A DNA stretch of 64,000 bases from Candidatus Eiseniibacteriota bacterium. Lineage in GTDB: Bacteria > Eisenbacteria > RBG-16-71-46 > DASYSL01. Position 1 is the first letter of the stretch, and each line of letters starts with the position of its first letter. A model generated the notes under the pieces. It was given only the letters and a program-made list of their open reading frames with translations. It was not told the origin of the DNA and ran no database searches. The position numbers and the translations under genes were made by a program. The stretch lies in the NCBI GenBank assembly GCA_031413115.1, contig JANOEH010000024.1, forward strand, positions 336-64,335. The letters are read 5' to 3'. This document shows positions 1-64,000 of the stretch, piece after piece.

Positions 1-124
1 TGAGGTCACTCCGCCGCGCTCGACGCCTGGCCCGGCACCGTGGCCGTCTGCGACCCGCCGTCCGCCTCGGTGGTAGTCCAGAAGGGCATTGACAGGCAGC
101 GGTCGTTGCGGGGAGAGTGTTCCC

Positions 125-499
125 ATGTTCACTCGTGTGCGCGCACTTGCCCCCGTCGCCCTACTGGTCGCCTTGCTCTCGGGGCCTGCGACTTCCGGCT
201 CGGTCTTCGTGCACATGGTCATGGACCACGCGCCGATGTCGTCTCACCACGATCACCACGGCGATGCCGTGGTCGATCAAGTCCATCTGGCCCATGATGA
301 CGAGCATTCCCACGAGTTGGTGCTCGCGACCGAGGTTGCGGCCAGGCTCACGGGGCAGTCCCTTTCCCTGCACCTTGCGCCTGCCGTCCACCAGAGTCCG
401 TTTGACCTCCCAATCTGGACCGCAACGCTTCGTTCTACGCCCCCCGCGCAACGACCAAATCCCCTCTTATCCAAGCGGCATTCCATCCTCCTGATCTGA
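125..499 (+). CDS. His-rich exported protein (~124 aa), putative periplasmic metal-binding protein upstream of czcC
   Basis: ATG at 125 with GGGGAGAG upstream; N-terminal signal-like segment (ALAPVALLVALLSGPATSGS); His/Asp-rich stretch HMVMDHAPMSSHHDHHGDAVVDQVHLAHDDEHSHE; position immediately 5' of HME-RND operon. Confidence 0.5.
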   Translation: MFTRVRALAPVALLVALLSGPATSGSVFVHMVMDHAPMSSHHDHHGDAVVDQVHLAHDDEHSHELVLATEVAARLTGQSLSLHLAPAVHQSPFDLPIWTATLRSTPPAQRPNPLLSKRHSILLI

Positions 500-643
500 A
501 CGAACGGTCGCACGCCACCGTTTCGCCGTCCGGCATGTGGTCGAGCTTGTTCATTCAGGGGGTTTTATGCGTATGGGAGTTCTACTGCTACTGCGATTGC
601 CGACGTCTGTTCCCGGTGACGCAGGTTTCGCCGCCGGCCTCCG

Positions 644-1960
644 GTGGGGATGCCAGCCATCATGAGCCGAGTGAATCCCGGAGTCGTGTCCATCGCTGCG
701 GCCTGGCTCGCGATTGCTCTCGCATTGACGCCGGATCCGGCCTGGGCTCTGGAGGAGCCGACCGGAGTGCTCACGCTCAGCGACGCGCTGGCATTGGCGT
801 TGACGGAGAACCCGGAGCTCGCGCCCTTCGCCTGGCGTGAGCGGGCAAATGAAGCCCAGCTTCTGCAAGCGAAGCGACGACCGAATCCCGAGCTTGGCCT
901 TGAAGCGGAAAACCTCGGCGGCACTGGGAGCTACAGCGGCTCCGAGCAGCTGCAGACCACGCTGCAGCTCAGCCAACTGATCGAGCTGGGCGGAAAGCGG
1001 GGGGCGCGAATGGCCGTGGCTTCGCAGGCGCGCGCCATCACACGATCCGACTACGAGTCGAAGCGGGTCGAGGTGCTGGCGGACGTGACCCAGCGGTTCA
1101 CCCGAGTCCTGGCGAACCAGCACATGTTGGAGCTGGCGGTGACGAACCGACAGTTGGCGGCGGATGCCCTTCAGACCGTGCAACAGCGCGCGAAGGCAGG
1201 GAAGGCGCCCGCACTGGAGGAGCGAAAGGCGGAGGTCGCGCTGGCTCGCGCCGAAGTCGTCGTCGAGGGGGCCAGGCACGAACTGGGCGCCGCGCGCAAG
1301 ATCCTCACGGCCAGCTGGCAAAACCGGGATCCGGTGTTCGAACGTGCGGGGGCGGACCTCTTCGCCCGCGACAGTCTCCCGCCGTTCGACGACCTCGCGC
1401 GCCTCGTTTCCGGCAGCCCCGAAGTCACCACCTGGGCCTCGGAGACCCAGCTTCGAGCAGCGGAAGTCAAGCTGGCCCGATCCCAACGCCTTCCGGATCC
1501 GACACTGAGCGGAGGAATTCGCCGCTTCGGAAGTTCGGGGGACCAGACATTCGTGCTCGGTCTCTCCATGCCTCTCCTGATCTTCGACCGAAACCAGGGC
1601 GGCTCGGAAGAGGCAGAAGCCAGGCTCGGGCGAGTCGAAGCCGAGCGCAAGGCGGCCGAGGTCCGGCTCCACACCGTGCTGCTCGGCCTGTACGAAGAAA
1701 TGGTTCGTGACCTGCACGTCATGGAGGGGCTGGAAAGGGAGATCCTGCCCAAGGCCGAGGATGCCTTGCGCATCTCGAGGGACGGTTATGCGGAAGGACG
1801 CTTTTCCTATCTCGATGTCCTCGATGCCCAGCGGACCATTTTCGAAGTCCGACAGGAATACATCGAAGCGGCTGCTTCGTATCACCAGTTCCTTGTCGAA
1901 ATCGAACGGCTTCTCGGGCGGCCACTAACCGGCGCACAGCAAGGTGAAACGACCCCATGA
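644..1960 (+). CDS. czcC: Outer membrane efflux factor (TolC/CzcC family) of heavy-metal RND system
   Basis: 438-aa ORF with signal peptide; OEP-family sequence (LSDALALALTENPELA..., paired coiled/repeat halves); ATGA-overlap with downstream membrane-fusion gene. Confidence 0.85.
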   Translation: MGMPAIMSRVNPGVVSIAAAWLAIALALTPDPAWALEEPTGVLTLSDALALALTENPELAPFAWRERANEAQLLQAKRRPNPELGLEAENLGGTGSYSGSEQLQTTLQLSQLIELGGKRGARMAVASQARAITRSDYESKRVEVLADVTQRFTRVLANQHMLELAVTNRQLAADALQTVQQRAKAGKAPALEERKAEVALARAEVVVEGARHELGAARKILTASWQNRDPVFERAGADLFARDSLPPFDDLARLVSGSPEVTTWASETQLRAAEVKLARSQRLPDPTLSGGIRRFGSSGDQTFVLGLSMPLLIFDRNQGGSEEAEARLGRVEAERKAAEVRLHTVLLGLYEEMVRDLHVMEGLEREILPKAEDALRISRDGYAEGRFSYLDVLDAQRTIFEVRQEYIEAAASYHQFLVEIERLLGRPLTGAQQGETTP

Positions 1961-3240
1961 CCACTAACTCGACGAGACGCACCCGGATCGTGGCCGCAGC
2001 CGTCGTCCTCCTGCTGGTCGGAGCCGGCATCACATGGTCCGTGTTGCGAAGCACGAAGTCCACGGCTCCGGCCGCCGACGGGGGACACGGCGGTGAAGGG
2101 GCCGGCGAGGCCGCGAAAGGACTGCACGGTGGACGCCTCCTGAGCGACGGCGACTTCTCGGCGGAAGTGACCATCTTCGAACGCGGCATCCCTCCCGAGT
2201 TCAGGGTGTTCGTGTACGAGAAGGACGAGCCTCTGGACCCCTCCACCGTCGCGCTGACGATCGAGCTCCATCGATTTGGCGGGCGCGTGGATACCGTCGG
2301 CTTCGCCAGGCGCGAGGACTACCTGGTCGGTGACAAGGAGATCGTCGAGCCGCACTCGTTCGACGTGAAGGTCATCGCCGAGCACAAGGGCAAGACCTCG
2401 CGCTGGGAGTACGAATCGTACGAGGGTCGAACCAGCATGTCGCCGGAAGCGGTATCGGCCTCCGAAATCGTCATCGAAACGGCCGGGCCCGCCACCATCA
2501 GAAGCACGATCGCAGTCAACGGTCGCGTCCATCCCAATGAAGACCGCATGACGCAGATCATTCCGCGCTACCCGGGCATCGTGAAGCGCGCGAACAAGCG
2601 CCTCGGGGACCGGGTGGCCAAGGACGAAGTCCTGGCCATCGTCGAGAGCAACGAGAGCCTGCAGGGCTACGAAGTCCGTTCTTCCATCTCGGGGACGGTC
2701 ATCCGGAAGGACGTCACCCAGGGCCAGTTCGTCCGGGAGGGTGAATCCATCTACACCGTGGCTGACCTCGGGACGGTGTGGGTGGACCTCAGCGTTCACC
2801 GTGACGACTTCGACAAGGTCAGGGTCGGCGAAACGGTGACCATTTTCGCCGGCGAGGGGACGTCGGGAACGACCGGTAGGTTGAAGTACATCTCGCCGTT
2901 CGGTTCGGAAGACACGCAAACGATGCTGGCGCGAGTCGAATTGCCCAACCCCAGGGGCCAGTGGCGTCCGGGCTTGTTCGTCACGGGCGAAATTCTCGTG
3001 GAGGAAGTCGGAGTGCCACTGGCCGTCAGGACGAGTGCCATCCAGACCTTTCGCGATTGGGACGTCGTGTTCATGGTGCATGACCGCACGTTCGAGATCG
3101 CCATCCTCGAGTTGGGCCCCCGCGACGACACGTGGACGGCGGTTCTCTCGGGGCTGCCTCCCGGGCAGAGGTACGTCGCCGAGAACAGTTTCCTGATCAA
3201 GGCGGACATTCTGAAGTCCGGCGCATCCCACGACCACTGA
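1957..3240 (+). CDS. czcB: RND efflux membrane fusion protein (CzcB/CusB/HlyD family)
   Basis: 427 aa; N-terminal TM anchor, beta-barrel/lipoyl motifs (ISGTVIRKDV..., VWVDLSVHRDDFDKVRVGETV); start overlaps czcC stop (ATGA). Confidence 0.85.
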   Translation: MTTNSTRRTRIVAAAVVLLLVGAGITWSVLRSTKSTAPAADGGHGGEGAGEAAKGLHGGRLLSDGDFSAEVTIFERGIPPEFRVFVYEKDEPLDPSTVALTIELHRFGGRVDTVGFARREDYLVGDKEIVEPHSFDVKVIAEHKGKTSRWEYESYEGRTSMSPEAVSASEIVIETAGPATIRSTIAVNGRVHPNEDRMTQIIPRYPGIVKRANKRLGDRVAKDEVLAIVESNESLQGYEVRSSISGTVIRKDVTQGQFVREGESIYTVADLGTVWVDLSVHRDDFDKVRVGETVTIFAGEGTSGTTGRLKYISPFGSEDTQTMLARVELPNPRGQWRPGLFVTGEILVEEVGVPLAVRTSAIQTFRDWDVVFMVHDRTFEIAILELGPRDDTWTAVLSGLPPGQRYVAENSFLIKADILKSGASHDH

Positions 3241-3252
3241 GAGCCACGCCCA

Positions 3253-3594
3253 ATGAAAACGATCAAGGCCATCATCCAGCCGCATGTCGTCACCAAGGTC
3301 GTCCGTGCCCTGCACGAACTGCCGCACTTTCCCGGCATGACTCTGACGGACGCACGCGGACAGGGGCGCGGACGCGGTGTGGGCGGTTCCTACAAGGTGA
3401 CCGAGGACGACATCGACTATCACGTCAAGGTCGTACTCGAAGTCGTGTGCGCCGACGCGATGGCAGTCGGCATCGTCGATGCGATTCGTCATGCCGCCCA
3501 CACGGGCAACGGGGACGATGGAATCATCATCGTCAGCGATGTCTCCGAAGTCACGCGCATTCGCACGGGCGACACACAGGACAAAGCGGTATGA
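3253..3594 (+). CDS. P-II (GlnB)-like small protein embedded in the czc operon
   Basis: 113 aa; MKTIKAIIQPHVVTKVVRALHEL...GMTLTDARGQGRGRG... resembles the P-II/GlnB fold (beta-alpha-beta with T-loop-like RGQGRGRG); sits 12 nt after czcB and 9 nt before czcA. Confidence 0.75.
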   Translation: MKTIKAIIQPHVVTKVVRALHELPHFPGMTLTDARGQGRGRGVGGSYKVTEDDIDYHVKVVLEVVCADAMAVGIVDAIRHAAHTGNGDDGIIIVSDVSEVTRIRTGDTQDKAV

Positions 3595-7504
<3,910 letters not shown>

Positions 7505-7514
7505 GGTGCATCTG

Positions 7515-8147
7515 ATGCCGGACTCCACGGTTACACCCCAGAGCCAGCCACCTTCCTCTCGCGCCCTCGTTCGCTCGACGGCAATTGCCGCACTTGTCGC
7601 AGCCGTCCTGCTCGTGACGGTCGTCTTGCCTGCCGAGTACGGGATCGATCCGACGCGAATCGGCAGCGTGCTCCGCCTGACCCCGATGGGGAAGATCAAG
7701 GTTGCGCTGGAGAAGGAAGTCGAGCCCGGCCATTCCGGCACGCCCGGGGTGTTGCCTGTCCTGCCCGAGATCGGTACAACCCAGGACTTCCCTTCCCCGG
7801 CTCCTGCGGAATCCTCGACCACGAAACAGGACATCACCAGGCTCACGCTGCGCCCGAACGAAGGCAGGGAGATCAAGCTCATCATGGAAGAGGGCGACCG
7901 GGCCACCTATCGCTGGTCCGTTGATGTCGGCGCCGTGAACTTCAACACGCATGGCGAACCGCCGAATCCTCCGCGCGGCTTTTATCACGGCTATGGGAAG
8001 GGCGCCGCCGCACGATCGGACGACGGCGTCCTGGTCGCCGCATTCGATGGCATGCATGGGTGGTTCTGGCGGAATGTCAGTGACGCGGATCTGACCGTGA
8101 CGCTCGAGACCGCCGGCGACTACAGCGAGGTACGGATCATGGAGTGA
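7515..8147 (+). CDS. Hypothetical membrane-anchored protein (TM helix + ~150-aa C-terminal domain)
   Basis: ORF 7494..8147, likely start M at 7515; single TM (AIAALVAAVLLVTVVL); no recognisable family; in operon position after HupE. Confidence 0.45.
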   Translation: MPDSTVTPQSQPPSSRALVRSTAIAALVAAVLLVTVVLPAEYGIDPTRIGSVLRLTPMGKIKVALEKEVEPGHSGTPGVLPVLPEIGTTQDFPSPAPAESSTTKQDITRLTLRPNEGREIKLIMEEGDRATYRWSVDVGAVNFNTHGEPPNPPRGFYHGYGKGAAARSDDGVLVAAFDGMHGWFWRNVSDADLTVTLETAGDYSEVRIME

Positions 8148-8162
8148 TGGATTCCGCCGTGT

Positions 8163-8708
8163 CTACGTCCTCCCGGCGACCGTCTTCAGCCGGGCGAGCC
8201 CCTTCTCGATGTCGCCGCCGAGCATGCCGTCCATGTCCATGAACATGCCGAAGGCCTTGCCGATCAAGTTGTGGTTCCCGTCCATCGACCAGGTCCCGAG
8301 CGTGCCGGTCGGCGTCGGTGCGAGGGTGAGCGCCCAGGTTGCGGTGGACTTCATCGGCTCCACGAACTCGAACTTCATGCGAACGCTCTGACCCGGGACG
8401 CTCTCTTCGATCGTCATCGTGCCCTTGCCGACATCCGTGTTGCCCTTCCATGCATACGACTGGCCGACGCCGGCCGGGGGGCCTGCGATGGCTTTCTGCA
8501 TCTTGGGATCGACCGTTTCGAACGGCGAGCCGAACAGGACGATGACACCCGCAAAACGGTGGAGGTCGTTGAGGACTCCGAATACGACATCGGCGGGAGC
8601 TGCGACCTCGAGCTTGCGCTCGACGTGATAGGCGGACGGCCGTGTGGCCACCAGTCCCAGGAAGGCGACCAGCAGACCCGCGATCCCGAAGAGAATTTTC
8701 ACCAGCAT
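8163..8708 (-). CDS. SRPBCC (START/Bet v1/polyketide cyclase-like) family protein
   Basis: 181-aa frame at 3' end of ORF 8163..9683; ATG at 8708 preceded by GGAGGG; N-terminal TM/signal then typical SRPBCC beta-sheet sequence. Confidence 0.7.
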   Translation of the reverse strand: MLVKILFGIAGLLVAFLGLVATRPSAYHVERKLEVAAPADVVFGVLNDLHRFAGVIVLFGSPFETVDPKMQKAIAGPPAGVGQSYAWKGNTDVGKGTMTIEESVPGQSVRMKFEFVEPMKSTATWALTLAPTPTGTLGTWSMDGNHNLIGKAFGMFMDMDGMLGGDIEKGLARLKTVAGRT

Positions 8709-8843
8709 CGAATCCCTCCTTTCACCCGCGCCGGAGCCCGGCGAACGACATCGCCGAGGACGTACGGTATTCCCACCCCGGTTCGCTGGCAAGGGAGGCC
8801 GAGGGCCCCGGATCTTCTCCTCGCTTCGGATGTATGATCGGGT

Positions 8844-9806
8844 GTGAAACGGCTCTTCCCGGGCCGTGGGAAGACGACCTTGGATCGCTCGGAAGAGCAC
8901 CGGCGCGAGCTCGACGCCAAAGGCAGGAACGCCCTGATCAATCGTGACGAGGATCGCAAGAAATGGCTCGTCCCCTGGGTCCTGTCCCTGGGCCTCCATG
9001 CGGTCGCGATCCTCTTTCTGCTGCCGAAACTCATGGCGGCCCCGGCCCCGGCTCCGCGGCCGGAGGTGATCCAGGTCCGGCTCTCGCCACCGGAGGAGTC
9101 GCCGCAGCTCTTCTCCGAGCTCCCAGTGGACCGGGCGGACGCGGCGCCGGAGAAAGCGGACATCCTCAGCAACGTGACGAGCCGCGCGCGCGATATGGTT
9201 CCCGGCGGCGACGACGATCTTCCGAGGATGCAGGGCGAGAGCGGTGCCCCGACGGTGGAACTCACACCCGAGAGGAAATCGTCGCGTTCCCCTGCGGCCT
9301 CCCAGCCGCAGTCGAACGAGCGGGCCGGACTCGAGGCTGCGCAGTCCCGGGTCGCGACCCAGAAGCCGGATGGCCAGGCGCTCGTGGCCGTGCCGGACGA
9401 GGAGGCCATTCTCGGCTCGGCGGGGAACTCGGCCACTCGACAGCCCGGGATGAGGCGTCCCGACGGCAACGCCCTGCTCCTGGGCGACGTGAGCCTCAAC
9501 ACCACGGCCTGGGAGTACGCGCCCTGGCTCCAGCGCTTCGGCATGCAGCTCCAGGAGCGTTGGTATGCGCCTCCCGCGTACACCTACGGAATCCTCAAGG
9601 AAGGGGGCTGGGCCTTGCTCGAGATGGAGATCACGCGATCCGGAAAGGTGCTGCGCATGGATCTCCTCGATGAGCAGGGACATCCGTCGCTGATTCGCGC
9701 CGCGCAGAGCGCGCTTCGCTCGATGAACCCGATCGAACCCCTGCCCGCCAACTTCCCCGAGCCGACGTTGATCCTCCGCATCCGGATGATCTATCCGTCG
9801 AGGTAG
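8844..9806 (+). CDS. TonB family energy transducer (C-terminal TonB domain)
   Basis: 320 aa (GTG start at 8844, start uncertain); TM helix WLVPWVLSLGLHAVAILFLL, Pro/Glu-rich linker, C-terminal GWALLEMEITRSGKVLRMDLLDEQGHPSLIRAAQSALRSMNPIEPLP matching TonB_C. Confidence 0.7.
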   Translation: MKRLFPGRGKTTLDRSEEHRRELDAKGRNALINRDEDRKKWLVPWVLSLGLHAVAILFLLPKLMAAPAPAPRPEVIQVRLSPPEESPQLFSELPVDRADAAPEKADILSNVTSRARDMVPGGDDDLPRMQGESGAPTVELTPERKSSRSPAASQPQSNERAGLEAAQSRVATQKPDGQALVAVPDEEAILGSAGNSATRQPGMRRPDGNALLLGDVSLNTTAWEYAPWLQRFGMQLQERWYAPPAYTYGILKEGGWALLEMEITRSGKVLRMDLLDEQGHPSLIRAAQSALRSMNPIEPLPANFPEPTLILRIRMIYPSR

Positions 9807-9985
9807 TCCGCGTCAGTCAGCCTCGGTCTGCGCCCCCGCGAGCCTTCACGCATCCTCATCCTGCTGCAGCTGCGCGCGCCAGCTCGAGCGGCTGGAAGCG
9901 GGCGGCGAGGGCGCCGATGAATCCGATGGCGAGAACCCCGACATACAGCAGGTTATCGCGCTTGCGATGACCGTCGAGCCGGCGG

Positions 9986-12900
9986 TCATGCGCCGGCCAC
10001 GGGAACGGGCATGCGGTCCGGATGCGCCTCCGGGACCGCCCACTCGACGGCGGCGGGCCCTTCGGTCACTTCCTTGCGGCGCCAGAGGTAGTAGATCGCC
10101 GGATAGACAAGCAGCTCGAGCAGGAACGAGGTGACGAGGCCGCCGACCATCGGCGCGGCGATCCGCTTCATGAGGTCCGAGCCGGTTTCCATGGACCACA
10201 TGATGGGCAGCAGTCCCATGAACGCGGCCGCCACCGTCATGGCCTTGGGGCGGACGCGCTTCACCGCGCCATGGATGATGGCCTCGACGAGATCCCCGGT
10301 CGTGCGCAGGCGGCCGCGTGCCCTGGCTTCGTCGTGGGACAGGTCGAGGAACAGCAGCATGAACACCCCCGTCTCCGCGTCGAGACCCGCCAGCGCGATC
10401 ATGCCCACCCACACCGCGATGGAGATGTTGTAGTCCAGCAGGTACAACAGCCAGACCGCCCCGATCAGGGAGAACGGCACGGCGAGCATGACCATGCCCG
10501 ACTTGAACATCGACCTGGTGTTCAGGAAGAGGAGGCCGAAGATCAGCAGCAGCGTGAGGGGGATGACGAGCTTCATGCGTTCCTTCACGCGCAGCATGTT
10601 CTCGTACTGCCCGCTCCAGGAGACCGCATAGCCGGTCGGCAGCTTCACCTTCGCGGCAACAGCCCGCTTGCCGCTCTCGACGTAACGCCCGATGTCCGTC
10701 CTCGACACGTCGAAGTCGACGTAGACGTATCCCGTGAGCAGCCCGTTCTCGTCGCGGATCATCGACGGTCCCTCGACCATGCGGACGTCCGCAATCTCGG
10801 ACATGGGAATCTGACCGCGGCCGCCCGGCAGCGGCAGCAGCACCCGCTTCAGCGCTTCCACGTCATCGCGATAATCCCGCGCGTAACGCACGTTGACGCC
10901 ATAGCGTTCACGCCCCTCGACGGTCGTCGTCTGGTTGTCTCCACCCACCGCGGTCATGACCATCATGTTTGCGTCGTCCACGGAGAGGCCGTAGCGCGCG
11001 AGTTGATCGCGATCCAGCACGAAGTCGAGAAAGTAGCCGCCCGCGACACGTTCGGCGTAGACGCTGCGGGTGCCCGGAACATCCTGCAGGGCGGACTCGA
11101 TCTCGATCGCCGTCTTCTGGATGATCTGGAGATCCGCCCCGCTCACCTTGATCCCGACCGGCGTGCGGATGCCCGTCGACAGCATGTCGAGCCGTGCCTT
11201 GATCGGCATGGTCCACGCATTGCTGATGCCGGGAAGCTGCAACGCCGAGTTCATCTCGTCGACGAGCTGCTCCTCGGTGATCCGATCCCCCCAGAACGGC
11301 CGAAGGCCCGCCTTGATCCATTCCGGTGCCCAGCTGGAATACCAGCGAGGCCGTGCTCGCCACTGGGACTCCGGTTTGAGCAGGATCGTCGTCTCCATCA
11401 TGGAGAACGGCGCTGGATCCGTGGGCGTGTCGGCCCGACCCGCCTTGCCGAAGATGGTCGCGACCTCCGGGAACGTGAGCAGGAGCTTGTCCTGGACCTG
11501 GAGCGCCTTCTGCGCCTCGGCGACGGACATGCCAGGCTGGACGGCGGAGGGCATGTACAGCAGCGAGCCCTCGCGCAACGGCGGCATGAACTCGGAGCCG
11601 AGCGACAGGTAGACGGGCACGGTCGAGGCGACCAACAGGAGGCTGACGATCACCGTCGCCTTCGCATGGCGGACGACGAATCGGCATGGACCCTCGTAGA
11701 CACGGTGCAGGAGCCGGCTGATGGGATGCCGCTCCTCCGAGTAGTAACGGCCAACCAGGAGCTGCGTCGCGAGCCACGACAGCCAGCGCGGTCGGAACGT
11801 GAACGGTTCGATGCGCGCGAAGAGCATCCGGACGGCGGGATTGAAGGTGATCGCCAGTACCGCCGCGATCGCCATCGCCAGGTTCTTCGAGTAGGCCAGC
11901 GGCCTGAACAGGCGGCCCTCCTGGTCCACCAGCGTGAACACCGGCATGAACGCGACTGCGATGATGAGCAGCGAAAAGAAAACCGATGGCCCAACCTCGA
12001 GGAGTGCCGACAATCGCACCTCGCGGAAGTCGCCCTTCATGCCGTCGGCCTGCCAGTGATGAATCTTGTTGTAGGCGTTCTCGACCTCGATGATCGCCCC
12101 ATCCACCAGCACGCCGATCGAGATGGCGATGCCGGCCATGGTCAGCAGGTTCGCGTTGAGTCCCATCAGGTACATGGGGATGAACGCCAGGGCGACGCTG
12201 ATGGGAATGGTGAGGATGGGGACCGTGGCCGACGGGATGTGCCAGAGGAAGAGCAGGATCACCAGGGAGACGATGATCACTTCCTCGATGATCTTGTTCC
12301 GGACGCTGTGAATCGCCCGATCGATGAGCTCGGATCGGTCGTAAGTGGTCACCAGCTCCACGCCCGGTGGAAGGGAAGGCTTGAGCTCCTCGAGCCGGGT
12401 CTTGACGCGGCTGATGACGTCGAGGGCGTTCTCGCCCTGCCGCATCACCACGATGCCGCCGACCACATCGCCTTCACCGTTGTAATCGGCGATGCCGCGC
12501 CGCATCTCGGGCCCGATCGCCACCGTCGCGACGTCCTTGACCTGAATGGGTGTGCCGTTCTCGGTCTTGAGCACAAGCTTCTCGAGATCGGCAATGGACT
12601 TCACGTATCCGCGGCCGCGCACCATGTACTCGCGGCCGGAGATCTCCACCAGGCGCCCGCCCACGTCGTTGTTGCCCTTGCGTACGGCTTCGACGACCGC
12701 GTCGAGCGGCAGCCCGTACGCCGCCAGGCTGGCGGGGTGCACGGTGATCTGGTACTGGCGTACCTGACCGCCGACCGTCGCGACCTCGGAAACGCCCGGC
12801 ACGCTCTGCACCGCGTAGCGCAGGAACCAGTCCTGGTAGCTGCGGAGCTCGTCGGTGGAGTGCTTCCCGGACCTGTCGACGAGCGCGTACTGGAAGACCC

Positions 12901-13309
12901 ATCCGACGCTCGTCGCATCAGGTCCGAGCTCGGTCTCGACGCCCGCGGGAAGCCGGGACGAGATCTTGGACAGATACTCGAGCACGCGCGAGCGGGCCCA
13001 GTAAGGATCGGTCCCGTCCTGGAAGACGACGTAGACGAAGCTGTAACCGAAGTCCGAGAAGCCGCGGATCGCCTTGACTCGCGGCGCGCCGAGCAGCGAC
13101 GTGATGATCGGGTACGTGACCTGGTCTTCGATGATGTCGGGACTGCGGTCCCATCGTGAATAGACGATCACCTGGGTGTCCGAGAGGTCCGGCAGCGCAT
13201 CCAGCGGGATGTGCTTCATCGTCCAGAACGAGAACAGCAGGGCCACGAGCGTCGCCGCGATGACGAGGTACCGGTTGTTCGCGGAGAATCGGATGATCGC
13301 GTGGATCAT
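9986..13309 (-). CDS. cusA: Heavy-metal efflux RND permease (CusA/CzcA family)
   Basis: 1107 aa; MIHAIIRFSANNRYLVIAATLVALLFSFW... typical CusA N-terminus; 12 TM; ATGA overlap with upstream fusion gene. Confidence 0.95.
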   Translation of the reverse strand: MIHAIIRFSANNRYLVIAATLVALLFSFWTMKHIPLDALPDLSDTQVIVYSRWDRSPDIIEDQVTYPIITSLLGAPRVKAIRGFSDFGYSFVYVVFQDGTDPYWARSRVLEYLSKISSRLPAGVETELGPDATSVGWVFQYALVDRSGKHSTDELRSYQDWFLRYAVQSVPGVSEVATVGGQVRQYQITVHPASLAAYGLPLDAVVEAVRKGNNDVGGRLVEISGREYMVRGRGYVKSIADLEKLVLKTENGTPIQVKDVATVAIGPEMRRGIADYNGEGDVVGGIVVMRQGENALDVISRVKTRLEELKPSLPPGVELVTTYDRSELIDRAIHSVRNKIIEEVIIVSLVILLFLWHIPSATVPILTIPISVALAFIPMYLMGLNANLLTMAGIAISIGVLVDGAIIEVENAYNKIHHWQADGMKGDFREVRLSALLEVGPSVFFSLLIIAVAFMPVFTLVDQEGRLFRPLAYSKNLAMAIAAVLAITFNPAVRMLFARIEPFTFRPRWLSWLATQLLVGRYYSEERHPISRLLHRVYEGPCRFVVRHAKATVIVSLLLVASTVPVYLSLGSEFMPPLREGSLLYMPSAVQPGMSVAEAQKALQVQDKLLLTFPEVATIFGKAGRADTPTDPAPFSMMETTILLKPESQWRARPRWYSSWAPEWIKAGLRPFWGDRITEEQLVDEMNSALQLPGISNAWTMPIKARLDMLSTGIRTPVGIKVSGADLQIIQKTAIEIESALQDVPGTRSVYAERVAGGYFLDFVLDRDQLARYGLSVDDANMMVMTAVGGDNQTTTVEGRERYGVNVRYARDYRDDVEALKRVLLPLPGGRGQIPMSEIADVRMVEGPSMIRDENGLLTGYVYVDFDVSRTDIGRYVESGKRAVAAKVKLPTGYAVSWSGQYENMLRVKERMKLVIPLTLLLIFGLLFLNTRSMFKSGMVMLAVPFSLIGAVWLLYLLDYNISIAVWVGMIALAGLDAETGVFMLLFLDLSHDEARARGRLRTTGDLVEAIIHGAVKRVRPKAMTVAAAFMGLLPIMWSMETGSDLMKRIAAPMVGGLVTSFLLELLVYPAIYYLWRRKEVTEGPAAVEWAVPEAHPDRMPVPVAGA

Positions 13310-14775
13310 GGCGTCTTCTCCGACATGGCGGCGAGCGACGCCCGCAGTTGCGACTCGGAGTCCACCAGGAAGTTGGCCCGTGTCACTACATGCTGGCCCA
13401 CCTCCACACCGCTTCTCACCTCGACGTCACTGCCATTCCGTGCGCCGAGCAGGACTTCGCGCGGCGAGAACTTGCCGTCCCCGAGGGCGATGAAGACGAC
13501 ATCCTTCGTGCCGGCACGAATCACCGCATCCGCCGGGATGCGCAGGCCCTCCCGGTCGCGGCCCTCGAGCACGACGTCGCCATACATCTCGGGCTTGAGT
13601 GCCATGTCCGGGTTCGCGAAGTGCATGTGCACCTTCGCCGTTCGCGTCGCCGGATCGAGCAGCGGATCGATGAACGCGACGCTTCCGCGGAAGGTCCGGC
13701 CCGGGTAGGCCTTGAGCGTCATGGCTGCCAGCATGCCGACACGCACGAACGCGAGGTCGCCTTCATAGGCGTCGGCCATGATCCACACCTCGGCGAGATC
13801 GGTGATCTCGAAGGGGGTGTCCCCGGCCCTGACACTCGCACCCTGCACGACGCTTTTGGCCGTGACGACGCCGCTGATCGGCGAGTGAAACGTGAACGTC
13901 TTCGACGGGGTCCGGGTCCGCTCGAGCCGCTGGATCTCGGCGGCCGGGACATCCCACAGCTCGAGCTTCCGCCGCGAGCCCTCAACGAGGGACGCACCGC
14001 TGTTGTTCGTCGAGCCTGCCTTGTCGAGGGCGTCCCGCGTCTGCAGGGCGAGGACGTACTCGTTCTCGGCGGCCAGCATCGAGGGGCTGTAGAGAGAGAA
14101 GAGGGGCTGTCCGCGGCGCACCGGCCTTCCCACGAAGTCGACGAACATCTGCTCGACGTAGCCCTCCACCTTGATGTTCGCCTTGCGGACACGAGTCGGG
14201 TCGACCTCGACCCGGCCGACCGTCCGCCAGCTGCCCGAGACCGGCCCGGGCGTCACGGGTGCGACCTGCAGCCCGATCAATTGCTGGCGCGCCGGGTCGA
14301 TGGTTACGGACGCACGGCCCTCCACCGAAGGCCCCGCATTGCTCTCCTCGCCCTGGTACACCGGGATGTAGTCCATTCCCATCTCGTCCTTGCGGGGAGT
14401 GGGCGACGTCTGATTGGGATCCATGGGGGAGCGGTAGAACCGGATGCTTCGCTCGCCCGCTCCGGGGGCGCCGGCCTTCGCCGCCGCCTTCACTTCGACC
14501 AGCTTCATTCCGCAGATTGGACAGTCTGCGGGATGATCGGAAGTGATCGTGGGATGCATCGGGCACTGGTACAACGGACTGTCCGCGGAAGCCGACGCAC
14601 TGTCGTGTCCCCCTGCGGAGCGGTGTATCGTCCACCAGGTCGCGCCGCCGCCGACCACGACGCCGGCGAGAAGCAGCCCGGCGCCCATGGCCAGGAGCCG
14701 TGTCGTCGACCACGACGTCCGCGGCCGCGTCGCCTTGCCCGCCCTGTCCCCGAGTTCTTCGTCTTCGGTCTTCAC
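13306..14775 (-). CDS. cusB: RND efflux membrane fusion protein (CusB-like) with N-terminal Cys-rich metal-binding domain
   Basis: GTG at 14775 preceded by GGAGGAG; TM anchor; motif YQCPMHPTITSDHPADCPICGMKL (two CP(M/I)C-type pairs) as in CusB-type heavy-metal-binding N-domains; C-terminal HlyD-like barrel. Confidence 0.85.
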   Translation of the reverse strand: MKTEDEELGDRAGKATRPRTSWSTTRLLAMGAGLLLAGVVVGGGATWWTIHRSAGGHDSASASADSPLYQCPMHPTITSDHPADCPICGMKLVEVKAAAKAGAPGAGERSIRFYRSPMDPNQTSPTPRKDEMGMDYIPVYQGEESNAGPSVEGRASVTIDPARQQLIGLQVAPVTPGPVSGSWRTVGRVEVDPTRVRKANIKVEGYVEQMFVDFVGRPVRRGQPLFSLYSPSMLAAENEYVLALQTRDALDKAGSTNNSGASLVEGSRRKLELWDVPAAEIQRLERTRTPSKTFTFHSPISGVVTAKSVVQGASVRAGDTPFEITDLAEVWIMADAYEGDLAFVRVGMLAAMTLKAYPGRTFRGSVAFIDPLLDPATRTAKVHMHFANPDMALKPEMYGDVVLEGRDREGLRIPADAVIRAGTKDVVFIALGDGKFSPREVLLGARNGSDVEVRSGVEVGQHVVTRANFLVDSESQLRASLAAMSEKTP

Positions 14776-14788
14776 GATCTCCTCCGCG

Positions 14789-16297
14789 CTACATCGTCGG
14801 CATGGCTGACGAAGTGGTCCCCGCGGCCGAGGCGGGGGGCGTGCTGCCAGCGGGCGCCGAGGCTGCACCCATTCCGCTGCGACCGGGCATGGAAGCGCCT
14901 CCCAGCACACCGAGCGCCGGGCCCGGGACCGGGTCGAGACTGAGTTCGCGCTGGGCGATTTCGACTCGCAGAGTGGCGCCGACCGATTCGTAGAAGCCGA
15001 CCAGGTCGGCGAGATAGCCGCTCAGGGCGTCGAGCACCGAGGCGAACGGCACGCGCCCCACGCTGTACTGCGCCATGGCACTCGAAACCGTTGCCTGCGA
15101 CTGGATGAGCACCCCCGAGCGATACAGGCGGTTGGTCTCGAGCAGCGCCGTGAGCATCGCCCGCCGTTCCTCGAGCCTCTGCCGGGCGAGCCGCCGGATG
15201 GTCTCGCAGGCGCTCGCGGCCGCTTTCCGGCGCAGCTGGTACTCATCGACGGCCCGGGACTGCTTGCTGCCGGCCCAGAGCGGAAGGGGAAAGGACACGC
15301 CCGCCTGCCACATCGTCTCGAACGTGCCACCCCGCGGCATCACGCCCCCGATCACCGTCAGGTCAGGGAAGTAGTCCTTCTTCGCGAGCGACACGAGAAC
15401 GCCCGACTGTTCGGCTGCGAACTGTGCCTTCTGCAGCTCCGGAGTGCGGGCCTCGACCTCGGCCTCGGCAATCGAGGAATCCGGCAGCGGGGGATCCGCA
15501 ATGTCCCCCAGGGACACCGTGGTCCGGATCGGTTGATCGAGCGGATGTCCGACGGAACGATTGAGCACGGCCAGTCGACGCCTCTCCTCGGACACCAGCG
15601 CCCAGCGTTGTTGCTGAAGCCGGCTTCGCTCCAGCTGGGTTCGCAACACGTCCGATTGCGCGCCTTCGCCGGTCTCGAATCGTGAGCGGGCGAGCCCTTC
15701 CGCCTGGATCCAGAGAGCTTCGAGCGTCCCGAGGACTCTGCTCTGGTCGCGGACGAGGAGCAAGTCCACGTATCCGCGCTCGACTTCGGCCCGCACCGTG
15801 AGGCGGGCCCGTTCAAGATCGGCTTCGGACTGCTTCGCCCCCAGGGTCTGCGCGTTCTCACGGAGCCCGCGCTTTCCGACCCAGGGAAACGTCTGCGCAG
15901 CCACGATGGACCACCAACTCGTCTCCATCTCCCCGATCTGGAGGCCATTGAATCCGTCGTTCTGGATCCCGAGCGAGATCACGGGATCGGGCAGTGCGCG
16001 CGCCTGCGGGATGCGAGCCCGTTCCGCATCCGCCGTCGCCTGCGCCTGTGCGAGCTCAGGGCGACTGCCGAGGGCCTCGCGCAGCAAGCCTGCGATCACG
16101 GAATCCCGTCCAGGTTCCTCGGCGACCGGCGCCGCACCCACGGGCTGCACCACCCCGAGGCCGAGAGTGACGGCGAGATACGTCACGATCCTGCGCGGGG
16201 CTCGGAGTGCCCGCTCCCGGCCAACTCCTGGAAGGTTCGCGTGGCGCGTGCCAGCCAGGGCCGCCACCCGTGCCACGGTTCCGATGCGGAGCTGCAT
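14789..16297 (-). CDS. cusC: Outer membrane efflux factor (CusC/TolC family)
   Basis: ~503 aa from ATG 16297; signal peptide; OEP repeats (LREALGSRPELAQAQ..., second half ASIAEAEVEARTPELQKAQ...). Confidence 0.85.
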   Translation of the reverse strand: MQLRIGTVARVAALAGTRHANLPGVGRERALRAPRRIVTYLAVTLGLGVVQPVGAAPVAEEPGRDSVIAGLLREALGSRPELAQAQATADAERARIPQARALPDPVISLGIQNDGFNGLQIGEMETSWWSIVAAQTFPWVGKRGLRENAQTLGAKQSEADLERARLTVRAEVERGYVDLLLVRDQSRVLGTLEALWIQAEGLARSRFETGEGAQSDVLRTQLERSRLQQQRWALVSEERRRLAVLNRSVGHPLDQPIRTTVSLGDIADPPLPDSSIAEAEVEARTPELQKAQFAAEQSGVLVSLAKKDYFPDLTVIGGVMPRGGTFETMWQAGVSFPLPLWAGSKQSRAVDEYQLRRKAAASACETIRRLARQRLEERRAMLTALLETNRLYRSGVLIQSQATVSSAMAQYSVGRVPFASVLDALSGYLADLVGFYESVGATLRVEIAQRELSLDPVPGPALGVLGGASMPGRSGMGAASAPAGSTPPASAAGTTSSAMPTM

Positions 16298-16483
16298 GGA
16301 CTTCTCCCGTCTGGCCACGATGGGCCGAGGAGCCCGATGGACGATCAGTCAGTGGAAAAGAGTCTCCCGCTCAAGCCGCAGGACCGCTGATCCGCGCCGC
16401 GGGCCGGCAGCCCGCTGGAACTGTAGCGGCTGGGCAGGGCACACGCACGATGCGCGCGTGCTCAGCCCGGCAATCGGGGAGAA

Positions 16484-16924
16484 CTAGGCGGAAACGGGCG
16501 GCGCGCGCCGGCCATGCGCGCCGGGATCATCGGGGAGTGAGGGTCTCCCGACATCGAGCGCCGGAACCCGCCGGATGGTGATCGTTGGAATGAAGACGAT
16601 GCGAGTGTTGCCGAAGACGATCAGTGCAGTCGTCGGGATGGGGGCCGCGACCAGCTCGATCGCCGAGGCCGGTATCGCACTCGGGAGCCGGAAGCACGCA
16701 CAGCCCGAAGGGCAGGCGTCTTGATCGGGCCGATCGGACGTCGAGGCGTGGCCACTCGTCACCGCCCCGCGGGACACGCAACACTCGCGGGAGGCGGCCG
16801 TTTCGGAGGGGGTCGGCGCCGGGTGCTCCTTGCATCCCATGAAGGGACAGTGAGCCGACTCGACCGGCATGAGCAGCGCGAGCGCGGCCGCGATTGCCAG
16901 CTTGGTGATACGAGTTCGAATCAT
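16484..16924 (-). CDS. Cys-rich exported hypothetical protein upstream of cusC
   Basis: ATG 16924 with GGGAGG RBS; signal peptide MIRTRITKLAIAAALALLMPVESAH then CPFMGCKEH...ECCVSRG...DACPSGCACF; GC3 high in this frame; same strand and 5' of cusCBA. Confidence 0.4.
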   Translation of the reverse strand: MIRTRITKLAIAAALALLMPVESAHCPFMGCKEHPAPTPSETAASRECCVSRGAVTSGHASTSDRPDQDACPSGCACFRLPSAIPASAIELVAAPIPTTALIVFGNTRIVFIPTITIRRVPALDVGRPSLPDDPGAHGRRAPPVSA

Positions 16925-17324
16925 CGGTCCGACCCTGCGCCTCCCGACGGTCCGGGCACGGACCATCCAGGAAGACCAGACTCGCAAGAATCACGCCCGT
17001 GTCTCACGGTGGGGAAGTCCGCCGGGCTTCCGTGTGATCCCTACCCTTGTTTCCGGGCACTTTCAGCCCGCTGCGAGGCGTACCTCAGGAAGTGCGAGAT
17101 GGACCCGTTCCCTGACTCGATGACCGGGTTGACCGCCAGCTTGGCAGGCAGCGCAATGCTCACTACTTCCATGACGCGGGAAGGGCATGGCGGCATCTGC
17201 GCAAAGTCGCCCGTACCGTCAATGCGCCGCATTGCGTCGATGATCCCTTCGCCGGAGTGCTACACTTGTTGCCCCGCCGGGCTTGAGCGAACGGCTCCGG
17301 TCGCACGAGCATCGCGGAGGCAAC

Positions 17325-18215
17325 ATGGCTCGACATCACGGATTCGCCGGCGCGATACGTTTCCGGGCGGTTGCCGGCATCGTCCTGGCCACGCTCCTGG
17401 CGGCGGGCCCGGCGCTCGGCGCTTCGAACACGATCCTCATCACGGAAGTCGAGGCCGATCCGGTCCAGCTCGGCTTCGACTCGCCCTTCGAGTGGTTCGA
17501 AATCCAGAACATCAGCGACCAGACGCGCACGCTCACGGACTGGACGATGGCCGACAACCAGGCCTCGGACGCGCTCCCGACGATCGTGCTCGGGCCCGGG
17601 GAATGTGTCGTTCTGGCCACGAACGGCTCGAACTTCAGCACATCGCATCCGGGCTATTCCGGGAGGGTCGTCCAGGTCGGAAGCATCGGCGCCGGCCTCG
17701 AGAACGCCGCGGACTTCATCGTTCTCCGGGACGACTTGGGGACCGACGTCGACTGCGTCTCCTGGGGAACGAGCACGACCTGCTTCAGTCCCGCAGCCGC
17801 CGTCCCCGCGGCGAACACCGCCGTCACCCTGCAGCGTGCATCGACGGTGGACACGGATTCCGGTGCCGATTGGGCGAGCAACACGAACGAGACTCCCTGC
17901 CCCGGGGCCGTCGGCGTGTCGGATCCGCATTCGAGAGTCGGTGGCCCCCGCATCACCATCACCCCGAACCCGGGCTTCGGGCGGACCACGATCTCATGCT
18001 CCGGTGTCGCCGCGGGCCCGTTGGTGGTCGCGATCCATGACGCCACGGGGCGACGCATCCGGACGCTGCGCGACGAGGGCTCAGTATCGACGCGGAGCAT
18101 CGCCTGGAATGGGCTCGACGAGCAGGGCCGCGCCGTCCCCGCAGGATTCTATCTCGTCACCCTCCCGAAACGCCTCGGGGCGCCGGGGGCGGGACGATTC
18201 CTCCTGCTGCGGTGA
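17325..18215 (+). CDS. Lamin-tail-domain (LTD) protein with C-terminal FlgD-Ig/T9SS-type sorting-like domain
   Basis: Signal peptide; ILITEVEADP...FEWFEIQN...LTDWT matches LTD; C-terminus ...ITITPNPGFGRTTIS...GRRIRTL...WNGLDEQGRAVPAGFYLVTL...RFLLLR resembles FlgD Ig-like/Por_Secre_tail. Confidence 0.75.
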   Translation: MARHHGFAGAIRFRAVAGIVLATLLAAGPALGASNTILITEVEADPVQLGFDSPFEWFEIQNISDQTRTLTDWTMADNQASDALPTIVLGPGECVVLATNGSNFSTSHPGYSGRVVQVGSIGAGLENAADFIVLRDDLGTDVDCVSWGTSTTCFSPAAAVPAANTAVTLQRASTVDTDSGADWASNTNETPCPGAVGVSDPHSRVGGPRITITPNPGFGRTTISCSGVAAGPLVVAIHDATGRRIRTLRDEGSVSTRSIAWNGLDEQGRAVPAGFYLVTLPKRLGAPGAGRFLLLR

Positions 18216-18369
18216 CCGGAGTCCCGGGCGACACGCCACACCGGATCCTGCCCCCGCGACCACCCAGCAGGAAGGCGAGATCCTCCTCGGTGAGGATCTC
18301 CTGCAGCCTCCTCCCAGATTTGACGCAGATGATCCCCCTGCTCCGGGGGCATTGCCCTAGGGTCAAACG

Positions 18370-20037
18370 ATGAATCCTACGATCCGCGTGCCTGCCGCCC
18401 TTCGATTCGTCGCATCTCTCGGCCTCCTGCTGATCCTCGGGGCCTGCTCCGGCTCTTCCCTCGACCAGGCGAAGCTCCAGCCGCGGGTGACCCGGCTCGT
18501 CGAAAAGCCGAAGGAATCCGTCGCCGGGGAGACGCTGCTCCAGCGCGACGCGGTCATCGCGTTCTACCAGGCGCGCAAGTTCAAGCCTGCCTGGGACCTC
18601 GGTCCGGGTGCGGCCTCGATCCGCGAGGCGATCGCCGGGATCGGGCAGGACGGCCTCGATCCCGACGAGTACCACCTCGCGCGGATCGACTCGTTGCTCG
18701 CGCGGCGCAAGGAGCAGCGCACCGACGAGCGCGACGCGGAACTCGAGATCCTGTTCAGCGATGCCGTCGCGGGGATGATCGACCACGCGCGGTACGGTCG
18801 CGTCCTGCCGGCCTCGCTCGACAAGCACTGGAACGTCGATCCGCGCAAGGATGCGCCGCCGATCGCCGCGGCGCTGGCGCGCGTGGCCGAGTCGGTGTCG
18901 CCGGCCGCGGGGCTCGAGAAGGAAAAGCTCGATCACTTCATCTATGCCGGCTTGAGGGGCGAGCTGGACCTGCTTTCGAAGGTCGCGCAGCACGGCGGCT
19001 GGGCGGCGATTCCCGTGGGCAAGGCCCTCGTGCCCGGCACTCGCGATCCGCGGATCGCCCTCGTTCGCGCGCGGCTCGCCGCGACCGGGGAGCTGCCGCA
19101 GGGCACGGCGACGGTGGACGACTCCGTCGGCTACGACAGCGACCTCGCGGCGGCGGTGAAGGGCTTCCAGACACGGCATCGCCTGATCGATGACGGAAGG
19201 CTCGACGCCGGCACGCTCGCCGCAATGAACGTCTCGGTCGAGGACCGGATCGACCAGGTGAAGGTGAACCTCGAGCGTTCGCGCTGGGTCCTGCCCGGGC
19301 TCACGGCCGACTTCGTGCTGGTCAACCTCCCCGCGTTCAAGGCCTACCTGATTCGTGACGGCAAGTCCGTCTGGGAGTCGCGCACGCAGATCGGCAAGGA
19401 GGCGCGCCAGACGCCCATCTTCCGCGCCGACATGAAGCAGGTGATCTTCAACCCGACGTGGACGGTGCCGCCGACGATCCTGGCCGAGGACGTGCTGGGC
19501 GGGATCGCACGCGGCGAGGACATGCTGGCGAAGAAGAATCTCAAGGTCTACGACGGCGATGGCAACCTCGTCGATCCGAAGTCGGTCGACTGGAAGAACG
19601 CGACCGCGGGAAACTTTCCCTACACGCTGCGCCAGGACGCCGGCCTCGACAACGCGCTCGGTCGCGTGAAGTTCATGCTGCCGAATTCGTACAACATTTA
19701 CCTGCACGACACGCCCAGTCGCGAGCTGTTCGCCTCCGAGGAGCGCACGTTCAGCTCGGGCTGCATTCGGCTCGAGGATCCGATCGGATTTGCGAAGCAG
19801 CTCCTCTCCGACCAGGGCTACGATGATGCGAAGGTCAATGAAGTCATCGCGACGGGGGAGACCAAGGCGGTGGACCTGACGACACCGCTTCCGGTGCTCA
19901 TCGTCTACTGGACGGTCAGCGTGGGCGCGTCCGGCGAGGTGCGCTACGGGCCCGACGTCTACGACCGCGACGGCATGATCCTCGCAGCGCTGTCCGCGCG
20001 ACGGGGGCTGGTCGCCGCGGCGGCACCGGCGCGTTGA
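18370..20037 (+). CDS. L,D-transpeptidase family lipoprotein (YcbB-like, PG-binding + YkuD domain)
   Basis: 555 aa; lipobox LGACSG; peptidoglycan-binding-like repeat (LAAAVKGFQTRHRLIDDGRLDAGTLAAMN); catalytic HDTPSRELF...SSGCIRL motif. Confidence 0.9.
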   Translation: MNPTIRVPAALRFVASLGLLLILGACSGSSLDQAKLQPRVTRLVEKPKESVAGETLLQRDAVIAFYQARKFKPAWDLGPGAASIREAIAGIGQDGLDPDEYHLARIDSLLARRKEQRTDERDAELEILFSDAVAGMIDHARYGRVLPASLDKHWNVDPRKDAPPIAAALARVAESVSPAAGLEKEKLDHFIYAGLRGELDLLSKVAQHGGWAAIPVGKALVPGTRDPRIALVRARLAATGELPQGTATVDDSVGYDSDLAAAVKGFQTRHRLIDDGRLDAGTLAAMNVSVEDRIDQVKVNLERSRWVLPGLTADFVLVNLPAFKAYLIRDGKSVWESRTQIGKEARQTPIFRADMKQVIFNPTWTVPPTILAEDVLGGIARGEDMLAKKNLKVYDGDGNLVDPKSVDWKNATAGNFPYTLRQDAGLDNALGRVKFMLPNSYNIYLHDTPSRELFASEERTFSSGCIRLEDPIGFAKQLLSDQGYDDAKVNEVIATGETKAVDLTTPLPVLIVYWTVSVGASGEVRYGPDVYDRDGMILAALSARRGLVAAAAPAR

Positions 20038-20077
20038 GCGGGGGTCGACACGGTCCGCCGAGACCGTACCGGGGTCT

Positions 20078-20833
20078 TCAGCCGAGACACCGCTCGAACC
20101 ACGCGAGCGTTCGCTCCCACGCGGCCTGCGCGGCCGCGGGGTGATACGCCGGGCGCACGTCATTGAAGAAGGCGTGCTTCGCGCCGTCGTACTCGACGAC
20201 TTCGTGCGCGGCTCCGAGCGCGCCCAGCTTTTCGCGGATCGCCCCGACATCCGCCGGCGGGATCCCGCCGTCCTCGGATCCGAACAGGCACAGGAGCGGC
20301 GCGCGAATTCCCTCCGCTTCGTCGAGCAGCGGTGCCAGCGCGAGGCCCGTGCGCGGGCGCACGATGCCTCCTCCATAGAAGGAGACGGTCGCCGCCGGGT
20401 CGAGGCGGCAGGCCGCCAGGAACGCCGCGAAGCCGCCGACGCAGAAGCCAACCACGCCGACACGTGCGGGATCGACGTCGCCGCGGCTGCGCAGGTGCGC
20501 GAGCGCGGCGGCCAGGTCCTGCTCGAGTCCGGCGTTGGTCAACAGCGCGAGCTGCGCCATGGCGGGGGGCATGTCCGAGTACGGAATCTCGATCCCGATC
20601 CCGGCGCGGTGGAAGATCTCGGGCGCGAGCGCGACGTAGCCTACCGCGGCGAAGCGGCGGCAGACGTCGCGGATGTGCGCGTTGACGCCGAACGCCTCCT
20701 GCACCACGACGACCGCGGCGTGCGGGCCTGGGGACGCCGGCGCGACGAGCCAGGCGTCCATCGGTCCGTCGGCGGTGGAGATCGTGACACGGGCTTCCGT
20801 GGGGAGAGCGACGGGATCGGTCATGCGGGACAT
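20078..20833 (-). CDS. Dienelactone hydrolase family protein
   Basis: ~251 aa from ATG 20833; DLH-like sequence with nucleophile elbow GFCVGG and C-terminal ...YDGAKHAFFND... Confidence 0.85.
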   Translation of the reverse strand: MSRMTDPVALPTEARVTISTADGPMDAWLVAPASPGPHAAVVVVQEAFGVNAHIRDVCRRFAAVGYVALAPEIFHRAGIGIEIPYSDMPPAMAQLALLTNAGLEQDLAAALAHLRSRGDVDPARVGVVGFCVGGFAAFLAACRLDPAATVSFYGGGIVRPRTGLALAPLLDEAEGIRAPLLCLFGSEDGGIPPADVGAIREKLGALGAAHEVVEYDGAKHAFFNDVRPAYHPAAAQAAWERTLAWFERCLG

Positions 20834-20874
20834 CGTGCCACGGCCCAGGCGCGCGGTCGATGGGGCTCGTGGCA

Positions 20875-21585
20875 TCACGGCGAGCGGCGCCCCGGCACTC
20901 CGCGGAACGCGAGCCAGAAGATGATCGGCAGCTCGCCGAGTTCGAAGATCAACGCCACCTGCCCCACGGCGGGTGCGAACTGCGGCAGCAGGATCACGGT
21001 GAATGCGTTCACGACGTAGGCCAGGCCGGCGGCCATCACCGCGAACCCGAGGGCGCGGGGGAAGTACCCCGAGCGAACGATGAGCCGCCCGAACGGAAAC
21101 AGCCAGAGCCCCCAGAAGATCGAGGCGACGTTGATTCCCTTGTCGTGCAGGCGCATGAAAAAATAGGCGAGGGCGTCGAGCTGCCCGGGCTCGAAGACCG
21201 CGAGGAAGTCGCCGCCGCCGAGCAGCGTGAGCGCGGCCTGCTCGTTGACGACGTTGAGGAACGTGATCGGGACGGACACCAGGCCGCCGAGGACCACCAT
21301 CTGCTTCGCCAGGCGCTCGTCGACGTCCTTGAACAGCCGGTACAGCGCCAGCACGACGAAGATGGCGATCGCCTGGTGGATCAGCTCGCTCGCGATCCCG
21401 ACGCGGAGCAACCACGTGGAGGCACGGATCCGTTCCGCGGTGGCCGTCGCGTCGCCCGCGACGATGAGTTGACCGGGGACGTACAGAAGTCCGATGGGTG
21501 CGATGAGCCCCATGAGGAAATACAGCCTCCCGGCGACCTTCGCGCGCCGGTCGATCGAGTCCGGGACCACGGCGGGCGCGCTCAC
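20875..21585 (-). CDS. DUF4386 family membrane protein
   Basis: 236 aa from GTG 21585 (4-nt GTGA overlap with upstream ORF stop); several TM helices; AKVAGRLYFLMGLIAPIGLLYVPGQLIV... typical DUF4386 N-region. Confidence 0.65.
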   Translation of the reverse strand: MSAPAVVPDSIDRRAKVAGRLYFLMGLIAPIGLLYVPGQLIVAGDATATAERIRASTWLLRVGIASELIHQAIAIFVVLALYRLFKDVDERLAKQMVVLGGLVSVPITFLNVVNEQAALTLLGGGDFLAVFEPGQLDALAYFFMRLHDKGINVASIFWGLWLFPFGRLIVRSGYFPRALGFAVMAAGLAYVVNAFTVILLPQFAPAVGQVALIFELGELPIIFWLAFRGVPGRRSP

Positions 21586-21947
21586 GCCGACTCCGCCGCG
21601 CCGGCGACGACGAGGCCGCGCAGGGCCTTCCGCACGCGTATGCACCACAGTTTGCGCGCGAGGCGCACCGCTCCACGCGGTGCGCTCGAGCGCATGTGCC
21701 GCAGGCCGCCGATGCCGCTGCGGCTGCCGCCGATCGCCTGGAGTCCGAACCTGAGCATGGTTACCCCCACAAAGAGCGCGACCAGCATCGCCGCGAACTC
21801 GACCCGGCGCGACGCAGTGATCGTCGAACGCACGGTCAACAGCCCCGTGAGCGCAAGACAGGCCGTCACGATCGCGGCCGGGAAGTTGATCACCGCCCAG
21901 GTGGCCTGCCGCAACGCGAGGATGTGGACCAGCAGGGTCGCGTGCAT
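21582..21947 (-). CDS. Small hypothetical membrane protein (operon middle gene)
   Basis: 121-aa ORF, GC3 ~90%; two hydrophobic helices; separated from the upstream ORF by only an in-frame TGA plus one codon; 3' end overlaps DUF4386 start. Confidence 0.4.
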   Translation of the reverse strand: MHATLLVHILALRQATWAVINFPAAIVTACLALTGLLTVRSTITASRRVEFAAMLVALFVGVTMLRFGLQAIGGSRSGIGGLRHMRSSAPRGAVRLARKLWCIRVRKALRGLVVAGAAESA

Positions 21948-21950
21948 CCG

Positions 21951-22187
21951 TCAACGCTCCCCGGCGGTTCCGCGTCGAGCGAGAAACTCGTGCTTGAGCA
22001 CGCGCACGAGGGCCCACGTCGTCTTCACGAAGACGATCCGGCCGCACCGTAGCACGGTCGCGGCCGGTCCGGCGACGCACAGGCGATCGAGGATGCAATT
22101 CGCGGCGGCAGAGCGGGCTCCGCTCCCACATTGCAGGGCGAGGGAAGCCAGGAGCACGAGCATGAGTCTTCGAACGAACGGTTGCAT
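21951..22187 (-). CDS. Small exported Cys-containing peptide (~78 aa)
   Basis: ATG 22187 preceded by GAGGAGGA; signal peptide MQPFVRRLMLVLLASLALQCGSGA; 4 Cys; first gene downstream of LytTR response regulator. Confidence 0.35.
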   Translation of the reverse strand: MQPFVRRLMLVLLASLALQCGSGARSAAANCILDRLCVAGPAATVLRCGRIVFVKTTWALVRVLKHEFLARRGTAGER

Positions 22188-22331
22188 GGCGGTCCTCCTC
22201 GACACGAAGGAATGCTGCATGCGAGGAAGTGTGGCCGCCGCGCCGGGCGTGAGGAAGCCGGTTGCGACGAACGGCGGAATCGAGGGAGCGAACGGCGGTG
22301 GGGGCCGACGAACGGCCGGGCGGGTGAAGCC

Positions 22332-23123
22332 CTACATCTGCCGAAACAGGTGCAGGTAGTTGCGGCTGACGGGCAGAACATCGGCGCGGCCCTTGAGGTG
22401 GATGTCGGCCGTCTCGTTGTCGCCACGGGTGACGTGACTGATGGCGCGCAGGTTGACCACGACCGAGCGGTGCACCTGCGCGAACTGCGCGGGATCGAGC
22501 TGGGAGACGAGGTCCTTGAGCGCGACGCGCACCAGCGCCTCGGCGGGCTGTCCGGCGTCGCCGCGCCACGCCACCAGCGTGTACTTCGTGTCGGAGCGCA
22601 GGAAGTCGACGTCCTCGACCGCGATCAGGCGCAGCGTCTCGCCAACCTGGGCGCGGATCCAGCGCAGCGGTTCCGGGGCGGCGCCGGACTGGAGCTGCGC
22701 GAGGTGCGCGGCGAGTTGCTGCAGCACCGCATCGGCGTCGTGCGTGGGTTGCGCCGAGCGCAGGCGCTCCTGGAGGCGTGCGACCGTCTCGGCGAGCCGC
22801 TCGGGCTCGACGGGCTTCACTACGTAGTCGAGGGCGCCCTGCGCGAAAGCCTGCACGGCATAGTGATCGAACGCGGTGACGAAGATGAGGTGCGCGCGGC
22901 GGCCGATCTTCCGGGCCGCCTCGATGCCGGACATCCCCGGCATGTGCACGTCGAGGAAGCAGATGTCGGGCCGGTGGGCCTCGAAGGACTCGACGGCTTC
23001 ACGACCGTTGCGCGCCTGGGCGACGATCTCGAGCTCCGGCCACGCGCCGGCCAGCTGGCGGGCCAGCGCCTCGCGCAGGAGCGGCTCGTCGTCGGCGATC
23101 AGTGCCGTCGGGTGGGAACGCAT
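22332..23123 (-). CDS. LytTR-family response regulator (REC + LytTR DNA-binding domain)
   Basis: 263 aa; REC domain (LIADDEPLLREALARQL...DICFLDVHMPGMSGIE...) and C-terminal LytTR domain. Confidence 0.9.
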   Translation of the reverse strand: MRSHPTALIADDEPLLREALARQLAGAWPELEIVAQARNGREAVESFEAHRPDICFLDVHMPGMSGIEAARKIGRRAHLIFVTAFDHYAVQAFAQGALDYVVKPVEPERLAETVARLQERLRSAQPTHDADAVLQQLAAHLAQLQSGAAPEPLRWIRAQVGETLRLIAVEDVDFLRSDTKYTLVAWRGDAGQPAEALVRVALKDLVSQLDPAQFAQVHRSVVVNLRAISHVTRGDNETADIHLKGRADVLPVSRNYLHLFRQM

Positions 23124-24208
23124 CAGTGCGTCGACCTGCGGACGGGGATGTCCACCTCGGCGCAGACCCCGCGCGGGGACTGCGCGACGACCCGGAGCTC
23201 TGCCGTCTCGCCGAAGGCCAACCGCAAACGCTCGCGCAGCGTCGCGAGGCCGGTGCCCAGGCCGTTGCCGGTCGGGCGCAGACCCACGCCCGTGTCGCTG
23301 ACACGCAGGATGCAGCGCTCGCCGCGTCGTTCGACGGAGACGTCGATGCGGCCGCCCTCCTCGCCCGGGTCGATCCCGTGGCGCACCGCGTTCTCGACCA
23401 GCGTCAGCAAGGTCATCGGCGGGCAGGGCAGCGCCAGCGCCGCCTCGTCGCCGTCCAGCGAGAACTGCAGTCGATCGGGCATGCGCATGTGCATGAGCTC
23501 GAGGTAGGCGCGGACGAGCTGCAGTTCCTGCCCGAGCGTGGTGGCCGGCTCGTCGAGGCGGGGCACCGCTGCGCGCAGGTAGGCGACCAGGCTCTGCAGC
23601 ACCGCCGGAGCCCGCGGCGATCCCGCCTCGACCAGCGCCTGCACGTTGGCCAGCGTGTTGAACAGGAAGTGCGGAGCGACCTGCGCCTGCAACAGGCGAA
23701 GCCGGGCGTCCAGCGCCTGCCGACCGAGTTCACTGCGTTCCAGGTCGAAGGCGAGCGCCTGGTGGCGTGCCAGCGCCTCCTTCTGCCGCACCAGCGCACC
23801 CAGGGCCATCCAGGGCGCGACGAACAGCCCGAGCACGGTCAGGATGGAGAAGCCTTCCATGCGCGACTTGACGAGATAGAACGCCGGCGCGCCGGCCGGT
23901 GTCGACAGCGCGTAGAGGATCGCGACGCTGGGTGGAATGCACACCCCGACCGCTACCACCTGCAACACCCAGCGCGCGATCCAGCGGGGCAGGCGCCGCG
24001 GCCAGCGCTCGAAGAGCCCGAAGACGAACATCGCAACCAGCCCGAGCGTCACCGTGCGCACGATCGCGGAGGCGGACCCGGACTTCCACCCGGAGTGGCT
24101 CAGCAGGAGGCCGATGGCGCCGGAGACCGCAACCGTGAAGAGGACGCGCCGCCAGTGCAGGATCCCGGGCGGTCCACCAGGCTTCAATGGTTCTGCAAGC
24201 GTGCGCAT
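23123..24208 (-). CDS. Sensor histidine kinase (membrane-integral, His_kinase PF06580 + HATPase; LytS/AlgZ type)
   Basis: ~361 aa from ATG 24208; 4-5 N-terminal TM helices; HFLFNTLANV signature; C-terminal ATPase (LVENAVRHG..., SDTGVGL). Confidence 0.85.
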   Translation of the reverse strand: MRTLAEPLKPGGPPGILHWRRVLFTVAVSGAIGLLLSHSGWKSGSASAIVRTVTLGLVAMFVFGLFERWPRRLPRWIARWVLQVVAVGVCIPPSVAILYALSTPAGAPAFYLVKSRMEGFSILTVLGLFVAPWMALGALVRQKEALARHQALAFDLERSELGRQALDARLRLLQAQVAPHFLFNTLANVQALVEAGSPRAPAVLQSLVAYLRAAVPRLDEPATTLGQELQLVRAYLELMHMRMPDRLQFSLDGDEAALALPCPPMTLLTLVENAVRHGIDPGEEGGRIDVSVERRGERCILRVSDTGVGLRPTGNGLGTGLATLRERLRLAFGETAELRVVAQSPRGVCAEVDIPVRRSTH

Positions 24209-24257
24209 GGCCCGAGGATAGTCCAGACGCGTGCGGGAACCAACGAAGCGTGTGGGG

Positions 24258-24704
24258 CTACTCGCCTTCGCCGCCCCCGTCGAGGAAGCGATCCGGCGCG
24301 TCGGTCGTGGGAAACGTGCAGACATCGTGGCGGCCGAACCAACGGTAGCGCGAGCGGGCGATACGATCGTACGCCCAGTCGCGCAAGGCGCGCGGCGCGA
24401 GCTGCGCGAGTCGTGCGAGGATCGGCCACGGCTGGCGCAGCTGTGCGGCCACCGCGAGCGCCCCGTCGCTGCGCACGAGCATGGCGTCGCCGGCCAGCAC
24501 GACCACGCTGTCGGTTCCCGGTGGGAGTCCGCCGCGTGCCGCGAGGAGCCCGCGCGAGGTCTCCGACTGCAGCTGCGCGAAGACAATGCGCGCGTGGGGA
24601 TCGCGCGCGATCACGAAGCGCACGCCCGTGTGGCACAGGTGGCAGACGCCGTCGAAGAGAACCACGATTCGATCGGACGGGGTGGATAGGTCGGGAGCGC
24701 GCAT
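24258..24704 (-). CDS. DCC1-like thiol-disulfide oxidoreductase family protein (DUF393)
   Basis: 148 aa read from 3' end of the long antisense ORF 24258..26939; VLFDGVCHLCHTGVRFVIARD motif typical of DUF393/DCC. Confidence 0.7.
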   Translation of the reverse strand: MRAPDLSTPSDRIVVLFDGVCHLCHTGVRFVIARDPHARIVFAQLQSETSRGLLAARGGLPPGTDSVVVLAGDAMLVRSDGALAVAAQLRQPWPILARLAQLAPRALRDWAYDRIARSRYRWFGRHDVCTFPTTDAPDRFLDGGGEGE

Positions 24705-24839
24705 GGGGCGAGGATACCCCAGCACCCGAGGGCACTCGCGCCGGAGGCTCCCGCCGCGTCGGCGGGGCGGCCGCAACGAGGAACGACGTGCTAGATTGAT
24801 GCTCCAAACGCAGTTCCACGCCCATCCCGGAGCCAGCCC

Positions 24840-27011
24840 GTGCGCCACGGCCGAATCCGTCATCTTTCCGCCATCGTCAGCGGGGTCCTCGGCATCCTGT
24901 TGATCCTCGCCGCCGTGCTCCTGGGCTACGCGCGGCGCTCGCTGTTCGACGAGCGCGCGTTTGCAGCGCGCGTGGCGGAGAGCTTCGAGGATCCGCGGGT
25001 CGCCAACTTCGCCGCCGAGCAGATCGCCGACGGGATCATCGCGGCGAAGCCGGATCTCGTCGGCCTGCGGCCCATTCTCGTCGGCACCAGCCGGGGCGTC
25101 GTCGCCTCGGCCCCGTTTCGCGCGGCGGTGAAGCGCGCCGCCCGCACGCTGCACCACGCGATCACGACGGGCACGGCCGAGGACATCGTCCTCACGGTGA
25201 AGGATGTCGGAGCGCTGCTCGAGAGCGCCGTCGCGAACCAGCCAGGCATCGCCGGCAAGCTGCCTCGTGGATTGACCGCCGCGGTCGGGACACTCAAGTC
25301 CCTGCCCGGCGGCGATCGTGCCGAGTGGATCGTCCGCGTTGCCAACCGGATGCGCGCGGCCACGCTCGTCTTCCTCCTGCTCGGCATCGCGCTGTGCTTC
25401 GCGTGCGGGTGGCTCGCCCGCGATCGCCGGCGCGCGATCGTCCGGCTCGGCACCGCGCTCATGCTCGTCGCGGTCGCCCTCGGGGTGGTCGCCCGCTTCG
25501 GTGGCGACGCGCTGCAGCTGCTGGCCCGCAACCAGGAGAACGCGCCGGCGCTGGCCGGACTCGGTGGAGCGTTCCTCGGCGGGCTCATGGTGTGGGCCAT
25601 GGTCGTCGGCTTCAGCGGGCTGATCCTCGCCGCCGCCTCGGCTTCGCTGCTCGATCGCGTGCCGCTGGCCGCCCTCGCGCAGCGGACGCGGGCGTGGTGG
25701 TTCGGTCCGCAGCCGCTCATGCGCCTGCGCCTCCTGCGCGGCCTGCTCGGCGCGGTGATCGGCGCGCTGCTCCTGTTCTGGACGCTGCCCACGCTCACGA
25801 TTGTCGGCTGGCTGGGCGGACTCGTGATCGCGTTCGCCGGGATCCGCGAGGCGTTCGCCGCCGGGTTGCATCTCCTGCCGCACTTCGAGCCGAAGACGCA
25901 GGAAGAGCGCGTCGCGCGCCGCGGCACCGCGGGGAGCATGGCGATCTTCGCCGTCGCGACGGTGACGGTCGCGATCCTCGGGACGGCGGTGTGGGCGTTC
26001 GTGCGCTCGCACGACGATGCGGATGCCCCGGTCGTGGTCACCGCGTTCAACGGCCTGCCCGAACTGGGAGACCGGCGCCTGGACGAGGTCGTGTTCGCGA
26101 CTGCGCACAATGCGATGGGCAGCCCCGACACGCCGGGATGGATGTTCCCGAACCAGAGCGCTGGTATCAGGAGCCAGCTCGAGGACGGGATCCGCGGTTT
26201 CCTCATCGACGCCACGTACGGCGCGAAGGCCGGCAACTACGTGAAGACCGAGCTCGACTCGTCGCCGGACGCGATGGCGAAGTACGAGGCTGCCGTCGGC
26301 GCGGAGGGAATGGCCGCCGCGCTCAAGATCCGCGACCGCATGGCGGGCGTCGAGGCCGGCACTCGCGACATCTACATGTGCCACGGCTTCTGCGAGCTGG
26401 GTGCGCTGCGGCTCGTGCCCGTGCTCGCCCAGGTGCGCGACTTCCTGGTGGCGAACCCGGGCGAGGTGCTGGTGTTCGTCATCCAGGACGAGGGGGTCCC
26501 GCCGCCCGAGATCGCCCGCTGCTTCGAGGAGAGCGGGCTGATCGACTTCGTCTATCGCGGACCCGCACAGCCGCCGTGGCCGACGCTGCGCGAGATGGTC
26601 GACAGCGACCAGCGTGTGCTGGTCATGACCGAGCACGAATCGGAGGGCGTGGACTGGATCCACTCCGCCGTCGAGGTGATGCAGGAGACGCCGTACACGT
26701 TCCACCACCGTTCGCAGTTCAGCAACGTCCCCAACCGCGGCGGCACCGCGGGGTCGCTCCTGCTCATGAACCACTGGATCGAGACGACGCCCATGCCCAA
26801 GCCCAGCAACGCCGACACCGTGAACGCGCACGACTTCCTGATGGCGCGCATCAAGGCGTTGCAGAAGGAGCGCGGGAAGCTGCCGAACCTGGTCGCCGTG
26901 GATTTCTATCGCGAGGGCGATCTCGTGGCGGTGGTGCACGAGCTGAACGCCGGAACGCCGGACCTCGCGCAGGCAGCTCGTTCACTGAGCGTGCCGCGGG
27001 AGTCGCGCTAA
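24840..27011 (+). CDS. Membrane protein with C-terminal PI-PLC X-domain-like (PLC-like phosphodiesterase) domain
   Basis: 723 aa (GTG start); ~8 TM helices in N-terminal 400 aa; C-terminal FATAHNAMGSP...GFLIDATYG...IYMCHGFCELG...LVFVIQDEG resembles bacterial PI-PLC X-domain/PLC-like phosphodiesterases. Confidence 0.7.
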   Translation: MRHGRIRHLSAIVSGVLGILLILAAVLLGYARRSLFDERAFAARVAESFEDPRVANFAAEQIADGIIAAKPDLVGLRPILVGTSRGVVASAPFRAAVKRAARTLHHAITTGTAEDIVLTVKDVGALLESAVANQPGIAGKLPRGLTAAVGTLKSLPGGDRAEWIVRVANRMRAATLVFLLLGIALCFACGWLARDRRRAIVRLGTALMLVAVALGVVARFGGDALQLLARNQENAPALAGLGGAFLGGLMVWAMVVGFSGLILAAASASLLDRVPLAALAQRTRAWWFGPQPLMRLRLLRGLLGAVIGALLLFWTLPTLTIVGWLGGLVIAFAGIREAFAAGLHLLPHFEPKTQEERVARRGTAGSMAIFAVATVTVAILGTAVWAFVRSHDDADAPVVVTAFNGLPELGDRRLDEVVFATAHNAMGSPDTPGWMFPNQSAGIRSQLEDGIRGFLIDATYGAKAGNYVKTELDSSPDAMAKYEAAVGAEGMAAALKIRDRMAGVEAGTRDIYMCHGFCELGALRLVPVLAQVRDFLVANPGEVLVFVIQDEGVPPPEIARCFEESGLIDFVYRGPAQPPWPTLREMVDSDQRVLVMTEHESEGVDWIHSAVEVMQETPYTFHHRSQFSNVPNRGGTAGSLLLMNHWIETTPMPKPSNADTVNAHDFLMARIKALQKERGKLPNLVAVDFYREGDLVAVVHELNAGTPDLAQAARSLSVPRESR

Positions 27012-27319
27012 CCCTCGATCTTGTAGATCTCCCGGCGGCCGCGCTCGACGAGGTCGTGGTATCCCTTCATGATCATCTCCATCTTCTTTGTGTCGGCTTT
27101 CTTCATGCTTCCGGCCTGCTCCATCTTCTCCCAGGCGGCGAGGCTCTTCACTTCCATCCCCATGACACAGGTCCAGTAACGCTCGGAGCTCACGTCGGTG
27201 AGGACGCGCATGCGTCCCAGTTTCGACTTCTCCATGAGCTTCGACAGGGCGCTCGCCTTCGCGACCATCGCGCGGACCTTGCCGGGCTTGCAGAACATGA
27301 GCTCGCGAATCAGGTACAT
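27008..27319 (-). CDS. Small Lys/Met-rich protein, possible dimeric alpha/beta-barrel (NIPSNAP/ABM-like)
   Basis: ATG 27319 with GAGGAG 5 nt upstream; 103 aa MYLIRELMFCKPGKVRAMV...; locally lower GC (~60%) than surroundings; family assignment tentative. Confidence 0.5.
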   Translation of the reverse strand: MYLIRELMFCKPGKVRAMVAKASALSKLMEKSKLGRMRVLTDVSSERYWTCVMGMEVKSLAAWEKMEQAGSMKKADTKKMEMIMKGYHDLVERGRREIYKIEG

Positions 27320-27485
27320 GACCACTCCTCGTGGTTCGGGTGGATGACTCGGGACGTCGACGGTGCGCCGAGGCTACTCCCGGCGGGAGAGCGGAGTCTG
27401 CGCCCGTGCTCCCTGAGTCCGCGGTATCGCGGGCAGGGCGCGCAATGGTAACCTTGCTGTCCGCCTGCTCCTGGGAGATCGCTTC

Positions 27486-29558
27486 ATGGCCATGGTGCAC
27501 CCTGCTTCCGCGCTCCTCCTCCTCCTCGCCGCGATCGGGCCGATCCCCGCACCGACCCGTGCGTACGCGGAACCATCCGTGAATCCCGCGGGCGCGGACA
27601 CGCTCCACCACGAACTCGCCCCGCAGATCGTGAGCGCCGCGCGCCCGACGACCACGCCCGGCGGTGCGAGCGCGCTCGAAGTGCAGCTCGATTCGACGCT
27701 CATTCGCCCGGCGGCCACCCTCGAGGATGTTCTCCGCAAGATGCCGCTCGTCGTCATCCGGCGCAACTCGCGCGGCGAGGCGCAGCCCGCGCTGCGCGGC
27801 GGCGAGGATCGCCAGATTGCCGTGCTCGTCGACGGTGTGCCGATCACGCTCGCCTGGGACCAGCGAGCGGACCTCTCCATCGTGCCGGTGATGGCAGCGC
27901 GCAGCGTCACGCTCCATCGCGGACTCTCGTCCCTGCTGCAGGGACCGAACGCGCTCGCGGGCGCGCTCGAGGTGGACCTCGCGCGCGGCACGCGGGCCGA
28001 TGCGCCGCTCCCGCCGCTCGTCCTCGACGTCGGCATGGACCAGAGTGGGGCGGGGAGTGTCGGCCTCGTGGGTGGCATGATGCGCGGTGGCTCGACGGGT
28101 CGCTGGGTGGCCCGTGCAGGTGGTGGCTTCGCCAGTTCCGACGGTGCCGTTCTGGCGCACTCCCTGGCCGACGCCGACCCGGCGACGGCGGCCCGGCTGA
28201 CCTCGGACGGCGACCTGCGTCTCAACTCCGATACCCGGGCCGTGGATGGATTCCTTTCGCTTCGGCGGGTTGCGGGCAACGGGGCGTGGGCCTCCCTGAC
28301 CGGGCTCGGCGCCCGATTCGAGCGCGGTGTGGTACCCGAGGCCCACACAACCGCGCCGCGCCTCTGGCGCTATCCCGAGCAGGCGCGAGGTCTGGGTGCC
28401 CTGGCCATGGGGACGGGCATGCGCCCCACCGCGTGGGGACGGGGGGACCTCGAACTGGCTGTGGGAGCCGACTTCGGACACACGGAGATCGACGAGTACG
28501 CGGACCTCACCTACCAGAACGTGACGCGCACGGAGCGTGCGGATGATCGGACGCTGACGGCACGGCTCCTCGGGGATCACACGATCGGGACGAACGGTGA
28601 CCTGCGCATGGCGGTCACATACGCCGACATCGCGCACCAGGAAGCGATCAATCTGGCGCCCGAGGCGAGCTATCGGCAGCGCCTGTGGAGCCTCGCCACG
28701 GAGGCCGACTGGCGGTTCGAAGTGGGCAGCCCGCTGCGCCTGAGCGCAGGCATCGCGCTGGATGGCGCGGATACCCCCGAGTCGGCCGACAAGCCGCCGC
28801 TCGACCGCATGGACGAATGGGCCGCGCGGCTCGGCGGAACCCTCGTGCTCAGTGGCGGGGCGGTCCTTCTGCACGCTTCAGCCGGGCGGCGCGCGCGTTT
28901 CCCCGGCCTGCGGGAGCTCTACTCTGGAGCGCTCGGGCGCTTTCTCGAGAACCCGAACCTGCGCCCGGAGGTGCTGCGCACCGTCGAACTCGGGGCGACC
29001 TGGCGGTCCGCCCGCCGCGAACTCCAGGTCGTCGTGTTCGACCAGGCGCTCGATGAAGCGATCACCCGGGTCGCGGTCACGACGCCCGAGGGAAACAAGT
29101 TCCAGCGCGTGAACCAGGGAAGGGTCGACGCATTCGGCGTCGAGCTCATCGGCGACCTGGCCCTCGGCGCCTTCGCGGGAGGAGGAAGCATGACGCTGCA
29201 GCGCGCTCGCGGCGAGGATGCGTCGGGCAACGCGACGGAGCTCGAGTACGAACCGGCAATCACCGGTCGCGTGTGGGGCGAAGCGCCCCTCCCCGCTCGC
29301 CTGCGGCTGTCGGCGGAGCTTGCGCTGGTAGGGGAGCAGCAGTTCATCGATCTCGACAGCGGGGAGTTCGCCGTCCTGGCGCCCGGTGCACGGATCGACG
29401 TTCGGGTCGCCCGAGGCTTCGACCTGCGCGCGGCGGGCCCGTGGCGGCGCGTCGAAACGCAGCTCGCCGTCGAGAATGCCGCGGACGTCGCAGTCTACGA
29501 CCAGGCCGGGCTGCCGCAGCCCGGCCGCACGATTCGCCTGCAGCTTCGTCTCTGGTAA
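27486..29558 (+). CDS. TonB-dependent outer-membrane receptor
   Basis: 690 aa; signal peptide; plug domain (TLEDVLRKMPLVVIRRNSRGEAQPALRGG...DGVPITLAWD); C-terminal beta-barrel ending ...RLQLRLW (aromatic C-terminus). Confidence 0.85.
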   Translation: MAMVHPASALLLLLAAIGPIPAPTRAYAEPSVNPAGADTLHHELAPQIVSAARPTTTPGGASALEVQLDSTLIRPAATLEDVLRKMPLVVIRRNSRGEAQPALRGGEDRQIAVLVDGVPITLAWDQRADLSIVPVMAARSVTLHRGLSSLLQGPNALAGALEVDLARGTRADAPLPPLVLDVGMDQSGAGSVGLVGGMMRGGSTGRWVARAGGGFASSDGAVLAHSLADADPATAARLTSDGDLRLNSDTRAVDGFLSLRRVAGNGAWASLTGLGARFERGVVPEAHTTAPRLWRYPEQARGLGALAMGTGMRPTAWGRGDLELAVGADFGHTEIDEYADLTYQNVTRTERADDRTLTARLLGDHTIGTNGDLRMAVTYADIAHQEAINLAPEASYRQRLWSLATEADWRFEVGSPLRLSAGIALDGADTPESADKPPLDRMDEWAARLGGTLVLSGGAVLLHASAGRRARFPGLRELYSGALGRFLENPNLRPEVLRTVELGATWRSARRELQVVVFDQALDEAITRVAVTTPEGNKFQRVNQGRVDAFGVELIGDLALGAFAGGGSMTLQRARGEDASGNATELEYEPAITGRVWGEAPLPARLRLSAELALVGEQQFIDLDSGEFAVLAPGARIDVRVARGFDLRAAGPWRRVETQLAVENAADVAVYDQAGLPQPGRTIRLQLRLW

Positions 29559-29596
29559 CGATGCGCTTGATGGAATGTGCGCCTGCCCGCCTCGAC

Positions 29597-31066
29597 CTAG
29601 TCGGCCCGGCGGACCCGCCCGCGTTCGATCACGCGCACGCCGATCGCCCGATCGGTACAGAAGATGTCGCTCACCTCACGCTGGTTGAAGCCGGCCCTCC
29701 AGGGGGCCTCGCCCGCGGGGGGCGCCGCCAGCGCGCTCGAGACCGCCTGGTTCCACTGCACGACACACCGGCTCAGGTCGAAGCGCAACCGGCTCTTCGC
29801 CTGTTCGAGCAATTCGTCGAGCGCTGCCCGCAGGGCCATGGCTTCCCCCGCCGGCACGAGGTCCTCCACCGCCTGGCGCGACTCCTCACTCCAGGCGAGG
29901 TCGGGGAGCTCGAGGGCGAAGTCGGGCTCGGCGCAGTGCACCTTGCCGACGAGGAATGCGCGGCCGGTCAGGGCCCCCTCGAGCTCGAGCTCGAGGGCGA
30001 GGCGATCGCGCGCGCCGCGCACCGTTGCGCCGGCCACGCGGAGCGATTCCCCACCGCCCGTCCCGATGGGGGCCGCGATGCCGACCAGGCGCGAGGCGAT
30101 CTCCGCGAAGTCCACCCAGCAGTCGACCGGCACGTACGTGTCGGAATCGAACAGTCGCTGTGTGGGCGCCCCGGGGAACTCGACCGCGGTCCCGTTCGCG
30201 CTCGGCAGGATCGTCGGAGCGGCTTCAAACGCGAGATCGATGACCAGCGCGTCGCCCTCGAGACGGGGGCGTTCGGCGCGAACCTCGCCCGGGCGCCAGT
30301 GCAGCCACGCCCCGCCACCCAGCCGCACGGGCCGGGCGAGCCCGGCGTGCAGCGCGTTCACCCGGGGCGCCAGATCGGTGGCGGCCGTGAGCGAGTCGAG
30401 GGTGGGAAGGAGGTGCGCGATGAACCGGCTCTTGATGCGATCGTCGACCAGCTTGGTGAAATTGATGGCCGGGGGCCTGGGTTTGCAGCGCGTGGGGTAG
30501 ATCACCGCCAGCGGACTGCTGCGGGATTCGAGGCGCCAGCCCTCGCCCCAGGCGAAGCGGGTCATGACGCCCACCAGGCCGGTCAGCGAATCGGCCTCGA
30601 CGCCGCACGACGTCGGGGCGAAGCCTTCGCCCTCGATGTCGAGTCGGTAGTGGACGGTGGTTCGTGTATAGAGCGTGTCGCCCCGGGGATCGCTCGCGAG
30701 GCTTCCCCGCAGGATCGGCCCACGCCAGCGCACTCCGGCGCGGGCGGCCTCGCGCTCCTCTTCTTTCCAGACTTCCTCGGGCGTCACCTGCTCCGCGATG
30801 CCGGCGGCGCGGATCTCCCGGGGAAGGAGGCGATCGAGTTCGTGGCGGTACGCCTCGATCGGTACGGTGAGCCGCGCCTGCAGATAGGAGCGCGGCGTCG
30901 CCGCCGGGCCCTCGCCCGGAGGAAGGGTGGGGGGAGCGACCGCGGGAAGCTGCAGCGCGGCGGCGCGCCCGCTGTCCGGGCGCCCGAGCATGGTGATTCC
31001 GGCGAGCACGAGAAGGCGCACGAATGCCGTGCGCGGGCGCGAATGGCTTCGGGAGATCGACGACAC
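29597..31066 (-). CDS. DUF4403 family exported protein
   Basis: ~489 aa from GTG 31066 (GGAGGG upstream; start uncertain); signal-like N-terminus; no catalytic motifs recognised. Confidence 0.6.
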   Translation of the reverse strand: MSSISRSHSRPRTAFVRLLVLAGITMLGRPDSGRAAALQLPAVAPPTLPPGEGPAATPRSYLQARLTVPIEAYRHELDRLLPREIRAAGIAEQVTPEEVWKEEEREAARAGVRWRGPILRGSLASDPRGDTLYTRTTVHYRLDIEGEGFAPTSCGVEADSLTGLVGVMTRFAWGEGWRLESRSSPLAVIYPTRCKPRPPAINFTKLVDDRIKSRFIAHLLPTLDSLTAATDLAPRVNALHAGLARPVRLGGGAWLHWRPGEVRAERPRLEGDALVIDLAFEAAPTILPSANGTAVEFPGAPTQRLFDSDTYVPVDCWVDFAEIASRLVGIAAPIGTGGGESLRVAGATVRGARDRLALELELEGALTGRAFLVGKVHCAEPDFALELPDLAWSEESRQAVEDLVPAGEAMALRAALDELLEQAKSRLRFDLSRCVVQWNQAVSSALAAPPAGEAPWRAGFNQREVSDIFCTDRAIGVRVIERGRVRRAD

Positions 31067-31170
31067 GTAGGAGGGCCCTCCGGCGGTACCGGCTACAACA
31101 GGACGAAGGGGGCGAGCTTCCGCCCCCTTCGCCGGTGTGCGACGCGGCGGATCATCCCGCCGCGAATCGA

Positions 31171-31986
31171 TCAACGATAGTTGTTCTTGATGGTGCCCCA
31201 GCTCGACCGCAGCGCGGGCGTCGAGGGCGGGCACTGCCTGCAGCTCGGCACGATCACTCCGCCGATGGCCGCGCACTGCCCGACAGGCAGCGGCGCGCAG
31301 GTGTAGACGCCGGCAGGGTCCACCGTGCAGCAGAGTTCCTGGTTCGGCGCCGAGAGCAGGTCCGGGGCTTCCGGGCCGTCTCCGGTGGGATAGTTGACGA
31401 CGTCAGTCTGACCATCGTTCTGCCAGGTGTGGTACCACCCGGTGCTGATCGTGACGAGGCGCGGCAGGGTCGAGAACGAGTAGACCTCGGTCTGGCCCGG
31501 GAGCGTGCCACCGCCGACCCCCGCTCCGCCCGAATTGGTGAGATCCCACTCGACCGGCAAGCCCGAGCAGCAGCCAATCAGCCACGGGCCGATGCCATCG
31601 GGAGCGGTCACGTTCGCGAGGTCGGGGACGGCACCGGGAAGCGCGAGCTCGAAGCCCGAGAATCCGTTCGACGACCCAGGGTTCGGCTCGAACCCGCCGT
31701 TCGTCACCGTGTACACCCACTGGTACTTGGTGAAGTCGCCGAGGTAGTTGTTGAAGACATCCACCTTGATGACCACGCCAAACGGATAGAAGTGCGTATT
31801 CGAGAAGATCGGCCCGCCGTTCGGCTGGACGACACCGGACCACTTGACGGCGTCCGCATCCGGTGGCGAAATCTGGGGCGGGTAGGATGCGGCAAGGATC
31901 GGCCCGGCGAAGGTGACCAGGAGCAGCGCAGGGAGTGCGAGCGTGCGGACCAATCGACGTGCAAAGAGCTGAAGCATTGGAGGCAT
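31171..31986 (-). CDS. Secreted Cys-rich protein ending in SSWGTIKNNYR tail
   Basis: 271 aa; signal peptide; 8 Cys incl. CC pairs; weak GEVED-like GQTEVYSF; C-terminal dodecapeptide shared with ORF 42188..43120. Confidence 0.65.
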   Translation of the reverse strand: MPPMLQLFARRLVRTLALPALLLVTFAGPILAASYPPQISPPDADAVKWSGVVQPNGGPIFSNTHFYPFGVVIKVDVFNNYLGDFTKYQWVYTVTNGGFEPNPGSSNGFSGFELALPGAVPDLANVTAPDGIGPWLIGCCSGLPVEWDLTNSGGAGVGGGTLPGQTEVYSFSTLPRLVTISTGWYHTWQNDGQTDVVNYPTGDGPEAPDLLSAPNQELCCTVDPAGVYTCAPLPVGQCAAIGGVIVPSCRQCPPSTPALRSSWGTIKNNYR

Positions 31987-32231
31987 CGGAGGTTCTCCAT
32001 AGCAGGGGGAACTGCGTGGGGAGACAGTCAGAGGAATGCCCTCTGGCCTAGGGGGTCACCAGTTTCCCCTTCCGGTCGCCATGAATGCAAGCAAATTGTG
32101 GATTCGGGATCGACCCGCGGCCGTTCCTGGCGGCGGAACGCGTTTATCGACAACCATTTGCATGCGACGGGGGGCGGCGTCCTCGCGGCCACCGCCCCCT
32201 CGCGCTTCGTTCCTCCTGCCCCGCGGCAGGC

Positions 32232-34928
32232 TCAGGCCGCGCGCGTGATCTCCTCGTCCTCCCCATCGTCGGATTCGTCGCGCCCGGCGCCGCCCTCGAT
32301 CAGGGTCAGCGAGTCCTGCACGTCCGAGTTCATCTTCCGCTCGTCGCGCAGGCCCTCGATCATCGCGTCGGCCTGCTTGAGCAGGAAGCGCAGCGAGCTC
32401 ACCTTCTCGACCGCCTGGTCGACGAGGGCACGCTGGACCTGCAGCGTCTCGAGCCCGGCCTGGACGTCCGCGAGGAATCCCTCCGCGCGGCCCAGGCGTT
32501 CCTCGGCCTTCGACATCTGCCGCTCCTTCTCGTCGAGCGAGCCCGCGAGTTCCCGCACTTCCCCGAGCCGTCCCTGGATCGAGGCCAGTAGTTCGCGGCT
32601 GTCGGCCACCTCGCGCTGCGACGACGTGATCGTGCGCACGCCCTCGCACGCGGTCTCGGCCATCGCGACCATGCGGTCGAGGTCGGCCTGCAGCGTCCGC
32701 ACCGTCGCCTGGCGAGCGTTGATCTGCTCCAGCGCGCGCGTCACCTGCTGGTCCACCAACTCCCACTTCGCCAGGCGCTGCTCGAATCCGCTCAGGCGCG
32801 TATCGACACGGTCGAGCGTTCCGGCGCGGGCCTCGAGTTCCGCGGCGACCACGTCGAGTTCTTCCGCCCGCTCGTTCGCCGAGGCCAGTGTCGCGTCGAG
32901 GCGACCGGCCAGTGCGCCGATCTCCTCGGCCGCATCGGCCGCTTCCTGCCGCGTCGTCGTCGCCCGCGCCAGGTCCTTCGCCGCCGCGTCGAGGGCGGCC
33001 TGACGCTGCGTGATCTCCTCGCCCAGGGCACGGGTGCGCTCGGCCAGCGCCTCGACCGACGTGCAGCGCGCCTCGATCGACTTCACCGACTTGCCGACGC
33101 TTTCGCTCTTCTGCACCGAGTCGGTGACGCTGCCGCGGACGTCGGCGATCGTGTGGCTCAGGCGCTCCGCCTCCTCGGCCTGCGCCGACAGGTGGAGGAA
33201 GCGTTCCTCCGCGGCCGCCATGCGCGTCGACAGGTCGCGACCCTGGTGATCGAGGTCGGCCGACAGCGCCGTGACCTCGGTCAGGCGGCGGTGCATGTCC
33301 TCGAGCCCGTCGCGCCGCGTCTCGATCGAGTCGATCGACTCGGTGATGCGCTGTGCCTGCTGCTCGACGACGGCGAGTTTCGGCGTGACCCCCTCGAGGG
33401 ACGTGAAGCGGCCTCGCACCTCGACCAGCGTGTTCTCGACGTTGAGCAGCCAGGTCCGCGTCTCGGACTGGTGGCTCGACATGCGGCCGATCTCGGCGTG
33501 CGCGAGGCGGGACTGCTCGATCGCGTCGTGCACCATGGCATGCGTGCCGCGCAGCTTCTCGACGTCGGCCAGTGTCGCCTCGACCGTCGGACGCATCTCC
33601 TCCACGCGCGCGGCGCTGGTGCCGAGTTCCTCGGCGGTGCGGGCGACCGCGTCGAGGTCGCGGCGCAGCGCATGCACCTTCTTCACGTCGTCGTCGATGC
33701 GCGCCGCGTCGTTGCGCAGCGACTCGAGGCGCGGCCCCCAGCCCTGCGTCTGGGCGACCAGCTCCTTGACGGTCGCGCTCGAGTCGGCGAGGCCCTTGAA
33801 GCGGCCCTCGAACTCGGTCAGCGCGCCGCGCAGGTCGGCCACGCGCTGGCTCACCGACTCCAGGCCCTTGCTCTCGAAATCGAAGCGCTCGACCGCGTTG
33901 CGCACGTCCTCGCTGGCGCCGGACATCTGCTCGCGGACCTGCGCCATCTGGTCGCCGGCGGCCCGCTGCAGGTGGCCGATGTCGGTGCTCTTGTCGAGGA
34001 CCTCCTGGTGGAGCGCTTGCAGGGCGGCGACCTGGTCGGAAAGCGCGACGAGGCTCCGCTCGTTCTCCTGCTGCTGGCGGACGCCGGCGTCGAGCTGGCG
34101 GATCGCATGGTCGAGCTGCTCGGCCTGGGCGAGCGCACGATCGACCGCTTCGCGCTGGGCCTCGAGCGCGGTGGTCTTCTGGCCGATCGAGTCGCTCAGC
34201 GTCTTCACCGAGCCGACCGAGCGCTTCACCTCGGCGACGGTCTGGCGGATGCCGTCCATCTCCTTGACGACGTGCTCGACGTCGACGACGCGGCGCTCCT
34301 TGTCCGTGAGGTCGCGCGACAGCTCGTCGCGACGGCGATCCAGCGCCTCCATCTTCGACATGCCCGTCTTGTGGGCGTCCATCAGGCGCTCGTGCTGCTC
34401 GCGGATGCGGCCCAGCTGATCGCTGGTGGCCTCGATCTGGCTGCGGATCGATGCGGCCTCGCCCTCGAGCAGCTTGAACGGCTTCTCGACCTCGAGGAAC
34501 GCCTCGAGGCGGTCGCGCAGGCCGTCGGCGACGTCCATCTTGGCGCCCAGCTCCTCGAACACCTCGCGCACGCGCGCCGAGTTCGCGTTGACCTCGGCGA
34601 GCTGCAATGCCGCCGCGGCCTGCCCGACGACCACGTCCTGTGCCTTCGTCTCGAGGTCGTCGACCGATGCGGCGATCGACTCGACCGCCTCGAGGCGGCG
34701 CTCGGTCTCGCCCAGGCGGGCGAGCGCGGCCTCGGCGCCGGTGGTGGCCTGCGCGATCGGCTCGGTCAGGGCGCCGACGCGTTCGGCGACACCCTCGCTG
34801 CGGGCGAGCAGCTGCTCGAAGCGCTCGCACTCGGAACGCATTTCGGTGAGGACGGCGCGCACGTCTTCCGACAGCTCGCGTTCGCGGGCGCCGTTGCTGC
34901 CGAGCAGGTTCTTGAGGATCTGGGCCAT
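32232..34928 (-). CDS. Large coiled-coil protein (~898 aa), Ccrp/SMC-rod-like without ATPase head
   Basis: ATG 34928 with GGGAGGGAG RBS; extremely E/R/A/L-rich heptad-like sequence throughout, acidic C-terminal tail DESDDGEDEE; GC3 very high in this frame; alternative overlapping R-rich frame (32056..35025) rejected. Confidence 0.8.
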   Translation of the reverse strand: MAQILKNLLGSNGARERELSEDVRAVLTEMRSECERFEQLLARSEGVAERVGALTEPIAQATTGAEAALARLGETERRLEAVESIAASVDDLETKAQDVVVGQAAAALQLAEVNANSARVREVFEELGAKMDVADGLRDRLEAFLEVEKPFKLLEGEAASIRSQIEATSDQLGRIREQHERLMDAHKTGMSKMEALDRRRDELSRDLTDKERRVVDVEHVVKEMDGIRQTVAEVKRSVGSVKTLSDSIGQKTTALEAQREAVDRALAQAEQLDHAIRQLDAGVRQQQENERSLVALSDQVAALQALHQEVLDKSTDIGHLQRAAGDQMAQVREQMSGASEDVRNAVERFDFESKGLESVSQRVADLRGALTEFEGRFKGLADSSATVKELVAQTQGWGPRLESLRNDAARIDDDVKKVHALRRDLDAVARTAEELGTSAARVEEMRPTVEATLADVEKLRGTHAMVHDAIEQSRLAHAEIGRMSSHQSETRTWLLNVENTLVEVRGRFTSLEGVTPKLAVVEQQAQRITESIDSIETRRDGLEDMHRRLTEVTALSADLDHQGRDLSTRMAAAEERFLHLSAQAEEAERLSHTIADVRGSVTDSVQKSESVGKSVKSIEARCTSVEALAERTRALGEEITQRQAALDAAAKDLARATTTRQEAADAAEEIGALAGRLDATLASANERAEELDVVAAELEARAGTLDRVDTRLSGFEQRLAKWELVDQQVTRALEQINARQATVRTLQADLDRMVAMAETACEGVRTITSSQREVADSRELLASIQGRLGEVRELAGSLDEKERQMSKAEERLGRAEGFLADVQAGLETLQVQRALVDQAVEKVSSLRFLLKQADAMIEGLRDERKMNSDVQDSLTLIEGGAGRDESDDGEDEEITRAA

Positions 34929-35011
34929 GGTTCGCTCCCTCCCTGGAGGTGGGGTGTCGTGGCGGACCGGCGCGGCCCCTCGTGGGCCGGGTGCGGTCGT
35001 CGGAAGGATGC

Positions 35012-35026
35012 CGTGCAAATTGCACG
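35012..35026. promoter_or_regulatory. 15-bp palindrome CGTGCAA-A-TTGCACG in 455-bp divergent intergenic region (candidate operator)
   Basis: Perfect 7-bp inverted arms with 1-nt spacer, AT-rich core in a GC-rich spacer between the coiled-coil gene (minus) and the acrAB-like operon (plus). Confidence 0.35.
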
Positions 35027-35383
35027 CCATGTACCGCGAAGCGGGGTTTGGTTTCCTAACCGATTCAATGGCAGTGAGTTGACCAGGATGGTCGGGACCC
35101 AAAAGGGGCTTCGCAAGGGGTCCACCGCCCAAGGCGTGGGCGGACCGGCCGGACCTTGTCCACGCCGGGGCCAGACCGCGGAATCGGGCCGGAATGGTCA
35201 AGATTCTGTTCGGCAGGGGTCGGTATCCGGGAAATCGAACGAAAAGGTCCCTCTTTTCATGCATCTTACCCACGTCACGTTGCACCCGCGTTTCGAGGCC
35301 CCCGAGTCCGCAGTGCGTGGACCCCTGCCGCCCGGCAGAGGGTTGCGCGCTCAGCCCGTATCGCGAGGTCAGGAGGCGTCACC

Positions 35384-36517
35384 ATGGCCAAGCGAATGGG
35401 GCTCATGCTCCTCGTCGTCGGGCTCTTCATCGTCGGCATCGGTACCTGGAAATTCCTGCAGATCAAAGCGGCGATCGCCGAGGGTGGCTCCTACGCCCCG
35501 CCCCCGACGACCGTCACGACGCTGGTCGCCGGCGAGCAGGAGTGGGCCTCGACCCTGACCGCAATCGGCAGCGTGGAGGCGGTCAACGGCGTGGTGGTCA
35601 GCGCCGACCTCGCCGGAGTCGTCCGCGAGATCGCGTTCCAGTCGGGAGCGCGCGTAGCGAAGGGCCAGGTCCTGGTCCGCCTCGAGTCCTCGACCGAGCG
35701 CGCGCAGCTCGCCCAGGCGCAGGCCTCGGCTGACCTGGCGAAGCTCAACCTCGATCGCGCCGAGAAGCTGATCGGGCGCGGCGTCATCGCCCAGGCCGAG
35801 CTCGACCGCTTCCGCGCCGAGGCCCGCCAGGCCGACGCCAGCGTCGACGCGGTTCGCGCGGTCCTCGATCGCAAGAACATCACGGCGCCGTTCGCGGGCG
35901 TGCTCGGCATTCGCCAGATCGACCTGGGTCAGCGGTTGAACGAAGGCGACGCGATCGTCCCGCTGCAGTCGCTCGATCCCGTCTACGTGAACTTCTCGCT
36001 CCCGCAGCGCGACGTGAACGCGCTCAAGGTCGGCGCCGCCGTGCACGTCACGTCGGACGAGGCGGTGACGACGCAGACCGGCCGCATCACGTCGATCAAC
36101 TCGGTGATCGACCCCGCGACCCGCAACATCGCCGTGCAGGCCACCTTTGCCAACCGCGGCGAGCTGCTGCGGCCGGGGATGTTCGTCGACGTCACCGTGG
36201 ACCTGGGAGCGGGCAGCCGGGAGATCACGCTGCCGACCACGGCCATCGCCTACGCGCCGTACGGCAACTCGGTGTTCGTCGTCGAGGACCTGCCCAACCC
36301 CAAGGACCCCAAGGGCAAGCCGTACAAGGGCGTGAGCCAGCGCTTCGTCAAGACCGGGCGCGAGCGGGGCGACCAGGTCGCCGTGCTGTCCGGGCTCAAG
36401 CCCGGCGATGAGGTTGTGACCACCGGCGCGTTCAAGCTGCGTCCGGGTGCGAGCGTCGTGGTCGACAACAAGCTCCAGCCGGGCAACGAAGCGACGCCCA
36501 AGCCCGAGGACAACTGA
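35384..36517 (+). CDS. RND efflux periplasmic adaptor (AcrA/MexA family)
   Basis: ATG 35384 with AGGAGG 7 nt upstream; TM anchor, coiled-coil hairpin, lipoyl and beta-barrel segments. Confidence 0.9.
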   Translation: MAKRMGLMLLVVGLFIVGIGTWKFLQIKAAIAEGGSYAPPPTTVTTLVAGEQEWASTLTAIGSVEAVNGVVVSADLAGVVREIAFQSGARVAKGQVLVRLESSTERAQLAQAQASADLAKLNLDRAEKLIGRGVIAQAELDRFRAEARQADASVDAVRAVLDRKNITAPFAGVLGIRQIDLGQRLNEGDAIVPLQSLDPVYVNFSLPQRDVNALKVGAAVHVTSDEAVTTQTGRITSINSVIDPATRNIAVQATFANRGELLRPGMFVDVTVDLGAGSREITLPTTAIAYAPYGNSVFVVEDLPNPKDPKGKPYKGVSQRFVKTGRERGDQVAVLSGLKPGDEVVTTGAFKLRPGASVVVDNKLQPGNEATPKPEDN

Positions 36518-39500
36518 TGCGCTGGACCGACCTCTTCATCAAGCGGCCCGTCCTCGCGATCGTCATCAACCTGCTCATCCTGATCGCCGGCATCCAGTCG
36601 GTCCGCTCGCTCTCGGTGCGCCAGTACCCCCGCACGGACATCGCGCTGGTCACCGTGACGACCGCGTACGTCGGCGCCAACGCCGACCTCGTCCGCGGGT
36701 TCATCACCACGCCGCTCGAGCGCGTGATCGCCAGCGCCGATGGCATCGACTACATCGAGTCGAGCAGCGGCCAGGGTGTGAGCACGATCACCGTGCACCT
36801 GAAGATCAACTACGACACCAACGCCGCGCTCACCCAGATCCAGGCGAAGGTGGCGCAGGTGCGAAACGATCTGCCGCCCGAGGCGCAGGCGCCGATCATC
36901 GAGCTGACCAGCGCCGACGTGGATTTCGCGTCGATGTACATCGGCTTCTCCTCCGCCACGCTCGAGCAGAGCCAGATCAGCGACTACCTGGTGCGCGTCG
37001 TCCAGCCCAAGCTGACGGCGGTCCAGGGCGTGCAGCGCGCCGACATCCTCGGCGGCCGCACGTTCGCCATGCGGGTCTGGCTCAAGCCCGACCAGATGGC
37101 GGCGCGCGGGATCTCGGCCTCGCAGGTGCGCGACGCGCTGGCGGCGAACAACTACCTGTCGGCGCTGGGCCAGACCAAGGGGTCCATGGTCTCGGTCAAC
37201 CTGGTGGCCAACACCGCCCTCAAGTCGCCCGAGGAATTCCGGGCCCTGGTGATCAAGTCCGAGGGCAACGATGTCGTCCGCCTCGGGGACATCGCCGACG
37301 TCGTTCTCGGCTCGGAGAACTACGATCAGGACGTGCGCTTCGACGGCCAGGACGCCATCTTCATGGGCATCTGGGTGCTCCCGGGGTCGAACTCGCTCGA
37401 GGTCATCCGCAAGGTGCGCGAGGCGATGCCCGAGATCGCAGCCGAGCTCCCCACGGGCATGAAGTCGGGCATTCCGTACGATTCGACGCTGTACATCGAG
37501 GAAGCGATCCAGGAAGTGCTCAAGACCCTGGCCGAGACGCTGCTCATCGTCGTCCTCGTCATCTTCCTGTTCCTGGGCTCCGTGCGCGGGCTGATCATCC
37601 CGGTGATCGCGATCCCGATCTCGCTGATCGGCGCGGTTTTCCTGATGGCGACATTCGGCTTCACCATCAACCTGCTGACGCTGCTCGCCATCGTGCTGTC
37701 GGTCGGACTGGTGGTCGACGACGCCATCGTCATGGTCGAGAACGTCGAACGGCACCTGCACGACGGAATGCAGCCGCTGCCGGCCGCGCTGGCGGCCGCA
37801 CGCGAGCTGGTCGGGCCGATCATCGCCATGACCATCACTCTGGCCGCGGTGTACACGCCGATCGCGCTCCAGGGAGGTCTCACCGGCGCCCTGTTCCGGG
37901 AGTTCGCGCTCACGCTTGCCGGCGCGGTCATCATCTCCGGCGTCGTCGCGCTCACGCTGTCGCCGATGATGGGCTCGAAGCTGCTGCGCGCCGGCGACAC
38001 CGAGAAGGGCTTCGCGGGACACATCAACCGCCAGTTCGATCGCCTGCGCATGGCCTACGCCCGGACGCTCGCGGGCAGCCTCGAGTTCCGCCCCGTCATG
38101 CTCGTGCTCTGGGGCCTGGTCATCCTGCTGATCGTGCCGTTCTACATGTTCTCGCAGAAGGAACTGGCGCCGAACGAGGACCAGAGCGTGGTGTTCGGCA
38201 TCATCCAGGCGCCGCCGAACGCGACGATCGACCAGACGAAGATGTTCGCGGCGGAGGTCGAGAAGGTCTACCGCTCGATCCCCGAGTATAAGAACACGTT
38301 CCAGATCCTGTTCCCCGGTGGCGGATTCGGCGGGATGGTCACCAAGCCTTGGAACGAGCGCCAGCGCACCACCGGCGAGATGCAGGTCGAGGCCGCGGAG
38401 AAGCTCTCGAAGATTCCCGGCATCCGCATCATCTCGGTGACGCCACCGGCGCTGCCGGGGGGCGGTTCATTCCCGGTCGACCTCGTGATCTCCTCGACGG
38501 CGCCGCCGGAGCAGGTCGCGGAGTTCGCGGGCCAGCTCGTGGGGAAGGCGTTCGCCAGCGGGCAGTTCATGTTCGCCGACACGGACGTGAAGTTCGACCA
38601 GCCGCAGGCCGAGGTGGTGTTCGACCGCGACATGGTGCGCGCCCAGGGCGTGGACATGGCGCAGGCGGGTCGGGACCTCTCGACGCTTTACGGCGGCAAC
38701 TACGTGAACCGCTTCAGCATCGAGGGCCGCAGCTACAAGGTGATCCCGCAGGTCAAGCGCTCGGAGCGGCTGACGCCCGACCAGCTCGCCGACGTGATGG
38801 TCACCGGTGCGGGCGGCAAGCTGGTTCCGCTCTCCACGTTCGCGACGATCAAGACCACCGTCGAGCCGCGGGAGCTCAAGCGCTTCCAGCAGCTCAACGC
38901 GGTGCGCATCCAGGGGGCGATCCCGCCCGGGGTGCCGCTCGACGGCGCGCTCAAGGTGCTGGAGGACGAGGGCAAGCGGATCCTGCCCCAGGGCTACTCG
39001 CTCGACTACGCCGGCGAGTCGCGACAGCTGCGCACCGAGGGCGGGGGCTTCCTCCTCATCTTCCTGCTGTCGGCGATCCTCATCTACCTCGTGCTTGCCG
39101 CACAGTTCGAGAGCTTCCGCGATCCGTTCGTGGTGCTCGCCGGGTCGGCGCCGCTGGCGGTGGCGGGAGCGCTGTTCTTCTCGTTCATGGGCTTCACCAC
39201 GCTCAACATCTACAGCCAGGTCGGTCTCATCACCCTGGTGGGGCTGGTGGCCAAGAACGGGATCCTCATCGTCGAGTTCGCCAATCACCTGCAGGAGCAG
39301 GGGAGAAGCAAGCTCGAGGCGGTGATCGAGGCGGCGGCGACGCGACTGCGGCCCATTCTGATGACCACGGCGGCGACCGTGTTCGGTCACCTGCCGCTGG
39401 TGTTCGCACACGGTCCGGGCGCCGGCGCGCGCAACTCGATCGGCATCATGCTGGTCTCGGGCATGATCATCGGCACGACGTTCACGCTGTTCGTCGTTCC

Positions 39501-39594
39501 GTCGATCTACATGGCGGTGGCGAAGACGCGCACGCGCACGGTCGAGGACGAGGGCCGGGCGGACCTGCACGGGACGGTGCCGATACCGGTCTGA
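36517..39594 (+). CDS. RND multidrug efflux permease (AcrB/MexB, HAE1 family)
   Basis: 1025 aa; MRWTDLFIKRPVLAIVINLLILIAGIQS... canonical AcrB N-terminus; ATGA overlap with adaptor; no cognate OMF gene follows. Confidence 0.95.
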   Translation: MRWTDLFIKRPVLAIVINLLILIAGIQSVRSLSVRQYPRTDIALVTVTTAYVGANADLVRGFITTPLERVIASADGIDYIESSSGQGVSTITVHLKINYDTNAALTQIQAKVAQVRNDLPPEAQAPIIELTSADVDFASMYIGFSSATLEQSQISDYLVRVVQPKLTAVQGVQRADILGGRTFAMRVWLKPDQMAARGISASQVRDALAANNYLSALGQTKGSMVSVNLVANTALKSPEEFRALVIKSEGNDVVRLGDIADVVLGSENYDQDVRFDGQDAIFMGIWVLPGSNSLEVIRKVREAMPEIAAELPTGMKSGIPYDSTLYIEEAIQEVLKTLAETLLIVVLVIFLFLGSVRGLIIPVIAIPISLIGAVFLMATFGFTINLLTLLAIVLSVGLVVDDAIVMVENVERHLHDGMQPLPAALAAARELVGPIIAMTITLAAVYTPIALQGGLTGALFREFALTLAGAVIISGVVALTLSPMMGSKLLRAGDTEKGFAGHINRQFDRLRMAYARTLAGSLEFRPVMLVLWGLVILLIVPFYMFSQKELAPNEDQSVVFGIIQAPPNATIDQTKMFAAEVEKVYRSIPEYKNTFQILFPGGGFGGMVTKPWNERQRTTGEMQVEAAEKLSKIPGIRIISVTPPALPGGGSFPVDLVISSTAPPEQVAEFAGQLVGKAFASGQFMFADTDVKFDQPQAEVVFDRDMVRAQGVDMAQAGRDLSTLYGGNYVNRFSIEGRSYKVIPQVKRSERLTPDQLADVMVTGAGGKLVPLSTFATIKTTVEPRELKRFQQLNAVRIQGAIPPGVPLDGALKVLEDEGKRILPQGYSLDYAGESRQLRTEGGGFLLIFLLSAILIYLVLAAQFESFRDPFVVLAGSAPLAVAGALFFSFMGFTTLNIYSQVGLITLVGLVAKNGILIVEFANHLQEQGRSKLEAVIEAAATRLRPILMTTAATVFGHLPLVFAHGPGAGARNSIGIMLVSGMIIGTTFTLFVVPSIYMAVAKTRTRTVEDEGRADLHGTVPIPV

Positions 39595-39702
39595 TCGACA
39601 CGAAGACGGACGAAACAGGACCGGCCGGTGGCGCACAGCCCACCGGCCGGTTCGTATTGTTCGTGCGCAGACGACTCCGCTCAGCCCGGACCGGGTGGCA
39701 GT

Positions 39703-40755
39703 CTACTTCGTCGCCGCGGCCTTCGCCGGCGCCTTGGCCGGCGGGTCGGCGGCGTTGTGGTAGTTGTTCGCGATCTCCTTTTCCAGCGCGTCGGCCCGCG
39801 CCGTGCTCATCGAGTGGTCGCCGTAGAAGAAGTTCGTGACCGAATCCTGGTCGCCGTACTTCTCGGCGAACCGCCGCCACAGCAGCGGCGCCTTCTTGTA
39901 GTCGTAGCCAGCCTCGTAGACGTAGCGGAGGCCGACGCGATCCGCCTGGTCCTCGTAGTCGCGGCTGTACGAATTGTTGAATGCCGAGTAGCCGAGTTGC
40001 GTCGCCTGCTGCGCGAGGGTGCGCGCCGTCGAGTTGCCGATCATTCCGGCGTTGGCCGCCGCGAGCTGGCCCGCAAGCCCGCTCATCTGGTTCTTGCTGG
40101 CCTGCCGCCGGCTGTGCTCGTAGGTGGCGTGCGCGATCTCGTGGCCGAGCACGACGGCCAGCTCGTCGTCGTCAAGGTCCGCCATGATCCCCGTGTAGAC
40201 GTAGATCGAGTAGTTGGCCATGGCCATCGCGTTCCACTCCGGATTCTCGACCACGTAGACGCGGACGCCCGCGGGATCGATGTAGTCCGGCAGGACGCGA
40301 TTGACGATGTTGCGTGCGCGATCGACCTGCGGGCCGCCGGTGAGCAGCTTGCCCATGCTCTGCGTCTTCCCATCCGCACCCTGCTCGACGATGGCCTGGG
40401 CGGCGACCCACGTCGACTCGGCCATGTTCGTGCCCACGAGGATCTTCTCCTCGGTGGCGTCGACGTTGTTGGCCTTGGCCTCGAACTCGGAGGCCTTCAC
40501 CGTGCCGTCGGCCTGGCGCACTCCCCTGGCGCGCGCGCCGTAGCCCAGCGGAACGTCGGCGGCCGAGGTGAAGCCGGCCGCCTTGAACTTCATGCCGGGC
40601 AGCGGCTCGACGCGCTGGCCGTCGATGATCAGGTAGGGGCCCTTGTGGAACTCGAGCACGCCCTCGACCTTGATCTTCTTGTCGGCGGCGGCCGCCGGAA
40701 CGGCGAGGGCGGCGAGCAGCCCGAGCGCGATGAGCGACGGATGCAACGAACGCAT
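39703..40755 (-). CDS. M48 family zinc metallopeptidase (BepA/YfgC-like)
   Basis: ~350 aa from ATG 40755; signal peptide; HEIAHATYEH (HExxH) motif and downstream Glu; last gene of a 4-gene operon. Confidence 0.85.
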   Translation of the reverse strand: MRSLHPSLIALGLLAALAVPAAAADKKIKVEGVLEFHKGPYLIIDGQRVEPLPGMKFKAAGFTSAADVPLGYGARARGVRQADGTVKASEFEAKANNVDATEEKILVGTNMAESTWVAAQAIVEQGADGKTQSMGKLLTGGPQVDRARNIVNRVLPDYIDPAGVRVYVVENPEWNAMAMANYSIYVYTGIMADLDDDELAVVLGHEIAHATYEHSRRQASKNQMSGLAGQLAAANAGMIGNSTARTLAQQATQLGYSAFNNSYSRDYEDQADRVGLRYVYEAGYDYKKAPLLWRRFAEKYGDQDSVTNFFYGDHSMSTARADALEKEIANNYHNAADPPAKAPAKAAATK

Positions 40756-40781
40756 GATGTTCGCTCTCCCTGCGAGTGGGG

Positions 40782-41405
40782 TTACGGAGCGCCGCGCGCG
40801 TTCTCGCGGCGGACGCTCTCGATGACTTCGCTGTAGTAGGGCTTCTCCTTGAGGCTGGCGTATTCGCCGGGAAACATGACGAACGTGATGTCCGCGGAAT
40901 GGTCGGAGAAGCCGTTGAGGACGATCGCGCAACGGTGGCCGCCCAGCAGCCGGGTGTTGTCGATCATCGGGAAATCGAAGTAGCTCACCTTGAACGCCGC
41001 GGTCTTGGTCTGCCGTCCCAGCGCCGGGTCCGGCGTCTCGACCGTGAGCTGGACGTCGAGCTCCTTGCTGACCCGGTCGACGGCGTTGATGTCGATCCGG
41101 ATCGTCGACTGCAGCGAGTCGAGCATGAGCGTGGCCTCCTCGAGTGACGTGCCCTCGGGGTCCCCGGTCAGGTCGATGCTGCGGTCGAACTTGCGGCCGA
41201 CGCCCTCGAGCACGATCACCTGCTTGCGACCGATCTCGCGGGCGACACGCTCCAGCCGGTCCATGTAGTCGACGTAGTCGGCGCGAACGCCCGCGTTGGG
41301 CGCGGCGGTGATGCCCCGCGCGATGCGGCGCTTGAGGTCGAGGAACAGGGGCTTCAGGTTCAGCGACTCGTGGAAGTTGTAGACCAGCAGCTCGAGGTTG
41401 AGCAC
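40782..41405 (-). CDS. Hypothetical protein (207 aa), no family recognised
   Basis: GTG start overlapping upstream ORF's end by 8 nt; good GC3; soluble, no TM. Confidence 0.55.
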   Translation of the reverse strand: MLNLELLVYNFHESLNLKPLFLDLKRRIARGITAAPNAGVRADYVDYMDRLERVAREIGRKQVIVLEGVGRKFDRSIDLTGDPEGTSLEEATLMLDSLQSTIRIDINAVDRVSKELDVQLTVETPDPALGRQTKTAAFKVSYFDFPMIDNTRLLGGHRCAIVLNGFSDHSADITFVMFPGEYASLKEKPYYSEVIESVRRENARGAP

Positions 41406-41412
41406 GCTGTTG

Positions 41413-41712
41413 TCAAGGTCGCCACAGGTCCGAGGCGCTGACGAAGCTGCCGATGATCGACTGGAACATGTCCTTGCGCAGCGCGCTCTCCGACTCCTCG
41501 CGTCGGCTCATCAGCTCGGAGTAGAGCCGCGCGTTCGTCTCGGCGGCCTGGCGCCGGTCGAGGAACTCCGACGACTTGAATCCGAGCACGCCGATCGCGA
41601 GCGCGGTGAACAACCCGCCCAGCGGCTGGACGAGGACCGCCAGCTTGTCCCAGGAGTCGCGCCTGGCCGGCACGTGCACGTGCGGCGGCTCGTGACCGGG
41701 GGTCTCGCTCAC
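41413..41712 (-). CDS. Small transmembrane protein (~99 aa)
   Basis: GTG 41712 overlaps stop of upstream gene (GTGA); one TM (LAVLVQPLGGLFTALAIGVLGF) then charged helix; high GC3. Confidence 0.4.
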   Translation of the reverse strand: MSETPGHEPPHVHVPARRDSWDKLAVLVQPLGGLFTALAIGVLGFKSSEFLDRRQAAETNARLYSELMSRREESESALRKDMFQSIIGSFVSASDLWRP

Positions 41713-42056
41713 TTGCGGCGCAGGCTCGGCTTGCCATCCTTCTTCTCGAGGATCAGGTCGTAGCGCGTCGCTTCCTTGTTCGAGAAGATGGCGAGCTCGA
41801 CCGGCTGCTTCTCGTACACGAGGGTGAGCGTGCACTTGCCTTCGCCCTTCACCATCAGCTTGAACGAGCCGAACTTGTCGGTCGTCGTCGTGTCGGCGAC
41901 GGTCGTGGCGCCGGGCAGCGAGACCTTGATCTTGACGCCCTCCGGCAGCGGCTTTCCGTCGAGCTTGATGTCGCCGAAAATGCGTCCCGCGGCGGCGGGC
42001 TGCGCGCCGACAAGGACCAAGCCGACGGTGAGGACGGCGAGAACGAATGAACGCAT
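41709..42056 (-). CDS. Small secreted carboxypeptidase-regulatory-like (transthyretin-fold) domain protein
   Basis: 115 aa; AGGAG RBS; signal peptide; GRIFGDIKLDGKPLPEGVKIKVSLPG...TTTDKFGSFKLMV..GKCTLTLVY matches CarbopepD_reg-like pattern; Lys-rich. Confidence 0.6.
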   Translation of the reverse strand: MRSFVLAVLTVGLVLVGAQPAAAGRIFGDIKLDGKPLPEGVKIKVSLPGATTVADTTTTDKFGSFKLMVKGEGKCTLTLVYEKQPVELAIFSNKEATRYDLILEKKDGKPSLRRK

Positions 42057-42187
42057 GGGACGCTCCTGGGGTCGGGCCTGGCGGGAGGCAATCGGGGCGC
42101 GGCAGCCACCGCGGGGGTGGCTGCGCGCGCTCACGGGTATTCTAGGACGGTTTGCCGATCCGGGCCAGAGCCTTGCTCGCGGCCATA

Positions 42188-43120
42188 TCAGCGATAGGTG
42201 CTCTTGACCCGTCCCCACGACGACCCCGCGCTCGGGGTCGCGGCCTCGATGGCGAAGGGGTAGTCCTCGGTCTCGCCGTTTCGAATCTGGCCACCGGGCA
42301 TCGCCGCCGTGCCGTTCCACGGGAAGTCGACGCCGACCGGTTCCTGCGAGATCGAGATCCGCGTCCACGCCGGGCCCACGTTCGGCCCGACGAGAAATGC
42401 CGGCGAGACCATCGAGTTGCAGCCGGGCAGGAGCGTGATCGGATGATTGCGCACCGCCCACTCCCATGCGCAGCCGCCGGTCGGCGGGGGGCAGGTGAAG
42501 TTGTCGTTCCAGTCCCCGTCGGTGTTGAAGTCGACCAGGATGTTGAGGAAGCCCTGCGCCACCGCATGACAGCTGTACGCCTCGTACGGGACCGTCGCGG
42601 GAGTGCAGGCCACGAACGTCGGTTGGGCCAGCAGCCCCGCGTCGGAGCCGTCGGCGAGGCACTCGTCCTGCTCGAACGAAAGCGGCGGATATCCCGGAGT
42701 GACACAATCGGTGGTGATGGCCGGATTGCAGGACGAGGCGCCCCCGCCGAACGGGTTCGTCTTGCCGTCGGCATCGTCGTCGATGCCCATCGGGCCGGTG
42801 TAGCACCCCAGCCAGAAGCTCCCCGGTACGGCGAGGAAGTGCTTCACGTACCCGGTCGGCCCCGGCGGGGAGCTGACGGCCGGGCAGGTGATCGTCTGGG
42901 TCCCGACGCCGCCGGGTAGCGAGCAGGTCGGGAAGTTGCCGATCGCACTTCCCGCCCAGGTGGGATAAGCGGTGAAGCTCTCGGGGGCGTCGCCCCAATC
43001 ATCGAGAAAGCGGAGGCAGTCGTCCGGGCCGTCGACGTCGGTCGCGGCAGCGGGGGGGGCCAGGAGGGTCGCCAGCACGAGCAGGCTCAATGCGGCGAAC
43101 CCGAAGCGATGAAAGGACAT
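42188..43120 (-). CDS. Secreted Cys-rich GEVED-like protein ending in SSWGRVKSTYR tail
   Basis: ~310 aa from ATG ~43120; signal peptide MSFHRFGFAALSLLVLATLLAPPAAA; 12 Cys; FPWNGTAAMPGGQIRNGETEDYPF resembles GEVED domain; C-terminal tail as in 31171..31986. Confidence 0.65.
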   Translation of the reverse strand: MSFHRFGFAALSLLVLATLLAPPAAATDVDGPDDCLRFLDDWGDAPESFTAYPTWAGSAIGNFPTCSLPGGVGTQTITCPAVSSPPGPTGYVKHFLAVPGSFWLGCYTGPMGIDDDADGKTNPFGGGASSCNPAITTDCVTPGYPPLSFEQDECLADGSDAGLLAQPTFVACTPATVPYEAYSCHAVAQGFLNILVDFNTDGDWNDNFTCPPPTGGCAWEWAVRNHPITLLPGCNSMVSPAFLVGPNVGPAWTRISISQEPVGVDFPWNGTAAMPGGQIRNGETEDYPFAIEAATPSAGSSWGRVKSTYR

Positions 43121-43351
43121 ACGGGGCCTCGAAGGGGGGAGGGATGGAAGCAGTGGCGACTCCATTCGCGGGAAGGGCAGCGGCAGCAACAGTAGCCCCG
43201 GGGGCCCCCGGGGTCACGCGGATTCTGCGACCCGGGGAACGCGGCCGGCCCGGTCGGTGTATTCTTGAGAGGAGCCCGCCATGGCTCGTTCACGGTCGGA
43301 GACGACCGCCTCCCCTTCGAACGATGTCCGTATCCGCATGGAGAACCCGTC

Positions 43352-44209
43352 ATGAAGAAGCCGCTTCAAGTTGCCCTCATCGTTGCCGTCGTGGCCCTGG
43401 CGGGGGTCTGCGCCGTCCTGTTTTCCCAGAATCAACAGAGTGCACGAAAGCTCGCGGCCACCGAGACGGCCGAGGGCGAGATCCGCGATCGCTACGGCGC
43501 CACGATCGAGGCGATCGCCGAGATCCAGGACAGCCTGAGCGCGCTCGCGCTCGAGGAGACCGGCGCCCGCCTCGCGCCCGGCGGTGAGCGCACGGCGGCG
43601 AATACCGAGGATGCGCTGGCGCGGATCGCCGCGCTGCGCTCGAGCATCGACGCGAGCAAGGCGCGGATCAACAAGCTCGAGGCCGACCTCCAGGCCAGCG
43701 GTGCCAAGTCGGCCGGACTGTCGAAGCTGATCGTCAACTTGAAGAAGTCGGTCGCCGAGAAGGAGGAGCAGGTCGCCGTGCTCTCGTCGCGCGTCGACTC
43801 CCTCAACACCGAGGTGTCCGGGCTGACCGTCGCCGTCGCGCAGAAGGACGACACGCTGAAGACGCGCACGACGCAGCTCGAGCAGAAGCGCCGCGACATC
43901 GCGACGATCTGGTACGTGATCGGCTCCAAGCAGGAGCTCGAGGAAGCCGGCGTCATCGAGACGAGGGGCGGTGTCCTCGGCCTCGGCAAGACGATCGTGC
44001 CCAGTCCCAATCCCAACGCGGGCGTGTTCATGGGCCTCGACACCGATCGGCTCGACGTGATCCACATCCCGTCTGCCAAGGCCAGGGTGGTCAGCGCGCA
44101 ACCGGTGACGAGCTACGAACTGCGACCGGTCGAGGGCGCGATGGAACTCAAGATCCTCGATCCCGTCGAGTTCCGGCGCATCCGCCAGGTGGTGATTCTC
44201 AAGGGGTAG
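43352..44209 (+). CDS. Membrane-anchored coiled-coil protein with C-terminal globular domain (hypothetical)
   Basis: ATG ~43352; N-terminal TM; ~180 aa of coiled coil (KLEADLQASGAKSAGLSKLIVNLKKSVAEKEEQVAVL...); C-terminal ~90 aa beta-rich. Confidence 0.6.
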   Translation: MKKPLQVALIVAVVALAGVCAVLFSQNQQSARKLAATETAEGEIRDRYGATIEAIAEIQDSLSALALEETGARLAPGGERTAANTEDALARIAALRSSIDASKARINKLEADLQASGAKSAGLSKLIVNLKKSVAEKEEQVAVLSSRVDSLNTEVSGLTVAVAQKDDTLKTRTTQLEQKRRDIATIWYVIGSKQELEEAGVIETRGGVLGLGKTIVPSPNPNAGVFMGLDTDRLDVIHIPSAKARVVSAQPVTSYELRPVEGAMELKILDPVEFRRIRQVVILKG

Positions 44210-44364
44210 CCGGCGAGTTCGGCAGTGCGAGCGGGGCGGTTCGGCCATCGTGTCGGACCGCCCTTCGCATTCCTCGTGCCCGGACGATCGTGTGCGTGCT
44301 CTTGGCGTCCGTCGCCTGCGCGCTCCGTAGCTTCCCCGCCCCTGCCGGGGGTACAGTGCCCGCC

Positions 44365-44925
44365 ATGAACGCTCGATCGCATGCCGCGTGTGTCAGTGTG
44401 CTCCCCGCGCTCGCGTTCGTACTTGCCCTCGCGCTCGGGGCCTGCAGCCACGGGCCCGCGCCGACGGCTACGCCGCCTGCGCCGCTGCCCCGCGAGTCCG
44501 GGAAGGCGACAAAGCCCGCCGATCGCGAGCCCTCTGGCACCGACGCCACGCTCGAAACGGCCGATCGCGACGAGCCCGACGCGGCCTCCGACGACGCGAC
44601 CGATGCAGATGCCGATGCCGAAGGGGGACAGACCGGGCTTGCCTCGTACTACGCGACGAAGTTCGAGGGCCGGCGCACCGCCAGCGGCGAGGTGTATCGT
44701 CGGGACCGGATGACCGCGGCCCACCGCTCGCTGCCGTTCGGCACGCGCGTGCGCGTGACGCGCCTGGCGACGGGCAAGTCGGTCGAGCTCGTGGTCAACG
44801 ATCGCGGCCCGTTCCGCAAGGGGCGGATCGTCGACCTCTCGCGCCGCGCCGCCGAGCAGCTCGATCTGATTCGCGCGGGCGTCGCACGGGTCCGGCTCGA
44901 GGTGCTCGAGCGTCCATCGGATTGA
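44365..44925 (+). CDS. rlpA: Septal ring lytic transglycosylase RlpA-family lipoprotein (DPBB domain)
   Basis: Lipobox LALGAC; acidic linker; GLASYYATKFEGRRTASGEVY...GTRVRVTRLATGKSVELVVNDRGPF matches RlpA DPBB. Confidence 0.85.
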   Translation: MNARSHAACVSVLPALAFVLALALGACSHGPAPTATPPAPLPRESGKATKPADREPSGTDATLETADRDEPDAASDDATDADADAEGGQTGLASYYATKFEGRRTASGEVYRRDRMTAAHRSLPFGTRVRVTRLATGKSVELVVNDRGPFRKGRIVDLSRRAAEQLDLIRAGVARVRLEVLERPSD

Positions 44926-45100
44926 ATCGCCGGATCCCGCCTTGAATGCCCCCCGCGGAAGTGTGAGAGTTCGCACGATCTCGCAGGGTGCCCGGAGCCC
45001 CCGGATGACGCCGCTCCCACGCGCCCCTGCAACTCCGAAGTGCCCCGCAGCGTAGCCACCCCGTCCGTCCCACCTGCAGCTCCCGTCCCGGAGGTTCTCC

Positions 45101-45991
45101 GTGCTTCGCATTCAGGGTCTGGTGAAGGTCTATCCCGGTCCGGTCACCGCGCTCGCGGGGCTCGAACTCGATGTTCCCGCGGGCATGTTCGGCCTCCTCG
45201 GTCCCAATGGCGCGGGCAAGTCCACGCTGATGAAGATCCTCGCCGGCCTGCTCGAGCCTACCTCCGGCTCGATCACGCTCGACGGGGAGGACGTGGTGGC
45301 GCACCCCGAGCGCGTGCGCGCCCGCCTCGGCTACCTGCCCCAGGAGTTCGGCTTCTATCCCCACCTGAGCGGCGAGCAGATGCTCATCCACCTGCTGCGG
45401 CTCAAGGGCGTCGATGCGCCCGGTGGCATCAAGGCGCTGGCGCGCGAGCTGCTCGAGCGCGTGAACCTGGGCTTCGCCGCCCGCCGCGCGGTCAAGTCGT
45501 ACTCCGGCGGCATGCGCCAGCGTCTCGGTGTCGCCCAGGCCATCGCGGGAAGTCCGCGCCTCGTGATCGTCGACGAGCCGACGGCGGGGCTCGATCCCGA
45601 GGAGCGCCTGCGTTTCTATCACCTGCTGACCGAACTGGCGCAGGACCGGATCGTGCTCCTCTCGACGCACATCGTCGAGGATGTCGCCGTCCTCTGCCCG
45701 CGCTTCGCCGTGATCCGCGGTGGGCGCCTGCTGGTGACCACGACGCCGCATGCAGCGCGCCAGGAGCTGGCTGGCGCCATGTTCGAGGGCACTGCCGACG
45801 GCGCCGCGCTGGCAGAACTGCGTGCCCAGGGCCGCGTCACGCAGTCCGTGCTGGTCGAGGGCGTCAACCGCGTGCGCGTGCACCAGGCCGAGGGCACGCC
45901 GCCGGCGGGCTTCGAGCCCGTTGCGCCCACGCTCGAGGATGCCTACCTCGTGCTCATGAACGAGAGCGCGCTCGTGGCGGCCCGGGCATGA
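45101..45991 (+). CDS. ABC transporter ATP-binding protein
   Basis: GTG 45101 with GGAGG upstream; Walker A GPNGAGKST, signature YSGGMRQRL, Walker B LVIVDEP. Confidence 0.9.
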   Translation: MLRIQGLVKVYPGPVTALAGLELDVPAGMFGLLGPNGAGKSTLMKILAGLLEPTSGSITLDGEDVVAHPERVRARLGYLPQEFGFYPHLSGEQMLIHLLRLKGVDAPGGIKALARELLERVNLGFAARRAVKSYSGGMRQRLGVAQAIAGSPRLVIVDEPTAGLDPEERLRFYHLLTELAQDRIVLLSTHIVEDVAVLCPRFAVIRGGRLLVTTTPHAARQELAGAMFEGTADGAALAELRAQGRVTQSVLVEGVNRVRVHQAEGTPPAGFEPVAPTLEDAYLVLMNESALVAARA

Positions 45992-48900
45992 AGCGGTTCC
46001 TCGAGGTTCTGTGGCTCGACCTGCGGGAGATTCCGCGACGCCCGCTGTTCTGGGTGCTGGTGCTGATCCTCGGCTTCATGGCGTTCGCGCTGTCCAACGG
46101 CAACGCGCGCATCGCCTCGGGCGACATGCGCGTGGGCGGCGATCGCGCGTGGCTCACCAGCGAGTTCGCGCAGACGCAGCTCCTCATGGTGCTGGTCGCC
46201 ATCCTCTATTCGTTCTTCGTCTCGATCGCGGCGGGCATGATCTTCATCCGTGACGAGGAGCAGAAGGTCGGGCCGTTGTTGCACGCGACCCCGCTCACGC
46301 CCGGCCAGTACGTGTGGGGCAAGTACTGCGCGGTGCTGCTGGGATTCTTCGGCGTGCTCGGCGTCCACCTGATGACCACGATCTTGTTCAACCACGCGAT
46401 GCCCCACGCCTCGAACCAGGAGGCGATCGGGCCGTTCGTTCCGTGGAACTACCTGAAGCCGGCGATCATCTTCGCCGTGCCGATGCTGGTGTTCATCTCG
46501 GGAACCGCCTACGCGCTCGGGGCCTTCACGCGAAAGGCCGCGCTGGTGTTCGTCGTGCCGATCGCGCTGGTGATTCTTGGCACGTTCTTCCTCTGGGACT
46601 GGTCGCCCGTGTGGCTGTCGCCGTTGGCCGAGCGCGTCCTGCAGTTCATCGACCTGAGCGGTGTGCGCTGGATCAACGAGAACTGGCTCGTGGTCGATCG
46701 CGGCGTGGCGTTCTACAACCGCGCTCCGGTCGGCCTCGATGCGCTGGCGATCGTGCAGCGCTTCGCCTGCCTCGGGCTCGGTCTGGGCGCGGTCGGCCTG
46801 GTACACCTGCGCTTCCCGGCGCTCTTGCGTGGCCCGCGCACGGTCAAGGTGAAGCGCGGGGCACGTGCCGAGGCGCTGGCGCCGGACACGGCGAGCGCCG
46901 GCCTCGAGCGAAGGTCGGCCGGACTGGCGATGCTGAACATGACTGCAAAGGCGCCGGGCTTCCTGCGGTCGGCGTGGAACGTGGCGCGCGTCGAGTTGAT
47001 GGAACTGAAGAGCCACCCGGGGCTTTACCTCTTCGTTCCGCTCATCCTGGTCCAGACGCTGGGCGAGGTGGTCTCGACGGGCGCGTTCGACACGCCGCTG
47101 CTGATGACGCCCGGCAGCCTCGCCGTGCGGCAGATGGGCGCCTTGACGCTGCTCCTGTGCATGCTGATCCTGTTCTACACCACCGAATCGCTGCAGCGCG
47201 AGAAGTCGGCCGGGTTCGCGCCACTGTTCCTCTCGGCGCCCATCCCGACTTCCGCCATGCTCCTGGGCAAGTCGGTGGCGAACGTGGTCGTCGGCGTGAT
47301 CATCATGCTTGCGGCGTTCGCGGGATCGATGATCCTGCTGCTCGTGCAGGGAACGGTGCCGATCCGCCTCGAGCCGTTCCTCCTGTTGTGGGGCGTGCTG
47401 CTCATCCCCACGTTCCTGCTGTGGACCGCGTTCGTGTGCGCCACGTTCACCGTCACGTCGAGTCGCTATGCGACGTACGCAATCGGACTCGCCGCGATGT
47501 CGCTGACCGGCTGGTTCCAGATGCGCGGCAAGATGAGCTGGGTGACCAACTGGGACCTGTGGGCCTCGACGGTGTGGAGCGACATCAGCGTGCTCGAACT
47601 GGACCGCCAGGCGCTGGTGCTCAATCGCCTGCTGGCGCTGGCGCTGGCGGCACTGTTCTTCGCCATCGCCGTGCGCTTCTTCCCGCGCAGCGAGCGCGAC
47701 GCCGCCCGGATCGTCCACGCGCTGAGCCCGCAGCGCCTCGCCGGCCACGCCCTGCGCCTGGCGCCGCTGGTGATCGCTCCCCTGGTTCTCGCGATCGTCC
47801 TCGGGTTCGCCGTGCACGGCGGCCGGGGCGGAGCGGTCGCGCAGAAGAAGGAGCGCGACTACTGGAAGAGGAACAGCGCCACCTGGCGTGATGCGAAGCT
47901 GCCCACGCTGACCGCCGTCGAGCTCGACCTCGAGGTCGAGCCGGACAAGAGCGCGCTCACGTCGTGCGGCACGTACGCGCTGGTCAATCGCACGGCCGAC
48001 ACGCTGGCGGCAATCCCGCTCACCGGCGGACTGCACTGGAAGGACGTGCACTGGACCGTCGACGGCGAGAGCGCGAAGGTGGAGGACCGGGCCGGATTGT
48101 GGGTCGTGCACCCGAAGCGGCCGCTCGCGCCGGGCGATTCGGTCCGCGTCGGGTTCGCGTTCCACGGGCGTTTCCCCGACGGTGTGAGCAAGAACGGCGG
48201 GACCCTGATGGAGTACGTGCTGCCTTCGGGCGTGGTGCTGACCGGGTTTGCCAGCACGGGGATGGCGCCGCTGCTCGGTTACCAGCCCGAGGTGGGCGTC
48301 GAGGAGGATCGCAACAAGCCCGATCCGCGCGAGTATCCGGAGAATTGGTGGACGCGGACGCTGCCGGCGGGCTCACCGATGTTCGACGGCTGGATCACGA
48401 CTCGCCTGCGCGTGACCGGGCCGGCCGACATGCAGCACAATGCCACCGGATTCTGCGAGTCCGACGTGGTGAAGGACGGCCGGCGCACGACAGTCTGGCA
48501 GAGCGATGCTCCCGTGCGGGTCTTCAACGTCGTCATGGGCCGCTGGCAGGTGAAGAAGCAGAACGGCGCAGCGGTCTACTACGATGCGCGTCACCCGTAC
48601 AACGCGCAGGAGATGCTCGACGCCCTGGTCGCCGCCCGCCGCTGGTACGGCGAGTGGTTCGCACCCTACCCGTATCGCGAACTGCGCCTCTCCGAGTTCC
48701 CGGGGCTCGCCAACTACGCGCAGGGTCCGCCGACCAACATCACGTTCTCGGAGAACATCGGCTTCCTCACCAAGAGCGAACCCAAGGCGAACCTGGCGTT
48801 CTGGGTCGCCGCCCACGAAGCGGCACACCAGTGGTGGCCGCTGATCGTGATGTCCGCCGATGGCCCGGGCGGCGAGGTCCTGTCCGAGGGGATGGCGCAC

Positions 48901-49626
48901 TTCTCGACCATCCTGCTGGTCGAGCAGGCACGCGGACTCGAGCAGCGCCTGGCGTTCTGCCGGCAGATCGAGGATCGCTACGGCAATCTCAGGCGCAGGG
49001 ACAGCGAGCGCCCGCTCGTGCGCATGGATGGCCAGCTTCGCGAAGAGGGTCAGATGATCTACGACCGGGGCGGGTTCGTGCTGTGGATGATGTTCCGGCT
49101 GATGGGCGACGAGGCGGGGCGCGCCGGCCTGCGTGACTACATCGCGACCTACCGCGACTCCGAGGACAAGCCGCTGCTCGAGGACCTGCTCCACGTGATG
49201 CGTCGGCATGCGCCGGATCCCGCGGCGTTCGACGCCTTCACGGCGCAGTGGTTCTTCGACACGGTGGTGCCGGAGTTCCTGGTCGACACGCCGGCGCTCG
49301 CGCACGAGGGCGACACGTGGACCACGGTGGCGAAGGTGCGCAATGTCGGCAGCGGGCGCCTGAGGGTGGTCGTCGCGGCCACGCGTGGCGAACGCTTCCC
49401 CGACGCGAAGAAGACCGCGAAGGGCGAGCCCTACGCCGATGCGCGGACCGTCCTCGAGCTCGGACCGGGCGAGGAGAAACCGGTCATGATCGAGAGCGGC
49501 TTCGAGCCCGAGAGAATCGTCGTCGACCCGGACGTCGAGGTGCTCATGCTGCGGCGGGCGAAGGCGCAGGTGCCGATCGAGAACAAGCCCGCGGCCGGGG
49601 CGGCGCTTGCCGGGAGCGATCGGTAG
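45988..49626 (+). CDS. ABC-2 type permease fused to M1-family (aminopeptidase N-like) zinc peptidase domain
   Basis: ATGA overlap with ATPase; ~12 TM segments in first ~650 aa; C-terminal domain with FSENIGF (GAMEN-like), HEAAHQWW (HExxHxW) and SEGMAHF (second Glu) motifs. Confidence 0.85.
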   Translation: MKRFLEVLWLDLREIPRRPLFWVLVLILGFMAFALSNGNARIASGDMRVGGDRAWLTSEFAQTQLLMVLVAILYSFFVSIAAGMIFIRDEEQKVGPLLHATPLTPGQYVWGKYCAVLLGFFGVLGVHLMTTILFNHAMPHASNQEAIGPFVPWNYLKPAIIFAVPMLVFISGTAYALGAFTRKAALVFVVPIALVILGTFFLWDWSPVWLSPLAERVLQFIDLSGVRWINENWLVVDRGVAFYNRAPVGLDALAIVQRFACLGLGLGAVGLVHLRFPALLRGPRTVKVKRGARAEALAPDTASAGLERRSAGLAMLNMTAKAPGFLRSAWNVARVELMELKSHPGLYLFVPLILVQTLGEVVSTGAFDTPLLMTPGSLAVRQMGALTLLLCMLILFYTTESLQREKSAGFAPLFLSAPIPTSAMLLGKSVANVVVGVIIMLAAFAGSMILLLVQGTVPIRLEPFLLLWGVLLIPTFLLWTAFVCATFTVTSSRYATYAIGLAAMSLTGWFQMRGKMSWVTNWDLWASTVWSDISVLELDRQALVLNRLLALALAALFFAIAVRFFPRSERDAARIVHALSPQRLAGHALRLAPLVIAPLVLAIVLGFAVHGGRGGAVAQKKERDYWKRNSATWRDAKLPTLTAVELDLEVEPDKSALTSCGTYALVNRTADTLAAIPLTGGLHWKDVHWTVDGESAKVEDRAGLWVVHPKRPLAPGDSVRVGFAFHGRFPDGVSKNGGTLMEYVLPSGVVLTGFASTGMAPLLGYQPEVGVEEDRNKPDPREYPENWWTRTLPAGSPMFDGWITTRLRVTGPADMQHNATGFCESDVVKDGRRTTVWQSDAPVRVFNVVMGRWQVKKQNGAAVYYDARHPYNAQEMLDALVAARRWYGEWFAPYPYRELRLSEFPGLANYAQGPPTNITFSENIGFLTKSEPKANLAFWVAAHEAAHQWWPLIVMSADGPGGEVLSEGMAHFSTILLVEQARGLEQRLAFCRQIEDRYGNLRRRDSERPLVRMDGQLREEGQMIYDRGGFVLWMMFRLMGDEAGRAGLRDYIATYRDSEDKPLLEDLLHVMRRHAPDPAAFDAFTAQWFFDTVVPEFLVDTPALAHEGDTWTTVAKVRNVGSGRLRVVVAATRGERFPDAKKTAKGEPYADARTVLELGPGEEKPVMIESGFEPERIVVDPDVEVLMLRRAKAQVPIENKPAAGAALAGSDR

Positions 49627-49632
49627 GCGTCG

Positions 49633-51045
49633 CTAGGGGGCCAGCGTGCCGTCCATCTCCGCCAGCGCGTACATCATGACCGCCATGGCGGCGACGTTCT
49701 TCCGCAACTCGATCGGATCGACGGCGCTCATCGCGTCGGCCGCGGTGTGGTGCCACTCGAAGTAGCGCGCCATCGTCGTCACGTGGCCCACGCCGGGGAC
49801 ACCCAGCTTCATGAGGGGTGAGACGTCGGTCCCGCCCTCGCCGGCCATGAACCGATCGACGCCGATTCCCGCGAACAGCGGAGCGAGGGAGCGCAGTCGC
49901 TCGACGGCGAACGCGGTCCTCGCCGCATCGCTCGAGTCGGGGTTCTGGCCGGGGCCGGTGCGTCGCACCATGGTGTCGAAGCCGACGGGACGCTCGACGC
50001 CGCCGTCGGACTCGATCGCGGCGACGTGCCTCCGCCGTGGGTCCTTCCCGTAGGTATGGGCGTAGGCGTCGGCGCCGCGCGCGCCGTTCTCCTCGTTGGT
50101 CCACAGCACGACCCGCACGGTGCGGCGCGGGCGCAGGCCGAGATCCTTCATCAGGCGCACCGCCTCCATCGCGATCACGCAACCGCCGCCGTCGTCGTGC
50201 GCGCCCTGGCCCACGTCCCACGAGTCGAGGTGACCTCCGGCGACGACGATCTCGTCGGGGCGCTCGTGGCCGCGCAACTCGGCGATCACGTTGTGCGAGG
50301 TTCCGTCGAGCAGCGTGTCGGCCTCCATCTCGAGGCGAACGCGCACCTCCTGCCCGCGAGCCTGCAGGCGGGCGATCATCTCCGCGTCTTCAACCGAGAT
50401 CGCCGCGCCCGGAATGCGCGGGACGCTGTCGTTGTAGGCGCTCATGTTTCCGGTGTGCGGCGTGCGGTGGCCGATCGGCCCCACGGCGCGGACGAGCGAT
50501 GCGACGGCTCCGAGGCGGGAAGCGCGATCGGCGCCCCACGCGCGGTAGCGCACGGTCTCGCCGTAGGTCGTGAAGGGCACGTTCCACAGGACGATCTTCC
50601 CGCGCACGGACTCGGCGGGCAGGGCCTCGAATGCGTCGAAGCTCGACACGGTGACGACCGGCGCTGTGATGCCGCCCTTCGGCGTGCCGACGCTCCGGCC
50701 CAGGCCGAGCATGGCCATCTCCTCGCGGCGGGGGGCAACGATCGTGGCGCGCTCGCGGCCACGCACCCAGCGCGGCACGCGCACCTCCTGCAGCCACACC
50801 GAGTCGGCGCCACCATCGCGCAGCGCTCCGGCGGCCCAGGTCACGGCCTGATCGAGCGACGGCGATCCCGAAAGCCGGTGACCGATCCCGTCGCAGAGTT
50901 CGGACAGCCGTGTCCACGCGCGGTCGCTGGCGAGCGCGGCGCCCGTGAGGCGGGCGGTGGCGTCACGCAGCGCCGGAGGCGCAGGGTCTGCTTTCTCCGG
51001 CGTGGTCACGAGCAAGACTGCGACAAGGAGTGACAGGGCCTTCAT
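49633..51045 (-). CDS. M28 family peptidase (aminopeptidase with PA-like insertion)
   Basis: ~470 aa from ATG 51045; signal peptide; HLDSWDVGQGAHDDGGGCVIAMEAVRLM and later EENG/H ligand motifs typical of M28. Confidence 0.85.
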   Translation of the reverse strand: MKALSLLVAVLLVTTPEKADPAPPALRDATARLTGAALASDRAWTRLSELCDGIGHRLSGSPSLDQAVTWAAGALRDGGADSVWLQEVRVPRWVRGRERATIVAPRREEMAMLGLGRSVGTPKGGITAPVVTVSSFDAFEALPAESVRGKIVLWNVPFTTYGETVRYRAWGADRASRLGAVASLVRAVGPIGHRTPHTGNMSAYNDSVPRIPGAAISVEDAEMIARLQARGQEVRVRLEMEADTLLDGTSHNVIAELRGHERPDEIVVAGGHLDSWDVGQGAHDDGGGCVIAMEAVRLMKDLGLRPRRTVRVVLWTNEENGARGADAYAHTYGKDPRRRHVAAIESDGGVERPVGFDTMVRRTGPGQNPDSSDAARTAFAVERLRSLAPLFAGIGVDRFMAGEGGTDVSPLMKLGVPGVGHVTTMARYFEWHHTAADAMSAVDPIELRKNVAAMAVMMYALAEMDGTLAP

Positions 51046-51126
51046 GGGCTCTCCAAGTGCGGGTTGAGGCGAGACCATCGCACCCTCCCCGCAGTCGAGG
51101 CAAGGCTTCCGATTCGGCGCCCCGCC

Positions 51127-51354
51127 TCAGCTCTCGCGCACCGTCGCCCGCCGGAGCGTCCGCAGGAGCCAGGTGAGTCCGGCCACCAGGAGCATCGCCG
51201 GATCCCGTCGCCCGGCGTAGAGGCCCAACACGGACTCCCAGCCCAGCGGATACGCGCGCCGCGCGATCTTCGCCTGCGCGCCCAGGCGCTCGAAGCCGGT
51301 GTGGGTGGGGACGACCTTGGTCCGAGCGCTCCCTTCGGCGGGTTCGAAGCGCAC
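51127..51354 (-). pseudogene. SRPBCC (AHSA1-like) C-terminal remnant lacking N-terminus
   Basis: Frame continues from arsR-like stop: ...ITAELGTWWPPHRVAFTWHPGREPESAQDVDVRFEPAEGSARTKVVPTHTGFERLGA...; no in-frame start except GTG at 51354; ~45 residues of the domain core missing. Confidence 0.35.
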
Positions 51355-51495
51355 GTCGACATCCTGCGCCGATTCGGGTTCGCGGCCCGGATGCCAGGTG
51401 AACGCAACGCGATGGGGCGGCCACCACGTGCCGAGTTCGGCGGTGATGCATCTGGTCGATCGGGGCCGCGACGAAGACGATCTACACCAGCGGAA

Positions 51496-51823
51496 TCATG
51501 ATGCCTCCTCCTCGAACGAGCGCGCGAATGCCGCGAGCGCATCGGTCCACATGCGATCGGCGTACTCGCGAAGCGCGGCGATCCCGGTGGGATCGGCCGT
51601 GTAGATTCGGCGACGGCCCTCGGCGCGCGCTTGGACGAGCCGGGCGCGCCGGAGCACGGCGAGATGCTGCGAAACAGCGGGCTGCGACACCCCGAGCCCG
51701 CGGGTCAGTTCGCCCACAGAATGCGGCCTCCGGCTGACCCGCTGGACGGCCCCCCCCGGCTCCGTGCTACGCTTGTCGGGCCCATTCGAGGATTTGAGTC
51801 CCCCAAGGACGGTTGCCGCTCAT
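51496..51823 (-). pseudogene. ArsR/SmtB-family wHTH regulator, apparently disrupted (frameshift/insertion at G8 tract)
   Basis: Open frame from GTG 51717 encodes only recognition helix+wing (GELTRGLGVSQPAVSQHLAVLRRARLV); putative N-terminal 18 codons (ATG 51823, MSGNRPWGTQILEWARQA*) lie in +1 frame before TAG; C8/G8 homopolymer at 51750-51757 between them. Confidence 0.4.
51750..51757. repeat. C8 (G8 on minus strand) homopolymer tract inside disrupted arsR-like gene
   Basis: Eight consecutive C at 51750-51757; lies between the two reading frames of the arsR-like fragments. Confidence 0.6.
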
Positions 51824-51835
51824 TCCGGGAGTCCC

Positions 51836-54802
51836 ATGAACGGTTCCATGCCGCCTCGGCGATCGCCGCGAGTCCTTCGTATCCCGCGCGCCGCCGCCAC
51901 GCTCGTGCTGATGTTCTCCCTCGTGCCGGCGCTGCTTGCCGCTTCGACCGGTCCCGACGATCGCGTGCTTGCGCCGATCCCGCTGCCGGTCCTGCGCCCG
52001 GGATTTCCGATCACGGCCAGCACGATTCCCTTCACCTACCCGCCGGTGATGGCCGACCTCGACCTCGATGGTCGCTCGGAGATCATTGCCATCGACGACG
52101 AGGGCAAGATTTTCGTCGTCCGCAACGACGGCGCGCGACACGGTGCATTTCCCAAGACTCTCGGTGTGCCGCCCAGCGGTCCGATCGCAGTTGGAGATGT
52201 TGACGGCGACGGCTTTCTCGAACTCGTGGCGGTCGGGATCAATGGGCGCGTGAGCATCTTCAGCGACGAGGGAGCGATCGAGGCGGACCTCGCCCGCCTC
52301 CCGTGGGCGCCGGTCGGCGCCGCCGTCCTGACCGAGTTCGACACCAGCGGCAAGCTCGCCATTCTCGTCGTTACGGCCGACGGCACACTGCATGCGCTGC
52401 GCGGCGAGGGCGGGGAGTTTCCGGGCTGGCCGGTGAACGGAAGCGCGGTCGCCGCGTCACCACCCTTCGCCTACATCGGCCCGGACAACTTTCCACGGGT
52501 CGGCTACCTCGGCGCCGCGCCGGATCGGGCGCAGATCTTCTTCACCTACGGCGACCTCGACACCGTGGCGTCTTACACGCCGACGTCGCCTTTCTCGGCG
52601 GCGCGACCGGTCGCGGGCCTGCGCGCGATGTCCCTCGGTTTTACCGACGCCGAGCACCAGTACACGTTCACCAGGTCCGGGAAGCTGACGCGGCTCGATC
52701 CCGACCTGCTGAACGGCGCGACGGTCGTGACGCCGCTGGCGCAGCTCCCGGACGACAGCGTCTTCGTCCAGCCCGCGATGATGGACGCGAACGGAGATCT
52801 CGTTCCCGAGCTTGCGGTGCTGAGCGTCCGCGGCGATACGACGCAGGTGTGGCTGCTCGACGGAGCCACCGGGAATCCACTTACCGGATTCCCGCGCCGG
52901 TATCTCGAGGCGCAGCCCGTCGGCGGAATCGTGTGCGCCGACGTGGGGGACAACAACGCGGCGGAAATGATCTTCAACCGCGGCGGTTCGCGCATCTCGT
53001 GCGTGCGCACGAACGGCACCGAGGCATGGACGCTCGGGGGACTTCCGTCGATCGGCGGTCCGGCACTCGGCGATCTCGACGGGGACGGTGGTCCCGACCT
53101 TGCGGTCGTCACCACGACGGGCAAGATCTACGCTTACACGCTGGGTCTATCGGGGACCGGGCCCAGGGCGATGGAGTGGACGAACGCCGGCGGATCGCCG
53201 CGCCACGAAGGGCGCCACCAGATGCGCGATCGCGCCGTCGTCCACTCGTTCTGGCCACCGCCGATCACGCCGGCGGATGCGTTCGTCACGCGGCCCGTGA
53301 TGGGCGGGTTCGACGACGATGGTCGTCCCGACGTCCTGTGGAGCGACTACCTGACGGGCAAGACCTGGGGGTTCGCCGTCGGCGCCGGTCCGATGCCCGG
53401 GATGCCACAGACTTACGGACGGGGCGCCGTGCTCGACGCGCCCGCGGTCGGAGACGTCACCGGCGACGGCATCTATGAAAGCGTTCAGGGCACGGCCCAG
53501 GGCTACCTGGTGTGGGGCAATCGCACCGGCACGACCGACTTCATGCTGATCGACAACGGTCGACAGCTTTCCCCACCGTCGCTGGCGGACCTCAACGCCG
53601 ACGGCGTGCTCGACGTGATCGTCGGCTCGAGCACGGGACGCCTCTACGCGGCGAACCTGAAGACCAAGACGCTGCTCCCCGGGTTCCCCGTGACGACGAC
53701 CGGCGCGATCGTGTTGCCGGCCGCGCTCGGCGACGTCAACGGCGACGGGCAGACCGACATCGTGGTGGTCGGCGGCCCGCGCACGATCTACGCGTATCCG
53801 CGCACCGGTGCGACGGCGCTCACGGGCTGGCCCCGGCAGTTCCCCTCGGGGCATGCGCTCGGGCAGCCGATCCTCGTGCCGATCGCGGGCCAGTCGGGCC
53901 TGTGCGTGGCATTCGCCCGCACGACGGGTGTCGACTCGGTGACCGCGAGCGTCGTCGGCGCGAGCGGGGCGCCGTTGCCGGGCTGGCCGCGGCGGCTCTT
54001 CAATGCGCTCAACATCCTGAGCGGCCCGGTGGCCGGGCCGTTCGACAACGATGCGAGCGTGGATCTCGCCTTCGCCACGGGCGGCGACACGGTGATCGTG
54101 TTCAACGCGATCGGCAATAGGTTGCTCACCAAGGCCCTGCCCACGCCGGGCAGCATCGAGCTCGCCGCGATGGTCGACCTCGACCTCGACCTGCGCCCGG
54201 ACCTGGTCGTGGTCAGCGACGAGTCGGTGATCATCGGCCTGCGCTACGACGGCCTCACCGTGCGTTCATTCACGCGGTTGCTGTTCGGGTTCGAGGCTGG
54301 TGCGACCCCGGCGTTCGGCGACCTGGGCAACGACGGCATCCTCGACATGGCGATCAGCGACCTGGGCTTCCCGCTCGTCTACTCGTGGGGCCCGGGCTCG
54401 TGGAACGGGAACACGGCGCCGTGGCCGATGAAGGGGCACGATCGCTACCGCACGCATGCCTACTCCGGTCCGACCGTGATCGGCGTCGACGGCCCGGGAG
54501 CCGCGGGTCCGCCCGCCCGCGGCACGGGCGCGGTCCGCGCCGTTCCGAACCCGACGCAGGGTGCGGTGGCGTTCGCACACACGCGCGCGCTCGCCGGCGC
54601 CTACGAGGCGGCGATTTTCGATGTACGTGGACGGCGCGTCCGCACGCTCGCGGCGGGGACGCTGCCCGCAGGCGGCGAGGCGGTGACGTCGACGTGGGAT
54701 GGCCGCGACGAGGCAGGGCACGAGGTGCAGGCGGGGATCTACTTCTACCGCGTGCGCGATGCGGCGGGGACGCTCGGCGAAAAGGTCGTGCGCCTGCGTT
54801 GA
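51836..54802 (+). CDS. Large FG-GAP/VCBS-repeat beta-propeller protein with C-terminal FlgD-Ig/T9SS-type domain
   Basis: ~988 aa; signal peptide; many DxDGDG/FG-GAP-like repeats (GDVDGDGFLELV, GDLDGDGGPDLAV, GDVNGDGQTDIVV...); C-terminus VPNPTQGAVAF...FDVRGRRVRTL...WDGRDEAGHEVQAGIYFYRV...KVVRLR. Confidence 0.8.
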   Translation: MNGSMPPRRSPRVLRIPRAAATLVLMFSLVPALLAASTGPDDRVLAPIPLPVLRPGFPITASTIPFTYPPVMADLDLDGRSEIIAIDDEGKIFVVRNDGARHGAFPKTLGVPPSGPIAVGDVDGDGFLELVAVGINGRVSIFSDEGAIEADLARLPWAPVGAAVLTEFDTSGKLAILVVTADGTLHALRGEGGEFPGWPVNGSAVAASPPFAYIGPDNFPRVGYLGAAPDRAQIFFTYGDLDTVASYTPTSPFSAARPVAGLRAMSLGFTDAEHQYTFTRSGKLTRLDPDLLNGATVVTPLAQLPDDSVFVQPAMMDANGDLVPELAVLSVRGDTTQVWLLDGATGNPLTGFPRRYLEAQPVGGIVCADVGDNNAAEMIFNRGGSRISCVRTNGTEAWTLGGLPSIGGPALGDLDGDGGPDLAVVTTTGKIYAYTLGLSGTGPRAMEWTNAGGSPRHEGRHQMRDRAVVHSFWPPPITPADAFVTRPVMGGFDDDGRPDVLWSDYLTGKTWGFAVGAGPMPGMPQTYGRGAVLDAPAVGDVTGDGIYESVQGTAQGYLVWGNRTGTTDFMLIDNGRQLSPPSLADLNADGVLDVIVGSSTGRLYAANLKTKTLLPGFPVTTTGAIVLPAALGDVNGDGQTDIVVVGGPRTIYAYPRTGATALTGWPRQFPSGHALGQPILVPIAGQSGLCVAFARTTGVDSVTASVVGASGAPLPGWPRRLFNALNILSGPVAGPFDNDASVDLAFATGGDTVIVFNAIGNRLLTKALPTPGSIELAAMVDLDLDLRPDLVVVSDESVIIGLRYDGLTVRSFTRLLFGFEAGATPAFGDLGNDGILDMAISDLGFPLVYSWGPGSWNGNTAPWPMKGHDRYRTHAYSGPTVIGVDGPGAAGPPARGTGAVRAVPNPTQGAVAFAHTRALAGAYEAAIFDVRGRRVRTLAAGTLPAGGEAVTSTWDGRDEAGHEVQAGIYFYRVRDAAGTLGEKVVRLR

Positions 54803-54809
54803 TGCGGCA

Positions 54810-55172
54810 TCAGTCGCCGCGGTAGGTGCAGCGCGAAGTGCAGGTCTCGTGCACGGTCAGTGACGTGAGCAGCGGCAGCGTCGGCGCCAGCCGCTCCCAG
54901 ATCCAGCGCGCGAGGTGCTCCGACGTCGGGTTCGCCAGCCCCGCGATCGTGTTCAGGTCGTGATGATCCAGGCGCAGCCGGATCGGCTCGAACGCGTGCG
55001 CGATCTCCGCATAGTCCATCACCCATCCGCTCGCCGGATCCACCGGCCCGGTCACCCGCACGGTGACGCGGAACGAGTGCCCATGCACGCGCCGGCACTT
55101 GTGGTCGGCGGGCACATGCGGCAGGTGGTGTGCGGCCTCGAAGCGGAAGGTCTTCGCCAGTTCCATGTTCAT
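54810..55172 (-). CDS. queD: 6-carboxy-5,6,7,8-tetrahydropterin synthase
   Basis: 120 aa; CxxxHGH motif (KCRRVHGHSF) and PTPS-fold sequence. Confidence 0.9.
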   Translation of the reverse strand: MNMELAKTFRFEAAHHLPHVPADHKCRRVHGHSFRVTVRVTGPVDPASGWVMDYAEIAHAFEPIRLRLDHHDLNTIAGLANPTSEHLARWIWERLAPTLPLLTSLTVHETCTSRCTYRGD

Positions 55173-55205
55173 CGGCTGCGGCTCCTCGTGGCGGTCAAAC
55201 GGCGC

Positions 55206-55925
55206 CTAGACGCCGCGTGCGTTCGGGTCCCAGATCACCTTGTGCATCTGCAACTGGAAGCGGGCCGGCAGGCGGTCGGCCAGCATCCACGCGACGACGT
55301 CGGACGGCGCCAGCGTGCCGTGGGCGACCGACAGCAGTACCGTGCAACGCTTCGCCAGGTCGTGGCGCGCGATCGTATCGCGGGCCCACTCGTAGTCGGC
55401 GCGGTCGGCGAGCACGAACTTCACCTCGTCACGCGCCGTGAGCAGCGCGATGTTCTCCCAGCGATTGCGCGGCTCCTCGCCGCTGCCCGGGCACTTGAGG
55501 TCGACGATGCGCACCACGCGCGAGTCGACCCTGCCGATGTCGAGTGCGCCCGCCGTCTCGAGCAGAACCGTGTGGCCACGATCGCACAGCCCGCTCATCA
55601 GCGGGTAGACACCGGGCTGGAGCAGCGGCTCGCCCCCGGTGATCTCGACCAGGTGGGTGCGGAAGTCGTGCACCTCGGCGACGACATCCACAACCGCGCG
55701 TCGCGTGCCTGCGTCGAACGCATGCGGCGTGTCGCACCACGAGCAGCGCAGGTGGCACGCCGACAGCCGCACGAATGCGCACGGCAGCCCCGCCCACGTC
55801 GATTCGCCCTGGATCGAGACGTAGGTCTCGTGGACGACCAGGGTGTCGGCCGGGCCGAGACCGGCGGGCAGGCCGGGGGCATCGGCGGCGGTCTTGAGGA
55901 TGGACAGGCGCGAGGCGTCGGACAT
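55206..55925 (-). CDS. queE: 7-carboxy-7-deazaguanine synthase (radical SAM)
   Basis: 239 aa; CHLRCSWC (Cx3Cx2C) radical-SAM cluster motif; QueE-like length and sequence. Confidence 0.9.
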   Translation of the reverse strand: MSDASRLSILKTAADAPGLPAGLGPADTLVVHETYVSIQGESTWAGLPCAFVRLSACHLRCSWCDTPHAFDAGTRRAVVDVVAEVHDFRTHLVEITGGEPLLQPGVYPLMSGLCDRGHTVLLETAGALDIGRVDSRVVRIVDLKCPGSGEEPRNRWENIALLTARDEVKFVLADRADYEWARDTIARHDLAKRCTVLLSVAHGTLAPSDVVAWMLADRLPARFQLQMHKVIWDPNARGV

Positions 55926-55948
55926 GCCGGGAATCTAGCAGAGCGCGG

Positions 55949-56770
55949 CTAACGGCCGAAGGTGACGCCGAGGCTGAGGTACGACTCGGGATGTTCCCAC
56001 TCCTGCCCGCGCTCGGACATCCCGTCCGTGTAGCCCAGGTGGATGCGGAGGGCGCGGTTGCCGTCGTCGCCCGCGAGCCGCAGACCGGCCTGGAACGACT
56101 GGTTCAGGCGGTACTCGTTCTCGGCCTTCATGCGCAGGTCGATGGCGAGGTAGGGGTCGGCGTGGCGGCCGTCTCGCGTTCCGTTGAGGTCGGGGCGCAG
56201 CTCGCCGCCGGCCTGGAACTGGAACGCCTGCGTCCGGGGATGCGCGCGATAGAAGAACGCGGGTCCGCCGTAGACGCGGACGTGCGGCCCCGCCTCCCAG
56301 GCGCCGAGGGCGCCGATCGACTCGCGGGAGTAGACGATCCGGTTCTCCTCGATGTCGGCCGCGCCGTCGCCGAGGTGCCCGGACCAGTGCGAGAGCCGGA
56401 CCCGCCACGCGAATCGATCGTGGCGTTGGCCGGCCCAGAAGCCGAAACTGCCGTCGACGGTCTCGAGCGGAAAGTTGAAGTCGGCCCTTCCCGAGAACCA
56501 GAGCCAGACCATGCCGTCGAGTCCGAGCTCGAGTCCGCCGGTGTCGGCTGTGGCGCCGGAGCGACCGAGCGCCAGCGCGGTGCCGACGCGCCCCGACCAG
56601 TACGAGTCCTCGACCGCATCGAGCCCCAGTGTCGGCTCGCGCGGATCGGCCGGCGGGGAGAACGTCGCGCGATCGGGCGGCAGCCACGTCCACGCGCCCA
56701 CGTCGCGCGGCACGGAGGAGAGGATGATGGCGAAGGTGACGAGCGGCACGCGCAGCGAGCGGGGGGCCAT
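55949..56770 (-). CDS. DUF1207-like exported protein (possible OM beta-barrel)
   Basis: ~273 aa from ATG 56770; signal-like N-terminus; ends in aromatic-rich ...YLSLGVTFGR; start overlaps divergent gene. Confidence 0.5.
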   Translation of the reverse strand: MAPRSLRVPLVTFAIILSSVPRDVGAWTWLPPDRATFSPPADPREPTLGLDAVEDSYWSGRVGTALALGRSGATADTGGLELGLDGMVWLWFSGRADFNFPLETVDGSFGFWAGQRHDRFAWRVRLSHWSGHLGDGAADIEENRIVYSRESIGALGAWEAGPHVRVYGGPAFFYRAHPRTQAFQFQAGGELRPDLNGTRDGRHADPYLAIDLRMKAENEYRLNQSFQAGLRLAGDDGNRALRIHLGYTDGMSERGQEWEHPESYLSLGVTFGR

Positions 56771-57497
56771 GGCCGCGCAGTATACACGGCGGCGCGTGCG
56801 GATCCGCGTGGATGCCGCGACGACGGTCTCGGGTGTCCTGGCGGGGCCGAACGGCGAGCGTGGCACGGCGGCGGGCGCACTACCGCTTGCCGGTGTCGCG
56901 GTCGTGCTGGGCCACGGCGCCGGGGCGGACATGACGAACGCATTCCTCTCGGCGGTGCACGAGGGCCTGGCGGCGCAGGGTGCGCTCGTCCTCAAGTTCA
57001 ACTTCGCGTACACGGAAGAGGGGCGGAAGGCGCCCGACTCGCCGGCCCGCCTGCTCGTAACCTATCGCGCTGCGGTCGCGTGGATAACGGCCCGGCCCGA
57101 GGCGAAGGGCCGCGCGCTCGTGCTCGGCGGGAAGTCGATGGGCGGGCGGATCGCGTCGCACGTCGTGGCGCTCGGCGATCCCGCGGACGGTCTCCTGTTC
57201 CTCGGCTACCTGCTCCACCCGGCCGGGCGGCCGGAGAAGCTGCGCGATGCACACCTTGCCGACGTTCGGGTGCCGATGCTGTTCGTCACGGGAACGCGCG
57301 ATCCGTTGTGCGATCTCACGCTGCTGCGCCCGGTGCTGAAGCGAGTGGGGCGCCGCGCAACGCTCGCGCTGATCGCCGACGGCGACCACTCGTTCCACGT
57401 GCGGAAGTCGTCGGGACGCGATGATGCAGCGGCGACGGCCGAGGTGATCGCGGCATGTGGGAAGTGGCTGGGGCGGCGAACGGGCCGCCCGGCGTGA
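56724..57497 (+). CDS. Alpha/beta hydrolase (dienelactone hydrolase/KANL3-like)
   Basis: ATG 56724 with GGAGGAG RBS; GKSMGGRIAS nucleophile elbow; ...DGDHSFH C-terminal His. Confidence 0.75.
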   Translation: MMAKVTSGTRSERGAMAAQYTRRRVRIRVDAATTVSGVLAGPNGERGTAAGALPLAGVAVVLGHGAGADMTNAFLSAVHEGLAAQGALVLKFNFAYTEEGRKAPDSPARLLVTYRAAVAWITARPEAKGRALVLGGKSMGGRIASHVVALGDPADGLLFLGYLLHPAGRPEKLRDAHLADVRVPMLFVTGTRDPLCDLTLLRPVLKRVGRRATLALIADGDHSFHVRKSSGRDDAAATAEVIAACGKWLGRRTGRPA

Positions 57498-57539
57498 CGC
57501 CGAACGGCCCGCTTTGGCGAAATTATCCTCAGGCTGGAT

Positions 57540-58991
57540 TCACTTCACCCGCTCGAAGTCCGGCAGGACCCAGCTTCTGTCGAAGAGCTTTTCGGTGGGG
57601 CCGTAGAAGCGGAACAACACAAACCACCCTTCGCCGGGCTTCGTCTGGATCCAGTTCTTCTCGAGCCCCCTGGGCGCACTCGGTCCGACGTAGATATCCG
57701 TGGAGCCGTCGGTATTCTTCACCACATCCGGATTGCGCGAGGAAATGTCGATGCGCCCGGTTTTGTTGACCAGCATCTGGCGATTCTTCTCGTCATAGAC
57801 GGTCACCGACCAGAACTGTGTGGCCGGGGGGTTGGCGGGCACGTGCAGGCGGTAGTCGTTCCCGCCGACGAGCCAGCCGCCGTCCTTGTCCTGATAGACG
57901 TCCATGTAGCGCTGTCCGAACCCGGAGGTGGTGGAGCGCATCGCTTCGGAAATGGCGACGGCCTCGTAGAAGTAGGAGGCGCGCTCGTCCAACTGCTCGA
58001 AGTCGGGCTCCCGCTGGGTCGTGTTGACAGCAAGCACGTCCTTCCGGTGCGTGCCGGGCCAGTAGGCGTCTTCAAATCGCTTGGTGTAGGTGTTGGCCTT
58101 GGCCATCAATTCGCCCATCTGGGCGGCATCGATCAGGAGTTTCTGCTGACGGGCCGTGGGCTGGAAGGGCTTGCTGTTCTCGAAGCCAAGCGGTTTGAGC
58201 ATCGCCATGAAGAAGCGGTGGCGTTCCTGGACGGGCTCCCTGGCGAGCGCGCTCGACAGGGCTTCCCAAGAGGCCATGCCGGTGGGCGGCGTCTGGCTCC
58301 ATTTGGCCGCTCCGGCCGGCACGACCTGCTCCTTGGGAGGATTCGCGCGCGCGCTCCAGGCGTAGGTGCGCATCTGAGGCACGAGTTCGCGCATGGCGCG
58401 GTCCCGGTCGGGATCCAGCAAGCGTACCCCGAAGAACACGAGGTTGGTCGTCGATCGGATGACGATGAAACCCGTTGCCTTGGGATCCTCGTGGCCGGGG
58501 CCCAGGAGCAGATACTTGCCCCCCTGGCCCTTGTCGGGACCGACCACGCCGACATCGGTGAGCGAGCGTTGCCACGCATCGATCACCATTCCGGCCATCA
58601 GCCCCTTGGGAATCTCGAAGACCAGGGGTCCGCTCTTCGCCAGGTCAGCGAGCGCGGCGACATAGGGCGTATCGAAGTCGGGTGTCATGATGCCGAGCTT
58701 TTCCTCGAAGCTCAGGAAGATGACGAGCTGCCCGTTCCGAACCTTGTAGATACGGTCATGTGTCCTTGCCCATTCGGTGAGGCCGACGATCGGAAGTCCC
58801 CAGAGATACGCCTGGCAGGCGCGCTGGTAGTCCAGCTCGTCGGTCAACTTCGCAAGGCTTGCGGAGCTGGGGTAACCGCTCTCGGTGGTGAGCCTGCCCA
58901 TGCGGGTGTCGAGTTCTTCGGCCTGCGCGCCCGTGAATGCGAACGCCACTGCGCCAACCAGCGCGGCGACGAGAATCCTCCTTGTCCGCAT
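57540..58991 (-). CDS. DUF1254/DUF1214 domain exported protein
   Basis: ~483 aa from ATG 58991 with GGGAGGAAG RBS; signal peptide; YLWGLPIVG motif (DUF1254) and C-terminal DUF1214-like region. Confidence 0.75.
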   Translation of the reverse strand: MRTRRILVAALVGAVAFAFTGAQAEELDTRMGRLTTESGYPSSASLAKLTDELDYQRACQAYLWGLPIVGLTEWARTHDRIYKVRNGQLVIFLSFEEKLGIMTPDFDTPYVAALADLAKSGPLVFEIPKGLMAGMVIDAWQRSLTDVGVVGPDKGQGGKYLLLGPGHEDPKATGFIVIRSTTNLVFFGVRLLDPDRDRAMRELVPQMRTYAWSARANPPKEQVVPAGAAKWSQTPPTGMASWEALSSALAREPVQERHRFFMAMLKPLGFENSKPFQPTARQQKLLIDAAQMGELMAKANTYTKRFEDAYWPGTHRKDVLAVNTTQREPDFEQLDERASYFYEAVAISEAMRSTTSGFGQRYMDVYQDKDGGWLVGGNDYRLHVPANPPATQFWSVTVYDEKNRQMLVNKTGRIDISSRNPDVVKNTDGSTDIYVGPSAPRGLEKNWIQTKPGEGWFVLFRFYGPTEKLFDRSWVLPDFERVK

Positions 58992-59135
58992 CAGTCTTCC
59001 TCCCCGTGGTGGATCCCGCGGGCGTGGGAGATCACAATAGTCCGGGGCGCAGAGCCGACCGGACTGGATGCGGGTCACCATGATGGTCATCTCATCCAGA
59101 CTGGGGCGTTCCGATCCGGCACCAGGGCGGCCGGA

Positions 59136-59951
59136 TCAGGTGCGAACTGTCACCCGCATGAATGTCGCCGGGATCGACGTGCCCCCGGCCTTGTCGGTGT
59201 TCTGCGCGGCGGCCAGCGCGAGGAGCTGCGCCTGTAGATCCTGTTCCGTCCCGTTCTTCTGCGCCGCCTCGAACGCGTTCATCGTCGGGCCATAGAAGCT
59301 GCGGAACATCTCGATGACCTCCGCGGGGCTCTTGTCGGGTGACGTGAAGTTGAAGGTGTCCTTCGCCATCGAGATGCTCTCCGTGGCGATTCCCGCGTTC
59401 CCGAAGCGCTCGAGGATGTGGCTCTCCACGCCCCACGTCATCGGGCTCACGAAGCCCTCTGGCGGGGGCGGCGTGTACGACGAGCTGATCTTGAGCAGCT
59501 GCGAGACGAACGACGTCGGATCGTTCGGAATCCAGTTGCCCATCACGATACGGCCGCCTCGCTTCGTCACGCGCACCATCTCGGCGGCCACGTCGAACGG
59601 CCTGGGAGCGAACATCGCGCCGAAGACGGTGAGCGTGAGGTCGAAAGACTGGTCGGCGACGCCATCCAGCCGGCACGCATCGCCCCCCTGGAACTTCAGT
59701 CGGTCGAGGCCCGCAGCCTTCGCACGTCGATTGCCGGCGGCGACGAGATTTTCTGCGATGTCGATGCCGACCACCTCGGCCCCGAGCTGCGCGAGCGGAA
59801 TCGCGGTCGTGCCATCACCACAGCCGAGGTCGAGCGCCCGCAGCGGCGGCGCAATCCCCAATGACGCGACGAGTGCCTCACCAGACGGACGCATCAACGA
59901 AGCGATCGCGGTGAAGTCGCCCTTCTCCCATAAAGCCTTGTTCGGGTTCAT
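59136..59951 (-). CDS. Class I SAM-dependent methyltransferase
   Basis: ATG 59951 with GAGGAG 5 nt upstream; motif I LDLGCGDGTTAIPLAQLGAEVVGIDI. Confidence 0.85.
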   Translation of the reverse strand: MNPNKALWEKGDFTAIASLMRPSGEALVASLGIAPPLRALDLGCGDGTTAIPLAQLGAEVVGIDIAENLVAAGNRRAKAAGLDRLKFQGGDACRLDGVADQSFDLTLTVFGAMFAPRPFDVAAEMVRVTKRGGRIVMGNWIPNDPTSFVSQLLKISSSYTPPPPEGFVSPMTWGVESHILERFGNAGIATESISMAKDTFNFTSPDKSPAEVIEMFRSFYGPTMNAFEAAQKNGTEQDLQAQLLALAAAQNTDKAGGTSIPATFMRVTVRT

Positions 59952-60072
59952 GATTTCTCCTCTCGAGTCGCGCATGGACCAGGGACTGCGCCCGCGCTTT
60001 CTGTGGTCTGGAAGTGAAGCCTGCGGTCCGCTGCCGGTTGGGATGTCGCGACGAACTCGGGGAAAGGGGCGG

Positions 60073-61323
60073 TCATTCCGTCGCCCACAGGTTACGCAGG
60101 GGGACCGTGAATAGCCCGTTGCGGAAGTCGATGGTCGCGCTGCCATCGTACAGCACGACCCCCGCGACGAAGCGCCTCCCGGCCGCGTCCCGCAGCTTGC
60201 GAAGCCCACGGAGATCCGCTTCGACGACCGTTGCGGCGGCTTTCACTTCGATCCCGGCGACCGCCGATGGTCCCCGCTCCAGCACGATGTCCACCTCGAA
60301 GTCATCTCGATCGCGAAAGTGAGAGAAGCTGAGTGGCACCGGGCGCCAACTCGCCTGACGACGCAGCTCCCGCAGAACGAAGGTCTCCAGCATCGAACCC
60401 AACAACGGCCGGTCCGCATCGAGTTCCACGGCATCGATCCCGAGCAGGGAACAGGCGACCCCCGTGTCGCCCATGTGGAGCTTGGGTCGCTTGACCAGCC
60501 GGCTCAGCCGGTTCGTGTGCCATGACGGCAATCGTTCGAGCAGGAACACGCGTTCGAGCAGCGTGACGTAATCGTGGATCGTCTGGCGTGTCAGCTCGAA
60601 GGGAGCTGCAAGATCCGTGATGTTGATGAGCCGGGCTGTTTGCGTTGCGGCCAGGGTGAGTAGCTTGGGCAGCGCGTCGAGCGAGCGGATGCGGGTCAGG
60701 TCGCGGACGTCGCGCTGAATCTGCGTGTCGACGTAGTCGCGATACCAGGCGCGCCGCCGCGCGGAGGATCGGCGCGCGAGGGCGGCGGGATAGCCGCCGG
60801 CCGCGATGCGCTCGGCGAGGCCGCTGCCCAGGCGGTCGGTGATCCCCGTCCTGAATCCGCCGCGAAACAGCGTGTCGAGGAAACGTGGCCGCCTGTTCTC
60901 GATCTCGCACTGCGCGAAGGGATGGAGCCGTAGAAGCCCCATCCGCCCGGCAAGCGAATCGGCGAGTTTGGGGACGAACAGGACGTTGGCGGAGCCCGTG
61001 AGAATGAAGCGCCCCGGGGTTCTGCGCCGGTCGATGACGGCCTTGAGCGACGTGAACAGCTCGGGGACACGCTGCACCTCGTCGAGGATGGTCTTCGCCG
61101 GGAGGCGGTTCGCGAAGCCGACCGGGTCACTCTTGGCCGCGGCCCGTATGGCCTCATCGTCGAACGACACATATTGGTAGCCGCGGGGCTCGCCGACGGC
61201 GCGTGCCAGCGTCGTCTTTCCGCTCTGTCGCGGCCCGTGAATCAGGACGGCGGGGGTGTCGGCGAGCGCCTCGCGAAGGCGGGGCGCAAGGTAGCGTGGG
61301 ACGTTTGGGGCGGCTCGGCGCAT
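60073..61323 (-). CDS. AAA-family ATPase with DUF4143 (AAA_14/DUF4143 'ATP-binding protein')
   Basis: 416 aa; Walker A GPRQSGKTT; Walker B FILTGSANVL; C-terminal DUF4143-like region. Confidence 0.85.
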   Translation of the reverse strand: MRRAAPNVPRYLAPRLREALADTPAVLIHGPRQSGKTTLARAVGEPRGYQYVSFDDEAIRAAAKSDPVGFANRLPAKTILDEVQRVPELFTSLKAVIDRRRTPGRFILTGSANVLFVPKLADSLAGRMGLLRLHPFAQCEIENRRPRFLDTLFRGGFRTGITDRLGSGLAERIAAGGYPAALARRSSARRRAWYRDYVDTQIQRDVRDLTRIRSLDALPKLLTLAATQTARLINITDLAAPFELTRQTIHDYVTLLERVFLLERLPSWHTNRLSRLVKRPKLHMGDTGVACSLLGIDAVELDADRPLLGSMLETFVLRELRRQASWRPVPLSFSHFRDRDDFEVDIVLERGPSAVAGIEVKAAATVVEADLRGLRKLRDAAGRRFVAGVVLYDGSATIDFRNGLFTVPLRNLWATE

Positions 61324-61489
61324 GGCGGATGGCAGGACCGCCGGGCGGCTGAATGCAAGTTCAGATGTCGGCTGAACGCTAATATTGACGACGGCTGTTC
61401 GCTAGTATGCGAACGAGTTCATCGCGTGGTAAGGGGCCGACAGCTCTCGGTGTCGCGGGCGATGTGAATCAATCCTGGCCAGCCGGAGC

Positions 61490-62881
61490 CTAGTGCGTCG
61501 CATCCGGCGCCGGCAGCGGATGCATCGCCGTCACCGGCCGCTTCGTCTTCCACGTCCCGCGGCGGAACCAGCCGAGCACGATCAGCGCGCGCACCACGCA
61601 GGTGAGCGCGATCGTCCACGCGATGCCGTTCAGGCCCAGGCCCATCGCGTGCGCTGCGAAGCCCGCCAGCGGGAGGCGCAACAGCGACACCGTGACCGAG
61701 ATCGCCGAGGGCGGCAAGGTGTCCCCGGCGCCGGAGAACGCGCCATTGAGCACGATCTCGAGGCAGGCGAACGCCTGGCACGGCGCGAGGATGCGCAGGT
61801 ACGGCACGCCGCGGGCGATCACGTCGCGATCGGCGGTGAAGAACGACAGCAGCGCCTCCGGCGCGAACCACATCCACGCGGCGACGCCGAAGCCGAGCGT
61901 GCACATGAGCCCGACCGACAGCCACGCCGCGCGCTCGGCGCGCTCGGGTTGGCCGGCGCCCAGGTTCTGGCCCACGATCGCCTCGACCGCCAGCCCGAAG
62001 CCGACGGCCACGAGGTACGACAGCGATTCGATGCGATTGGCGATGCCGACCACCGCGAGCGCCGCGGTGCCGAACGTCGCCGCCGTGCGCGCCAGCCCCA
62101 GGTAGACGACTGAGTACAGGATGCCGATGAGCGCGAACGGCGCGCCGATTCGCGCGAGCGCCAGCTGGTAGGCGAGCGACGGCGACTGCAACGCCGCGAA
62201 GCTGAAGGGCAGCGCCGGGTGCATCTGCCAGGCCAGGCGCGCGTAGCACAGGACCGCGAACGTCTGCGCGATCACGGTCGCGATCGCCGCACCCGCGACG
62301 CCGAGCGCGGGAACCGGCCCCCACCCGAAGATGAGCAGCGGATCGAGCAGCGCATTCAGCGCCAGGCTCGACGCGACGATGATCATCGGCGTGCGAGTGT
62401 CGCCGGCGGCGCGCAGGATCGATTCGCCCAGCACATAGAGGAATGAGATCACCGCGCCGCCGACGATGATCTGCAGGAACGACGTGCCGGCGGCGGCGAC
62501 CTCGGGCGCGGCGCCAAGCGTGCGGAACAGCCACGGCACGGCGAACGGCCCCGCGAGCGAGATCACCACGCCCAGCGTGAGCGCGAGCCACAGCGCCTGC
62601 GCAGACGCATACGCCGCGCCGTCGCGCTCGCCGGCACCGATGTGGCGCGACACGGTCGCGGCGACGGCGACGCCAACCAGGTCGGCAAACGCCCACACGG
62701 TCCACACGGCGAAGAACGAGGTCGAGACGGCCGCGGTCGCCGTCGCGCCCAGCCGCCCGACCCACATGACGTCGATCCAGTGGTAGAGCGTGTGGCACAG
62801 CTGCATGATCACGACCGGCGCGGCGAGGCGGACCAGCGCCGACAGCAGCGGGCCGCGCGTCGGGTCGACGGGCTGGTTCAA
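61490..62881 (-). CDS. MATE family efflux transporter
   Basis: 463 aa, 12 TM; TTG start overlapping upstream stop (ATTGA); typical MATE N-terminus ...LLSALVRLAAPVVIMQL... Confidence 0.85.
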   Translation of the reverse strand: MNQPVDPTRGPLLSALVRLAAPVVIMQLCHTLYHWIDVMWVGRLGATATAAVSTSFFAVWTVWAFADLVGVAVAATVSRHIGAGERDGAAYASAQALWLALTLGVVISLAGPFAVPWLFRTLGAAPEVAAAGTSFLQIIVGGAVISFLYVLGESILRAAGDTRTPMIIVASSLALNALLDPLLIFGWGPVPALGVAGAAIATVIAQTFAVLCYARLAWQMHPALPFSFAALQSPSLAYQLALARIGAPFALIGILYSVVYLGLARTAATFGTAALAVVGIANRIESLSYLVAVGFGLAVEAIVGQNLGAGQPERAERAAWLSVGLMCTLGFGVAAWMWFAPEALLSFFTADRDVIARGVPYLRILAPCQAFACLEIVLNGAFSGAGDTLPPSAISVTVSLLRLPLAGFAAHAMGLGLNGIAWTIALTCVVRALIVLGWFRRGTWKTKRPVTAMHPLPAPDATH

Positions 62882-63177
62882 TCGCCCACCGAGCGATCGC
62901 GGGCGAGGAAGTCGCGGACGAACAGGTTGTATCCGGTGCCGCGCTGCGACTTCGCCTGCTCGTTGTAGCGGGCCTTCACCGACGGATCGGCGGACTGCCA
63001 GGCGTGGACGGCGCGGGCGAAGGCGAGACGGGCCGAGCGCTGTCCCGGGGTGCGCGGATTCCTGGGGGCGGCGTAGCGCTTGAAGTAGGGTCGGCCCTTC
63101 CGGCTCGACAGGATGTAGCCGCTGGCGAGGTGGGCGAGCAGTTCGTCGGTCAGGACCGGTGGTCTCTTGCGTGCCAT
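62878..63177 (-). CDS. Small hypothetical basic protein (99 aa), co-transcribed with MATE gene
   Basis: ATG 63177; read from 3' end of ORF 62878..63834; translationally coupled to MATE start. Confidence 0.4.
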   Translation of the reverse strand: MARKRPPVLTDELLAHLASGYILSSRKGRPYFKRYAAPRNPRTPGQRSARLAFARAVHAWQSADPSVKARYNEQAKSQRGTGYNLFVRDFLARDRSVGD

Positions 63178-63315
63178 GACGTCATTGAAACGGAGTTGAT
63201 ACGGACTTGCAAGCCATTGCTCCGGCTGCGGGCCCGCCTTGACCCGGCGCCTCGCTCCGGGCCATGATGCGCCCCACGAAGCGCGCCACGACTGAAGACG
63301 GATACGGAGGTCCAT

Positions 63316-63831
63316 GTGAAGCTGCTGATCCTGCTCATCGTCCTGCTCGCCGGTGCCTGGTTTGCCCCGGCCCCGGTCTCCCATGTCGAAGGCACGATCG
63401 AGATTGCAGCCAATCGCGAGCGCGTCTGGACGGTGCTTTCGGACCTGACGGGGGCCCGCCTGTGGGACCCGCAGATGAAGGAGGCCAAGCTCACGTCCGA
63501 CGCCAAGTCGGGCGTGGGGACCGAGCGATTCTCGGCCGGGGCCCTGGTCAAGACCCGCGAACGGGTCACCGAGTGGCTGCCCTACAATCGGATCGTCCTC
63601 GACGTCACCCATGAGCCGGCGCTGGCGAAGTTCGAGGAGAGCCGGATCGAGATCGAGCCCTCCGGGGCGGCAGGGACCCGCGTGCGCTGGGCGATGAACT
63701 ACCAGGTCAACGGGGGTTACCTGGGCAACCTGGCCGACCAATTTGTCTTTGGCAGCGTCCACCAGGGCCGGATCGACGACGGGCTGAGCAACCTCAAGCG
63801 CTACGCCGAAACGGGCGAAGTGCGTTTCTGA
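63316..63831 (+). CDS. SRPBCC family protein (polyketide cyclase/START-like) with N-terminal signal/TM
   Basis: 171 aa; MKLLILLIVLLAGAWFAPA then SRPBCC-like sequence. Confidence 0.8.
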   Translation: MKLLILLIVLLAGAWFAPAPVSHVEGTIEIAANRERVWTVLSDLTGARLWDPQMKEAKLTSDAKSGVGTERFSAGALVKTRERVTEWLPYNRIVLDVTHEPALAKFEESRIEIEPSGAAGTRVRWAMNYQVNGGYLGNLADQFVFGSVHQGRIDDGLSNLKRYAETGEVRF

Positions 63832-63890
63832 CAAGGGGCTGCGGTGTTGATGGCTGGCGGAATCGCCCCCGGCCGTTGTACCATGAACCC

Positions 63891-64000
63891 ATGGCCGTTC
63901 ATACCGAACACCCGCAAGGACAGCACTCCTTCCTCCTGCGCGAGGGAGTCTGGGAAGCCGAGGGAATGGGCTATGTCGCGGCGGATGCCGTGGAGGCCCG
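63891..64000 (+). CDS. 5' end of an unidentified CDS (partial, runs off window)
   Basis: ATG at 63891 opens a frame with coding-like GC3 to the window end; only ~36 codons visible. Confidence 0.2.
   Translation, partial: MAVHTEHPQGQHSFLLREGVWEAEGMGYVAADAVEA

What the first reader, a model, noticed from the sequence alone, without database searches (positions are those of the whole stretch)
42188..43120. Second tail-bearing protein is GEVED-like and sits at the head of an M48-peptidase operon
This Cys-rich exported protein (12 Cys) contains FPWNGTAAMPGGQIRNGETEDYPF, which looks like a GEVED domain. GEVED domains typically occur just before C-terminal sorting signals. Here it is followed ~25 residues later by the SSWGRVKSTYR tail. 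The gene lies ~130 nt upstream, on the same strand, of a tightly coupled operon ending in an M48 metallopeptidase (see the 39703..42056 operon finding below). The other tail-bearing gene is adjacent to DUF4403, a protein of unknown function. The M48 peptidase and/or DUF4403 are candidate tail-processing partners, but this is speculative.
Basis: inference. Interest (0 to 1): 0.7.

Follow-up and report, generated by a model that had tools for sequence, protein, structure and literature searches.

The report
Exported GEVED protein with sorting-like tail
This gene encodes a secreted, disulfide-rich GEVED-type protein of an uncultured Eisenbacteria bacterium. It ends in a short conserved tag that, in related proteins, sits where known surface-sorting signals sit, and the neighbouring M48 protease shows no link to that tag.

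Summary
Window 42188..43120 (-) encodes a 310-aa protein with a signal peptide, 12 conserved Cys, a GEVED-type beta-sandwich and the C-terminal tail SSWGRVKSTYR. The tail belongs to a roughly 17-aa tag, [TV]-P-[ATV]-x-x-[ST]-[ST]-W-G-x-[IVL]-K-x-[LIM]-Y-R-stop.

- **Spread:** the tag is kept in nearly all about 100 family members and occurs on at least 62 unrelated protein clusters. Among taxonomically labelled genome contigs it appears almost only in Eisenbacteria.
- **Position:** it lay at the C-terminus in 111 of 112 occurrences.
- **Library coverage:** no Pfam or NCBIfam model matches it.
- **Anchor swapping:** some GEVED-family relatives carry a FlgD_ig (T9SS-like) C-terminal domain instead. 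Relatives of the window's other tail protein carry PEP-CTERM at the aligned position. This supports a sorting or anchoring signal, but one without a transmembrane helix.

The M48/DUF4403 partner idea fails. No homologue of M48, the 207-aa protein or DUF4403 lies near 153 other tail genes. The M48 protein belongs to a family conserved at 54-65% identity across several phyla, with unrelated neighbours. DUF4403 pairs only with the other tail gene's family. Co-transcription with the M48 genes is unresolved (131-nt gap with a GC-rich hairpin).

The parts
42188..43120 (-). Target CDS: 310-aa exported, 12-Cys, GEVED-type protein with the C-terminal tag (stop codon 42188-42190)
   Evidence: ORF and translation. 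160 homologues, almost all about 300 aa; every organism name given by a source is Candidatus Eisenbacteria/Eiseniibacteriota. AF2 model pLDDT 91.7.
43043..43120 (-). Signal peptide, residues 1-26, predicted cleavage AAA|TD
   Evidence: Read from the sequence. A26, D28, D30 and G31 are at least 90% conserved. AF2 shows helix 3-20. The cleavage site is inferred.
42548..43042 (-). Cys-rich N-terminal part of the module, residues 27-191, with 9 of the 12 conserved Cys
   Evidence: Conserved columns in alignment A1. The whole ~270-aa module occurs in tandem in P0004, P0009, P0024 and P0030.
42257..42547 (-). GEVED-type beta-sandwich, residues 192-288, from LNILVDFNTDGDWND to GETEDYP
42191..42244 (-). 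C-terminal tag AATPSAGSSWGRVKSTYR, residues 293-310 (TP element, [ST][ST]WG, x[IVL]K, xxYR)
   Evidence: Position-specific conservation. AF2 shows a short helix at 302-309 after a low-confidence linker. Synonymous codon variation. No Pfam or NCBIfam hit.
42093..42135 (-). GC-rich hairpin in the 131-nt spacer between the target and the next gene; possible terminator or attenuator without a U-tract
   Evidence: the 131-nt spacer as a whole folds at -56.9 kcal/mol (z=-1.9); the hairpin itself was not scored. Not flagged by the terminator scan because there is no T run.
41709..42056 (-). 115-aa exported small beta-sandwich-like protein, first gene of the downstream cluster
   Evidence: Weak DUF6795/CarboxypepD_reg-like hits, all below their cut-offs. 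Homologue found only in L001.
41413..41835 (-). Small ORF with a hydrophobic segment. Its true start is probably downstream of 41709, because the listed ORF overlaps the previous gene.
   Evidence: Only 82% identical in L001 against 94-97% for its neighbours.
40782..41405 (-). 207-aa protein of unknown family
   Evidence: No Pfam or NCBIfam hit. Homologue found only in L001 among 203 loci.
39703..40755 (-). 350-aa M48 metallopeptidase with signal peptide and HEIAH motif; member of a multi-phylum DUF5666+M48 family. Judged not to be part of the tail system.
   Evidence: PF01435 E=3.8e-23. BepA and LoiP models far below cut-off. 1469 homologues at 54-65% identity across phyla. Variable neighbourhoods.
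31171..31986 (-). The other tail-bearing gene (271 aa, ends PSTPALRSSWGTIKNNYR; tag at 31174-31227)
   Evidence: Relatives of its core domain carry PEP-CTERM, a T9SS-like CTD or the tail.
29597..31276 (-). DUF4403 protein downstream of the other tail gene (true start uncertain because the ORF overlaps that gene's 3' end)
   Evidence: PF14356 E=3.8e-30. The same gene pair occurs in L204. Absent from all other tail loci.

Best explanation
The gene encodes a Sec-exported, disulfide-stabilised surface or adhesin-type module. The module is a Cys-rich elaboration fused to a GEVED beta-sandwich.

Its last roughly 17 residues, [TV]P[ATV]xx[ST][ST]WGx[IVL]Kx[LIM]YR, form a modular C-terminal sorting or anchoring tag that, among labelled genomes, is essentially confined to Eisenbacteria.

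Proposed steps:
1. The N-terminal signal peptide drives export (read from the sequence; inferred).
2. The 12 conserved Cys form disulfides in the periplasm (inferred).
3. The tag hangs on a short Pro/Thr linker outside the folded domain. A conserved envelope factor, not yet identified, recognises it and directs surface localisation or attachment. The tag is probably removed in the process, by analogy with PEP-CTERM and the T9SS CTD (inferred from positional equivalence).
4. The GEVED module then acts as a stalk or binding domain, by analogy with the GEVED domain of streptococcal CshA.

The adjacent M48 gene cluster is an unrelated neighbour.
For: Shown here:
- The tag is conserved in nearly all of about 100 family members while the linker varies.
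- Selection acts on the peptide, because codons vary synonymously.
- The motif was C-terminal in 111 of 112 occurrences among 771 called genes.
- It sits on at least 62 unrelated sequence clusters, often in tandem genes.
- Signal-peptide-like N-termini are enriched (56/96 against 89/462 by a crude test), and no lipobox was seen.
- It is absent from 615 kb of non-Eisenbacteria loci.
- Anchor swap 1: GEVED-family members P0083, P0105, P0080, P0107, P0109 and P0009 end in FlgD_ig instead of the tag. Distant GEVED relatives in other phyla often end in T9SS-type CTDs and never in the tag.
- Anchor swap 2: in the other tail gene's family, a regex tally gave 27 of 79 representatives with PEP-CTERM-like ends (at least one of them looks like a false match), 3 with a T9SS-like CTD and 5 with the tag. 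P0123 scores 27.1 bits on TIGR02595, cut-off 16.
- MAFFT places the tag's VP...[ST][ST]WG over VPEP[ST] of PEP-CTERM, sharing an invariant Pro.
- The same window encodes two FlgD_ig-ended proteins, so several C-terminal systems coexist in this genome.
- The tag meets five of the seven criteria for small C-terminal sorting signals listed in bioRxiv 10.1101/2023.06.07.544157.
Against: - There is no hydrophobic transmembrane segment and only one terminal Arg, so the tag does not fit the tripartite design of every characterised small sorting signal.
- No partner protein was found. No non-tail gene family recurs near tail genes.
- No experimental data exist, and the phylum is uncultured.
- The hydrophobic moment is modest in either helix or strand geometry.
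- About 15% of tags carry 1-4 extra residues after YR, so a free C-terminal Arg is not strictly required.
- Taxonomic restriction was shown only for labelled genome contigs. The metagenome hits (GC 0.51-0.79) are unlabelled.
Confidence: 0.55

Rival explanations
1. Self-sufficient interfacial anchor. The tag is a short cationic, Trp/Tyr-containing amphipathic peptide that binds the membrane interface or LPS directly. It would tether exported proteins without any sorting enzyme or cleavage, as the C-terminal amphipathic helices of PBP5 or MinD do (comparison from general knowledge).
For: AF2 predicts a short helix at residues 302-309 detached from the fold. The composition (W, Y, K, R plus one or two aliphatic residues) is typical of interfacial peptides. 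There is no transmembrane helix, and no partner was found in neighbourhoods.
Against: The structured part is only 9-10 residues, with a modest hydrophobic moment of 0.34-0.52. Near-invariance of specific residues (W, G, K, Y, R) and of an upstream [TV]P element across 62 unrelated families points to recognition by a protein rather than general amphipathicity.
Confidence: 0.2
2. The tag is processed by the neighbouring M48 metallopeptidase and/or by DUF4403, and the target gene heads the M48 operon.
For: Same strand, a 131-nt gap, and tightly packed downstream genes. The arrangement is kept in the conspecific MAG L001. DUF4403 follows the other tail gene here and in L204.
Against: No homologue of M48, the 207-aa protein, the 115-aa protein or DUF4403 occurs in the loci of 153 other tail-bearing ORFs, 46 of which have at least 2.5 kb downstream. 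The M48 family is conserved at 54-65% identity in other phyla, whereas among labelled contigs the tail was seen almost only in Eisenbacteria. M48 orthologue neighbourhoods hold no tail gene and no 207-aa homologue, including one in another Eisenbacteria MAG. A GC-rich hairpin lies in the spacer.
Confidence: 0.04
3. C-terminal degron or quality-control tag. The tag is read by a periplasmic tail-specific or PDZ protease to control the turnover of exported proteins.
For: It is strictly C-terminal and sits on an exposed flexible linker. PDZ-containing Tricorn/S41 proteases exist in Eisenbacteria loci, for example L199.
Against: PDZ and tail-specific proteases usually read apolar free C-termini (general knowledge), whereas this tag ends in Arg and tolerates extra residues. 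Replacement by PEP-CTERM and T9SS-like CTDs in homologues points to localisation rather than degradation.
Confidence: 0.08
4. The tag is an integral structural element of the fold, such as a last strand or helix, and is shared by common descent of the proteins.
For: It is always adjacent to a folded domain. A Cys often lies 9-11 residues upstream.
Against: It occurs on 62 clusters with no other detectable similarity. It is separated from the domain by a variable linker and has lower pLDDT. It is dispensable, because homologues have other C-termini or tandem modules without it.
Confidence: 0.03

Closest known systems
PEP-CTERM / exosortase sorting signal (TIGR02595)
   Same: It sits at the extreme C-terminus of signal-peptide proteins from many unrelated families, with several copies per genome. 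In the family of the window's other tail gene it occupies exactly the aligned position of PEP-CTERM. There is a loose motif resemblance: [TV]P..[ST][ST]W against VPEP[ST][ST], and E and P are the commonest residues at -4 and -3.
   Different: The tag has no transmembrane helix and no Arg cluster. It gives no TIGR02595 hit even at E<=10. The spacing between the Pro and the [ST][ST] pair differs by one residue. Descent from PEP-CTERM is a lead, not shown.
T9SS-type C-terminal domain (FlgD_ig PF13860-like CTDs, as annotated in Eisenbacteria and related phyla)
   Same: It is a transmembrane-less C-terminal element on Sec-exported proteins. It replaces the tag in some GEVED-family members and in the other tail gene's family. 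It is used in the same genome.
   Different: The CTD is a folded domain of about 80 aa, whereas the tag is about 17 aa and mostly unstructured. There is no sequence match.
GEVED domain (PF20009), defined from the NR3 region of Streptococcus gordonii CshA (PMC10952558)
   Same: GE[TV]EDY lies at the end of a beta-sandwich, preceded by a DxNxDGDW-type segment. The profile is covered at positions 2-76 of 78, and the family matches the model. A flexible segment follows, as in CshA-like proteins where the next domain starts 12-17 residues after GEVED.
   Different: Here it is fused to a 165-aa, 9-Cys N-terminal elaboration to form a roughly 270-aa module in small single-module proteins. It is not a stalk element of a giant fibrillar adhesin. 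This sequence scores below the Pfam threshold.
Tripartite small C-terminal sorting signals in general (LPXTG, GlyGly-CTERM, MYXO-CTERM, PGF-CTERM; criteria in bioRxiv 10.1101/2023.06.07.544157)
   Same: C-terminal location, multiple copies per genome, at least three near-invariant signature residues, N-terminal signal peptides, and carrier proteins that are otherwise unrelated.
   Different: The hydrophobic membrane-spanning segment that defines the class is missing. An intramembrane sorting protease acting in the usual way is therefore unlikely.
BepA / LoiP (M48 periplasmic proteases), for the neighbouring peptidase
   Same: An M48 catalytic domain with HExxH, and an N-terminal signal peptide.
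   Different: Scores are far below the equivalog cut-offs. It has a DUF5666-type N-terminal domain in place of the BepA TPR domain. No link to the tag was found.

Membership tests
GEVED domain (Pfam PF20009) | HMM score at or above the gathering threshold (24.4 bits) | tested here: not met
   The window protein scores 12.5 bits, E=0.28; there was no hit at E<=0.1.
GEVED domain (Pfam PF20009) | Family-level homology: relatives match the model over its full length, and the GE[VT]EDY motif is present | tested here: met
   100 of 102 aligned relatives match at E<=1, best 1.3e-7. The match covers profile positions 2-76 of 78. G282, E283, E285 and D286 are invariant. PF20009 is precomputed for several homologues.
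Small C-terminal sorting signals (criteria of bioRxiv 10.1101/2023.06.07.544157) | Located at or very near the C-terminus | tested here: met
   111 of 112 motif occurrences lie within 4 residues of the stop; the remaining one is 5 residues away.
Small C-terminal sorting signals (criteria of bioRxiv 10.1101/2023.06.07.544157) | [quoted passage not shown] | tested here: met
   Two in this 64-kb window. Up to three in single 12-20 kb loci such as L030, L025 and L031. Tandem pairs occur in many metagenome contigs. A whole-genome count was not possible.
Small C-terminal sorting signals (criteria of bioRxiv 10.1101/2023.06.07.544157) | [quoted passage not shown] | tested here: met
   W, G and K are invariant, and Y and R are at least 90% conserved, among family tails. 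The upstream [TV]P is at 68-79% in the metagenome set.
Small C-terminal sorting signals (criteria of bioRxiv 10.1101/2023.06.07.544157) | Strongly hydrophobic segment long enough for a transmembrane helix | tested here: not met
   Only 9 residues follow the W, two or three of them basic. Mean hydrophobicity is -0.43 to 0.12.
Small C-terminal sorting signals (criteria of bioRxiv 10.1101/2023.06.07.544157) | Cluster of two to five basic residues at the end | tested here: not met
   The end has a single terminal Arg, plus the invariant Lys four residues earlier.
Small C-terminal sorting signals (criteria of bioRxiv 10.1101/2023.06.07.544157) | Most carriers have an N-terminal signal peptide | tested here: inconclusive
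   A crude regular-expression test found 56 of 96 tail genes against 89 of 462 other genes. Both window proteins clearly have one. No dedicated predictor was available.
Small C-terminal sorting signals (criteria of bioRxiv 10.1101/2023.06.07.544157) | Carriers include many pairs with no other similarity | tested here: met
   113 called tail genes fall into 62 BLASTP clusters.
PEP-CTERM (TIGR02595) | HMM match to the PEP motif, transmembrane helix and Arg cluster | tested here: not met
   No hit at E<=10 for seven tag peptides or for P0121 and P0122. The positive control P0123 scored 27.1 bits.
T9SS-type CTD (FlgD_ig PF13860) | A folded C-terminal beta-sandwich of about 80 aa that matches the model | tested here: not met
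   No Pfam hit in the target. Only 21 residues follow GETEDYP.
BepA / LoiP equivalogs (for the neighbouring M48 gene) | NCBIfam equivalog score above the cut-off | tested here: not met
   BepA 67.1 bits against 570; LoiP 72.6 bits against 365.
Peptidase family M48 (PF01435), neighbouring gene | Pfam match above threshold and an HExxH motif | tested here: met
   82.7 bits against a 20.3 cut-off. HEIAH is present in the translation.
Single operon of the target gene with the M48 cluster | Co-transcription, and gene order conserved across species | tested here: not met
   The order is conserved only in the conspecific L001. It is absent in 36 other Eisenbacteria loci of the same family. The 131-nt spacer holds a GC-rich hairpin. 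Transcription itself cannot be tested here.

The most novel reading that the evidence does not exclude
The tag defines a new class of bacterial C-terminal protein-sorting signal. It is about 17 residues long and has no transmembrane helix. Eisenbacteria would use it, in place of PEP-CTERM and alongside T9SS-like CTDs, on roughly tens of exported proteins per genome. That implies a sorting receptor or enzyme that is still unidentified and works differently from exosortases, sortases, rhombosortases and the T9SS. The tag may have arisen from PEP-CTERM by loss of the membrane anchor.
Probability: 0.4. Interest if true: 0.8.

Novelty: new variant of a known kind. Interest (0 to 1): 0.6.

Why it matters
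Small C-terminal sorting signals have repeatedly led to the discovery of new envelope machineries, including sortase, exosortase, archaeosortase, rhombosortase, myxosortase and the T9SS.

A conserved tag that swaps with PEP-CTERM and T9SS-like domains but has no membrane-spanning segment would point to another such machinery with a different logic. It occurs in a widespread soil and sediment phylum that has no cultured member.

The tag also gives a simple sequence marker for the exported or surface proteome of Eisenbacteria, and a query for phylogenetic profiling.

For this particular finding, the practical result is negative. The M48 peptidase and DUF4403 should not be pursued as general tail-processing enzymes.

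Tried and rejected
- **Short tail profile search.** Padding it with X to 42 columns yielded only 11 candidates and no hit, wasting one search. I replaced it with a DNA-pattern scan.
- **Neighbour clustering for a partner.** No non-tail family recurred in more than a few loci, apart from abundant Ser/Thr kinases, sigma-54 regulators and ABC ATPases. The kinases are divergently adjacent in only two loci, so I judged them an effect of abundance.
- **DNA- or RNA-level conservation.** Rejected, because Gly, Tyr, Arg and Ser/Thr codons vary synonymously.
- **PEP-CTERM membership.** Rejected by the HMM test, although positional equivalence remains.
- **OMP beta-signal.** I compared the tag with the pattern polar-x-G-x-x-hydrophobic-x-hydrophobic, recalled from general knowledge. 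Lys falls on a hydrophobic position, so I rejected it by inspection.
- **Viral-contig scan as a negative control.** It gave 11 hits, most of which look like genuine tails, so it is not a clean control.
- **Context of PEP-CTERM relatives.** The contigs for P0122 and P0123 were too short to show whether DUF4403 also accompanies PEP-CTERM versions.
- **Literature.** Searches found nothing on sorting signals in Eisenbacteria.
Full report
**What is at the coordinates**

Window 42188..43120 (-) is an intact 310-codon ORF.
- It begins with a signal-peptide-like segment, MSFHRFGFAALSLLVLATLLAPPAAA|TD.
- It contains exactly 12 Cys.
- The string FPWNGTAAMPGGQIRNGETEDYPF lies at residues 266-289.
- It ends in SSWGRVKSTYR (residues 300-310), followed directly by TGA.

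The tail therefore starts 10 residues after the quoted string, not about 25. GC3 is 0.87 against a GC2 of 0.58, which marks the frame as coding. A scan of all six frames found only one other ORF in the window with such an end: 31171..31986 (-), ending SSWGTIKNNYR.

**Family and fold**

A search of 5.8 billion proteins returned 160 relatives. Almost all are about 300 aa, and every organism name given by a source was Candidatus Eisenbacteria or Eiseniibacteriota. In a 102-sequence alignment all 12 Cys are invariant or at least 90% conserved. So are a DxNxDGDWND segment, GETEDYP, and W302, G303, K306, Y309 and R310 of the tail.

Pfam GEVED (PF20009) matches the window protein only below threshold: 12.5 bits, E=0.28, residues 192-288 against profile positions 2-76 of 78. 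It matches 100 of the 102 relatives at E<=1, with a best E-value of 1.3e-7. The protein is therefore GEVED-like by family-level homology.

GEVED was defined from the NR3 region of the streptococcal adhesin CshA, where the next domain begins 12-17 residues after the motif (PMC10952558).

The roughly 270-aa module (Cys-rich part plus GEVED) is a repeatable unit, because several relatives carry two copies in tandem.

**The tail is a modular, strictly C-terminal tag**

Across family members the conserved stretch extends upstream, giving x-[TV]-P-[TAV]-x-x-x-[ST]-W-G-x-[VLIM]-K-x-[LIM]-Y-R. Codons for Gly, Tyr, Arg and Ser/Thr vary synonymously, so selection acts on the peptide and not on the DNA.

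In 78 genome loci encoding relatives, tail-bearing ORFs occurred only in the 37 Eisenbacteria-type loci (536 kb). None occurred in 41 loci from other phyla (615 kb). Eight tail-bearing ORFs had unrelated N-terminal parts, for example NHL-repeat proteins.

I then scanned the metagenome collection with a back-translated DNA pattern. Essentially every match closed a long ORF. The matches also showed features the pattern did not impose:
- [TV]P at positions -7/-6 in 68-79%
- [ATV] at -5 in 87%
- [LIM] at +6 in 73%
- only Ser or Thr at -1

Among 771 called genes the motif was C-terminal 111 times. It was 'internal' once, 5 residues from the end. The 113 called tail genes fall into 62 BLASTP clusters. 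Tandem tail genes are common. Signal-peptide-like N-termini are enriched, 56/96 against 89/462 by a crude test, and no lipobox was seen. Neither Pfam nor NCBIfam release 20 matches the tag, even at E<=10. The held literature has nothing on it.

**Evidence that the tag is a sorting-type element: anchor swapping**

In the target's own family, P0083, P0105, P0080, P0107, P0109 and P0009 have the same module. After GETEDYP and a short linker they continue into a FlgD_ig (PF13860) domain of the T9SS-CTD type instead of the tag. Distant GEVED relatives in Bacteroidota, Planctomycetota, Verrucomicrobiota and Chloroflexota are large multidomain proteins. Many end in T9SS-type CTDs and none in the tag.

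The core domain of the other tail gene (31171..31986) was searched exhaustively against 1.84 billion representatives. A regex tally of the 79 relatives gave:
- 27 ending in PEP-CTERM-like sequences (at least one looks like a false match)
- 3 ending in T9SS-like CTDs
- 5 ending in the tag

P0123 scores 27.1 bits on TIGR02595 against a cut-off of 16, while the tag-bearing P0121 and P0122 give no hit.

In a MAFFT alignment the tag's VP...[ST][ST]WG lies over VPEP[ST] of PEP-CTERM, sharing an invariant Pro. The 216-aa tag protein P0122 is co-linear with 216-aa PEP-CTERM proteins up to that point. The window itself also encodes two FlgD_ig-ended proteins, at 51764..54802 and 17283..18215. This genome therefore uses more than one C-terminal system.

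Against the seven criteria for small C-terminal sorting signals listed in bioRxiv 10.1101/2023.06.07.544157, the tag meets five: location, multiplicity, signature residues, signal peptides (provisionally) and unrelated carriers. It fails the two that define the tripartite class, namely a transmembrane helix and an Arg cluster.

**The M48 / DUF4403 hypothesis**

Downstream on the same strand lie, in order:
- a 115-aa exported protein (41709..42056)
- a small ORF with a hydrophobic segment
- a 207-aa protein with no family match
- a 350-aa M48 peptidase (PF01435, E=3.8e-23)

These are tightly packed.

The 131-nt spacer after the target's stop codon contains a 14-bp GC-rich hairpin without a U-tract. 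The spacer as a whole folds at -56.9 kcal/mol, z=-1.9. No sigma-70-like promoter was detected. Co-transcription therefore remains open.

tblastn of M48, the 207-aa protein, the two small ORFs and DUF4403 against 198 loci (L001-L198) found them only in L001. L001 is the same species, 96% identical, from contig JANPEF010000002.1. The other loci carry 153 tail-bearing ORFs. Of these, 46 have at least 2.5 kb downstream, and flanking DNA totals 727 kb.

The M48 protein belongs to a roughly 345-aa family, often with a DUF5666 N-terminal domain. The family is conserved at 54-65% identity in MAGs labelled Eisenbacteria, Acidobacteria, Polarisedimenticolia and Verrucomicrobiae. Five loci around such orthologues, including another Eisenbacteria MAG, show different neighbours. 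They have no homologue of the 207-aa protein and no tail gene. The protein is not a BepA or LoiP equivalog.

DUF4403 (PF14356, E=3.8e-30) does follow a 56%-identical relative of the other tail gene in L204. There the DUF4403 copy is only 23% identical. That pairing is real, but it is specific to that family and is not a general property of tail genes.

**Most likely mechanism**

The evidence shows that the tag is a modular, strictly C-terminal, peptide-level element on exported proteins. It is restricted to Eisenbacteria as far as the labelled genomes show, and it is positionally interchangeable with two established sorting signals.

I infer that, after Sec export and disulfide formation, a conserved envelope factor recognises the tag and directs surface localisation or attachment, probably removing the tag. 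I put this at about 0.55. Direct interfacial anchoring without a partner is the main rival (about 0.2). A degron role (about 0.08), the M48/DUF4403 model (about 0.04) and a purely structural role (about 0.03) are less likely.

The loose similarity of [TV]P-x-(E)-(P)-[ST][ST]-W to VPEP[ST][ST] suggests descent from PEP-CTERM with loss of the membrane anchor. This is a lead only, because the HMM test is negative.

**Verdict**

The GEVED and tail reading is supported and extended. The proposed M48/DUF4403 partnership is not supported.

The protein itself is an ordinary new member of the GEVED-containing secreted proteins. The tag appears to be undescribed in the libraries and literature searched here. 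It is best classed as a new variant of C-terminal sorting signals, pending identification of a partner or proteomic evidence.

Noticed in passing
window 51764..54802 (+) and 17283..18215 (+): An FG-GAP repeat protein (1012 aa) and a lamin-tail-domain protein (310 aa) both end in a FlgD_ig (PF13860) T9SS-like C-terminal domain. The same genome therefore uses CTD-type ends alongside the short tag.
   Followed up: partly
window 29597..31986 (-); L204 1359..3753: The other tail gene and the DUF4403 gene directly downstream form a pair that recurs in a metagenome contig. There the tail gene is 56% identical and DUF4403 only 23%. This suggests a family-specific functional link.
   Followed up: partly
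L001 12503..13242: In the conspecific MAG (JANPEF010000002.1) the M48 gene matches in two different reading frames. This indicates a frameshift or assembly error there; the window copy is intact.
   Followed up: no
L208-L218 (IMG/VR contigs): Eleven contigs classed as viral carry ORFs ending in the tag, and most show the features the pattern did not impose. Either these are misclassified bacterial DNA or prophages, or phages of Eisenbacteria encode tag-bearing proteins.
   Followed up: no
L025 16960..18072; L032 11924..13057; L187 465..1487: NHL-repeat proteins carry the tag. One pre-tag segment weakly matches the NHL PEP-CTERM protein ScyF (NF035926, E=4e-4). This is a possible further case of anchor swapping.
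   Followed up: no
metagenome loci L079-L198, positions -9 to -11 relative to the tag's Trp: Cys is the commonest residue at positions -10 (33 of 130 distinct tails) and -11 (26), and also occurs at -9 (15). In those families the host domain may end in a disulfide, or the Cys may belong to the signal. The GEVED family lacks it.
   Followed up: no
L012 3798..6938; L023 6481..9840, and 8 other Eisenbacteria loci: Ser/Thr protein kinase genes lie within 10 kb of GEVED-tail genes in 10 of 37 loci. They are divergently adjacent in two. This is probably an effect of kinase abundance.
   Followed up: partly
window 45040..49626 (+): A very long ORF combines ABC-2 permease segments with a C-terminal M1 aminopeptidase-like domain, downstream of an ABC ATPase gene (45101..45991). 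A 76%-identical ATPase lies about 7 kb from a GEVED-family gene in L012.
   Followed up: no
L027, L031 (records labelled Candidatus Limnocylindria) and L029 (labelled Gemmatimonadetes): GEVED-family relatives occur in MAGs labelled as other phyla, and in L031 there are two tail genes. This may be binning contamination or a wider distribution of the tag.
   Followed up: no
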